NCBI GenBank assembly: GCA_025359825.1
Contig: JANYER010000161.1
Span: forward strand, 1-47,761
Source of the DNA: Granulicella sp.
Lineage (GTDB): Bacteria; Acidobacteriota; Terriglobia; Terriglobales; Acidobacteriaceae
Length of the DNA: 47,761 bases
Direction: 5' to 3'
Shown: positions 1 through 47,761 of the stretch, piece after piece
Numbering within the stretch: position 1 is the first letter of the stretch
Layout: each line of letters begins with the position of its first letter
Notes under the pieces: generated by a model
What the model saw: the letters and a program-made list of their open reading frames with translations, nothing else
The model's database searches: none
What the model was told of the DNA's origin: nothing
Position numbers and translations under genes: made by a program

Positions 1-2
1 GG

Positions 3-1280
3 TTTCTCGCCGTCCTCACCGGCGCAGGCTCTGGCATCGCCGCAGGCCTCCTCATCCGCCTCCTCCACCTCGTCGAACACCTCGCCTACAACAGCCACAC
101 CGGAACCTTCCTCGGCGATGTAGCCGCCTCGCCCACCTTCCGCCACGTCGCCATCCTCACCACTGCAGGAATTCTGGTCAGCCTCTTCCTCGCCGCCGAA
201 CGCTACTTCAAACTCCGCGGCCCCGGCAACCGAGCCGGCACCACCACGCAGCTACCCCGCACCATCCCAACTCTGCTGGAAGCCTTCGTCTCCATCTTCA
301 CCGTAGGTATGGGTAGCCCGCTCGGACGCGAAGCAGCAGTTCGCGAAGCCGGAACCCTTATCGCCGCACGCCTCGCTGAACGCGTGCGCCTCACCCCCAC
401 CCAACGCACCCTCCTCCTCGCCTGCGGAGCCGGAGGAGGCATGGCCGCTGCCTACAACGTCCCCTTCGCCGGAGCACTCTTCGCCGTCGAAATCGTCCTC
501 GGAGTCTTCTCCCTCCAGGCCATGCTCGCCGCCACCCTCACCTCCTGCATCGCCACCGCCTGCTCCTGGCTCCTGCTCCCCAACGAGCCCTCCTACTCTG
601 TCCCTGCCCTACACTTCTCCGTCGCCGCTCTGGCCTTCGCCGTTCTCGCCGGACCACTCTGCGGCATCTGCTCCGCGCTCTTCGTCAAACTCATCGCCTG
701 GGCCTGCGCCCACCGCCCACGAGGAAACTGGGTCTTCATCGCTCCCGTAATTGTCCTCACCTGCGTGGGCATCGCGTCGCTCCATTACCCCGAACTCCTC
801 GGCAATGGCAAAGAAGCCGTGCAAGCCATCTTCCTCAATAAAGAGACCGTTCCCATCCTCGCCGTCCTGCTCTTCCTCCGCCCCATCGCCACCGTAGCCA
901 GCCTTCGCAGCGGAGCACCCGGCGGCCTCTTCACCCCCGTTATGACCATCGGTGCCATCCTCGGCTCCCTCATCGCCGGCCTCTGGACGCGCCTCGCCCC
1001 ACTCCTCCACCTGACCGCCTCCGCCGACAACGCCCTCCCCTTCGCCTTCATCGGCGCAGGAGCCACCCTCGCCGCAGGCACCCAGGCCCCCATCTCCTCC
1101 GTACTCTTCCTGCTCGAAATGACCCATCGCGGCGATACCCTGCTGATCCCACTTCTCCTCGCAGTCGTCCTCGCCTCCATCACCCATCGCCGCATCACTC
1201 TCGGCTCCATCTTCTCCGCCCGCCGCCCCACCCAACCCAACCACCCCACCCCCGATCCCGCCTGCGCCACCAACCCTTAG
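3..1280 (+). CDS. ClC-family chloride channel/transporter-like protein, 5' truncated by window edge
   Basis: The frame of ORF 309..1280 stays open back to position 3 (FLAVLTGAGSGIAAGLL...). ClC-like motifs GSPLGREAA, GAGGGMAAAYNVPFAGALFAVE and GGLFTP; many hydrophobic helices. Confidence 0.9.
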   Translation, partial: FLAVLTGAGSGIAAGLLIRLLHLVEHLAYNSHTGTFLGDVAASPTFRHVAILTTAGILVSLFLAAERYFKLRGPGNRAGTTTQLPRTIPTLLEAFVSIFTVGMGSPLGREAAVREAGTLIAARLAERVRLTPTQRTLLLACGAGGGMAAAYNVPFAGALFAVEIVLGVFSLQAMLAATLTSCIATACSWLLLPNEPSYSVPALHFSVAALAFAVLAGPLCGICSALFVKLIAWACAHRPRGNWVFIAPVIVLTCVGIASLHYPELLGNGKEAVQAIFLNKETVPILAVLLFLRPIATVASLRSGAPGGLFTPVMTIGAILGSLIAGLWTRLAPLLHLTASADNALPFAFIGAGATLAAGTQAPISSVLFLLEMTHRGDTLLIPLLLAVVLASITHRRITLGSIFSARRPTQPNHPTPDPACATNP

Positions 1281-1312
1281 ACAGTACTTTTAACCTGCGC
1301 TTCTAGGTAACC

Positions 1313-1372
1313 CAAGGCTTTAGCCTTGAGCCTCTCAGGCCTGAAAAAATGCGGGCTTTAGCCCCTGGGGTA
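1313..1372. repeat. REP-like double-hairpin intergenic element (GGCT-TT-AGCC cores)
   Basis: caaggct-tt-agccttg at 1313-1328, an A-rich spacer, then gggct-tt-agccc-ctgggg from 1353. Same layout as 11691-11762. Confidence 0.6.
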
Positions 1373-1438
1373 TGCATTCTTGACCACCGCCAGAAGAGCA
1401 AAAAGACACCTGTATCCCGTCCCATCTACAACAAATCT

Positions 1439-1498
1439 GGGTGCCCCATCTTCGCGACAGCACCATCGTCGCTAAGGTGGGCATCGTGCTAAGCACGA
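1439..1498. repeat. REP-like palindromic element (GGGTGCC-head family)
   Basis: gggtgc-cccatctt-cgcgac-loop-gtcgct-aaggtggg stem, then hairpin tcgtgct-a-agcacga. Related copy at 2654-2700. Confidence 0.65.
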
Positions 1499-1526
1499 CC
1501 GCACTCTTAGCCTTCCCACAAATCCA

Positions 1527-2561
1527 TCAACCCACCAACCCAAACTCCCCCGCCAGCAACTCATAACTCCGCAACCGCATCCCCTGATCCCAAACAATCG
1601 TATTCACAATCAACTCCCCAACCCCCAACTCACCTGCCATCTCCCGCAACTGCCGCCCCACCACCGCCGGTGTCCCCACAAAATACCGCGGCCACTCCCC
1701 CTCCTCCACCGCAATATCCCCGAATGCCTGCAACTCCCGCAGCGCCTCCTCCGGCGAAGCCACCGGCCGACGGTCGCCCGTCCGAATCCGTCGCTGCAAC
1801 ACCCGCACGCTGGAGTGCAGATAATCCGCCTCCTCCTGGGTCTCCGCGCAGATCACACCCACCGCCGCCGTAGCCTCCGGCACCGTCCTCGCACCCTGCC
1901 GCCCAGCTCTCAGAAAACCACGCTGATACGCCTCAATCGCCGCACGCGTATGCACCGGGCTAAAGAAGTGGGCAAAGGCATACGGCAAGCCGAACTGTGC
2001 CGCCGCTGCTGAACTCCACATGCTCGACCCCAGCATCCACATATCCGGCGCACCCGCCATCTCCGGCGACACCCGCAACCCTCCAAACGGATGCCCGGCA
2101 GGAAAGCTCCTGTAGAAGTAAGCCAGCAACTCCTCCACCTGCTCCGGAAAGTCATCCAGCGAACGCGACTTTCGGTCCCGCTTCAGCGCCAGCGCCTCCA
2201 CTGGCCCGCCCCCGGGAGCGCGCCCAATCCCCAAATCCACACGTCCCGGATACAGCGCATGAAGCGTCCGAAACACCTCCGCCACCTTCAGCGCAGAGTA
2301 GTGCGGCAGCATGATCCCGCCCGACCCAATCCGTATCCGCTTGGTCTCCGCGCCAATCCGCGCCAGCATAATCTCCGGGGCGGTGCACGCCAGCGTGTCC
2401 ATCGCATGGTGCTCGCTCATCCAGAACCGCGAATACCCTAACTCATCCACCCGCCGCGCCAGCTCAATCGACCGCTGCAACGCATCTCCCGGCGTACTCC
2501 CCGAAGCCACCGGCGACTGGTCCAGCACCCCCAACCTCAAATCCACTCCCGCATCTGCCAT
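1527..2561 (-). CDS. LLM-class flavin-dependent oxidoreductase (luciferase-like monooxygenase)
   Basis: LGVLDQSPV, RFWMSEHH, RIGSGGIMLPHYSALKVAEVF, RVDLGIGRAPG. Start set at MADAG (2561); 2567 is possible and the ORF-track start 2645 looks too long. Confidence 0.9.
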   Translation of the reverse strand: MADAGVDLRLGVLDQSPVASGSTPGDALQRSIELARRVDELGYSRFWMSEHHAMDTLACTAPEIMLARIGAETKRIRIGSGGIMLPHYSALKVAEVFRTLHALYPGRVDLGIGRAPGGGPVEALALKRDRKSRSLDDFPEQVEELLAYFYRSFPAGHPFGGLRVSPEMAGAPDMWMLGSSMWSSAAAAQFGLPYAFAHFFSPVHTRAAIEAYQRGFLRAGRQGARTVPEATAAVGVICAETQEEADYLHSSVRVLQRRIRTGDRRPVASPEEALRELQAFGDIAVEEGEWPRYFVGTPAVVGRQLREMAGELGVGELIVNTIVWDQGMRLRSYELLAGEFGLVG

Positions 2562-2653
2562 TCCCATTGGATGTTCCCCACCGCCCATCGACCCAAACCC
2601 ATAAATCCCTCCCGATACACCATCGAGCCCTCCTCTTCCCGCCATAACTCACC

Positions 2654-2700
2654 GGGTGCCGCATCCTGAGCGCGCCTGATCGCGCGATGGGTGGGGAAGC
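2654..2700. repeat. REP-like palindromic element (GGGTGCC-head family)
   Basis: gggtgccgcatcc-tga-gcgcg-loop-cgcgc-gat-gggtgggg; degenerate relative of 1439-1482. Confidence 0.5.
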
Positions 2701-2847
2701 AAAACTATCCGTCCTTCCAAACACCCACCCTTACCCTGACTCGATCCCACTTGACACACCCACCCCTCCCCACACCGCCCCCGCGAAAACCCACAGAAAA
2801 CCCAACCCACAAACAAACCTCAAGTGCACGCCTAACCACCATCAATG

Positions 2848-2886
2848 GAAGACTTTGCGCAACTTAAGGGGGGAAGGGGGAGTACC
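2848..2886 (+). repeat. Dispersed intergenic motif GAAGACTTTGCGCAAC plus G-tract
   Basis: Exact 16-bp match to 13402-13417; both copies are followed by a purine/G-rich tract ending in ACC. Confidence 0.7.
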
Positions 2887-2969
2887 GGCCGGACTCCTCC
2901 CGACCAGCCCCAACCCCGGTATGATAGAAAGTAGCCGGCGCATCTCCCCCCGCCGAAGGAGTTCCTACT

Positions 2970-3761
2970 TTGAGCACCAAATCGCCTCTCGATACCACCA
3001 CCGCATCCCTCCTGCCTCAATACGACGCCACCGCCTTCGCCACCCACACTCTCTCCTCCCGCGCCAATCTCGCCGCTGTCCTTGACCACACTCTGCTCAA
3101 GCCGGACGCCACCCGCGCCCAGGTCCTCCAGATCTGCCACGAGGCCGCCGAGCACCGATTCGCCTGCGCCATGGTCAATCCCACCTGGGTCGCCGTCGCC
3201 CACGCCGCCCTTGCCGGAACCGGCATCCCCGTCGGCGTCGTCATTGGCTTCCCCCTGGGTGCCACCCTCTCCAGCTCCAAACGCGACGAAACCGTTCGCG
3301 TTCTAAAACTCGGTGCCCATGATGTAGATATGGTGCTAAACATCGGTCTACTCAAGTCCGGCCAGCCTAGCGACTACGAGGCCATCTACAACGACATCCA
3401 CGGTGTAGTCGAGCTCGCCCACGCCTCCGGAGCCATCGTCAAGGTCATCCTCGAGACCTGCCTGCTCACCTATGAGGAGAAGCTCCGCGCCTCCGACATC
3501 GCCCTCGCCGCCGGCGCAGACTTCCTCAAGACCAGCACCGGCTTCGCCAACGGCGGCGCCACCGTAGACGACATCAACACCCTTCGCGGAGTCGCCGGCA
3601 ACCGCGCCGGAGTCAAAGCCTCGGGCGGCATCCGCTCCCTCGCCGACGCCACCGCTATGCTCCACGCCGGCGCCAACCGCATCGGTGCCAGCGCCAGCGT
3701 CAAGATCCTCGCCGAGCTCAGCGGCCAGGCCCCCACCGAAAGCGCCGCCTCCGGCTACTAA
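2970..3761 (+). CDS. deoC: Deoxyribose-phosphate aldolase
   Basis: LDHTLLKPDAT, VIGFPLGA, DVDMVLNIG, VKVILET, FLKTSTGF (Schiff-base Lys), VKASGGIR, RIGAS. Confidence 0.97.
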   Translation: MSTKSPLDTTTASLLPQYDATAFATHTLSSRANLAAVLDHTLLKPDATRAQVLQICHEAAEHRFACAMVNPTWVAVAHAALAGTGIPVGVVIGFPLGATLSSSKRDETVRVLKLGAHDVDMVLNIGLLKSGQPSDYEAIYNDIHGVVELAHASGAIVKVILETCLLTYEEKLRASDIALAAGADFLKTSTGFANGGATVDDINTLRGVAGNRAGVKASGGIRSLADATAMLHAGANRIGASASVKILAELSGQAPTESAASGY

Positions 3762-3827
3762 TCCCACAGCACGAAACTCACAGCAATCGCCTTCCACCAG
3801 CAACCCCGGTAGTATCATCACGTATTC

Positions 3828-5801
3828 ATGTCCTCAGTCCCCAAATCCCGCCGACCCACCGCCGCCGGTGGCGACTTCACCCACCCCGCGCCAGGGGACG
3901 ACGCCCCGTTCGAGGGCGACTACACCCCCGCGGCCACGGATACTCCCGCAACCCCCACCGCCCCCAATATCCGCGTAGAGCCCCTCCAAATTGATTTCCT
4001 CCACCGCCTCGCCGACGCCCTCAACACCACGCTCGACCTCAATACCCTCATGCACCGCGTCGCTGACCTCGTCCGCGCCGTCATCGACTACCGCATCTTC
4101 GCCATCCTCCTGCTCAACGACCGCACCCACGAGCTCTGGATGCGCTTCCAGACCGGCCACACCTCAGACATTGAGCGCATGCGCATCAAGCGCGGCCGCG
4201 GCATCGTTGGCCAGGCTGCCCTCCACCACAAGTCCATCCTCATCGACGACGTAGGCACCCCCGGCCACCATGTAGACCACTACATCGACGCCAACCCCAA
4301 CGTCCGCTCCGAGCTCGCGGTCCCGCTCATTATCAAAAATAAAGTCGTCGGCGTCATCGACATCCAGTCCGAAATCCCTGGCTTCTTCACCGCCGAACAT
4401 CAGCGCCTGCTCGAACTGGTCGCCTCCCGCATGGCCGTAGCCGTTGAGAACGCCCGCCTCTACACCCGCGTCTCCCGCCAGGCCCAGACCCTCACCGTCC
4501 TCAACGAGATCTCTCGCGAGATCACCAGCATCCTTGACGTCGACGACCTGCTCGAACGCATCGGCTTCCTTCTTAAGCGCGTCATCGACTTCCAGATGTT
4601 CACCATCCTCCTCTGGAGCGACTCCCGCGACCGCCTTGAGCACCGCTTCTCCTCTCGCTATGGCGAGCGCGTCACCCGCGAGCGCACCATCGCCCTCGGC
4701 CAGGGCATCATCGGTGCCGCCGCCGAGCTCCGCGAACCCGTCCTCGCACCCGACGTCCGCAAAGACCCCCGCTACGTCGTAGAGAACCCCGAGACCCGCT
4801 CCGAGCTCGCCGTCCCCCTCATCTACAAGGGCAAGGTCATCGGTGTCCTCGACCTGGAGCACACCCGCGTCAACTACTTCACCGAAGACCACCAGAAGAC
4901 CCTCAGCACCCTGGCCGCACAGGTCGCCATCAGCATCGCCAATGCGCGCCTCTACCAGCGCATCCATGAGGAAGAGCAGCGCATGGAGCGCGACATGGAG
5001 ATGGCCCGCGAGGTCCAGCTCCGCCTCATGCCTCCCTTCCCGCCCCAGATGCAGCACGCCCAGATCGCCGCCCAGTTCATGGCCGCCCGCTCCATTGGCG
5101 GAGACATCTACGACTTCCTCGACTACGGGCCCGGTCGCGTCGCGCTCGCCGTCGGAGACGTCTCCGGCAAGGCCGCCCCCGCTGCTCTCTACGCGGCGCT
5201 CGTCAGCGGCATCCTGCGCTCGCTCGCTACCCAGCACCTCTCCCCAGCTACCATGCTCTCCGCCCTCAACGACCAGCTCCAGGAGCGCAAGCTCGACTCC
5301 CAGTACGTCACCATGCTGATGGCCGTATGGGACGACAACAACCAGACCCTCCAGATCGCCAACGCCGGTTCGGTGCAGCCCCTCTTCGTCTCCACCATCC
5401 ACAACCCCACCCTGCCCAGCACCGCCCCCACCCCCTCCGGGGCAAAGTCCCGCTCCAAATCTCAACCGCCGGCAAGCGAAGTTCCGGCCAGCATCATTCA
5501 AGTCAAGACCATCCAGGCGGAAGGTTTCCCGCTCGGCCTCTTCCCCAACGCCGAGTACGAAGAGTTCACCCTCTCCACCCAACCCGGCGATCTCATCGTC
5601 TTCTTCTCCGACGGCATCGTCGACGCCCAGAACGCCGCGGGTGATATGTTCGGCGAAGAACGCCTCGCTGAGGTTTTGAAGAGCCAAGCACAACCCACCG
5701 CCGCCACCACAGCAGAAATCATCCTCGACGCAGTCGCAAACTTCCAGTCCGGCACCGCACATTTTGATGATGAGACAGTGGTTATTCTCAAAGTCTTGTA
5801 A
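3828..5801 (+). CDS. GAF-GAF-PP2C (SpoIIE/RsbU-like) Ser/Thr phosphatase
   Basis: Two GAF repeats (RSELAVPLI..KVxGVxD occurs twice), a coiled linker, and PP2C motifs GGDIYD, GDVSGK, FSDG, DDET. Confidence 0.92.
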   Translation: MSSVPKSRRPTAAGGDFTHPAPGDDAPFEGDYTPAATDTPATPTAPNIRVEPLQIDFLHRLADALNTTLDLNTLMHRVADLVRAVIDYRIFAILLLNDRTHELWMRFQTGHTSDIERMRIKRGRGIVGQAALHHKSILIDDVGTPGHHVDHYIDANPNVRSELAVPLIIKNKVVGVIDIQSEIPGFFTAEHQRLLELVASRMAVAVENARLYTRVSRQAQTLTVLNEISREITSILDVDDLLERIGFLLKRVIDFQMFTILLWSDSRDRLEHRFSSRYGERVTRERTIALGQGIIGAAAELREPVLAPDVRKDPRYVVENPETRSELAVPLIYKGKVIGVLDLEHTRVNYFTEDHQKTLSTLAAQVAISIANARLYQRIHEEEQRMERDMEMAREVQLRLMPPFPPQMQHAQIAAQFMAARSIGGDIYDFLDYGPGRVALAVGDVSGKAAPAALYAALVSGILRSLATQHLSPATMLSALNDQLQERKLDSQYVTMLMAVWDDNNQTLQIANAGSVQPLFVSTIHNPTLPSTAPTPSGAKSRSKSQPPASEVPASIIQVKTIQAEGFPLGLFPNAEYEEFTLSTQPGDLIVFFSDGIVDAQNAAGDMFGEERLAEVLKSQAQPTAATTAEIILDAVANFQSGTAHFDDETVVILKVL

Positions 5802-5964
5802 CGGAAGCCAGCAGAGCGCTTCGCGTCAAGACAGTGGTGATCCTCAAGATTTTGTAACTAAAATCTTCTCAGCCCTAGCATCAACACAGTGGTTATTCTC
5901 AAGCTCTGCAGCAAAAGCTTATTTAGCGCTGCATATCGACACTGTTGTCACCCTTGCGTTGAAG
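5775..5964 (+). repeat. Degenerate 55-56 bp tandem repeat, about 4 units, starting in the phosphatase 3' end
   Basis: acagtggttattctcaaa at 5775, acagtggtgatcctcaag at 5831, acagtggttattctcaag at 5886, and a weaker actgttgtcacccttgcg at 5941. Confidence 0.8.
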
Positions 5965-6053
5965 CGCCTGCTAAAATCCTCTCCGTCAAGATTCTTCGGG
6001 CCCAGCCACGCCAGAACGCGCCGCACCATTCTGCCAATCGGGAGCCAAAAATC

Positions 6054-7154
6054 ATGAAGACCGCAAACCTTCTTCTCACCTGCACATTTGCCGCAACCGC
6101 CATCGCAGCCCACGCCGACTTCACCTACCAGGAGTCCACCCAGATCACCGGAGGAACCATCGTCGGCATGATGAAGATGGTCGGCACCTTTAGCAAAGCG
6201 GCACGACAGATTGGTGACCCCATCCTCACCACCGTCATGGTCAAGGGCAACCGCATGACGCGCATCAGCAAGGACAGCTCCGAGATCATCGACCTCGACA
6301 AAGGCACCGTCACCGAGATCGACAACATCAAGAAGCAGTACACCGTCATGACCTTCGAAGAGATGCGGCAACGCATGGAAGCCGCCATGGCTAAGGCAAA
6401 ATCTCAGCAGAAGTCAGCTCCGGAGCAGCCCGCGAGTGGGGCACAGGACGTCAGCATGAAGTTCAACGTCCACGTCAAGAACACCGGCACCACCAAAGAC
6501 ATCGTAGGCCTGTCCGCTACGGAATCCATCCTCACCATGAATATGGAGGCCACAGACAAAAAGTCCGGCCAATCGGGCAATCTCGCGATCACCAACGACA
6601 TGTACCTCGCGCCAGAGATTCCCGGCTACGAAGAGGTCCGCGAGTTCTACAAACGTTATGCCCTCAAGATGGGATCGGTCATGGGACAGTCCATGAATAG
6701 TGCAATAAACCCTCAGTTGATGGCCATGATGCAGCAACCCGCAGCCGGCCAGGGTATGGCCGACATGGCCAAGGAGATGGCCAAGCTCAAGGGCGTGCCT
6801 GTCCTGCAGATCATGCGCATAGGAACCACCACGGACGGCACACCACTCCCCGCCGCATCCGAGGCAGCGCTGCCCGCCGCCGCCCCCACACCGACCGCAG
6901 GCGATATTGCGAAGCAATCCGCAACCTCGGCCATCTCCGACAAGCTCGGTGCATTGGGAGGCTTTGGCGGCTTCGGCCGCAAGAAGAAAGCTGACCCCGC
7001 GTCTGAAGCCGCTGCGGCAACCACTACACCCACCGCCGCTGTCCTTATGGAGTCGAACACCCAACTGGCCAGCTTCTCCAAAGCCTCCGTCGACCCGTCC
7101 CAGTTCAACCCACCCGCGGGCTACAAACAGGTCGAGCTGAAACCGATCGACTAA
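6054..7154 (+). CDS. Secreted hypothetical protein (possibly DUF4412-like)
   Basis: GGAG precedes ATG 6054; signal peptide MKTANLLLTCTFAATAIAAHA-D; C-terminal VDPSQFNPPAGYKQV resembles DUF4412/GLPGLI-type ends. Confidence 0.75.
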   Translation: MKTANLLLTCTFAATAIAAHADFTYQESTQITGGTIVGMMKMVGTFSKAARQIGDPILTTVMVKGNRMTRISKDSSEIIDLDKGTVTEIDNIKKQYTVMTFEEMRQRMEAAMAKAKSQQKSAPEQPASGAQDVSMKFNVHVKNTGTTKDIVGLSATESILTMNMEATDKKSGQSGNLAITNDMYLAPEIPGYEEVREFYKRYALKMGSVMGQSMNSAINPQLMAMMQQPAAGQGMADMAKEMAKLKGVPVLQIMRIGTTTDGTPLPAASEAALPAAAPTPTAGDIAKQSATSAISDKLGALGGFGGFGRKKKADPASEAAAATTTPTAAVLMESNTQLASFSKASVDPSQFNPPAGYKQVELKPID

Positions 7155-7178
7155 GCGCTACTGAATACGCAGTGCAGC

Positions 7179-8468
7179 CTACCGCTGGCTCAACGTATCC
7201 AGCAGCGTAAAGAACTCCGGAAAAGAAATCGCAGCAGCCTCGGCTCCGTGAATCTCCGTCTCACCCTCTGCCCGTAAAGCCGCGATCGCAAACGCCATCG
7301 CAATGCGATGATCGGTCCCTGAATCAACCGACGCACCATGCAGCTTCTGCCCGCCAGGAATACTCAACCCATCTTCGAACTCGGTCAGCTCCGCACCCAT
7401 CGCCCTTAGATTCTGTGCCACCAGCGCGATGCGGTCCGACTCCTTCACCCGCAGCTCCTTCGCGTCGCGAATCGTAATTCCGTCCCGTGTATAAGGAGCA
7501 ATCGCCGCCAGTACCGGCAGCTCATCGATAATCTGTGCCGACAAGGCTCCGCTGATCGTTGTCCCGTTGAAGCCACCCGGCGCCACGTTCACCTGGATCG
7601 TCCCGATCAACTCGCCATGCTGCTCTTCTACATTCAGCACCTTGATCCGTCCGCCCAGTGCTGCAATTACATCCAGCAACGAAGCCCGCGTCGGGTTCAT
7701 CCCAATTGAATCCAGAATCAGGTTCGACTCCGGAAACAGCAGCGTCGCACACAGAAAGAACGCCGCCGAAGAAAGATCACCCGGCACCGTCGCGTTGATA
7801 GCCTTCAACTGTTGCCCACCCGGAATACTGAGCTTCTCTCCCACCCGGTTCAACTCCGCACCAAACGCCCGCAGCGCGTGCTCGGAGTGGTCGCGCGTCC
7901 GCACCGACTCCGTCAACGAAGTCGTACCTTCTGCCTGAAGTCCAGCGAACAGCACAGCCGTCTTCACCTGCGCTGAAGGAATTGGTGTATCAAAATCAAT
8001 CGCCTTCAATGGCCCGCCATGGACTGTGATGGGCGCATGACCCTCCACCAAATCAAGCCGTGCTCCCATCGCCGAGAGCGGCTTGCGAATCCGCTCCATC
8101 GGCCTCAGCGTCAGCGAGTGATCTCCCACCAAAGTGAAGGTGTGCGGATGCGGAGCGATCAAACCCGCGAGCATTCGCATCGTCGAACCCGAATTGCCGC
8201 AATCCAGATCCACGGTGGGCTGGATGAACTTACCCGCCACGCCCGTCACATCAATCGTGCCGTCGTCATTCTTGACGACCGTCGCGCCCAGCGCCTCCAT
8301 ACAAGCAAGCGAAGAGTGCGGATCGGCACCGGTAGAAAAATTGGAGAGCCGCGTAGTCCCTTCGGCCAGACCAGCCAGCATCGCGTAACGGTGAGAGATA
8401 GACTTATCGCCGGGAAGAGTCACCGACCCCTGAAAGTTCCGTGCAGGACGAACCACTTGAATAGACAT
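7179..8468 (-). CDS. aroA: 3-phosphoshikimate 1-carboxyvinyltransferase (EPSP synthase)
   Basis: PGDKSISHR, LDCGNSGSTMR, SAQVK, RDHSE, IIDELP, ELRVKESDRI, DHRIAM (class II type). Confidence 0.98.
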   Translation of the reverse strand: MSIQVVRPARNFQGSVTLPGDKSISHRYAMLAGLAEGTTRLSNFSTGADPHSSLACMEALGATVVKNDDGTIDVTGVAGKFIQPTVDLDCGNSGSTMRMLAGLIAPHPHTFTLVGDHSLTLRPMERIRKPLSAMGARLDLVEGHAPITVHGGPLKAIDFDTPIPSAQVKTAVLFAGLQAEGTTSLTESVRTRDHSEHALRAFGAELNRVGEKLSIPGGQQLKAINATVPGDLSSAAFFLCATLLFPESNLILDSIGMNPTRASLLDVIAALGGRIKVLNVEEQHGELIGTIQVNVAPGGFNGTTISGALSAQIIDELPVLAAIAPYTRDGITIRDAKELRVKESDRIALVAQNLRAMGAELTEFEDGLSIPGGQKLHGASVDSGTDHRIAMAFAIAALRAEGETEIHGAEAAAISFPEFFTLLDTLSQR

Positions 8469-8513
8469 TGAACTCTATTTTAGAGGACGAAGCCCCTCAC
8501 ACCAACCAACCCC

Positions 8514-9674
8514 TTAAGCCTGGTGGTCCACCCCGGAAAGCCCCGCACCAATCCGGTGCGCCCTGGCCTCCACCGAAGGCGGATACGCCTCCAGCAACCC
8601 CGCCAACGCAGCCGTCACGTCACCCACTTCAACCTCATCCAACTGGTACCCCTCCGGCACATCGTCCCGGTCCTGCCCACGCAGAATCCTCACCTGAGGA
8701 ATCCCCAGCGGCAGCCACTCCAGCGGCTTCTGCCACGAAGGCCCGATCACCACCATCGGCACCCCCACCGCTCGGCCTACATGCATCGTGCCCGTATCCA
8801 GAGACACCATCGCATCGCTCATCGCCAGCAACGCCGCCAGCTCCGTCACCGACGTCCTGCCCGTCACCGAGACCCCAATCTCCCCAGCGCCCACGCGCAA
8901 CGCCTCAACCGCGGCCGAGTCCCCCGCCGTCCCCACAAACATCACGCAGCACCCCAGCACCTCGCTCGCATACCGGATCACCTCCCCAAAGCGCTCGGCA
9001 TGCCAACCCGTCCTCTGCCCGCCACTCCCCTGGGTCACCATCACAACTAGCGGCCTGCCGTCCGCATTGGCCTCCAGCACCATAGCGTCAGCTGCCGCCA
9101 CGTCTTCGGTCGAAAAATAAACCTTCGGCTCCCGATGCCCCATGTCGCACCCAACCAATGCAGCCAGCCGCAGATTGTTATCGATCAGGCTCTTGTCTGG
9201 CGCATAGTCCAGACTCCACTGATACATCTCCGGTACCAGCGTAAAGCCCCCCCGCCAGCCCCGCCGCAACAGGACACCGAGCAACGCCATGCGGCTCCGC
9301 ACGTCAGAAGCCCCGGTCAAAATGCAGTCCGGCTTCAACCCCCGACGCGTCAGCTCTGCACCCAGAAACTTTGCCGTACCCACCGTATCCACCAGCGCAT
9401 CCGGGGTCTGGATCACACCATCCACGCAAGGATTATGCCGCAACAGATCCGCTCCCAACCCACGCGTAGCCACCGTCACCACCAACCCCGGGCGGTCCGC
9501 CTTGATCGCCTCAAACAGCGGAGTCAGATGCACCAGGCACCCCAGCGGCAACCGATACTCCAGCACCAGCACACTCCGCACCGCACCCGGATCAGCTAGA
9601 AAACGCAATCCCCCCAGTAATTGTTCCACATGCATCACCCAACCCATCACCACCCGAACCATCTTCTTGACCAT
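8514..9674 (-). CDS. Glycosyltransferase family 9 (heptosyltransferase-like)
   Basis: TGRTSVTELAALL..SDAMVSLDTGTMHVGRAVGVPMVVIG is the GT9 C-terminal signature. Confidence 0.85.
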   Translation of the reverse strand: MVKKMVRVVMGWVMHVEQLLGGLRFLADPGAVRSVLVLEYRLPLGCLVHLTPLFEAIKADRPGLVVTVATRGLGADLLRHNPCVDGVIQTPDALVDTVGTAKFLGAELTRRGLKPDCILTGASDVRSRMALLGVLLRRGWRGGFTLVPEMYQWSLDYAPDKSLIDNNLRLAALVGCDMGHREPKVYFSTEDVAAADAMVLEANADGRPLVVMVTQGSGGQRTGWHAERFGEVIRYASEVLGCCVMFVGTAGDSAAVEALRVGAGEIGVSVTGRTSVTELAALLAMSDAMVSLDTGTMHVGRAVGVPMVVIGPSWQKPLEWLPLGIPQVRILRGQDRDDVPEGYQLDEVEVGDVTAALAGLLEAYPPSVEARAHRIGAGLSGVDHQA

Positions 9675-9715
9675 CGAAACTCCAACCTCATCCCGGACTG
9701 CCAGGGACTGCCCAG

Positions 9716-10231
9716 CTACATCTTGTAGCGGCCCATCTCATCGTCATTCAAATTCTCAAGCCACCGCCGCATCTCGTCAGCATTCACCGTCTGCGACCCC
9801 GACTCCGGCTGCTTCGCCCGGTCCAGCACCGCACGACTCGCAAAGATCGGGCAGTCCCACCGCAGCGCCAGTGCAATCGCATCCGACGGCCGCGCATCCA
9901 GCGTCACGCTCTCCCCCGCCTGCTCCATCCAGATCACGGCATGGAAGGTGTCCTCCCGCAACTCCGACACCACCACCTTGCGCACCACCGCGTTCAACCC
10001 CCGCGCCATGGTCTGCAGCAGGTCATGCGTCATCGGCCGCGGAGTCGCAGTTTTCTCCAACTCCAGCGCAATCGCATTCGCCTCAAAGATTCCCACCCAG
10101 ATCGGCAGCACCGTCTCGCTCGCAACGTCCTTCAGGATCACGATCGGCATATTCGTCACCGGGTCCATCATCAACCCGCGAATCTGCATCTCCACCTCAT
10201 CGCTCCCGCTGGTAACAACCGAGTCTGCCAT
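9716..10231 (-). CDS. Bifunctional nuclease family protein (DUF151)
   Basis: PIVILKD, LPIWVGIFEANAIA, RPMTHDLL, LDARPSDAIALALR. Confidence 0.92.
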   Translation of the reverse strand: MADSVVTSGSDEVEMQIRGLMMDPVTNMPIVILKDVASETVLPIWVGIFEANAIALELEKTATPRPMTHDLLQTMARGLNAVVRKVVVSELREDTFHAVIWMEQAGESVTLDARPSDAIALALRWDCPIFASRAVLDRAKQPESGSQTVNADEMRRWLENLNDDEMGRYKM

Positions 10232-10243
10232 AAACCTAAACTC

Positions 10244-11647
10244 CTATTGCAGAACAACAAACTGGTTCTTCCGCTCCGCAGGCACAAAGAACATCTCCTC
10301 CGCGACACCCGGCTCCGCTTCCAAAGCTTCACCCACCAGGCAGTTCGGCAGCGTCTTCGTAATCCGCACCGGCAGATAGCTTCCAATCGGCGGAAGCACC
10401 GCACCCAGACTCACATCCCTCGGCATCACAAAATTCACCGTCTTGTTCTGCGAACTACGCCCCACCACCTGCCCACGGACTGCGTTATGGCTCTCCACCA
10501 TGCACTCCTGTATCTGGCCCAGATGACGCCCATAGTGCTCGCGCTGAATTTCACGCTGCCGGTCCATCAGGATCTTTAGCCGCTCCGTCTTCACCGCATC
10601 CGGAATCGAGTCTGCCATCGTAATCGCCGGAGTATTCGGCCGCGGCGAAAACTTGAATGCAAATACCGCGTCATACTTCACCTGGCCCAGCAGCGTAATC
10701 GTCTCTTCAAAGTCCGCGTCCGTCTCTCCCGGAAATCCGACGATCATGTCGCTCGTGATGCTGATGTCCCGCTTCGCCCCGTGAATCCAGCTCATCCGCT
10801 CCAGATACCAGTCGCGCGTATACTCCCGCGCCATCGCCTTCAACACCGCACTCGACCCCGACTGCACCGGCAGATGGATATGGTCGCAAAGCGTCGGCGT
10901 CGCATCGATCGCCTCCACAATGTCCTTCGTAAAATCGCGCGGATGCGAAGTCGTAAACCGAACCCGTCGTACGCCGTCAATCTCACCCACCGCCACCAGC
11001 AGCTCTGCGAAACTCAGCCGCCCCGAAGGGTCACGGTACGAGTTCACGTTCTGCCCCAGAAACTGTATCTCCGTAAAACCCTCATCCGCCATCCGCCGCG
11101 CCTCTACCAGAACCGAAGCAGCCGTCCGCGACCGCTCCTTCCCTCGCGTATACGGCACCACGCAATACGCGCAGAACTTGTCGCAGCCTTCAATAATCGT
11201 GATGTACCCACGATGCGGATTGGACCGGGCCGTAAACTCCGTCTCGAACGTCTCATCCGTCTGCCGGTCATCCAGCCCCGTAATGCGCGTCTCGCCCGCC
11301 TCCAGCCGCGCCAGCATCTCCGGCAGGTTCCGGTAGCTCGCCGACCCTGCGACCAACGATACATAGGGGGCCTTCTCGAAGATCTTCTCCCCCTCCTGTT
11401 GGGCCACGCACCCGATCACAGCGAAGCGCTTCCCTTCGCCCTGCATCTTCTTATACTCATTCAGCCGGTGGAAGACCTTCTGCTCCGCCTTATCCCGGAT
11501 CGAGCAGGTGTTGTACAGAATCAACCCCGCATCCACCTCGTCCTGCACCCGAGCATAGCCCTGTCGCTCCAGCGTCCCAATCACCTTTTCGGAGTCATGG
11601 GCATTCATCTGGCAGCCAAACGTCTCAATATAAAAAGTCTTGCTCAC
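10244..11647 (-). CDS. miaB: tRNA-2-methylthio-N6-dimethylallyladenosine synthase
   Basis: TFGCQMNAHDSE, NTCSIRDKAE, radical SAM motif CDKFCAYC, FTTSHP, HLPVQSGS, IVGFPGET, C-terminal TRAM domain. Confidence 0.97.
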   Translation of the reverse strand: MSKTFYIETFGCQMNAHDSEKVIGTLERQGYARVQDEVDAGLILYNTCSIRDKAEQKVFHRLNEYKKMQGEGKRFAVIGCVAQQEGEKIFEKAPYVSLVAGSASYRNLPEMLARLEAGETRITGLDDRQTDETFETEFTARSNPHRGYITIIEGCDKFCAYCVVPYTRGKERSRTAASVLVEARRMADEGFTEIQFLGQNVNSYRDPSGRLSFAELLVAVGEIDGVRRVRFTTSHPRDFTKDIVEAIDATPTLCDHIHLPVQSGSSAVLKAMAREYTRDWYLERMSWIHGAKRDISITSDMIVGFPGETDADFEETITLLGQVKYDAVFAFKFSPRPNTPAITMADSIPDAVKTERLKILMDRQREIQREHYGRHLGQIQECMVESHNAVRGQVVGRSSQNKTVNFVMPRDVSLGAVLPPIGSYLPVRITKTLPNCLVGEALEAEPGVAEEMFFVPAERKNQFVVLQ

Positions 11648-11690
11648 CTATCCAGTATAGCCGCTGCCACAGATTGTCTCAGCACTCACC

Positions 11691-11762
11691 GTTTTGAAAG
11701 GGAGCGGCTTCAGCCGCTCCGTAAGGACCCAAAAATCAACGTGGCTTAGCCACTGAGGGAAC
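11691..11762. repeat. REP-like double-hairpin intergenic element
   Basis: gttttgaaag, perfect stem ggagcggct-tc-agccgctcc (11701-11720), A-rich spacer, then gtggct-t-agccac-tgaggga. Confidence 0.65.
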
Positions 11763-11860
11763 CTCTCCACGCAACCTGCGACTTCTCCAGCCCTCTTTAG
11801 CCGCCAAGAGAATGCCGGAGACTCAAGCAGACCGTCCCCACCATTATCCAACCCAGCCGT

Positions 11861-12004
11861 TTACTTCAGTTCATCCGAAATGTCGAGATTCTTGATCGGA
11901 GCCAGCGGTGCACGCCACGACTCATACACAAATCCCACCACTCCCGTAACCGCAAAGAGACCGCACGCTACAGCGATATAATCAATCAAATCAATATTTT
12001 GCAT
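11861..12004 (-). CDS. Putative 47-aa single-pass membrane protein (not in ORF track)
   Basis: Manual translation MQNIDLIDYIAVACGLFAVTGVVGFVYESWRAPLAPIKNLDISDELK*, with one hydrophobic segment. No clear SD sequence. Confidence 0.45.
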   Translation of the reverse strand: MQNIDLIDYIAVACGLFAVTGVVGFVYESWRAPLAPIKNLDISDELK

Positions 12005-12316
12005 AACCAATCTAGGTTAACACCGGAACCCAACCGCTGTATGCCTTGTTTTTGAATTTTAACGTGCGTTCAAACCGTGGTTAGTTTCAAATATAAGAAT
12101 CTAAACCACTTATCGAACACTTCGCTCGAATCACTTTTGCGGGATTAAACATCAAGATTATGGTTTGCGTCAGAAGCACGCCTGTCACTACAAACCTTTG
12201 GTGCCTGTCGAGTTGGCTCGCTCGTTACGGACGATCCTCAGCGCCGCTGGCATGAAACAAAGCCGCTGGCATGAAGACCAAACAGACATACTCTCTCTCG
12301 ATATTGCAGAATAGGC

Positions 12317-12352
12317 AAAAAAAGAGGGCCGACCCTTGGGAGGCTAGCCCTC
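12317..12352 (-). terminator. Intrinsic terminator
   Basis: Minus strand gagggctagcc-tcccaag-ggtcggccctc followed by a T7 tract. Confidence 0.8.
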
Positions 12353-12450
12353 GTTATTTTTGATCGAAAGAATCTCAGCGGATCGTCTACAGAAACGCTA
12401 GCCCTATCAACAAGGCACGGGCGTACCACAAAAGTGCAAGGCACCGCTAA
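12317..12450 (-). ncRNA. Candidate structured non-coding RNA
   Basis: Closing stem ttagcgg/ccgctga (12450-12444 with 12381-12375) encloses three plausible hairpins and is followed by a terminator; a TAAGTT -10-like hexamer lies at 12462-12457. Family not recognised. Confidence 0.4.
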
Positions 12451-12525
12451 CGTACAAACTTAGTTTTTTAGAGCCACGAGGTGCGAATAGATCGCTGATC
12501 GAGCTAAGGGATGGAACAGTAATTC

Positions 12526-12602
12526 TGGTAGCGCCACCGGGGCTCGAACCCGGACTCTCAGCCTTGAAAGGGCCGCGTGTTAACCAGTTACACCATGGCG
12601 CC
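12526..12602 (-). tRNA. tRNA-Glu (anticodon TTC)
   Basis: Full cloverleaf: acceptor ggcgcca/tggcgct, anticodon loop ctttcaa, T-loop ttcgagc, encoded CCA; 77 nt. Confidence 0.97.
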
Positions 12603-12683
12603 ACAACACACACAACATCCCCACACCTCAACTATATGCTGTCCGCAATCTCATCTGCGAAAAACAAAGGTCGGAAGCAGATT

Positions 12684-12760
12684 TGGTAGCGTTACCGGGG
12701 CTCGAACCCGGACTCTTCGCCTTGAGAGGGCGACGTGTTAACCAGTTACACCATAACGCC
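12684..12760 (-). tRNA. tRNA-Glu (anticodon CTC)
   Basis: Acceptor ggcgtta/taacgct, anticodon stem tcgcc/ggcga with loop ctctcaa, T-loop ttcgagc, encoded CCA; 77 nt. Confidence 0.97.
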
Positions 12761-12808
12761 AAAATCCACACACTCGCAGGAGGAATACTCTCTCCAGCGC
12801 ATTTCCAA

Positions 12809-12837
12809 AGTATAGCAAGCACTCGCCTCAAACTCAA
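12809..12837 (-). promoter_or_regulatory. Sigma70-type promoter for the tRNA-Glu pair
   Basis: Minus strand TTGAGT-N17-TATACT with a TG extension, about 50 bp upstream of the first tRNA. Confidence 0.65.
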
Positions 12838-12999
12838 CCTCATTACGCACAAAACACTCCACCAACCCGCCTCAATCCCGCTCTCATCCCGTTCCCGCTT
12901 TGCCCTTAGCTTGGACGAACAAAAGTATCAGGCACGTCCGGCAACTGCAGCCTTGCCCGGAATAAGATAAACCCCAGTCCCACACCGGAGCCCACACCC

Positions 13000-13278
13000 A
13001 TGACCCTCAAGCTCACCAACACCCGCCAGCAACTCGAAGTCGACAACGTCGACCTATCCCACTCCACCTTCAATAACGTCAACCTATCGAGCGCCGCGTT
13101 CACAGATATTAACCTTTCCGCATCCACCCTCGACAACATCAACCTCAGCGGTCTTCAGATAACCCACGCCAACCTCAAAGGCGTCTCTATCTCCGATTGC
13201 AGCCACACCGCAGAAATGACCATCGACGGCATCTCCGTAGCCGAACTCTTCACTGCCTACCGCGCCGCCTCAAAATAG
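13000..13278 (+). CDS. Small pentapeptide-repeat protein
   Basis: VDLSH STFNN VNLSS AAFTD INLSA STLDN INLSG repeats; GGAG SD upstream. Confidence 0.85.
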   Translation: MTLKLTNTRQQLEVDNVDLSHSTFNNVNLSSAAFTDINLSASTLDNINLSGLQITHANLKGVSISDCSHTAEMTIDGISVAELFTAYRAASK

Positions 13279-13353
13279 TCAGCTAAAACACATCACGCCA
13301 TACTTGACAAACTCCCGGCACAAAACGCCCCCACCACCTTAAAAGAGCCACGC

Positions 13354-13386
13354 AAAAAGAAAAGCCTGAACCCGAAGGTCCAGACT
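13354..13386 (-). terminator. Intrinsic terminator downstream of the DUF507 pair
   Basis: Minus strand agtctggacc-ttcg-ggttcaggct followed by tttcttttt; cUUCGg tetraloop. Confidence 0.75.
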
Positions 13387-13401
13387 CAACTCACATCGTT
13401 C

Positions 13402-13440
13402 GAAGACTTTGCGCAACAATGACGGAGGGGAGGGGTCACC
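13402..13440 (+). repeat. Second copy of the GAAGACTTTGCGCAAC plus G-tract motif
   Basis: Exact 16-bp match to 2848-2863, followed by ggaggggaggggtcacc. Confidence 0.7.
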
Positions 13441-13460
13441 ACCTGCAAGCCCCGGAAATC

Positions 13461-13736
13461 CTAAATCCCGAGCTTCTTAACCTCATCGTTGTAGTACTTG
13501 CGATACAGAATGTCCCATTCCTGCGAACCTTCCTGAATAATCTTTCGCTGGGACGAGATCTTCATCCGGGCAGCAGCATCGATCTTGGTCTCTTCCATCA
13601 GCAGCTTCTCCAGCGCCTTACGCGCCTCCTGCCGAATCATGTTGCGCTCTTCCAGAAAGTCCACTTGGTCGATCTCCGCCAGGGAGTCCGCCACCGTATG
13701 CGCCAGCTTGTTCAATTTATCGCGCGAAATTCTCAC
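13461..13736 (-). CDS. DUF507-family protein
   Basis: 91 aa, helical; MRISRDK start and EEtkID..AR pattern; 4-bp overlap with the upstream paralog. Confidence 0.75.
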   Translation of the reverse strand: MRISRDKLNKLAHTVADSLAEIDQVDFLEERNMIRQEARKALEKLLMEETKIDAAARMKISSQRKIIQEGSQEWDILYRKYYNDEVKKLGI

Positions 13737-14011
13737 AGCACCGCCTTATATTTGCGGGCCAGCTCGTTCTTCACTTTCTTGAACATCTCCGGATAGCTCG
13801 CGCCCGTCTTCAACATGTCCGACTGAAACGCCTCAAGAATCACCCGGACCTCATCGTTGATGCGGTCCTCCAGCGCCAGTTCCTCAATCATCGCCGCCGT
13901 CACCTGCTCATTCACTACCGCCGGGTGCGTCGTTGCGATCATCTTCTCCGCGATCAGGTGTTTCACTGTCTGACGCGCCAAATAGCCTACGTAATCTTTA
14001 GAAAAAATCAT
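13733..14011 (-). CDS. DUF507-family protein
   Basis: EELALEDRINDEVRVILE...MFKKVKNELA pattern; GAGGA SD upstream. Confidence 0.8.
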   Translation of the reverse strand: MIFSKDYVGYLARQTVKHLIAEKMIATTHPAVVNEQVTAAMIEELALEDRINDEVRVILEAFQSDMLKTGASYPEMFKKVKNELARKYKAVL

Positions 14012-14108
14012 TGACTTTCCTCTAAATATACCATGCGGACTAACCCAAATCGCTTTGCTTCCCGTCTCTTACAACTCCCCGCTCTTTTCTGAGAGAATAG
14101 ACCATTAC

Positions 14109-14573
14109 ATGCAACCCGATAACCTTATCTCGCTCAAAGACGACATGATCGCCTTCATCGCCGGCCACGGCATGAGGCGCCTCAACGGCTACGTCACCGA
14201 AGAAGTCCCCACTGTCATCTTTGAAGAAGAAAACCCCGACGGCTGGAAAGACTTCGTCGAACACGCCAAGTCCGCCAACGCCCCCTTCGTCACCATGAGC
14301 GAAGTCATCCTCGAGAAGTCCGATATCGCCATTCTGCTTGACCAGCTGCGCGAGCAGTCCTTCCCCGGCGACAGCGACTCATCTGACCTCGACGACGCCG
14401 AATACCTCGTCAATCACGTCGGCAAGGTGGGCTATCTCCAGCTCGGCTTCGCCCACCAGGGCGTCATGTTCATCTTCGAAATCGCCACCGACTGGTACGA
14501 CCGTTTCCAGGACCTCATCGAAGTCGTCTCCGACCTCGGCGGCATCATGCTCAACGATAGCGACGACGAATAG
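14109..14573 (+). CDS. Acidic hypothetical protein
   Basis: Coding-like codon usage begins at ATG 14109 (MQPDNLISLKDD); function not recognised. Confidence 0.75.
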   Translation: MQPDNLISLKDDMIAFIAGHGMRRLNGYVTEEVPTVIFEEENPDGWKDFVEHAKSANAPFVTMSEVILEKSDIAILLDQLREQSFPGDSDSSDLDDAEYLVNHVGKVGYLQLGFAHQGVMFIFEIATDWYDRFQDLIEVVSDLGGIMLNDSDDE

Positions 14574-14609
14574 CAGCCTCATCCTTACTGCCCTCAGAGC
14601 CTGCTCGCT

Positions 14610-16454
14610 ATGAACATCCCATCCAGCCAGCCCGGCTGGACTCTCCCCCAACTCGACCCTGCAACCACCGCATCGCTCGCTGCAACTCTGGGCTGCCCGC
14701 TGCCCATCGCAGCCCTCCTGCTCTCTCGCGGCATCACGGACACCGCAGCCGCCGAGCACTTCTTCCACCCGACTCTTGCCGATCTCCACTCCCCGTGGCT
14801 GATGCTCGGCATGAAGCCAGCCGTAGTCCGCATCCAGCAAGCCATCGCCGCCTCTGAGCCCATCCTCATCTACGGCGACTACGACGTCGACGGAACCACC
14901 GCCACCGTCCTGCTCAAGACCGCGATCGAGCGTAGCGCCCCTAAAGATAAACCCGCGAAGGTCACCTACCACGTCCCCCACCGCATCCGCGAGGGCTACG
15001 GCATGCAGACCGGCATCCTCACCACCGCCGCGGCCTCTGGCGTCCGCCTCGTCATCAGCGTCGACACCGGCATCCGCGCCTTCGCCGCCGCAGCCGAGGC
15101 GAAGCTACTGGGCCTTGACCTGATCGTCACCGACCACCACCTCCCCGACCAGGCCAGCGGCGTCCCCGAAGCCATCGCCGTCATCAACCCCGCCCAGCAC
15201 GACTGCCCCTACCCCAATAAGGACCTTTGCGGAGCCGCAGTAGCCTTCAAGCTGGCCCACGCCATCCTGCTCAGCGCCGCCGAGTCCTCCACTGATCCCG
15301 AAGCCGAGCTCACCCGCCTGTACACCAAGCTGCTTCCCTCCTTCCTCAAGCTGGTCGCCATCGCCACCATCGCAGACTCCGTACCGCTCACCGGCGAGAA
15401 CCGTGCCATCGTCGCCCTGGGCCTGCAGGAGCTCCGCAACCCCGTCCAGCCCGGCCTGCGCGCCCTGATGCAGGTCGCCGAGATCCCCCTCGACCGCCCC
15501 CCCACCGCCCCCGAAGTAGGCTTCCGCATTGCCCCACGCATCAACGCAGCGGGTCGCATGGACATAGCCAGCGACGTCGTCGAGCTGTTCCTCACCAGGG
15601 ACGCAGCCCGCGCTACCGAACTGGCCCAGAAGCTCGACCAGCTGAACCACGACCGTCGCGCCACTGAAGCGCACGCCCTCGCGGAGATAGAGGCCCAACT
15701 CGCCGCTATGCGCCTGCCGGACGAGTCCTACCCGATCGGTTGCATCATCCTGGACGACCCTGACTGGCACCGTGGCGTGCTGGGCATCCTCGCCTCCCGC
15801 ATCGTCGACCGCACCGGCCGCCCAGCCCTCGTCCTCATGCACGAAGACGGTCAGGCCCACGGCTCCGGCCGCTCCATCCAGGGCTTCCACCTGCTGGACG
15901 CCCTCACCGCAACCCATGCCGCGACGCCATCCGACCCCACCCTGGTCTTCACCCGCTTCGGAGGCCACGCTCACGCGGTAGGCTTCTCCCTCCCTTCCGC
16001 CAACCTCCCGCTCCTTCGTGCCCGCATGTCCACCCATGCCACCCCTATCCTCACCTCCCCACTCCTCTCCCCACCGCTGGCCTGCGACGCCGCGCTCACC
16101 CTTACCGACATCGATGAAAACTTTATGGACTGGCTGACTCGTTGCGGCCCATACGGCATCGGAAACCCGGAGCCCTTGTTCGCATCCTTCAATCTCATTC
16201 TCTCCGCGCCGGTTCGTATCCTCAAAGAAAAGCACATCTGCCTGACGCTACGCAGCGACGAATCCCCTACCACCGTCAACGCATTAGGCTGGAGTCGCCG
16301 CATCGACTGGCTACGGTTATCCGTGCAACTTTCGCTCCAACCCGGATCACGCGTCAATATTGTTTACAAGCTCAAGCAAAAATCGAATCGTCTCTACCCG
16401 GGACTCGATTTGGAGTTGGTAGACCTTCACTTAGCGACACCCGGCACCCCGTAA
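14610..16454 (+). CDS. recJ: ssDNA-specific exonuclease RecJ
   Basis: IYGDYDVDG, PHRIREGYG, ISVDTG, IVTDHH, IATIADSVPL, APRINAAGR, GSGRS, FGGHAHAVG. Confidence 0.97.
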   Translation: MNIPSSQPGWTLPQLDPATTASLAATLGCPLPIAALLLSRGITDTAAAEHFFHPTLADLHSPWLMLGMKPAVVRIQQAIAASEPILIYGDYDVDGTTATVLLKTAIERSAPKDKPAKVTYHVPHRIREGYGMQTGILTTAAASGVRLVISVDTGIRAFAAAAEAKLLGLDLIVTDHHLPDQASGVPEAIAVINPAQHDCPYPNKDLCGAAVAFKLAHAILLSAAESSTDPEAELTRLYTKLLPSFLKLVAIATIADSVPLTGENRAIVALGLQELRNPVQPGLRALMQVAEIPLDRPPTAPEVGFRIAPRINAAGRMDIASDVVELFLTRDAARATELAQKLDQLNHDRRATEAHALAEIEAQLAAMRLPDESYPIGCIILDDPDWHRGVLGILASRIVDRTGRPALVLMHEDGQAHGSGRSIQGFHLLDALTATHAATPSDPTLVFTRFGGHAHAVGFSLPSANLPLLRARMSTHATPILTSPLLSPPLACDAALTLTDIDENFMDWLTRCGPYGIGNPEPLFASFNLILSAPVRILKEKHICLTLRSDESPTTVNALGWSRRIDWLRLSVQLSLQPGSRVNIVYKLKQKSNRLYPGLDLELVDLHLATPGTP

Positions 16455-16521
16455 CTGCCTGAATCAAAAACTTCTGCTTCGTTTTCTGCCCAGCAGCGTC
16501 CTATATACTGACTGAAATCAG

Positions 16522-17763
16522 ATGACAAGCGCACAGACAAGTCGACCCCGCCCTCTCGTCCTTCTGGGCATAGTGCTCGTACTCGCCGTACTGACCATCC
16601 TTGGAGTCAAATCCTTCTCGGGCGATCTGGTTGAGGTGCGTGTAGCAGGTGTAAATCGCCAAAATCTTATCAGCACCGTACCGACCACCGGCAAGGTTGA
16701 GCCGGTAGAGGAGTTTCAGGCCCATGCGACCGCTCCTGGCGTTATAGAAAACATTTATGTAGAAGTCGGTCAGAAGGTAAAGGCCGGCGACCTGCTGGTC
16801 AAGATGAACGACTCTGACGCTGCAGCACGATTAGCCTCCGCGACCTCCGCCTTGCGCTCCGCCGAGGTCTCCGCACAGGATGTCCTGCAGAATGGCACGA
16901 CCGAGGAACGGATCGGTATCTCCGGCGACTTGAACCGCGCCCAAATTCAGCAGAAGCAAGCTACCTCTGACCTCGTAGCCCTCCGCCAATTGCAGCAGAA
17001 GGGGGCCGCATCCTCCGCAGAGGTTGCAGCAGCCGAGCAGCGCCTGCAGACTGCGAATAGCTCGCTGCAAAGCTTGCAGCAGCGCAGCACAAGTCGTTAT
17101 AGTGCCGCAGAACGAACCCGTTCTCAGGCCCAACTTGCAGACGCTCAGGCCGCGGTCAAGGCAGCCAATAGAACCTACGCCAGCGTGAATATGCGCACCC
17201 CTATCTCCGGTACCGTCTACTCCATCCCTGTCTCAGAGTATGACTTTGTGCCCGCCGGCGAAGACCTGATGGACGTGGCAGATCTCAATAGAATTCAGAT
17301 TCGGGCCTACTTTGACGAACCCGAAATCGGCAAGCTCTCTCCGGGACAGGCCGTAAAGATCGTATGGGATGCCAAGCCCACCATGACCTGGCATGGACAT
17401 ATCGAGCGCGCTCCTACGACTGTCATTGCCTACGGCACCCGCAATGTCGGCGAAGCCCTCGTAACCGTAGATGATGCCAAAGGAGACCTACTTCCTAATA
17501 CCAACGTCACAGTTACCGTGACGACCTCCCAGCGCTTCAACGTGCTCAGCATTCCTCGCGAAGCCCTTCATACTGAAGGCAGCATCGACTTCGTCTACAA
17601 AGTCGTCGCCGGGAAGCTGGTCCGTACCCCAGTGCAGGTTGGCATCGTCAACCTCACTCGTGTTGAGATTATCGGCGGCCTTACTGAGAAGGACACGGTC
17701 GCCCTCAGCAGCACCAGCAATCGCGACCTCACCCCCGGACTCGCGGTTAAGATCGTAGAATAG
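16522..17763 (+). CDS. Periplasmic adaptor / membrane fusion protein (MacA/HlyD-like)
   Basis: N-terminal TM helix, lipoyl half-motifs (VEVGQKVKAGDLL; TPISGTVY), long coiled coil, beta-barrel and membrane-proximal regions. Confidence 0.9.
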   Translation: MTSAQTSRPRPLVLLGIVLVLAVLTILGVKSFSGDLVEVRVAGVNRQNLISTVPTTGKVEPVEEFQAHATAPGVIENIYVEVGQKVKAGDLLVKMNDSDAAARLASATSALRSAEVSAQDVLQNGTTEERIGISGDLNRAQIQQKQATSDLVALRQLQQKGAASSAEVAAAEQRLQTANSSLQSLQQRSTSRYSAAERTRSQAQLADAQAAVKAANRTYASVNMRTPISGTVYSIPVSEYDFVPAGEDLMDVADLNRIQIRAYFDEPEIGKLSPGQAVKIVWDAKPTMTWHGHIERAPTTVIAYGTRNVGEALVTVDDAKGDLLPNTNVTVTVTTSQRFNVLSIPREALHTEGSIDFVYKVVAGKLVRTPVQVGIVNLTRVEIIGGLTEKDTVALSSTSNRDLTPGLAVKIVE

Positions 17764-17765
17764 CA

Positions 17766-18743
17766 ATGGCGACATCCTCCGCCACTTCGCTGGTGTTCCG
17801 TAGTACCCCACTCCTGCTGTCATTTTTGACGTGCATCCCTGTCTACGCAGCCGATACTACCCAGGCCAATACCGCGTTGCAGCAAGGCCGCGTAGACGAA
17901 GCCGCCGCCAGCTTGCGTTCCATCCTCTCTGCCCAGCGCTCCAATGCCATCGCACATCAACTTCTATGCCGTGTCTTCTACGCTCAGGACATGGCCGACC
18001 CCGCCGTACACGAGTGCGAATTAGCCGTCAGCAACGACGCCACCAGCAGCGACAATCATCTATGGCTGGGCCGTGCCTACGGACTCAAGGCATCCCATGC
18101 CAGCCCATTCACTGCCCTGGGTCTTGCCAGGAAAGTGCGCGATGAGTTCGAACGCGCCACCCAACTCGATCCCAAGGCACCCCGTGCCGCCAGCGATCTG
18201 GGCCAGTACTACATCAGTGCTCCCGGCATTGCAGGTGGAGGCGCGGACAAAGCACTGGCCCTCATCACCCGGATTGAGCCAGAGTTCCCTGCCTACTCCC
18301 ATCGGCTCCGCGCCTTACTGGCAGAAAAGAAAAAAGACCTTCCCACCGCTGAGGCTGAGTTTAAGAACGCGATCGCCGCGGGCAAGAACCCGGCCGCATA
18401 CATTGATCTGGCCGACTATTATCAGCGCCATAATCAACCCGATCAGGCGGTCACTGCAATCCAGCCCGCCTTAGCGTTAAATCCGAAAGGCGCGGTCTTG
18501 GCAGACGCCGCCAGCATCCTGATCGCCGCGCACCGAAATCCGGAGTTGGCAGAAAAGCTCTTTCGCGAATACCTTGCATCGCCGCTTCGGTCCGACGAAT
18601 CGCCAGCCTTCAAAGTGCATCTCCAACTTGGCGAACTACTTGCACAACGGGGAGATGCAGCCGGTGCCCACACCCAATATGCCGCAGCGGCAGCACTCGC
18701 ATCCTCGTACGCGCCTGCGCGCAAGGCGCTGCAGACCCAGTGA
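17766..18743 (+). CDS. Exported tetratricopeptide-repeat protein
   Basis: Signal peptide-like N-terminus; TPR-like repeats (HLWLGRAYG..FERATQLDP; AYIDLADYY..ALALNP). Confidence 0.82.
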   Translation: MATSSATSLVFRSTPLLLSFLTCIPVYAADTTQANTALQQGRVDEAAASLRSILSAQRSNAIAHQLLCRVFYAQDMADPAVHECELAVSNDATSSDNHLWLGRAYGLKASHASPFTALGLARKVRDEFERATQLDPKAPRAASDLGQYYISAPGIAGGGADKALALITRIEPEFPAYSHRLRALLAEKKKDLPTAEAEFKNAIAAGKNPAAYIDLADYYQRHNQPDQAVTAIQPALALNPKGAVLADAASILIAAHRNPELAEKLFREYLASPLRSDESPAFKVHLQLGELLAQRGDAAGAHTQYAAAAALASSYAPARKALQTQ

Positions 18744-18820
18744 CCCACTTCAGATTCCCGTCTCTCGCGCACAGCACGACCCTACGAGCCCAAGGAAACC
18801 TATAGCATGAGCTTTAGCAA

Positions 18821-20203
18821 ATGATTCCGAACCTACTCTCCATGGCCTACACTCCTTCTGCCGCTCCAGCTTCGCGCACCAACGCGATTCGCATGGCTTT
18901 CTGGCTCACTGTGGTCGTAGCTATCTCAGCCGCACCGCTTCCCGCGCAGGTCTCGCTCACTACTGCGGTGGACCTTGCCCTGCGCACCAATCCCAAAGTG
19001 CTCATAGCGCAGTCTGACGTCGACAAGGCACGTGCCCAGCTCTCGGAATCCCGGGACGTCTATCTCCCAGTAATCGTCGGCGGCTCCGGCCTGGGCTACT
19101 CCTACGGATTCCCCCTCGGCCAACCCACCGTCTTCAGCGTTGGCTCCCAATCGCTGCTCTTCAATTACTCCCAGCGGGACTACATCCGCGCCGCTCGCGC
19201 AGGACTTCAGGCAGCCAACTTCGCATTGAATGATGCCCGCCAGCAGGTAGAGGAAGATGTCGTGCTCACTTATCTGTCGCTTGATCGCGCCCAGCAACGT
19301 CGTGCCGCACTTGCTACGGAGTATGGCCTTACCACTCGCCTCACCTCTATCGTTCAGGACCGCCTCGATGCCGGTCAGGAGAACGCCCTCGAACTCCTCC
19401 GCGCTCGTCGGACTGCAGCCCAGGTTCGCCTCCAGCAGATACAGCTCGACAACGAGATCAGCACTTACGCCGATCATCTCAGCCGCATCTCCGGCCTTCC
19501 CGGCGCACTCACCACTATTTCAGACAGCATCCCGGCCCTGGGCACGCCCGAAGCCTTTACCAGTCCTGTGCCGGATAGCCCCGCAATAGCCGCCGCCGTA
19601 GCAAATGCAACTGCCAAGCGGCACGTGGCCTTTGGAGATGCACGCTACATTCTTCGTCCGCAAGTCGCCTTCGTCACCCAGTACAGTCGCTTCAGCAACT
19701 TCAATAACTACAAAGAGTTCTATCCCACCTTCAACAACTACAACGCAGCCGCCATAGGCGTTCAGATTCAGCTTCCGCTCTTCGACCGCGTTCATCAGGA
19801 TAAAGCTCGCAGCTCCCGTGCAGATGCTGTACACGCCGAGCAGGAGGTTCGGGCCGCCCGCATGCAGTCCTCGGAGGGCCGGCTAAAGCTACAGCACACC
19901 GCCACCGAACTCGCCGCCCGCGCCGAACTCGCCGGCATCGACCGCGATCTTGCCCAAAATCAGCTCGACGTTTTACTCGTACAGCTCCAGTCCGGCCTCA
20001 GCACCGGCGGCACGCTGATGACTCCGAAAGACGAGCAGAACGCTCGAATTCAGGAGCGCCAACGCTACCTCGAACTCCTCGACGCGGACTTTCAACTCCG
20101 TCAAACCCAGGTCAATCTGCTGCGCCAGAACGGTCAGTTGGAAGATTGGCTCAAAGCATCGTCGCAGTCGCAGCCCGCCGCTACGACTGTCAAAACCCCT
20201 TAG
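18821..20203 (+). CDS. TolC-family outer membrane factor
   Basis: VSLTTAVDLALRTNP, ARAQL..RDVYLP, GVQIQLPLFD; two-repeat OMF architecture. Exact start uncertain. Confidence 0.88.
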   Translation: MIPNLLSMAYTPSAAPASRTNAIRMAFWLTVVVAISAAPLPAQVSLTTAVDLALRTNPKVLIAQSDVDKARAQLSESRDVYLPVIVGGSGLGYSYGFPLGQPTVFSVGSQSLLFNYSQRDYIRAARAGLQAANFALNDARQQVEEDVVLTYLSLDRAQQRRAALATEYGLTTRLTSIVQDRLDAGQENALELLRARRTAAQVRLQQIQLDNEISTYADHLSRISGLPGALTTISDSIPALGTPEAFTSPVPDSPAIAAAVANATAKRHVAFGDARYILRPQVAFVTQYSRFSNFNNYKEFYPTFNNYNAAAIGVQIQLPLFDRVHQDKARSSRADAVHAEQEVRAARMQSSEGRLKLQHTATELAARAELAGIDRDLAQNQLDVLLVQLQSGLSTGGTLMTPKDEQNARIQERQRYLELLDADFQLRQTQVNLLRQNGQLEDWLKASSQSQPAATTVKTP

Positions 20204-20324
20204 GCTCCGCAAAGTGTTCTAAGTCAAGCACCTTTGGCTTAGCACGAACCGCGCGAGGAACCTAAGCCACCACCCAGAATTGCTACCGTACCCCTTGCCG
20301 AAATGGTAAACTTAGGAACTAGTC

Positions 20325-21812
20325 ATGCCTCTAAAAACCCTGTTTCTGAACCCGCCCTCCTTTGAGAAGTTCGATGGTGGTGCCAGCTCCCGCTGGCCCG
20401 CTACCCGCGAAATTGAGTCGTACTGGTATCCCGTCTGGCTCACCTACCCGGCCGGAATGCTGGAAGGATCACGCCTGCTCGACGCTCCACCCCACCACAT
20501 CAAGTGGCAGGAAGTCGTCGAGATCCTCAAGGACTATGAGTTCCTGGTTCTCTTCACCAGCACCATGGGCTGGGACGGCGACCAGAAGATGGCCGAAGTC
20601 ATCAAGCAGACCTACCCCAACATCAAGATTTCGTTCGTCGGACCGCCGGTCACCACCTCACCCGATAAGGCCCTCAACGAGTGCCCTGCAATCGACTTCA
20701 TCTGCCGCCGCGAATTCGACTTCTCCGTCGTAGAGTTTGCCAACGGCAAGCCGCTCAACGAGATCATGGGCGTTAGCTACAAGGACCAGTCCACTGGAAC
20801 CATCCTGCATAACCCGGATCGCCCGCAGGTCACCCCCGAGCAGCTCGACGAGATGCCCTGGGCCACCGACATCTACAACCGCGATCTCGATGTTACCAAG
20901 TACAACGTGCCGTTCCTGCTGCACCCCTACGTCTCGCTCTACTCCACACGCGGCTGTCCGGCGCAGTGCACCTTCTGCCTCTGGCCGCAGACGCTCTCCG
21001 GCCATGCTTGGCGTAAGCGCTCCACCGACGACGTTGCCGCTGAAATGGCAAGCGCCAAGAAGCTCTTCCCCCACGTCAAGGAGTTCTTCTTCGACGACGA
21101 TACCTTCAACATCCAGGCCGCTCGCACTATTGAGCTCTGCGAAAAGCTGAAGCCCCTCGGCCTTACCTGGTCCTGCACCTCGCGCGTTACCACCGACTTC
21201 GCAACCCTGAAGGCCATGAAGGAAGCCGGTTGCCGCCTCCTCATCGTCGGCTACGAGTCGGGCGATCCGCAGATCCTCAAGAACATCAAGAAGGGTGCCA
21301 CCGTCGAGCGTGCTCGTGACTTCACCCGCGACTGCCATAAGCTCGGCCTGGTCATCCATGGAGACTTCATCCTCGGCCTGCCTGGCGAGACACGTGAGTC
21401 TATCCGTAACACCATCGACTTCGCCAAGCAGATCGACTGCGAGACCATTCAGGTCTCCATCGCGCACGCCTTCCCTGGTACCGAGTTCTTCGACTTCGCC
21501 AAGGCCAACGGCTTCATCACCAACGAAGCCATGTCAGACGAAGGCGGTCACCAGATGGCCCACATCGAATACCCCGGCCTGCCTGTCGAGTACGTCATGG
21601 AGATGGTGCACAAGTTCTACGACGAGTACTACTTCCGTCCCAAGGCAGCCTTCCGCGTCGTCTGGCAGGCAATCGTCAACCGCGACGTTCCGCGTCTTTA
21701 CACCGAGGCCAAGTCGTTTATGTCGCTCCGTGCGAAGCGCAATAAGGCCGCTCGCGCCATGAAGGAAGCCAATGCCGCCAAGGCACAGGAATCCGTCAGC
21801 ATGAACGCCTAA
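20325..21812 (+). CDS. hpnJ: Hopanoid biosynthesis-associated radical SAM protein HpnJ
   Basis: KTLFLNPPSFEKFDGGASSRWPATREIESYWYP N-terminus typical of HpnJ; CPAQCTFC; FFDDDTF; hpnCDE nearby. Confidence 0.92.
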   Translation: MPLKTLFLNPPSFEKFDGGASSRWPATREIESYWYPVWLTYPAGMLEGSRLLDAPPHHIKWQEVVEILKDYEFLVLFTSTMGWDGDQKMAEVIKQTYPNIKISFVGPPVTTSPDKALNECPAIDFICRREFDFSVVEFANGKPLNEIMGVSYKDQSTGTILHNPDRPQVTPEQLDEMPWATDIYNRDLDVTKYNVPFLLHPYVSLYSTRGCPAQCTFCLWPQTLSGHAWRKRSTDDVAAEMASAKKLFPHVKEFFFDDDTFNIQAARTIELCEKLKPLGLTWSCTSRVTTDFATLKAMKEAGCRLLIVGYESGDPQILKNIKKGATVERARDFTRDCHKLGLVIHGDFILGLPGETRESIRNTIDFAKQIDCETIQVSIAHAFPGTEFFDFAKANGFITNEAMSDEGGHQMAHIEYPGLPVEYVMEMVHKFYDEYYFRPKAAFRVVWQAIVNRDVPRLYTEAKSFMSLRAKRNKAARAMKEANAAKAQESVSMNA

Positions 21813-21827
21813 CCAAACCGCAGCAAG

Positions 21828-21867
21828 AAGCGGCCAGCATGTACTCCTGCTGGCCGCTTTTCTTTTT
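21828..21867 (+). terminator. Intrinsic terminator after hpnJ
   Basis: aagcggccagca-loop-tgctggccgctt followed by ttcttttt. Confidence 0.85.
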
Positions 21868-21903
21868 CCTAAAAACCATTACAAGAGAACCACCATAAGC
21901 CCC

Positions 21904-22323
21904 ATGAAACACACTCTTACTCCCCAGCGTTACCTCGTCCTACTGTGCGTCATGCTCACTGCATCCGTGGGCGATACGCTCCTCTCGCATGGAATGTCCC
22001 AGGTAGGCACGGTCAGCTTCTCCAATCTGGGCTTGCTCTTCACCGCAATGAAGAACCCGTGGGTCATCGCCGGTATCCTGCTGCTGCTCGGCTTCTTTGC
22101 CAGCTACCTGACTGCGCTCTCCTGGGCTGACCTCACCTTCGTCCTCCCTTCTACCGCCTTCGGCTACATTGTCGTAGCATTAATCGCGCACTTCTGGCAG
22201 CACGAACATATATCTGTATCGCGCTGGCTCGGCATCCTTCTGATTGTCGGCGGAGTAGGCTTCGTCGCTAACGGTCCATCGCTCACCGAGCATCCTGCAC
22301 AGAACGAGCAGGGGCCCGCTTGA
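21904..22323 (+). CDS. Small DMT/EamA-family membrane protein
   Basis: Four TM helices; NPWVIAG, ALSWADLTFVLP, EHISVSRWLG. Confidence 0.85.
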   Translation: MKHTLTPQRYLVLLCVMLTASVGDTLLSHGMSQVGTVSFSNLGLLFTAMKNPWVIAGILLLLGFFASYLTALSWADLTFVLPSTAFGYIVVALIAHFWQHEHISVSRWLGILLIVGGVGFVANGPSLTEHPAQNEQGPA

Positions 22324-22712
22324 TGAACCCCACCAGCACCTTCGAGACCTGGGCGACCATCGTGACCGTAGCCGCCACCGCTATCGCCGGCGACGTCCTC
22401 ACCGCTGGCGCCATGCGCAGCATCGGCGACCTCGATATCATCCGCGAAAAGTCAGGCCTCGGCGGAGCCATCAAGGCGGTCGTCTCCAGCCCCATGTTCA
22501 TCGCCGGTGTCGTCTGCATGGCGCTTAGCTTCTTCTCACTCCTCTTCACACTCAGCAAGGTTGACGTCTCACTGGCGGCCCCCGCCAGCGCCTCGCTCAC
22601 CTTCATTGGCAATGCAGTGGCAGCAAAGCTCTTCCTTAACGAGAACGTCGACCGCCGCCGTTGGTTGGCCGCACTCTTCGTCTGTGCCGGCGTAGCTCTA
22701 CTCGCACACTAA
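22323..22712 (+). CDS. Small DMT/EamA-family membrane protein (paralog)
   Basis: TGATG overlap with the previous gene; LSKVDVSLAAP, ENVDRRRW; four TM helices. Confidence 0.85.
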   Translation: MNPTSTFETWATIVTVAATAIAGDVLTAGAMRSIGDLDIIREKSGLGGAIKAVVSSPMFIAGVVCMALSFFSLLFTLSKVDVSLAAPASASLTFIGNAVAAKLFLNENVDRRRWLAALFVCAGVALLAH

Positions 22713-22713
22713 C

Positions 22714-22758
22714 AAAAGGCGTGACACGAAACTTCCGTGTCACGCCCAATCTTTTTTT
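22714..22758. terminator. Probable bidirectional terminator between convergent genes
   Basis: aaaa-ggcgtgacacg-loop-cgtgtcacgcc followed by a T tract. Confidence 0.8.
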
Positions 22759-22786
22759 CGAACCGCATTTAGCAAATCGTTTTTGT

Positions 22787-24133
22787 CTAAACGAAGCCCA
22801 GATACGGATTTGCGCCAAAGCTGGCAATGTTTGGGAAGATCGCCGACATCTGTGATGGAGCCACACCAAACCACTGCGCCAGAGTAGCCGCGTACTGCAC
22901 ACTGCCGGTTGAAGGAACCCAGCGCCCGTTCGTACCCGAGTCATCCGGGCCGCCCAGCGCCAGTGTCGGGAATTTACCGTATAGCTGTCCACCCTTCACC
23001 GCTCCACCCATTACGATGTGATGTGCCCCCCAAGCATGGTCGCTACCCGTGTTAGAGTTCGGCTGAAACGTCCGGCTGAAGTCCGACATGGTAAATGTCG
23101 TCACCTTGTCTGACACGCCAAGCTCCTTGGTTGACTGGTAGAACGCATTCAGCGCCGGAGAGATCGCAGCCAGCAAATTCCCCTGCAAATTCACTTGATC
23201 GGAGTGCGTATCAAAGTTTCCAACTCCACAGAAAAATATCTGTCGAGTAACGCCCAACGCTGCCCGCACCTGGATGATCTGCGCAATTTGCTTCAACTGC
23301 GCTGCCAGTCCATTCGCACTTGGAAACACAGTCGTGATGGGTGTAATCGACTGCACCGCATCCGATAACGTTTTCGCATAGCTATATGCGTTCTTGGTAA
23401 TCGTATTGTCCTGCTGAACCAGAGACAGACCTGAGTCAAACTGCAGCAATGCCTGCGCGGTTGCCTGCTGTGCGGCACATTCCGTAGCACCTTCATTGCA
23501 CGATGACCCACCCAGATTTCCCGGGCTTACCGACACTGGTGTACTTGCTGCGCCGTTGCAGAATAGCGTGTCACCCGCCACTGATGTAATCATGGGAACC
23601 AGTCCATTCGGGTTGTAGCTGGTCGAGATTGTGTCCGCAATTCTGCCTGCCCAGCCAGTCTGCGTCTCACCGCTCTTCGCCGCATTCTGCCATTCCAACT
23701 GCTGGTCAGAGTGTGAGAACAGATTAGTCGGCACCACCGTACCGGACGTTTGGTACTGCGCCTTGGTCGTTGGAGCCACCAGTGTCCCCACGTTCGCCAC
23801 CAGAGCCGCAGCATTGTTGTCGAACAGGGCAGCAATCTCAGGCATATTCCCGTTCAGCGAGAAGTTGGGTGCCTTCGCCAACTGAATCAACCCACTCTGC
23901 GGCAACGCCAGCGGTCCACGAATCGTGGAGTAGCTGCCATAGCCTGTCGTATCAAACGGCACCAGCGTATTGTTTGAGTCGTTCCCGCCATACAGGAACA
24001 CGCAAACCAGCGCCTTATAGTCGGTCGCACCCTGCGCCAATGAATTCAGCGCTCCAAAAGGCCTCAGACCGGCTGCATTTCCAGCCGCAGCCAACGACGC
24101 ATATTTGATAAAACTCCGCCGATTCACGCCCAT
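22787..24133 (-). CDS. DUF1501-family Tat-exported protein
   Basis: Twin-arginine NRRSFIK; YKALVCVFLYGGND, LFSHSDQQ, FDTH, SDFSRT, GSDHAWG. Confidence 0.9.
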   Translation of the reverse strand: MGVNRRSFIKYASLAAAGNAAGLRPFGALNSLAQGATDYKALVCVFLYGGNDSNNTLVPFDTTGYGSYSTIRGPLALPQSGLIQLAKAPNFSLNGNMPEIAALFDNNAAALVANVGTLVAPTTKAQYQTSGTVVPTNLFSHSDQQLEWQNAAKSGETQTGWAGRIADTISTSYNPNGLVPMITSVAGDTLFCNGAASTPVSVSPGNLGGSSCNEGATECAAQQATAQALLQFDSGLSLVQQDNTITKNAYSYAKTLSDAVQSITPITTVFPSANGLAAQLKQIAQIIQVRAALGVTRQIFFCGVGNFDTHSDQVNLQGNLLAAISPALNAFYQSTKELGVSDKVTTFTMSDFSRTFQPNSNTGSDHAWGAHHIVMGGAVKGGQLYGKFPTLALGGPDDSGTNGRWVPSTGSVQYAATLAQWFGVAPSQMSAIFPNIASFGANPYLGFV

Positions 24134-24193
24134 AGAATCCTCGCTTCCTAAGCACTAAAAGTTGCAATCCAATAACCACCACACACCAATTGT

Positions 24194-26416
24194 TTAGTGC
24201 TCAACCTTGTAGAAGGAAGACGTAATCACCAGGTATGTTGCTACTCGAACCCTCATCGCAGGGTCAGTCAACGTCGCGATATGACTCACGATTACGGAGC
24301 GCATCTGACTTGGCATCTGTCCGTGCATAAACATCACGCCCAGGGCGTCTACCAGGTTGCCACTATCAGTCGTAGCATTCCCAGTCTTCGACGCCATGAT
24401 CCCGAGCGCACTGGTCTTACTCAGGTCAACGTTGAAATTGCTGATGCCGTTATAAACCAACGTATTGGCCAGCGTCAGTCGCAGGACCGCGGTTGCTGTG
24501 TTTTCCTGTCCGAACTCAGGAGCATTCACTTTAGTCCCGGGAATTACATACTCAGGCGAGAAGAAGTTGAAGACGCTTCCTGAACTGTAGGGGCGCTGTC
24601 CAAGGCCACTAGTGTAGTTACCTACCGTATTGTAAGAAGCTAGTGCGACCACATCATTTCCGGCTACTGCGTCCTTATTGGTAAAGTTCAGAGCCCGCAT
24701 CACGTTTGCAATGTACAGCATTGGCTCTCGCAGGTGACCGCCATCGAAGTTTGGGCTCGTATCAGCAGCCCGTGCATCCACGTCTGTCAGCATCGCGGTT
24801 ATGACGGCCCTCATATTTCCACGTTTACCGGTGCCGTCATTCGCAAACACCGCAGCGACACGCGCGACATACGCGGGGCTTGGATTGCTAGCGACCATAT
24901 GCTGGATCAATTGCTTGCAGATAAATGGCCCAACGTTGGGGTGGTTGAACAAATTGCCCAGCGCACCGGAAAGATCGGTCGTAGACGTCTGTCCGGAGGG
25001 CAAAGTCGTGCCCGTTAGAAGCACCTTCGCCGTCATATCGTGCGCACTGTCAATCGCTATCATCGGGGCCGTGTAGTTCGCAGGATTGGTAAACTTCGAG
25101 GTCGCCGCTCCAATCGGTGCGTACGTCCATCCCGTAAACGCTCGCGCAAATGCCTGCACCTGCGTTTCGGTATAGACAGGAATTGGATTACCGCTTCCAT
25201 CCAATTGCTGCGTTCCGTCCGAGTTCAGGAGGTAGATGCCGGTCGTAAACAACTGCATCAGCTCGCGTGCATAGTTTTCATTCGCAATCTGGCCATTCCC
25301 GGGCTTATAGCTGTTCAACATGTTCAGATAATTGCCCATCGCAGGCGACAGCGTCACATCCTGCAAGAGTGTGTAGAAGTTCCCAAACGCATCATTTGCC
25401 AACGTGTTGTGATATGTCGTGACGGAACGCGCATTCACCGAATTCGTCGACACCACAAAAATTTCGCTTAGAGCGAACGCCACCCGCTGCCGCAGCTGGT
25501 CGTTCCCCGTCAACACCGCCTGCCACCACTCCGACTGCTCACATGGGATAGTGTTATTCAGGCAGATTGCAGGCGTTGGGGTGGCAATATCCGGCAATAC
25601 TGTCGTGGGCGCTGCAAATTGTTCCGTTAGATATGCTGTAGTCCCCACTAACTGGACGTGGTTGATATCGTTCAAGGTCGGCCCAAACGTCGCCTGATCC
25701 AGCAATCGCGCCGCAGTTTGTACAGACACTTTTACTGTGAGCACCTGCGCATTCGAGCTCACGGTCATCGTGCCGGGATCGGGATTCGTAACCACCACCG
25801 GCACCGTTGTCAATCCGGCGGCCACCGTGATCGTGCACATCAGCTCTGTGCTGCTCACATACGTGGCAGCAGCGGTCGAACCCCCAACCTGGACCTGCGA
25901 TGTCGGCAAAAAGCCAGTTCCTAGAATATCCAACGCATATGAAGTTCCTATTACTGATTGCGTGGCCTGCGCCGAGGTTACTACCGGAATCGGATTAAGA
26001 ATCGAGGCTGATACGGAACCCTGAAACGGAACTGTGGCACCCACAATTGCCGTGATTGTCACCGCGTTAGAAGTCGGAATCATCGCCGGTGGGGTATAAA
26101 GACCAGCCGAAGTGATCGTGCCAGTTGTCGCCGTTCCGCCTGTAATCCCATTTACCTGCCAGGTCAGGGCGGTTGCAGAGCTGTTCGTAATCGTCGCCGT
26201 AAACTGCTGCGGAGTTCCCAGCCTCAATTGCGTGGCACCAGTCACCGTGACCAGTGGATTCGCCACTGGCGCGGATCCGCCACCTGAGCAGCCGGCCAAC
26301 ACCAGAAGACCGGCTCCCACCATCCCGGCAATGATCTGCCGAAGACCTCGTTTTACCCGTGCAACAGTCGCTGTAGCCACACTTACCTCCGCCAACCCGT
26401 CCGCTAATCGAACCAA
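24194..26416 (-). CDS. DUF1800-family lipoprotein with N-terminal Ig-like domains
   Basis: Lipobox LVLAGC; Ig-like WQVNG..GTITSAGLYTPP; RLLDQATFGP, DQLRQRVAFALSEIFVVS, NENYARELMQLF. Start uncertain. Confidence 0.88.
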   Translation of the reverse strand: MVRLADGLAEVSVATATVARVKRGLRQIIAGMVGAGLLVLAGCSGGGSAPVANPLVTVTGATQLRLGTPQQFTATITNSSATALTWQVNGITGGTATTGTITSAGLYTPPAMIPTSNAVTITAIVGATVPFQGSVSASILNPIPVVTSAQATQSVIGTSYALDILGTGFLPTSQVQVGGSTAAATYVSSTELMCTITVAAGLTTVPVVVTNPDPGTMTVSSNAQVLTVKVSVQTAARLLDQATFGPTLNDINHVQLVGTTAYLTEQFAAPTTVLPDIATPTPAICLNNTIPCEQSEWWQAVLTGNDQLRQRVAFALSEIFVVSTNSVNARSVTTYHNTLANDAFGNFYTLLQDVTLSPAMGNYLNMLNSYKPGNGQIANENYARELMQLFTTGIYLLNSDGTQQLDGSGNPIPVYTETQVQAFARAFTGWTYAPIGAATSKFTNPANYTAPMIAIDSAHDMTAKVLLTGTTLPSGQTSTTDLSGALGNLFNHPNVGPFICKQLIQHMVASNPSPAYVARVAAVFANDGTGKRGNMRAVITAMLTDVDARAADTSPNFDGGHLREPMLYIANVMRALNFTNKDAVAGNDVVALASYNTVGNYTSGLGQRPYSSGSVFNFFSPEYVIPGTKVNAPEFGQENTATAVLRLTLANTLVYNGISNFNVDLSKTSALGIMASKTGNATTDSGNLVDALGVMFMHGQMPSQMRSVIVSHIATLTDPAMRVRVATYLVITSSFYKVEH

Positions 26417-26630
26417 TCCATGAACCTGTAAGCCTATATTCGTTATGCCGTATAAGACCGAATAACAGCTAAAACATTGATTTGAAGTATTAGTTGCGCT
26501 TCAACGTGGCGATTTTACACTTTTTTCGACTAATCCGGCATAGACGTGAAACTTTCTCAATTCGAGTGCGTCCTCAATCACGCGATGGAAACCATCCCAC
26601 TTCAAATACGAATCTTTTTTTGAAGCAGCG

Positions 26631-27992
26631 CTACCGGGAGATCCACCGCATCCACCCACCCGCAGGTGTCTCCGCCGCCATAAATCGCGCCACGTCTCCC
26701 ACCATCGCCCCAGCCGCCAGCCGGCCACTCCGCACCGCACCCTCCATCGTCGAAGGCCATTCCGTCGCCGTCCAGTCGCCTGCCAGATACAAGCTTGGCC
26801 ACTCTGTAAGCTGCGTCGGACGATACGCGTCCAGTCCCGGTGTTACCGAGAATGTCGCGCGCGCCTCCTTCAGCACCCCACTCTTCAGCAGCTTCGCCTC
26901 CCTCACCTTCGGGAAGAACAGCTCCAACTCCTGCAGCGCCGAAGCCAGAATCTCCTCGCGTCCCATCCCCAACTCCGCCCGCGAAGCACTGATCACCAGC
27001 TCCAGGTAGCTTCCCCGCCCGGTCTCCCAACGTCGTATCCGCGTCTTCGCAAACACCCATTGGATTCGCGTATCCAGCAGTACCGCGTGGTCCATCTCCG
27101 TCACATCCCGGTCGTACCAGAGATGCACCGTAGTAATCGGCGCAGTCACAAATTGCTCAAACTCAATCCCCACCTCTCCACCTAGTCCCGCGATCAGCCG
27201 TTGCGTCTGGCGGAAATCGGTAGCGAGCACGACCGCGTCCGTCAGTTGTTCGCCATCTGCTGTGCGGATCACCCAGCGCCCGTCCCGCTGCTCCAACCCA
27301 TCCACGCCGCACTTCAGCTTTACCGTCACACCTAACTGCTCCGCCAACTCAGCCACCGGCGTAAAGAACTCCGTCAGCGGCACCGCTGGGACCCCCAGCC
27401 GGCCACCTTCCTGCGACTTTAGGAACGACTCATGAAACACCTTGCCCGCATACTTCACCGAGCACTGCTCAAACCCATCGTTCAGCGCCCCCACCACCAC
27501 CGGCTCCCAGAAGTGCCGGATCGCCCGCTCCGTCTGCCCCGTCCGCTTCAGCCAGCTCGCAAAGCTCTCCGTATCGTCCGCAGGATACCCACGCAAGAAT
27601 CGCAGCAACCCCGCAGCAATTCCAGCCTTGTCTTTCAACCCCAGCATCGGTGCCTGCAGAAAACTCAGTGCCTGGTGCATCGGAGCAGGCAGCCCACTCG
27701 GCTTCATCACACTGCGCCGACCACCAGGCTCCAGAAACATCAGCTCGTCGTACCACCGCACCAGGTCACTCGCTCCAGCCTGCTGCATTAACCCTAGTAG
27801 ATTCGTGCAGCAACCCAGCACCACATGCTGCGAATCCACCACCTCGCCCAACGCCGGATGCTCATAGGAGTACGCCCGCCCACCAATTGCCGGGCGACGC
27901 TCCAGCAATGTCACCTTCGCGCCATCGCCCGCCAACGCAACCGCAGCCGCCAGTCCGGCCAACCCGCCGCCGACGACCACCACATCGCTCAA
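26631..27992 (-). CDS. hpnE: Hydroxysqualene dehydroxylase
   Basis: FAD motif GGGLAGL, GGRAYS, DSQHVVLGC, LAGDWT..WPSTMEGAVRSG. TTG start at 27992 overlaps the hpnD stop (TTGA). Confidence 0.92.
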   Translation of the reverse strand: MSDVVVVGGGLAGLAAAVALAGDGAKVTLLERRPAIGGRAYSYEHPALGEVVDSQHVVLGCCTNLLGLMQQAGASDLVRWYDELMFLEPGGRRSVMKPSGLPAPMHQALSFLQAPMLGLKDKAGIAAGLLRFLRGYPADDTESFASWLKRTGQTERAIRHFWEPVVVGALNDGFEQCSVKYAGKVFHESFLKSQEGGRLGVPAVPLTEFFTPVAELAEQLGVTVKLKCGVDGLEQRDGRWVIRTADGEQLTDAVVLATDFRQTQRLIAGLGGEVGIEFEQFVTAPITTVHLWYDRDVTEMDHAVLLDTRIQWVFAKTRIRRWETGRGSYLELVISASRAELGMGREEILASALQELELFFPKVREAKLLKSGVLKEARATFSVTPGLDAYRPTQLTEWPSLYLAGDWTATEWPSTMEGAVRSGRLAAGAMVGDVARFMAAETPAGGWMRWISR

Positions 27993-28894
27993 GCCGTCAC
28001 CCGATTCATCGCCGCCATGCCCATCCCACGCGCCAACGCACCCAGCTTCCCTATCGTCGGCACGCTCACCCGCTGCGAAAATACGTCGTAGTCCACCTTC
28101 GCAATCCGCTTCAGTAGGCCGTGATAGATCGTCACCAGCACCCACAGCGCCGCTCGGCTATCCTTGTCGATCAGCGGCAACAACTCATCAGCAGACGAGT
28201 AATATCCCTCCGCCTTTCTACCGAGTGAGTTCAACATGGAGCGCTCCGGGAATCCCATCGGAGCACCGTCCGCCACCTGCCTGATCCGATCTATATCCGT
28301 CCCAAATTCACTCAGCAAATCCAGCGGCAGATACACCCGTCCCCGCTCCGCGTCTTCTTTCACGTCCCGCAAGATATTCGTCAACTGAAACGCAACACCC
28401 GTCTCCTCAGCCAGCTTCTCAGCTCGCACATCGTTATACCCAAAGATCTTGATGCACACTAAACCCACAACTGAAGCCACCAGGTAGCAGTACTTATAAA
28501 GCTCATCAAAATCGGCATACGTCTGGACTGAATCCGCCACCGCAGGCTCCTGCTCCAGGTCCATCGTCGTTCCCTGCACCAACTGGTCCAGCAGTTCATC
28601 CGAAACCCCAAATCGCTGCTGCGTATCCCGCACCGCAATAAAAACCGCATCGTCAGAAGCCCCACCTGCCTGCACCGCGCGCCACGCCGCAACCCACTCC
28701 GCCATCGCGACCCTCCGAGAGGCAATCGTCATGCTCTCATCGTCGGCAAGATCGTCTGCCTTGCGCATAAACGCGTACACCGCGCACATCGCATCGCTCT
28801 TATGCTGCGGCAGCACGCGGAATGAGTAGTAAAAATTCTTGGCCTCCCGCCTCGCAATCGCCCGGCACTCCAGATACGCTTCAGCAACGGTCAT
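27989..28894 (-). CDS. hpnD: Presqualene diphosphate synthase
   Basis: AKNFYYSF, YAFMRKADDLAD, YCYLVASVVG, FQLTNILRDVKED; lies between hpnC and hpnE. Confidence 0.9.
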   Translation of the reverse strand: MTVAEAYLECRAIARREAKNFYYSFRVLPQHKSDAMCAVYAFMRKADDLADDESMTIASRRVAMAEWVAAWRAVQAGGASDDAVFIAVRDTQQRFGVSDELLDQLVQGTTMDLEQEPAVADSVQTYADFDELYKYCYLVASVVGLVCIKIFGYNDVRAEKLAEETGVAFQLTNILRDVKEDAERGRVYLPLDLLSEFGTDIDRIRQVADGAPMGFPERSMLNSLGRKAEGYYSSADELLPLIDKDSRAALWVLVTIYHGLLKRIAKVDYDVFSQRVSVPTIGKLGALARGMGMAAMNRVTA

Positions 28895-29835
28895 CGTCCA
28901 CCCAACCCCGTCCGCGCCTTATCCAACAACGCTCCCAGCAGCAGCTGCACCTTCTTCACCTTCGTCACCACCGGGCGCCCGCGCAACACGTCATAATCTT
29001 GTGCCGCAATTCCATCCAGAATCGCCTCACCGCCCTTGCGAAACAGATCCAGCGTAACCTTCAGCTCCTTGTCGACAAACCCGCTGATTGCACCGCCCTC
29101 CAGTAGGATCTCCCGCGTACGCCCCACCAGCTCCGCCATCATAGCGCGGAACTCCGGGGTGAACACCCGGCCAAGAATCTGCCCTTCATCCACGCCAAAC
29201 CGCTCCAACGACTCCGCTGGCAAATAGCGCCTGCCTCGCTCCGCATCCTCCACCACATCCTGCCAGAAGTTCGCCAGCTGTAGCGCCGTACAGACCTTGT
29301 CCGAGAGCTGCCCCAGCGCCTCTTCCCGATACCCGCAAACCCAAAGCACAAGCCTGCCCACAGGGTTCGCCGAGTAACGCGAATACTCCAGGAGTTCCTC
29401 CCAAGTCGCATACTCCGTCTTCACCTGATCCAACTTGAAGGCATATAGCAGATCGGCAAACAGCGTCTTCGGCAGCTCACACGCAACAATCGTCTCTCGC
29501 AACGCGACAAATACGGGATGCATCGACCGCTCCGGTGCCTGGTAGCACTCATCCAGCATCCCCTCCCACGTATTTAGTAGCCGCAGCGCAACCTCTGGAT
29601 TCGCCACCTCGTCCCCCAGATCATCCGACACCCGGCAGTACGCGTAGATACTCTCGAAATGCGGCCGCACCTTCTTCGGCAGAAAGAACGTAGCAACGTG
29701 AAAGTTCTCATAGTGAGAGCCAGTCAGCTCCTTACACCAAGCCTCAGCCTCGGCCAGCGTCGGACGCTCCTCCGGCACGAGATACGGCTCAGGCGCACCC
29801 TCCAGTACGTTCCGTCCCTTCACTGTCTCGGTCAT
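28891..29835 (-). CDS. hpnC: Hydroxysqualene synthase
   Basis: HYENFHVA, SDDLGDE, YSRYSANPVGRLVL, CTALQLANFWQD. Confidence 0.93.
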   Translation of the reverse strand: MTETVKGRNVLEGAPEPYLVPEERPTLAEAEAWCKELTGSHYENFHVATFFLPKKVRPHFESIYAYCRVSDDLGDEVANPEVALRLLNTWEGMLDECYQAPERSMHPVFVALRETIVACELPKTLFADLLYAFKLDQVKTEYATWEELLEYSRYSANPVGRLVLWVCGYREEALGQLSDKVCTALQLANFWQDVVEDAERGRRYLPAESLERFGVDEGQILGRVFTPEFRAMMAELVGRTREILLEGGAISGFVDKELKVTLDLFRKGGEAILDGIAAQDYDVLRGRPVVTKVKKVQLLLGALLDKARTGLGGR

Positions 29836-30899
29836 CGCGGGACCCCGCCCGGAAACACCGCAATCTTGATCTCACGACCACCTGTGCTGCGCTCCATCAT
29901 CTTCACAAACAGCCCCGGAACCTCTGCCAGCTCCGCACGTCCTGTAATCGCATCAGCACACTGGAACCGTCCACTCGTAATCAACTCGAACGCCGTCCGG
30001 CACGTTTCTGGAGAGTGATGGAAGCTCGCCTTCAACGTAATGTCGCCGTAGTGCAGGCGGTTCGTATCCAGCGCCACCTTGGTTCCACTCGGAGGCCCGC
30101 CAAAAAAGTTCACCACACCACCCTTGCGCACCATATCCACAGCCCACTCCCAGGTCATCGGAGTAGCCACAGCCTCAATCACCACATCCGCCCCACGCCC
30201 CTCTGGCGTCAGCGCACGTGCCGCGGCGACCGCATCTACGCCTTCGCGAATCTGAACCACCTGCTCCGCACCAAACAGCTTCGCCGTCTCCACCTGGTCG
30301 TCGCGCTTCACCACCGCAATCACCCGAACTCCGCTCAGCGCCGCGACATGAATAAACATCAACCCAATCGGCCCAGCACCAATCACGATCATGCTGCTGC
30401 CGGCCTTGGCTCCGCTCTCTTCCAGCCCACGTACCACGCAGGCCAGCGGCTCTGTCAGCGCAGCATACTCAAACGGAATCTCATCGGGCACCAGCAGCGT
30501 ATTCTTTTCCACAATCCGTGCTGGAATCCGAATCAGCTCCGCATATGCCCCATTGTTGAAGAGCAAGTCCTCACAAAGATTTTGCTGGCCCTGCTGGCAG
30601 AAGTAGCAAACATCGCAAGGAGCAGAGTTCAACGCCACCACCCGGTCCCCCAGTTTGAAGCGAGTCACTCCCGCACCCACCTCCACCACCGTACCCGCAA
30701 CTTCATGCCCAAACGGGATCGGCGGTTTCAGCATCATCGCGTGATACCCCCGTTTATAGACCTTCAGATCGGTCCCACAGGTCAGCGCCGCCCCAACCCG
30801 CAGCACCACCTCACCAGCACCTGCCCGAGGCATAGGGACAGCCTCAAGTCGCAGGTCTTCCTTGCCGTACAACACCGCAGCCGTCATCACTTCATTCAT
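29832..30899 (-). CDS. Zinc-dependent (MDR) alcohol dehydrogenase, threonine/sorbitol dehydrogenase-like
   Basis: CGTD, GHE, structural zinc site CDVCYFC-x7-C, EPLACV, GAGPIG; stop overlaps the hpnC start (ATGA). Start could be 30887-30935. Confidence 0.88.
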   Translation of the reverse strand: MNEVMTAAVLYGKEDLRLEAVPMPRAGAGEVVLRVGAALTCGTDLKVYKRGYHAMMLKPPIPFGHEVAGTVVEVGAGVTRFKLGDRVVALNSAPCDVCYFCQQGQQNLCEDLLFNNGAYAELIRIPARIVEKNTLLVPDEIPFEYAALTEPLACVVRGLEESGAKAGSSMIVIGAGPIGLMFIHVAALSGVRVIAVVKRDDQVETAKLFGAEQVVQIREGVDAVAAARALTPEGRGADVVIEAVATPMTWEWAVDMVRKGGVVNFFGGPPSGTKVALDTNRLHYGDITLKASFHHSPETCRTAFELITSGRFQCADAITGRAELAEVPGLFVKMMERSTGGREIKIAVFPGGVPR

Positions 30900-31020
30900 C
30901 TCTACAATCATCTCATTCCAGCCCCTCTCCCGCACCCCCAGGAACCTCGTTCACTCCGTCCAAATTCCATGCAGTCGTAATTCAAACCGCTGCATCTGAT
31001 ACATTGAGCCAGATAACGAC

Positions 31021-31800
31021 ATGTCCTTCGTCTCCCCAGAGGTCTTCGCCAAACAAAAAATTGCCGCCCTCCAGGACTACTCCGTCCTGGCCGGACGCTC
31101 CATCTCAAATCTCTTCTCCCGTCCCATCTACTGGGCGGACATCTACACCCAGATGGACTCCATCGGCGTTGGTTCCCTGCCCATCGTCATCCTCACCGGT
31201 TTCTTTACCGGCTGCGTTCTGGCGCTCCAGTCTGCCACTGCGCTCGAGGCCTTCGGAGCAAAATCAAAGACCGGCTCCCTCGTAGCCCTCTCCATGGTCA
31301 AGGAACTCGGACCCGTCCTCACCGGCCTCATGGTCTCCGGCCGCAACGCCTCCGGCATGGCCTCGGAACTCGGCTCCATGAAGGTTACCGAGCAGATCGA
31401 CGCCATGCGCGCCCTCGGCACAGACCCCATCCGCAAGCTCGTTACCCCCCGCGTACTCGCCACTGTCTTCGTCCTCTTCTTCCTTACCATCATCTCGGAC
31501 GCAGTCGGCATCGCTGGCGGAGCACTCGTCGGCGTCAGCCTCATCGGCCTTAACGCCAGCTCCTACCTCCACAGCTCGTATAACGGACTGGTCATCGGCG
31601 ATATCGCCCAGGGGCTCACCAAGCCGCTCTTCTCCGGCTTCATCATCGCCACGGTCGGCTGTTACTTCGGCCTCAAGACCACCGGCGGCACCCAGGGCGT
31701 AGGTCGTGCCACCACCCAGGCTGTCGTCGTCTCTTCCGTCCTCATCATCGTCGTAGACTTCCTCGTCAGCCGACTCATGATCGGCATCTTCGGAAGCTAA
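31021..31800 (+). CDS. mlaE: MlaE-family ABC transporter permease
   Basis: IGVGSLP, KELGPVLT, ELGSMKVTEQIDAMRALG.DP, GVGRATTQAVV. Confidence 0.9.
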   Translation: MSFVSPEVFAKQKIAALQDYSVLAGRSISNLFSRPIYWADIYTQMDSIGVGSLPIVILTGFFTGCVLALQSATALEAFGAKSKTGSLVALSMVKELGPVLTGLMVSGRNASGMASELGSMKVTEQIDAMRALGTDPIRKLVTPRVLATVFVLFFLTIISDAVGIAGGALVGVSLIGLNASSYLHSSYNGLVIGDIAQGLTKPLFSGFIIATVGCYFGLKTTGGTQGVGRATTQAVVVSSVLIIVVDFLVSRLMIGIFGS

Positions 31801-31804
31801 CCCA

Positions 31805-32644
31805 ATGACCCCTGACGTCACTCCATCCCCGGCCGCAATCCTCACCCCTGACACAGACCAACCAGTCGTCTCGTTCGAAAATGTCTCCATCGCCTTCGAC
31901 GGCAAGACGGTTCTCCAGGACATCTCCTTCGAGGTCCATCAGGCCGAGACCCGCATCATCCTCGGCCCCGCCGGCGGCGGGAAATCCGTCCTCATGAAGC
32001 TCGCCAACGGCCTTCTCAAGCCAGACACTGGCACTATCAAGGTCTTCGGCGAAGATGTCACCTCCATGCGCGAGCGCGATCTCTTCGCCCTCCGCGCACG
32101 TATCGGCATGGTCTTTCAGGAGTCCGCCCTCTTCGACTCCCTCTCGGTAGAAGACAACGTCGCCTACCGCTTGCACGAAGACGGCGTCTCCATCGAAGAG
32201 TCGCATGATCGTGTCGTAGAAGCGCTCCACTTCGTCGAGCTCGACCACGCTATCACTAAGTACCCATCCGAGCTCTCTGGCGGTATGCGACGTCGCGTCT
32301 CTATTGCTCGCGCCATTATCACCAAGCCCGACCTCATCCTCTACGACTCTCCCACCGGTGGCCTGGATCCCATCACCTCCACCACCATCGTCGAACTGAT
32401 CGTCAAGCAGCGCGACGTCTCCCACACCACCTCGCTGCTCATCACCCATCGCTTGCAGGACGCCTTCACCCTCGCCATGAGCCATTTCAATCAGGCCACC
32501 GGCAAGATGGAGCGGCTCGCCAACGAGGGCATCGACGACAGCACCCGCTTCCTCGTCCTCAACGAAGGGAAAGTAATCTTCGACGGCTCTACCCTCGAAC
32601 TCGTCCGCTCCCCGGACCCGTGGATCAAGGACTACCTGAGCTAG
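31805..32644 (+). CDS. mlaF: MlaF/Mkl-like ABC ATP-binding protein
   Basis: Walker A GPAGGGKS, GMVFQESALFDSL, LSGGMRRR, Walker B LILYD-S-PT (non-canonical), ITH. Confidence 0.85.
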   Translation: MTPDVTPSPAAILTPDTDQPVVSFENVSIAFDGKTVLQDISFEVHQAETRIILGPAGGGKSVLMKLANGLLKPDTGTIKVFGEDVTSMRERDLFALRARIGMVFQESALFDSLSVEDNVAYRLHEDGVSIEESHDRVVEALHFVELDHAITKYPSELSGGMRRRVSIARAIITKPDLILYDSPTGGLDPITSTTIVELIVKQRDVSHTTSLLITHRLQDAFTLAMSHFNQATGKMERLANEGIDDSTRFLVLNEGKVIFDGSTLELVRSPDPWIKDYLS

Positions 32645-32680
32645 TTTCAGCCCCTACCGCTTTAGCTAAAGCTTCAGCCC

Positions 32681-33358
32681 TTACCGCTGTCCCTTCTTCC
32701 ACTCCTCATAGGGAATTCGAGGGATCGTCATGAACGCCCCCTGCGTCTTCACATACGATCCCAACCCATTCATGCGCCCAATTGCATGCAACTCCTCAGA
32801 CTTCACGTACGGCCCCGCAGGATCGATAAATTGGTCCTCCACATAAATGCCCACTACCCGTCCTAGAATAATTCGCGACCGTCCAATCTCAATCGTCGCG
32901 TGTTCCACGCATTCCAGGGCGGCATGCGCTTGAGCAATGCGCGGCACCTTCACGTTCTTCGATGGAGCGGTATCCAGCCCCGCCATCTCCAACTCGTCCA
33001 TCCCTTCCGGAAAGTCCGTCCCACAGATGTTCATCTGCTGCGCCAGATCTTCCGTCACCACATTCACCACGAATTCCCCAGTCCGGCGAATATTCCGCGC
33101 CGTATCCTTCGGGACAAAATTTCCACCCGGCTTATTCATCACTCCCAGCCCCACCACCGGAGGGTCGGTACAGAGATAGTTGTAAGAGCTGAACGGCGCA
33201 GCATTCATCCTGCCCGCCTCGTTCATGCTGGTCACCAACGCAATCGGACGCGGAGCCACCAGCCCAATCAGCAGGTTGTAAATCGACTTCGCCGGCAACT
33301 TCTCGATCTCAAAATCCAAAGTTCTAACCTTCCCAGGTCGTAACTCAAGTCCTGTCAC
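32681..33358 (-). CDS. Flavin reductase family protein (DIM6/NTAB)
   Basis: VAPRPIALVTS, NAAPFS, KDTARNIRRTGEFVVNVV, PRI..A.LEC. Confidence 0.88.
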   Translation of the reverse strand: MTGLELRPGKVRTLDFEIEKLPAKSIYNLLIGLVAPRPIALVTSMNEAGRMNAAPFSSYNYLCTDPPVVGLGVMNKPGGNFVPKDTARNIRRTGEFVVNVVTEDLAQQMNICGTDFPEGMDELEMAGLDTAPSKNVKVPRIAQAHAALECVEHATIEIGRSRIILGRVVGIYVEDQFIDPAGPYVKSEELHAIGRMNGLGSYVKTQGAFMTIPRIPYEEWKKGQR

Positions 33359-33364
33359 ACATCC

Positions 33365-34261
33365 TCACCCTAGCACTATCGCTGTGATCGCTGCTTGCAC
33401 AGCTGGCCACGCTCTACTGCCGGGATCGACCACGTCAAAATGATCCGCACCTGGAACTATCGTCACTTTGACCTCCTCCCCAAGCCGACGGACCTGATCC
33501 GCCCAACGAACCGGCAGTTCGCCCGGAATCTGACTGTCATTGGCCCCTTGAATCAACAACTGCCGAGCGTTCAGCGGCAGTAGGAACCCCGGATCTCCCG
33601 CACGGTACCGCTCCGGAAACTGCGCCGGAGTGCCACCCATCAGGCTGTACACCTCGCGCTTGTCATGCGCAAACGTCAGCCATCCAGACAGATCAATCGT
33701 CAGCCGCAGATCCACGACAGCCGCCAAACCGATAACTCCGCGTATCCCGATCTTTGGTTGCGGCTCGTGCAAAACATCACCTGCCGGGATATGCTGCCAC
33801 CCCGCCAGCCAGAACGCTAAATGTCCCCCAGCCGAATGTCCCATTACAAACACCCGCTTCAAATCCACGGGGTACTTCCTGGCCAGCTCGCCAACAAAAT
33901 CGAACCCATCGGCCACATCCTGAAACGTCATCGGCCACCCGCCTCCGGTGCGCCCCACCCGCCGGTACTCCAACGACCACGTAGCAATCCCAAAGGCCCG
34001 CAACGCCTCGCAAAGATGGCCGCCATACTCCAGGTCATAGTCCGACTGCCACCACCCGCCATGCAGAAACACCACCAATGGGGCCAATTGACCCGCCTTC
34101 ATCTTCGGTAGCCGCAGATCTCCAAACCCTCCACCCTGTTCCTCGCTCAGCCTTCGGTCTGTACCCACGCTCTCCCCATCGCGCCTGGTTCTACCATATC
34201 CGATGCGAAAGTCCGCTATTTGAGCAATCGTGTTAAAAATGCTCATACTCACATGACGCAA
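33365..34261 (-). CDS. Alpha/beta hydrolase (esterase-like)
   Basis: HGGWW oxyanion motif, GHSAGG nucleophile elbow, GAND and GADHF. Start may be 34246. Confidence 0.88.
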   Translation of the reverse strand: MRHVSMSIFNTIAQIADFRIGYGRTRRDGESVGTDRRLSEEQGGGFGDLRLPKMKAGQLAPLVVFLHGGWWQSDYDLEYGGHLCEALRAFGIATWSLEYRRVGRTGGGWPMTFQDVADGFDFVGELARKYPVDLKRVFVMGHSAGGHLAFWLAGWQHIPAGDVLHEPQPKIGIRGVIGLAAVVDLRLTIDLSGWLTFAHDKREVYSLMGGTPAQFPERYRAGDPGFLLPLNARQLLIQGANDSQIPGELPVRWADQVRRLGEEVKVTIVPGADHFDVVDPGSRAWPAVQAAITAIVLG

Positions 34262-34320
34262 CAGGACTTACTTCAGATGTTCCGCAACTTTCTCCTATCC
34301 ATCACGTCCAATGTAGAACC

Positions 34321-35223
34321 GTGAAATCCCTGAAACATTATCCCTTCGCCCAGAGTGTCCTGACTGCCTTTTTCCTTGCTGCCGGCGGACTTGCGGCACA
34401 GCCTGTTCCCCCCTCAGCGCTCCGCCTGCCTGCACCCGTGGCCAACCAGATGGCCATTCTGGACCTTCCTGATTCTCCCTCCGCCTCTATGCTTCAACAG
34501 CCAAGCACTTCCACTCCGCAACCGGACCCCCACGAAGACGAAAAGGAGAAGAAAAAACTCGAGCACGAAGAGGCCGAGAAGGTCCTGAAGGCAGAGGAGC
34601 GCCAAAGAATCGCCGGAGTCCTCCCTAACTTCAATACCGTCATCGGCGGCTATGCTCCGCCCCTCAGTGCGGGCCAGAAGATGCGTGCCTCCCTCCGCAG
34701 CGCGATCGACCCCGCACAACTTGTCATAGCTGGACTCAGCGCCGGCTATGGTCAGGCCACCGACTCTCACAGCTCTATCGACTCCACCGGCTTCCGCCAC
34801 GGCTACCCCCAGGGCGCCACCGGCTACCTCAAACGCTACGGCGCAGCCTATGCAGACCAGTTCGATGGCACGATCCTCGGCAATGGCGCCTTCCCCGCGC
34901 TGCTGCATCAGGACCCACGCTACTTTCGTCTCGGCAGCGGCCCCATCAAGCACCGCTTTCTATACGCGGCAGCCAGCACCATCCGCTGCAAGAGCGACAA
35001 AGACAAATGGCAGCCGAACGTCTCAAACCTCTTGGGAAACCTGGCCGCTGGAGGCGTCTCGAATCTCTACTACCCCGCAGCAGAACGAGGGTTCGGCCTC
35101 ACCATCGAACAAGGGCTGTTAGTCACCGCCGAAGGCGCGTTTGGCTCATTCCTGCTTGAGTTTTATCCGGACGTACAAAAGAAATTCTCCAACCGCCACA
35201 AGGCTGGAAAATCGAAATCCTAA
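34321..35223 (+). CDS. Exported/envelope hypothetical protein
   Basis: Signal peptide-like N-terminus, LPDSPS linker, ERQRIAGVLPNF, PLSAGQK, LHQDPRYFR; function unknown. Confidence 0.75.
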   Translation: MKSLKHYPFAQSVLTAFFLAAGGLAAQPVPPSALRLPAPVANQMAILDLPDSPSASMLQQPSTSTPQPDPHEDEKEKKKLEHEEAEKVLKAEERQRIAGVLPNFNTVIGGYAPPLSAGQKMRASLRSAIDPAQLVIAGLSAGYGQATDSHSSIDSTGFRHGYPQGATGYLKRYGAAYADQFDGTILGNGAFPALLHQDPRYFRLGSGPIKHRFLYAAASTIRCKSDKDKWQPNVSNLLGNLAAGGVSNLYYPAAERGFGLTIEQGLLVTAEGAFGSFLLEFYPDVQKKFSNRHKAGKSKS

Positions 35224-35237
35224 CTTCGGCTTCAAAA

Positions 35238-35639
35238 TTAGTGCTGGGAAGTGTTCTGCTTCGCGCTCGCAGGTGCCGCCGGAAGCGTATAAATCACCTC
35301 ACCCGGACGGGTGTAGTGCAGTTCCTCGCGCGCCTGATGCTCAATCGCTGCCGGATCGTTCTGCAACCGGTTGACGTGCCCCTTCAACAGCTCGTTCTCT
35401 CGCTCCAGACTTTTTAGCTGCAGGCTCAGGCTCTTCGTCTCCTGACGCTTCTGCTCATACGACGTCAGGCCGTTCTGTCCAAACATCACATGAAAGCCCA
35501 GGCCCAGCGCGCCAACAGCCGCAGCCCCTGTCGCAACCTTACGCCAGCTAAGGTTTACGGCACGAACCACTCCGGCCACGCGAGTTGATAACGTCGATAG
35601 CATCTCCTTCAGTACATCGACTGCGCTCACTACGGTCAA
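35238..35639 (-). CDS. ftsB: Septum formation initiator (FtsB/DivIC family)
   Basis: TM helix followed by FGQNG, a coiled coil and IEHQAREELHYTRPGEVIY. Start uncertain. Confidence 0.85.
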   Translation of the reverse strand: MTVVSAVDVLKEMLSTLSTRVAGVVRAVNLSWRKVATGAAAVGALGLGFHVMFGQNGLTSYEQKRQETKSLSLQLKSLERENELLKGHVNRLQNDPAAIEHQAREELHYTRPGEVIYTLPAAPASAKQNTSQH

Positions 35640-35777
35640 GTGGAAAACCTCTCACCTCCAGCAAGGTATCTACTTCATACCCCACGTTCGTGCCGCGACA
35701 ACGTATCCCAGAAACGGAAGTGGCATTCAAATTAGCTGCACGAATCCTCAGCCCCTTGGTATCCTTACACCTGAGAC

Positions 35778-36365
35778 ATGCAGATACTCTTCACCATCTC
35801 GGTCCTCAGCTTCTTCGGGATAACCTGGGCAGCGATTGCCTTCGCCCGCCATATCAAGGCTGGGCAGCTCCGCAATCGCACTGCAACCCTCTCCATCGTT
35901 CCCGCCCGGCCAGACTTCAAACACCATCTCCTTAACGCCCCCCTCTCCAACGTTCCTGCCTTTAGTCCGCTTACTTCCGGTGCCCCCACCACGAGCGCAC
36001 CACCCATCCACACGCCGTTCGCTCGAACCACCTTCGTCCCGGAGAGGCCCACCGTACTGCGAACACGCAGCATGCAGCTCCACCAGTCCGCCAAGGACAT
36101 CACTGCCAGGAAGCAGTGGACCATGCCAACCCAGTCGGGCCGCCCCCAGCGCCGCACCCTTCTGGCCCGGATCACGCATCAGGAATCAGCCCAGAGTCTC
36201 TCCATCGATCGCCGCAAGCCCCCGCTCCCCGCCCGGCACGGTACCATGGAGCTACTCGATCCCGCATACTTCAACAAAGACCTGGGCGACCTTACCGACC
36301 CCTACCAACCCACTCCCGTTCGCGTCAATGAACGCGCTCAATCGTCATCCCGCAGAAAGTTTTAG
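35778..36365 (+). CDS. Hypothetical protein with N-terminal TM helix and Pro-rich tail
   Basis: MQILFTISVLSFFGITWAAIAFARHIK is TM-like; the ORF fills the gap before bioY. Confidence 0.6.
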   Translation: MQILFTISVLSFFGITWAAIAFARHIKAGQLRNRTATLSIVPARPDFKHHLLNAPLSNVPAFSPLTSGAPTTSAPPIHTPFARTTFVPERPTVLRTRSMQLHQSAKDITARKQWTMPTQSGRPQRRTLLARITHQESAQSLSIDRRKPPLPARHGTMELLDPAYFNKDLGDLTDPYQPTPVRVNERAQSSSRRKF

Positions 36366-36386
36366 CAGCTCGAAAGGAACCGCAGC

Positions 36387-36986
36387 ATGGCATCCGTTCT
36401 TCCTAACTCCCTTACGATCACCAAGCCCTCTGACTCCCTCGCCAACTCAATTCCCGGCAAGCTGACGCTCATCGTCGCCGCCACCGGCCTGGTCGCCATC
36501 TGCGCGCACGTTTCCCTGCCGCTCCCCTTCACTGCAGTCCCCCTGACCCTCCAGACGTTCGCTGTAATCCTCGTCGGCATGGTGCTCGGTCCGGTCGCCG
36601 GCTTCTCAGCAATGGTGCTCTACCTCGCAGAAGGCGCAGCCGGACTTCCCGTATTCAGCCCCCACGGCCTCGGCGGAGTCGCTCAACTCATGGGACCCAC
36701 CGCCGGATACCTCTTCTCCTACCCGCTCGTCGCAGCCTGCGCCGGACTCTTCAGCCGCACCATCCGCCTGTCTTCCACGAGCTTTCGGAATGGCCTCATT
36801 GCAGGCACCATTGCCAGCCTTCCTATTTTCATCATGGGAGCAGCATGGATGGCCCATCTCCTCCACCTCAGCACCGCGGCCGCCTGGAACCTCGGCATCG
36901 CGCCGTTCCTCATCGGAGAGGTCGTCAAGGTCACCGCAGCTGCCGGAATCTTCAGCAGTCTCCAGCGCTGGCGCAAGTCCAACTAG
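36387..36986 (+). CDS. bioY: Biotin transporter BioY
   Basis: PFTAVPLTLQTFAV, YLAEGAAGLPVF, GPTAGYL, PFLIGEVVK. Confidence 0.93.
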   Translation: MASVLPNSLTITKPSDSLANSIPGKLTLIVAATGLVAICAHVSLPLPFTAVPLTLQTFAVILVGMVLGPVAGFSAMVLYLAEGAAGLPVFSPHGLGGVAQLMGPTAGYLFSYPLVAACAGLFSRTIRLSSTSFRNGLIAGTIASLPIFIMGAAWMAHLLHLSTAAAWNLGIAPFLIGEVVKVTAAAGIFSSLQRWRKSN

Positions 36987-37139
36987 TTAGCCAGCCAACC
37001 TCCCATTGGCACAATGTTGAAGTCCTGCATCGAATCTGCGATTCTCTGGGTCTTCAGCATCTCTCCGCGCATCCTACCTATTGAGCAAAGCAGCATAAAG
37101 CAGTATTGAGCACCGCGTACGAAGAGAGAAGAACGAACC

Positions 37140-37997
37140 ATGTCTACCGCCCTCCCCGCCATCCAGGAAATCAGCATCGCCCACAGCCCCGACTCCGACG
37201 ACGCCTTTATGTTCTACGGCCTCGCGACCAACAAGGTCCGCGTCCCCGGCTTCAAGTTCACCCACACTCTCACCGACATCGAGACCCTCAACCACAAGGC
37301 AATCGACGAGGCCTTCTACGACGTCACCGCCATCTCCTTCCACGCCTACCCCTACCTGCAGGACAACTACACCATCATGTCCTGCGGCGGCAGCATGGGT
37401 GACGGCTACGGCCCCATGATCGTCGCACCCCGCAAAATCACCCTCGACGAGGTCAAGAAGACCCGCATCGCCGTCCCCGGAACCCTCACCTCCGCGTATC
37501 TCACGCTCAAGCTCTTCGCGCCGGACGTTGAGACCGTCACCCTGCCGTTCGACAAGATTATCCCCGCCGTCTTAGCAGGCGAGTTCGACGCGGGCCTCAT
37601 CATCCACGAAGGCCAGCTCACCTACGCCAACGACGGCCTGGTCAAGCTCCTCGACCTCGGCCAGTGGTGGGCCAGCCAGACCGACGGCCTCCCCCTCCCT
37701 CTCGGCTGCAACGCCATCCGCCGCTCGCTCGGGCCGGAGACCATGCTCACCACCACCAACGCCCTGCGCGACTCTATCCAGCACGCTCTCGATAACCGTA
37801 ACGAAGGCCTCGCCTACGCGATGCAATTCGCCCGCGACCTCGACACCACACTCGCCAATCGCTTCGTAGGAATGTACGTCAACGAGCGCACCCTGGACTT
37901 CGGCGAAGACGGCAAAATTGCCATCCGCAAGCTCCTCGACATGGGCTTCGAGCGCGGCATCATCCCTCACAAAGCCAAGGTAGACTTCGTCGGCTAA
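37140..37997 (+). CDS. mqnD: 1,4-dihydroxy-6-naphthoate synthase (futalosine pathway)
   Basis: AHSPDSDDAFMFY, DIETLN, GYGP, AVPGTLTSA, IIHEGQLTY, LPLPLG, MYVN. Confidence 0.85.
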   Translation: MSTALPAIQEISIAHSPDSDDAFMFYGLATNKVRVPGFKFTHTLTDIETLNHKAIDEAFYDVTAISFHAYPYLQDNYTIMSCGGSMGDGYGPMIVAPRKITLDEVKKTRIAVPGTLTSAYLTLKLFAPDVETVTLPFDKIIPAVLAGEFDAGLIIHEGQLTYANDGLVKLLDLGQWWASQTDGLPLPLGCNAIRRSLGPETMLTTTNALRDSIQHALDNRNEGLAYAMQFARDLDTTLANRFVGMYVNERTLDFGEDGKIAIRKLLDMGFERGIIPHKAKVDFVG

Positions 37998-38034
37998 ACC
38001 TCCACGGCAAATTCGACGCGTATACAGTTGAAGT

Positions 38035-38079
38035 TGTCACCCTCCCCCCCAGCGAAGCCGAGGGGAACAGCCTGCTTTT
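38035..38079. repeat. Degenerate REP-like element (TGTCA..AGCGAAGC..CTGCTTT type)
   Basis: tgtcaccc-tccccccc-agcgaagc-cgagggga..cctgctttt; imperfect hairpin, single copy in this window. Confidence 0.4.
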
Positions 38080-38123
38080 CTTCAAATCCTTGTTCTTCAA
38101 TTCGAGAGATACGGAAGTCCCAC

Positions 38124-38744
38124 ATGAAGCAAAAGCTTGACCTCACAATCTGGCCAAGACGCGCCCACTACGAGTTTTTCCGCACCTTCGAAGAGCCTTA
38201 CTATGGTGTCTGTGTCCCCCTCGACAGCACCGCTGCCTATCGCTTCGCCAAGCGCAACGGCATCTCTTTCTTCCACTACTGTCTCTACAACACATCCACT
38301 GCCGCCCTCGCAATCGAGCCATTCCGCCTAAGAATCGAAAACGACGAAGTCATACTCTACGACCGCAGCGACGCCGGCTGCACTATCCCTCGCCCCAACG
38401 GGACTTTCGGCTTCGGCCACATTCCCTACGATCCTGACCTAACCGTCTTCCTCCACAACGCCGCGTTAGAAACCGCACGCGTATCCAGCAGAGAAGATCT
38501 TGAACGCCCTACCGCCAACAACCTTATCCGTCACTCCGCGCTTCCCTGGATCAACTTCACCTCCCTCTCTCATGCCCGGCGCTTCTCCGTCGGCGACACC
38601 TGCCCATGGATCTCATTCGGTAAGCTCACCGAGAGCGACACCATCCGCACTATGCCACTTTCCATTCACGTGCACCATGCCCTCGTCGATGGTCTTGACT
38701 TAGGCCAATTCATTGCCCACTTCCAGGAACTCATGAACGCATGA
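38124..38744 (+). CDS. CatA-like (type A chloramphenicol acetyltransferase family) O-acetyltransferase
   Basis: W.RRAHYEFF, SALPWINFTS, ISFGK, and catalytic MPLSIHVHHALVDG. ATG at 38124. Confidence 0.88.
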   Translation: MKQKLDLTIWPRRAHYEFFRTFEEPYYGVCVPLDSTAAYRFAKRNGISFFHYCLYNTSTAALAIEPFRLRIENDEVILYDRSDAGCTIPRPNGTFGFGHIPYDPDLTVFLHNAALETARVSSREDLERPTANNLIRHSALPWINFTSLSHARRFSVGDTCPWISFGKLTESDTIRTMPLSIHVHHALVDGLDLGQFIAHFQELMNA

Positions 38745-38916
38745 GCACCACATCCCGCATCGAATCAGGCACAGCCATCCTTCGCTGTAAACTGAAGTTA
38801 TCGGCCTCTTATCGCTTCGCAGTTTGTGATATTCTAGTTCAGTAGATGATGACAGCCCGCACCACCCAAACGGAAACAGGCTCTCAATAGACCCCTCTCT
38901 ACCCGAGAGGTAAAAT

Positions 38917-38992
38917 GGACGCGTAGCTCAGTTGGTAGAGCATTCGACTCTTAATCGACTGGTCGTAGGTTCGATCCCTACCGCGTCCACCA
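38917..38992 (+). tRNA. tRNA-Lys (anticodon CTT)
   Basis: Acceptor ggacgcg/cgcgtcc, D-arm gctc..gagc, loop ctcttaa, T-loop ttcgatc, encoded CCA; 76 nt. Confidence 0.96.
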
Positions 38993-39064
38993 CTTCCCCT
39001 CTTATAAATCAAACACAGGCGGCAAATTGCTTTGCCATATCCGTCTGCTTTGCAGAAGGTATTT

Positions 39065-39670
39065 CTAAAAATGAAATACCAGGCCAGTGCTGACATGCAG
39101 AAGATTCTGGCGGTTGTTGATGCCATTCCCGAAGGTCGTCACGAGGTAGTCCGCTTCAAATAGCCGGAGTGACACACGATGATTGATAGGAAGATCCAGC
39201 CCACCCCCAAGGCTGGCTGCAAAGGCATTCGAAGAGCTCGCGGCCTGGCCTTGCACCAGTGATCCGCTGGCATGAGCAAGCCCCACCAGGACCTGTCCAA
39301 ATGGCTGATAGCGGGACGGCTTAAGCGCGGGTGAATAGCGAGCTCCGCCGGTGAACGAACTCAATGTGAGGCTGGTGTTGGAACTGCCGATGTTGTTGGC
39401 ATGGGATGCCGTGACATTACCGACGAGCGCGACGCCACGGATCGCAGTTGGCCATGCAAACTCTGCGCTGCCTCCGTTCAGGTTGAAGCATCCGCATCCT
39501 CCTGGCGGCGCATTGCTGCGCAGGTAGGAATATTCGAATGCCAGCTCCGGGCGCGTGCTCCAGCCTGAATGATCCGGCGAAGACTGGGCTTGCGCTGCGG
39601 CACCCCAGGCTACGACGGCGATCACGAGCAGTACAGTCCCACCAGTCCAGATGCTTCGCTTCGTGCGCAT
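39065..39670 (-). CDS. Small (about 8-stranded) outer-membrane beta-barrel protein
   Basis: Signal peptide ending AQA; amphipathic strands (QPFGQVLVG, ASLGGGLDL); C-terminal VSTGLVFHF with terminal Phe; AGGGG SD. Confidence 0.88.
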   Translation of the reverse strand: MRTKRSIWTGGTVLLVIAVVAWGAAAQAQSSPDHSGWSTRPELAFEYSYLRSNAPPGGCGCFNLNGGSAEFAWPTAIRGVALVGNVTASHANNIGSSNTSLTLSSFTGGARYSPALKPSRYQPFGQVLVGLAHASGSLVQGQAASSSNAFAASLGGGLDLPINHRVSLRLFEADYLVTTFGNGINNRQNLLHVSTGLVFHF

Positions 39671-39682
39671 GGAATCCCCTTT

Positions 39683-42600
39683 TTACTGAACGATCAACGT
39701 CACATTTGTGGTCTGTTGGGTGGCACCGCTGGTTCCGTTGACTGTAATGTTGTAAGTCGCGGCCGCCGAACCAGCAGAGCCGAAACCGCCTCCGCATCCG
39801 GTGATTGTGGTGAGCGCACCCAGAGAGGCAAACAACAGCAACGTCAGCGTGATCCAGCGATAGCGAGCGCGCGGTACGATCAGCAGGCCGATGAAGGCAA
39901 GAGTAGGCATCGCGAGTCGCCACTGGATCAGCTCAGCTGAAGCTCGGGCCGTCTGAATGGTCAGTGTTGAAGTTGCGGGCGAGCTGCCTGGCGTAACTGT
40001 TGCAGGGGTGAAGGTGGCGGTGGCACCGGTCGGCAGTCCACTGGCGGAGAGGGTGACGATATTGGGGTACGCCCCGTTCACCGGCGTTATCGAGATTGCG
40101 AACGTCGCTGCTCCACCCCTTACGACCGTCTGCGACGCGTTGGGCGAGCTCAGCGTGAAGCTGGGAGCCACTGTCCCCGTAGCACTCAGCGCGACGACGT
40201 GAGGTGAGCCGGCGGCACTGTCGGCGACGGTCAGTGTGGCCGCGAAGCTCGTAGCCGACGACGCTGTAAAGGTAACCGAAAGCGTGCAACTCGCACCCGC
40301 TGCCAGAGAGCTGCCACAGGTATTGGTCTGCGCGAAACTGGTCGGGTTGGTGCCTACGAGGGTGATGCCGGTGATTGTCAGGGAAGCGTTGCCGGTGTTT
40401 GTCAAAGTGGCCGTTTGTGCGGCGCTCGTCGTGCCGGCAACCGCGGTGAAGCTGAGTGATGGCGGCGTCAGGCTGACCGCAGCCAAAGCTGCGACAAAAT
40501 TGGCGGTGACGCTTGCAGGCGCGCTCATGGTGACTGTGGTTGAGGCATTGTTGGCGCTTGCGACGCCGCCAGTCCAACTGGTGAAGTTGTAGCCTGAGTT
40601 CGGCGATGCCGTGAGATTGACAACAGTACCAGCTGCGTAGAATGTACCGGATGCCGGGGCCACCGAACCACCCGCCGAAGGACTAGTAGCCGTGGTCAAC
40701 TGATACGCCGTGTTGAAGGCAGCTGTGAGACTCGCTGCGCTCGCCGGGGCGGTGACGGGGTGGGAGATCGCTCCGCCGTCGGACCAGGAGGCGAATGTGT
40801 TCTGCGTCCCGCCCGAGGTCTGTGGCGAAGTAGTCGCCAGCGTATGGGTTGAACCGACGCTCCACGTCAAAGTCTGAGGACTGCTGAAGGATGTTCCATC
40901 CACGCTGAATGAGAGGCCTGCAGAAGTCGTACCCACCACGACTTGAACCCTCAGCGCAGTGACTGTAACAGTAAGCGCAGAGGAGCTACTCGCAGTATCG
41001 TTTGAATCGCCCTGATAGGCTGCTGTGATCGAGTGCTGTCCAACACTTAGCGTGGTGGTCGAATAGGTAGCCGTTCCACCTGCGTTCAGCGTGAGGGTGG
41101 CAAGAGGCGACGAGCCATCCGCAAGCAGGACCTGGCCGGTAGGCACCGCTGTACCCGAGGCCGGTGTAACTGTTGCGGTAAAGGTAACGTTGGCCCCCGA
41201 GGCGACCGAGGTCACGCTGGACTGCAGCAGCGTAGCAGTGGCGACCTGCGGCGCAGCTACGGTGACCATGGCGTTACCTGCAGCGTTGTTGAAGGTGAGA
41301 CTGCTGGCGTTGTCTGGCGTGTAGGTCGCGGTAAGGGTGTCACTCCCGGCGGCGAGAGCGCCCGCTGGGATCGAGAGCGTAACGCTGCCTTGCGCCAATA
41401 CCGCCGCAACAGAGGTATAACTGCCGCTGCTAAGGACAATGGCCCCGGTTGGACTGGACTTCCCGCCACCTGTAGCCACCTTCAGTGTGACCACGAGCGA
41501 CTGCGTCGTTTGGATAGTAAATGCCGCCGGAGTGACCGTAATCGCCGGAGTAATCTTCAACGCCGCTTCCACCGAAACCTGGCTGGTGCCACTGGCGCTC
41601 TTGTAGTTCGGCTGGGCCTGAGAATCGGGCGTGTAGTAGGCAGTAAGTGTATTCGCACCCGCGGGCAGATAGCCGGCGGGAATTGTGATTGTGGTGCTGC
41701 CATTGATAAGCCCCATCGCAAGCGAGGCAAAGTTACCTCCGGAAAGAGTCACCGACCCGCTCGGCGTTGGCCTCGTGCCTCCGCCCCCGCTGACTGCGAT
41801 ACTCACCACAAGGCTCTGCTGCGTGTTGACTGAAAACACCGCTGGCGTCACGGTGACGGTGGGGTTGTTCGGATTGATGACGAGCACAGTAACAGATGCG
41901 CTACCAGCTCCGACGCCGTACGTCGTCGATGCAGTTGTGTCCGGCGTGTAGATCGCATTCAGCGTTGTGCTACCCGCGGCGAGAATGCCGGCAGGAATGG
42001 TGAAGACTGCACTTCCGCCATTCAAGCTCACCGTGGCAGAGGTGTAATTGCCGCCGATCAGCGTCACCGTGCCGGTGGGCGTCGGGCTGCCCGCTTTGCC
42101 CGCTACCGTCACGTTGACCGCATCGCTATCCGCAGTGGTGATACTGGTGGAACTTGGTGTAACCGTCACAGTCGGAGCAGATGTCGCCGCCGTAGTGAAG
42201 GCAGTTCCCGACAGTGCGAACTGCTGCGTGGAGCCACTGGCATTGAGCGTATTGTCGGTCAGGGTGAGCGTGCCGGTCAGTGCGCCGGTGCCGTTCGGCG
42301 TAAACAGAACGCCCACCGTGCAGCTCGCGCCCACTGCGATCGGGGCCGAGACGGAGCATGTCGTCGCGTTCGCATCGAGACTGAAGTTTGTGTTCGAAAG
42401 TGCTAGCCCGCTGATAACCAGCGGCTGATTGCCATTGTTCTTTACGGTTGCGGTCAGCGTGCCATCCGTGGTGTCTGTGGTCCCGATCTTCGTTTGCGTG
42501 GGGAAGAGAAATGCCGGCGCATCGGCAAAGTTGAGCTTCACCAGTTGATTGGTGAGACCCACATTAGACGTCGGAACGTTCGCTGAGCTGGTAGCAATGT

Positions 42601-45600
42601 AGACATTCCCCAGTGCGTCGAGGGTAAGCTCTTCGGGAGTGATGCCGGTGGACCCAAACGATGCCAGGGTCAACACCTGCGTATACCCGCTCGAAGCAAC
42701 AATTTCCTTGATCGCATTGTTACCACTGTCGGCGACGTAGATGTTGCCATAGGCGTCCACTGCTACACCACGAGGAGCATTAAAGCCGCTGCCGACGAGG
42801 CGGCTGATCGTGTAGCTGCTGGAAGCGAGCACCTCCTTAATAGCGTTATTGCCGGTGTCGGTCACGAAGTAGTTGTTCTGCGGATCGATGGCAAGGCTCG
42901 GCGTTTCGCCGCTGAAATCGAAGGATCGGGTCTGGCTCGTCTGGCCCGCGCCTAGATTTTGGTAGCAACTCTGCAGGATGCCACTACCCACAAGGGCAGC
43001 GTCGCCTGAGCCATCGACAACCGTTCTCTGGAAGTAGGTCGCGAACGATGGAACGTCCGTACATTGGGTCTGGAAGAACGTCCCGATCGTCGGCAGAATG
43101 GCAGGATACGGGAGTGCTGAGTTGTTGATCCACAACACGCCGGCTCCATCCAGTGTCAGGCCAATCGGAACAACGAGTGCAGCCGAAGTAGACTGCATCC
43201 CATTTCGGTCCGTGGCCACCAGGGTGCTGCAGGTTGGCCCTGTGCAACCTGCAGGAAACTTCCAGATATCTCCATTGCTGACGATCACTGATTGATCTTT
43301 GCTTAGAATGCTGGAGTCGGCAGCGTACACATTGCCTGCGCCATCGACGGCAATATCGGTCACTGGAGCGTAGAGATTCTTACCCGAGTCGGCGTTGTTC
43401 TGCACGGGCAGAATGTTGTACGGCACAACTGAGTACGGGGTAAATGTGATCTGGGGCGAAGTCCCCGTGCCCTGAATATATGCCTCTCCAAGCCCATTAC
43501 CGGACGAATCCAGCAGCAGGATGCCGCCCTTGCGCTGGCCAGGAAATTTGGGCGTGAAGGTAGCCTTGAGCGTGCAAGTGGCGCCCCTCACAAGTGCCGT
43601 ACCGATGGCACAGGTTCCAGGATCGGTGACAGTGAAATCAAGCCCGGCGACGCCCATCGTCAAGGCATTGATCGTGGCGACCGCGCCCTGCGTACTTACA
43701 CCATTGTTAAGGATGTTGAAAGTAACGCTTTGCACTGCACTCGTTTGGCCGACGGGCACCAGGCCAAAGTCCACCGGATAGGCGCTAAAGGGTGTACTGA
43801 TGTCTGTCCACGCACGATTTGTCACCGGACTGAAGTTGCCCGAACCATCCTGCGCCTTCACTGCGAAGGTGTGCCGCTTGGTGACGATCTGGTAGTTGTT
43901 CGCAAACCCCGCCAGCCCCGAGTAGTTGACGCCGCTCGTACAAGTCGCAAAGGCTGCTCCATCCAGACTGCATTGAAAGCTGACGCCCGCCTGCGCATCG
44001 GTAAACGCGAATGTAGCCGTATCCTCATTGGTCAGGTAGGCCGGCGCAGCAGTAATGATGGGAGCCGGTGGCCCAATAGAATTCACCAGCCAGTTGTAGG
44101 TCGCTGCAGTACTCAGGTTCCCTGCCGAGTCTTTGGCCTTGACCTGGAAGGCATGCGCACCACCACTCAACGAGGAGTAGGTGGCAGGGCTGCTACAAGC
44201 AGCGAACGGCAACGCATCAATGCTGCAGACAAAGCTAATAGGCGTCTGCGTATCGCTGAAGGTAAACGTAGCCGAGGTCGTGTTGGTCGGATTCGTCGGA
44301 GTGCTCAGAATCACCGGAGTCGGCGACAGTGCCACAGCCAGAATCTGGATGACCTGCGTCCCCGGATTAAGGTTCAGATTATTGTCTGTCAGCGTAAGCG
44401 TGGCAGGAAGCGGGCCGGTCTTGGTGGGCTGAAAATCCACCGCGAGATAGCAGGAGCCTCCCACTACAAGCGGAGTGGACGTAGAGCAAGTCGTAAGACT
44501 GTCGAGCTTGAAGGAAGAGTCGGACAATACGATGGAACGGAAGGTCATCGGAGCCGTACCGTTATTCTGGATCGCAATCACCTGCGGCCCATCCTGTACG
44601 TCTGCGACGCCTTGCTGCGTCGCCGTGCGGAAGGTCATCGAAGGCGGATCAACGAAATCCAGCTTGGAGATGGTGCCCTTGATGACGTCATCGAGGTAGA
44701 CATTGCCCACTCCGTCCACCGCCACTCCTTCAGGAAACTGGACAAACGATGGAGAGCACAACCGGATCGCGACTGCATACCCGGAGGCCGCCGTAAATTC
44801 GTTGGCGCAGGAGTCGCCGTAGTCTGCTTCGTAGACATTGCCGCCGCCATCGATAGCCAGGCCGAAGGGCTTGCCGAATACACCAGCCGCAAGCGTCTTA
44901 ATCGTCTGGTAGCCGCCCGCCGCAGGAATCATCAGTAGTGATGTATTGATGGTGGAACAGGAACCGGGAATGAAGATCGTGCACTGGTCGCCACCCTCAG
45001 CGACAAACAGGTCACCTGCCGCATTGACGACAACGCTCCACGGCAAATCGAGCCCCGTGGCCAACGTCTTGATGGTCGTATAGCCTCCCGCGGCCACTAC
45101 TTCCTTGACTGCATTGTTGTAGGTATCGGCCACAAAGACATTGCCGTTCGAGTCCACGCTCAGGCCATACGGCTGATTGAAGCCAGACCCGATCGTTTGC
45201 ATGCAGCTGTACGACTTGCAGCCAACAGGAATCTTCTTGACGTCGCCATTGCCGATCTCAGCGACAAAGATGTTGCCGGCACCATCCACCGCGAGCGCGG
45301 ACGGCCCGTAGAAGGCCCGCAGCACCGTCACCACGCAGCTCGAGTTCGTGCATCCAGCAGGAATCTCCAGAATTGCTCCGGTCCCCAGATCGGCTTCAAA
45401 GACATTGCCGGCTCCGTCCACCGCCACGTTGGGATGGGAGAATCCATCACTCAGAGTGGTAATGCTGAAGGGATAGCCTGTTGATTGAATCCCGTTGTAG
45501 CTGTAGTAAACCTGCGTCTGAAAAGTAATCTGCGCGCCAATCCCGCTGCCATGGATGTAGGTCAGGGCCAGCGGCTGTCCGTTACTGTCCAGCGCCAGAA

Positions 45601-47761
45601 CCGCACCGTTCCGAAGTCCGGCAAACGCTGGGGCAAAGGTTACATTGACTGTGCAGCTCTGCCCCGTGGCTACGTTCACCCCGGCACCGCAGGTGCCACC
45701 CGGAACCACAGCGAAGTCCTTGCCCGTCGCCCCCTGCATGGTCGCGATCAATGTGGCCGGGGTAGAGTTAGCCGCGAAAGTCAACGTAACCGGCTGCGCG
45801 GTGCCGGTCGTGCCAATGGCGATTGAGCCGAAGTCCGCTGGCGACGCCCCAACCGTCGTTGCCGCCGCACCCACTGCGACAAACCCAGCCGCCTTCGCCG
45901 ACACATAGATGGTGGCGCTGGTTGCGTCCGGGGTATACGTCGCAATCAGTTCGTCGGTACCGATAAGGAGCGAGTTCGCCGGAATGGTGATGGTAACGGT
46001 GCCGCTACTAAGTACGGCAGGCGGCGATGTATAGTTACCCCCCGCCAACGAGACAGTTCCCGTAGGCACCGGCGAGCCGCTCACCTGGCCCACCGCTACC
46101 GTCACCGACAGTGGCTGCCCTTGCGAGACGGACAGCACTGCGGGAGTAACAGTAATAGTGGGCACATTCAGGATCGTGGAAGTAACAGTTACGCTGCCCC
46201 TCCCGGCGGCAGGCGTGTACACCGAAGCGCTTGCGGAGTCGGGAAGGTACGTGAATGCCAGGGTGAAGTTTCCGGGCTGCAACGACCCCGCAGGGATCGT
46301 CAGCGTCGCAGAGCCGTTGACCAGCGCCACCGCCGCGGACGAGTAGCCCACTGCAGCGACCTGCACGGTTCCGGTCGCCGTGGGATTGCTACTGCCGCCG
46401 ATTACCTTCACCGTCAGCGTCAACGTCTGGGTCACGGCAACGACCGGCGAACTTATGCTGATGCCTAACACCGGAGTAAACAGACCAGCCCCGGTAAGCG
46501 CCAGGCTCTGTACAGAGCCGGCTACGTTCAGCGTGTTGTCATGGACTGACAGGGATCCTGCAATACTCTTGCCCGTGCCGATGGGATTGAACTGTATGCC
46601 CAGAATGCAGCTGTCTCCAGCAGCGAGCGTAGCTGACGGACTGCAGGTCGTAATACTGCTGTCGAATGAAAAATTTCCGTCGGAGAAGATCAGCCCGGAC
46701 AGCGCCATCGGTTGATTACCGAGATTATCCAGTGAGACCTTTTGCGGGCCGTCTGCCGTGTCCGGTTGTCCCGGCGGGGTGGGTGTCCTGAAGGTAATCG
46801 CGGGTGCCGCTGACCTGCCGATCTCAAATAGCGAAGCCCCACCGATCGATCCGAAATCGATGATATAAAGATCCCCTCCAGCCGAGACCGCTATCCCCGT
46901 CGGACCATTGAAGCCATTCGAAATCAAAGCTGAAGTCGTATATCCGCTGCTGACGAAGAGCTCGGTGACGGTAGTACTTCCGGAGGTAGCCGTTGTAACA
47001 AACAAATTGCCGCTACCATCCGCGGCAATGCCCTGCAACGAATTGAGGTTGCTGCCGATGTCATGGAGAACAGGCGATGCCGAAATACTGCCACCAACTG
47101 CAACAATCTCTTTGATGGTGCGATTCGATGGGTCGGAAAAAAATACATTCCCGGCGCCATCTACCGCGATTCCTTCCAGCGTGTTGTAGCCGCTGGTCAG
47201 CGTCCTGAGTGTCGAGTACCCGCCTGCCGCCACCAGCTCCATTACGCTATAGGCGCTACCCGCGCTGCTGCCGGTAAAGAATAGATTGCCGCTACCATCT
47301 ACCGCAATTCCAACCTGGTTACCAAAGCTGCCTGAAATGATCTTTGTCGTGACATAACCACCGCTACCACCGCTCGCGATAATCTCGGTGATCGTTCCAC
47401 TCGCCCCTACATCGCCTACCCAGATGTTGCCTGCACCGTCGAGTGCCAGCCCCCAGATCGCACGAAACGTTCCCGGTAGTTGAACAATGCAACTGGGCAC
47501 TGTACAACCGACTGGAATCTCAACCACCGACTCCTTCGCGGTGGAAGTATTGTCGCTGGCCATAAAGATGTTCCCGTTACCATCTACAGCGATGCCCTTA
47601 TCTGCGGTGATACCCAGGAACGGAAATCCCGAAGCAGCAATATTCAAAGCATGAAAGCCCGCTTGCGGCCCCGAGCCCACTCCCGAGACATAGGTACTGG
47701 CGAGCACGTTCCCTGCCGCATCATTCAGCGCTACAGCACCCCTGCGGAGTCCAGCAAACAG
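39683..47761 (-). CDS. Giant Ig-like/NHL-repeat surface protein (putative adhesin), 5' end outside window
   Basis: The frame stays open from 47707 to the window end (LFAGLRRGAVALNDAAGNV). NHL blades (GIAVDGxGNxF), ASH/choice-of-anchor-D-like and Big_3-like Ig domains, and a C-terminal TM hairpin followed by GCGG. Confidence 0.93.
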   Translation of the reverse strand: MFAGLRRGAVALNDAAGNVLASTYVSGVGSGPQAGFHALNIAASGFPFLGITADKGIAVDGNGNIFMASDNTSTAKESVVEIPVGCTVPSCIVQLPGTFRAIWGLALDGAGNIWVGDVGASGTITEIIASGGSGGYVTTKIISGSFGNQVGIAVDGSGNLFFTGSSAGSAYSVMELVAAGGYSTLRTLTSGYNTLEGIAVDGAGNVFFSDPSNRTIKEIVAVGGSISASPVLHDIGSNLNSLQGIAADGSGNLFVTTATSGSTTVTELFVSSGYTTSALISNGFNGPTGIAVSAGGDLYIIDFGSIGGASLFEIGRSAAPAITFRTPTPPGQPDTADGPQKVSLDNLGNQPMALSGLIFSDGNFSFDSSITTCSPSATLAAGDSCILGIQFNPIGTGKSIAGSLSVHDNTLNVAGSVQSLALTGAGLFTPVLGISISSPVVAVTQTLTLTVKVIGGSSNPTATGTVQVAAVGYSSAAVALVNGSATLTIPAGSLQPGNFTLAFTYLPDSASASVYTPAAGRGSVTVTSTILNVPTITVTPAVLSVSQGQPLSVTVAVGQVSGSPVPTGTVSLAGGNYTSPPAVLSSGTVTITIPANSLLIGTDELIATYTPDATSATIYVSAKAAGFVAVGAAATTVGASPADFGSIAIGTTGTAQPVTLTFAANSTPATLIATMQGATGKDFAVVPGGTCGAGVNVATGQSCTVNVTFAPAFAGLRNGAVLALDSNGQPLALTYIHGSGIGAQITFQTQVYYSYNGIQSTGYPFSITTLSDGFSHPNVAVDGAGNVFEADLGTGAILEIPAGCTNSSCVVTVLRAFYGPSALAVDGAGNIFVAEIGNGDVKKIPVGCKSYSCMQTIGSGFNQPYGLSVDSNGNVFVADTYNNAVKEVVAAGGYTTIKTLATGLDLPWSVVVNAAGDLFVAEGGDQCTIFIPGSCSTINTSLLMIPAAGGYQTIKTLAAGVFGKPFGLAIDGGGNVYEADYGDSCANEFTAASGYAVAIRLCSPSFVQFPEGVAVDGVGNVYLDDVIKGTISKLDFVDPPSMTFRTATQQGVADVQDGPQVIAIQNNGTAPMTFRSIVLSDSSFKLDSLTTCSTSTPLVVGGSCYLAVDFQPTKTGPLPATLTLTDNNLNLNPGTQVIQILAVALSPTPVILSTPTNPTNTTSATFTFSDTQTPISFVCSIDALPFAACSSPATYSSLSGGAHAFQVKAKDSAGNLSTAATYNWLVNSIGPPAPIITAAPAYLTNEDTATFAFTDAQAGVSFQCSLDGAAFATCTSGVNYSGLAGFANNYQIVTKRHTFAVKAQDGSGNFSPVTNRAWTDISTPFSAYPVDFGLVPVGQTSAVQSVTFNILNNGVSTQGAVATINALTMGVAGLDFTVTDPGTCAIGTALVRGATCTLKATFTPKFPGQRKGGILLLDSSGNGLGEAYIQGTGTSPQITFTPYSVVPYNILPVQNNADSGKNLYAPVTDIAVDGAGNVYAADSSILSKDQSVIVSNGDIWKFPAGCTGPTCSTLVATDRNGMQSTSAALVVPIGLTLDGAGVLWINNSALPYPAILPTIGTFFQTQCTDVPSFATYFQRTVVDGSGDAALVGSGILQSCYQNLGAGQTSQTRSFDFSGETPSLAIDPQNNYFVTDTGNNAIKEVLASSSYTISRLVGSGFNAPRGVAVDAYGNIYVADSGNNAIKEIVASSGYTQVLTLASFGSTGITPEELTLDALGNVYIATSSANVPTSNVGLTNQLVKLNFADAPAFLFPTQTKIGTTDTTDGTLTATVKNNGNQPLVISGLALSNTNFSLDANATTCSVSAPIAVGASCTVGVLFTPNGTGALTGTLTLTDNTLNASGSTQQFALSGTAFTTAATSAPTVTVTPSSTSITTADSDAVNVTVAGKAGSPTPTGTVTLIGGNYTSATVSLNGGSAVFTIPAGILAAGSTTLNAIYTPDTTASTTYGVGAGSASVTVLVINPNNPTVTVTPAVFSVNTQQSLVVSIAVSGGGGTRPTPSGSVTLSGGNFASLAMGLINGSTTITIPAGYLPAGANTLTAYYTPDSQAQPNYKSASGTSQVSVEAALKITPAITVTPAAFTIQTTQSLVVTLKVATGGGKSSPTGAIVLSSGSYTSVAAVLAQGSVTLSIPAGALAAGSDTLTATYTPDNASSLTFNNAAGNAMVTVAAPQVATATLLQSSVTSVASGANVTFTATVTPASGTAVPTGQVLLADGSSPLATLTLNAGGTATYSTTTLSVGQHSITAAYQGDSNDTASSSSALTVTVTALRVQVVVGTTSAGLSFSVDGTSFSSPQTLTWSVGSTHTLATTSPQTSGGTQNTFASWSDGGAISHPVTAPASAASLTAAFNTAYQLTTATSPSAGGSVAPASGTFYAAGTVVNLTASPNSGYNFTSWTGGVASANNASTTVTMSAPASVTANFVAALAAVSLTPPSLSFTAVAGTTSAAQTATLTNTGNASLTITGITLVGTNPTSFAQTNTCGSSLAAGASCTLSVTFTASSATSFAATLTVADSAAGSPHVVALSATGTVAPSFTLSSPNASQTVVRGGAATFAISITPVNGAYPNIVTLSASGLPTGATATFTPATVTPGSSPATSTLTIQTARASAELIQWRLAMPTLAFIGLLIVPRARYRWITLTLLLFASLGALTTITGCGGGFGSAGSAAATYNITVNGTSGATQQTTNVTLIVQ

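Follow-up and report, generated by a model that had tools for sequence, protein, structure and literature searches.

A catalogued lipo-invert tail, a putative C-terminal anchor within a predicted split Ig domain, on a Granulicella contig and in three families of Terriglobia

The window analyzed in this work is the whole contig of a Granulicella sp. assembly (47,761 nt), one end of which is occupied by a giant reading frame on the reverse strand (39683..47761) coding for a passenger protein of at least 2692 aa, whose 5' end is cut off by the end of the contig. The translation of 39683-40171 (-) is exactly the sequence quoted in the initial annotation and represents the end of this 2692-codon frame, which is open at the contig end. 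According to the domain profile matches, the repeats of the passenger are of the NHL/SBBP propeller type; the protein also embeds six choice-of-anchor D and six Big_3_5 stretches and one Flg_new_2, with no catalytic family among the passenger domain matches. The N-terminus of the passenger is missing, and several close full-length relatives start, as judged by eye, in a signal-peptide-like manner; a signal-like N-terminal stretch was found in 104 of the 115 complete members by a simple heuristic with no negative control. The passenger is followed by a gene coding for a protein of 201 aa with a signal-peptide-like start (39065..39670, reverse strand), predicted to be an 8-stranded outer-membrane beta-barrel, which begins 12 nt past the passenger stop behind a purine-rich, SD-like spacer. 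No terminator-like site was found between the two genes; the terminator-like hairpin located after the barrel gene (39020..39037, reverse strand) is weak, with three such hairpins found versus 1.3 +/- 1.3 in shuffles.

The tail of the passenger consists of a series of short elements, all on the reverse strand. The N-terminal part of the terminal Ig domain (residues 1-75, 39947..40171) holds strands A-E, as predicted by the AlphaFold model and by the alignment to a continuous Ig domain. It is followed by a first hydrophobic segment (residues 86-100, 39872..39916), a predicted Pro-containing out-to-in helix, which is short in the window copy (15 uncharged residues with Arg85 in front, versus a median uncharged run of 20 in the family) and is modelled with low confidence (pLDDT about 60-80), being helical only at residues 94-97. 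The next element is the basic loop RARYR (residues 101-105, 39857..39871), presumably cytoplasmic, which reads RRRR in close relatives and has a median net charge of +5 in 246 pooled tails. The second hydrophobic segment (residues 106-125, 39797..39856; modelled helix 105-121) resembles the h-region of a signal peptide and ends with ITG; its length is 20 uncharged residues here, and the median of the 246 pooled tails is 19. Cys126, the predicted lipidation site, follows at 39794..39796 (GCA on the forward strand, that is, a TGC codon), and the 36 residues after it give a tail of 37 aa. These comprise a tether starting with GGGF (39755..39793), whose Phe130 (39782-39784) is of the aromatic type seen in barrel-adjacent tails, and then F and G, predicted as the two final strands of the terminal Ig domain (39686..39754; modelled strands 138-148 and 151-161, pLDDT 95-98). 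In the window copy 57 residues follow the basic cluster, which is thus not at the extreme C-terminus.

The AlphaFold model of the tail, built from 132 sequences, has a pLDDT of 86.5 and places six strands before the insert (residues 4-8, 13-16, 21-31, 39-44, 51-55, and 66-73); these and the two strands after it reach pLDDT values of 89-98, the first helix being weak. Residues 3-162 of the model superimpose on a continuous Ig domain, that of the sialidase 1eut_A (404-502, 99 residues), with Z 11.4, rmsd 2.5, and 97 aligned residues; the rows following 1eut_A in the structure search are single Ig domains too, and Foldseek agrees. The initial annotation had suggested that the hairpin is inserted inside one Ig fold of a type that is normally uninterrupted, and both ideas are in agreement with our data. 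Indeed, the model and the alignment with 1eut_A support a single predicted sandwich built from both flanks, and HMMs of the flanks only, run on 265 proteins, retrieved 932 uninterrupted copies of this Ig type (gap <20 residues, median E-F gap 4); the same HMMs retrieved 107 terminal copies with an insert of 35-95 residues, all 107 of them with a basic cluster and [GAS]C. Six internal gaps of 35-95 residues were judged by eye to be repeats skipped by the HMM. In the standard Ig topology the E-F loop sits at the pole opposite the N-terminus, which would direct the insert away from the passenger. One subfamily of four sequences (L008, L061, L071, and L110; example locus G000:C370:4174-8289 and relatives) possesses an additional Cys behind strand E and a second one 3-5 residues past the lipobox Cys; this pair likely forms a disulfide across the insert and stems from one evolutionary event. 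In a further sequence, L191, the tail frame ends right after the tether, before strands F-G, as a result of either a broken gene or an assembly error.

Cys126 is the only invariant column of the 132 aligned genome members (131 identified by script and one, L118, by eye), and the Cys is present in 107/107 proteins picked by the flank-only HMMs. A scan of the Granulicella genome that was blind to the Cys yielded 45 candidates, and all 12 Ig-ending hairpin proteins carry it. The homologue sets were initially collected with Cys-containing queries, and the invariance is therefore somewhat favoured. The residue preceding the Cys in the 246 pooled tails is G in 162, A in 48, and S in 36, a composition partly imposed by the search pattern, and the residue at +2 is G in 188, S in 30, A in 13, and Asp once. 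Gly at -1 is found in 162/246 tails and in 17/29 N-terminal lipoprotein-like starts of the Granulicella genome, but in only 2/34 Cys located after helices of polytopic proteins, used as a comparison set; no basic residues were seen after the Cys in the tails compared. The Cys is thus invariant in the sets examined, and the suggestion of the initial annotation that the second half of the insert looks like an SPII-type lipoprotein signal is supported at the sequence level by RARYR, the 20 uncharged residues, ITG-C, and a composition like that of the genome's own N-terminal lipobox-like sites. According to the rule established for E. coli, lipoproteins without Asp at +2 may be transferred to the outer membrane; since Asp occurs at this position in 1/246 tails, such a transfer would be allowed.

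The idea that this tail had no existing description is not supported, since NCBIfam already models it as a 'putative' anchor; an existing family for the signal was one of the objections that the initial annotation had itself set out, and it applies in part. The window copy matches NF058595.1 invert_tail (release 20.0), whose name is 'lipo-invert putative C-terminal anchoring domain-containing protein', with 55.7 bits versus a cut-off of 37, over model positions 1-113/113 and residues 66-162; in the genome-wide search it scores 58.1 bits. The features named by the family are found here, that is, the end at the stop of the 2692-codon frame and ITG-C126 after a hydrophobic segment. All 132 aligned members match NF058595 and, at E <= 0.001, otherwise only TIGR03769 (2 members). 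These profile matches place the tail in the catalogued lipo-invert family, whose anchoring function is putative. The model describes the same module, starting at strand E and leaving the N-part of the Ig domain outside, and its name is silent on both the split Ig and the barrel. A search of mostly open-access literature found nothing on the lipo-invert/NF058595 tail or on an internal lipobox, and a term search of the main text of the myxosortase discovery preprint gave no 'Acidobacter', 'invert', or 'lipobox'.

The Granulicella genome contains 13 matches to the family, 11 of which are over the cut-off; all are C-terminal, and 13/13 end 0-2 residues from the stop with [GA]C. Together with the ratio of 932 to 107 Ig copies, this rules out chance or a frame artefact. 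Among 201 genomes of the phylum (a tally that includes the unpublished genome G023, whose weak match supports no claim here), 19 are over the cut-off, namely all 17 genomes that belong to the family, a single further genome from the class, and a partial non-member; L132 (G044), a partial match lying 533 residues from the end and not a member, was left out. Within the Terriglobia, the tail occurs in all genomes of three families (f1, f2, and f72; 64/64, that is, 22/22, 21/21, and 21/21) and in 5/86 genomes of the other ten families. Most of the relatives that bear a name belong to the Acidobacteriaceae (Terracidiphilus, Granulicella), and Acidiferrales and Sulfotelmatobacter are also represented; the outliers, possibly binning errors, are two loci of a single Bryobacterales MAG and one of a Tepidisphaeraceae MAG. 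The tail is thus a real, widespread, and catalogued module and a putative anchor. A divergent set of tails with acidic tethers was also observed on CSLREA-type passengers (P0099, P0159, P0220, P0222, and P0243). One member of this divergent cluster is labelled Planctomycetota, so that, judging from sequence, the module may extend beyond the Acidobacteriota, a binning error being possible.

As regards the downstream gene, which the initial annotation had overlooked, the model of its product has 8 strands (pLDDT 87.2), and the closest folds are NspA (1p4t_A, Z 18.0, rmsd 2.3, 147 aligned residues), OmpW (16.5), and OmpA (16.3). The predicted fold is like that of these proteins at an identity of 10-14%; unlike them, the barrel has conserved CxC and NGxxNxQN loops. 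PF13505 was detected in 27/66 barrel relatives, and the window's own copy reached no curated family in the profile search. The barrel gene follows the tail in 70/80 of the closest named loci and, in the reverse direction, among the 25 strongest barrel matches in 151 genomes of the class, 18 lie directly behind a tail; six of the other seven follow, by eye, other large exported-type proteins. At L215, L220, L284, and L285, and at L228 and L286, the protein preceding a member of the barrel family is large, beta-rich, of exported type, and free of the tail; two different kinds of such proteins are represented, and the barrel family may therefore partner surface proteins in general. In unbiased samples, a barrel is found beside just 12/132 and 4/39 tails (about 10%), and tail-rich genomes, G187, G119, and G169 among them, have no close barrel; these data rule out the barrel as an obligatory part of the system and make it a subtype feature, its role in docking the tail complex being hypothetical.

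An aromatic residue (F/Y/W) at +2 to +8 after the Cys is found in 90/97 barrel-adjacent tails and in 17/161 others, a count that excludes L274, located at a contig end, and L216, which possesses a barrel, the Cys, and Phe at +8 but escaped the lipobox filter. In 39 tails of other families, picked regardless of the barrel, the aromatic residue occurs in 3/4 tails with a barrel versus 2/35 without one (Fisher p 0.004, the kin not being independent). A tree-aware test of aromatic residue versus barrel, with 5-6 independent pairs, was not significant (sign test p 0.5-1), and five tails beside weaker barrels have no aromatic residue. The pair test left out L191, whose frame ends after the tether, L203, which has a short flank, and three loci with <700 downstream bases. 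The prediction of a complex between the Ig N-part, the 37-aa tail, and the barrel scored 0.11 versus a mark of 0.32, in a run whose controls did not fold, and speaks neither in favour of binding nor against it. Elsewhere in the Granulicella genome, a tail with CGC after the lipobox (G000:C310:3-413) precedes a gene for a 575-aa protein (G000:C310:484-2208) with a weak barrel match and, by eye, an OmpA-like C-terminal part.

Of the machinery that could process and transport such a tail, Lgt, a rhomboid, Lnt, and LolA are each present in 5/5 genomes tested and LspA in the 4/4 complete ones, where it is single-copy; LspA was not found in the Granulicella assembly, which is 86% complete. Since this machinery is universal, and Lnt and LolA are present also in the tail-negative genome G212, it is evidence of feasibility only. 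Lgt-family genes number two in the Granulicella genome (G000:C364:2189-2983 and C347:2429-3142), three in G187, and four in G160. A dedicated Lgt paralogue is ruled out as a requirement by G169, which has many tails and a single Lgt.

On this basis, our preferred reading, which we hold tentatively and to which we give a chance approaching but not reaching even, is that the tail works as an internal lipoprotein signal, and that the lipopeptide released by Lgt and LspA would complete the Ig domain and tether the passenger, with a cut in helix 1 and a transfer to the outer membrane. We infer every one of these processing and transport steps, the cut in helix 1 and the role of the barrel being the least secure. 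The passenger would be exported by its N-terminal signal; helix 1 would stop the transfer, leaving the Arg loop inside, and helix 2 would bring the tail back to the periplasm, where the Ig domain would fold from both flanks. Cys126 would then receive its lipid from Lgt, the chain would be cleaved just before this residue by LspA, and Lnt might also mature the tail; the 37-residue lipopeptide would remain bound as the last two predicted Ig strands (F and G), tethering the passenger. A rhomboid-type protease would be the likely candidate for cutting the Pro-rich helix 1, a cut that would free the passenger together with the lipopeptide for a Lol-dependent transfer to the outer membrane. Where a barrel is co-encoded, this predicted 8-stranded protein may serve as the docking site of the complex, possibly via the aromatic residue after the Cys. 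We know of no case in which Lgt/LspA work on a signal that has a membrane helix in front of it, and none was found in the mostly open-access literature searched.

Different explanations of the same data can be proposed. It might be that Lgt and LspA act and helix 1 is never cut, so that the hairpin would keep the passenger in the inner membrane and the role of the lipopeptide would be limited to completing the Ig domain. This is in agreement with the lack of a conserved protease motif in helix 1 of the 246 pooled tails and with the finding that no dedicated protease gene is present among the recurring downstream neighbours of 109 loci, as checked by clustering and by eye. However, a lipid would be redundant beside two helices, passengers carrying the tail reach 2,000-4,000 aa, presumably large for a periplasm, and the adjoining gene codes for a predicted outer-membrane barrel; moreover, Pro is enriched in helix 1 (205/246 tails) over helix 2 (49/246). 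For these reasons an uncut helix 1 appears unlikely.

A second possibility, which we regard as rather unlikely, is that no backbone cut takes place at all, the hairpin being a permanent two-helix anchor in an Ig loop and the Cys being lipidated or otherwise modified in place. Gly, Ala, or Ser at -1 serves Lgt recognition as well as that by LspA, so the residue at this position fits such a scheme too, and the intact chain folds well in the model. The retention of the full n-h-lipobox pattern, including the length of the h-region and the preferences at -3/-2/-1, and the presence of LspA, single-copy in complete genomes, argue for cleavage instead.

The occurrence of many tags per genome and a sharp clade boundary (64/64 versus 5/86) are typical of systems with a dedicated, lineage-specific sortase-like enzyme, such as MrtX for MYXO-CTERM and RssP for GlyGly-CTERM, and the extra Lgt paralogues (2-4) in the genus would fit such an enzyme acting in place of Lgt/LspA. 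Nevertheless, the single Lgt of the tail-rich G169, the position of the Cys after the helix, as in SPII substrates, and the 0/132 tails that match the MYXO-, GlyGly-, or PEP-CTERM models make this scenario improbable. Finally, the translation of the tail from an internal start, as a small lipoprotein that would complete the Ig domain in trans, can be rejected as hardly credible: an ATG lies <=25 codons ahead of the basic loop in 51/119 members versus 20% of control windows, an excess that we infer to be what a hydrophobic stretch gives, but a start with an SD-like motif occurs in 6/119, compared with 4% of 2360 control windows and 43/104 true starts, and helix 1 is conserved upstream in frame.

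The preferred reading, in which Lgt/LspA processing of an internal signal is followed by a cut in helix 1, can be compared with known systems. Classical Sec/SPII lipoproteins have in common with the tail a basic n-region, an h-region of about 19 residues, [GAS]-C, and a small residue at +2. However, their signal is N-terminal, whereas that of the tail is found about 60 residues before the C-terminal end and is preceded by an exported passenger and an extra hydrophobic segment, and their product is a folded protein, whereas that of the tail would be a two-strand peptide. The MYXO-CTERM tag, cleaved by the myxosortase MrtX for surface anchoring, shares with the tail the multi-copy C-terminal occurrence, an invariant Cys, a helix, and an Arg cluster; in MYXO-CTERM, however, the Cys precedes a single helix and the C-terminus is Arg-rich, whereas in the tail the Cys comes after the second helix and is followed by 36 residues (PMC11980579). 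The MYXO-CTERM model gave no match in 132 members. In the GlyGly-CTERM/rhombosortase system, a rhomboid cuts the same out-to-in layout that helix 1 and the Arg cluster of the tail display (bioRxiv 10.64898/2026.02.05.703148); the tail differs in that none of the 132 members matches that model and in that the layout is not at the chain end. The tail is thus a member of neither MYXO-CTERM nor GlyGly-CTERM.

A parallel for the tether may be offered by MAIN (microbial GAIN) domains (bioRxiv 10.64898/2026.05.12.724683) and by SEAL domains (PMC10556640), which are reported to be cut close to the membrane or wall and to retain a large ectodomain on its anchor through non-covalent contacts, from which it may be releasable. 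These domains reportedly cleave themselves at a beta-turn and involve neither lipid nor hairpin, whereas both elements are predicted in the tail; the main text of the MAIN preprint contains no 'lipoprotein', 'lipobox', or 'Acidobacter'. The best fold matches of the tail are plain Ig-like domains, with no GAIN- or SEA-type domain among the matches listed, an absence that excludes nothing. By analogy, the proposed mechanism would work like an SPII lipoprotein signal combined with a non-covalent tether of the MAIN/SEAL type.

Since a genome of the three families of Terriglobia can code for as many as about 20 large exported proteins with the tail, it is probably a main display route for enzymes and adhesins in these abundant bacteria. 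If the mechanism proposed is true, internal sites are accessible to lipoprotein maturation, and proteins can be lipid-anchored at their C-terminus with housekeeping enzymes. The broader idea of a Gram-negative sorting pathway, in which an internal lipobox and a second protease removing the hairpin would place giant surface proteins on a lipopeptide via split-Ig strand complementation and, in one subtype, a dedicated barrel would recognise an aromatic residue near the lipid and display or dock the complex at the surface, is conceivable and, taken as a whole, doubtful. What is new at the Granulicella locus, the tail itself being known from NCBIfam, is a candidate outer-membrane partner, the barrel, and Phe130 as a single-residue handle.

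The rest of the window harbors other genes. Five ORFs of 195-532 aa have no Pfam match (4164-5762 and 31264-32485 on the reverse strand; 5889-7154, 34321-35223, and 35778-36365 on the forward strand), and some of them may be shadow frames. A chloramphenicol-acetyltransferase-like protein is encoded at 38028-38744 (+), with PF00302 above its cut-off and a score below every NCBIfam CatA cut-off. A gene pair coding for a DUF1800 protein, with a TIG domain, and a DUF1501 protein is located at 22787-26416 (-), and two squalene/phytoene synthase genes and a flavin amine oxidoreductase gene are found at 26631-29835 (-), an arrangement that we take to be hpnCDE-like.
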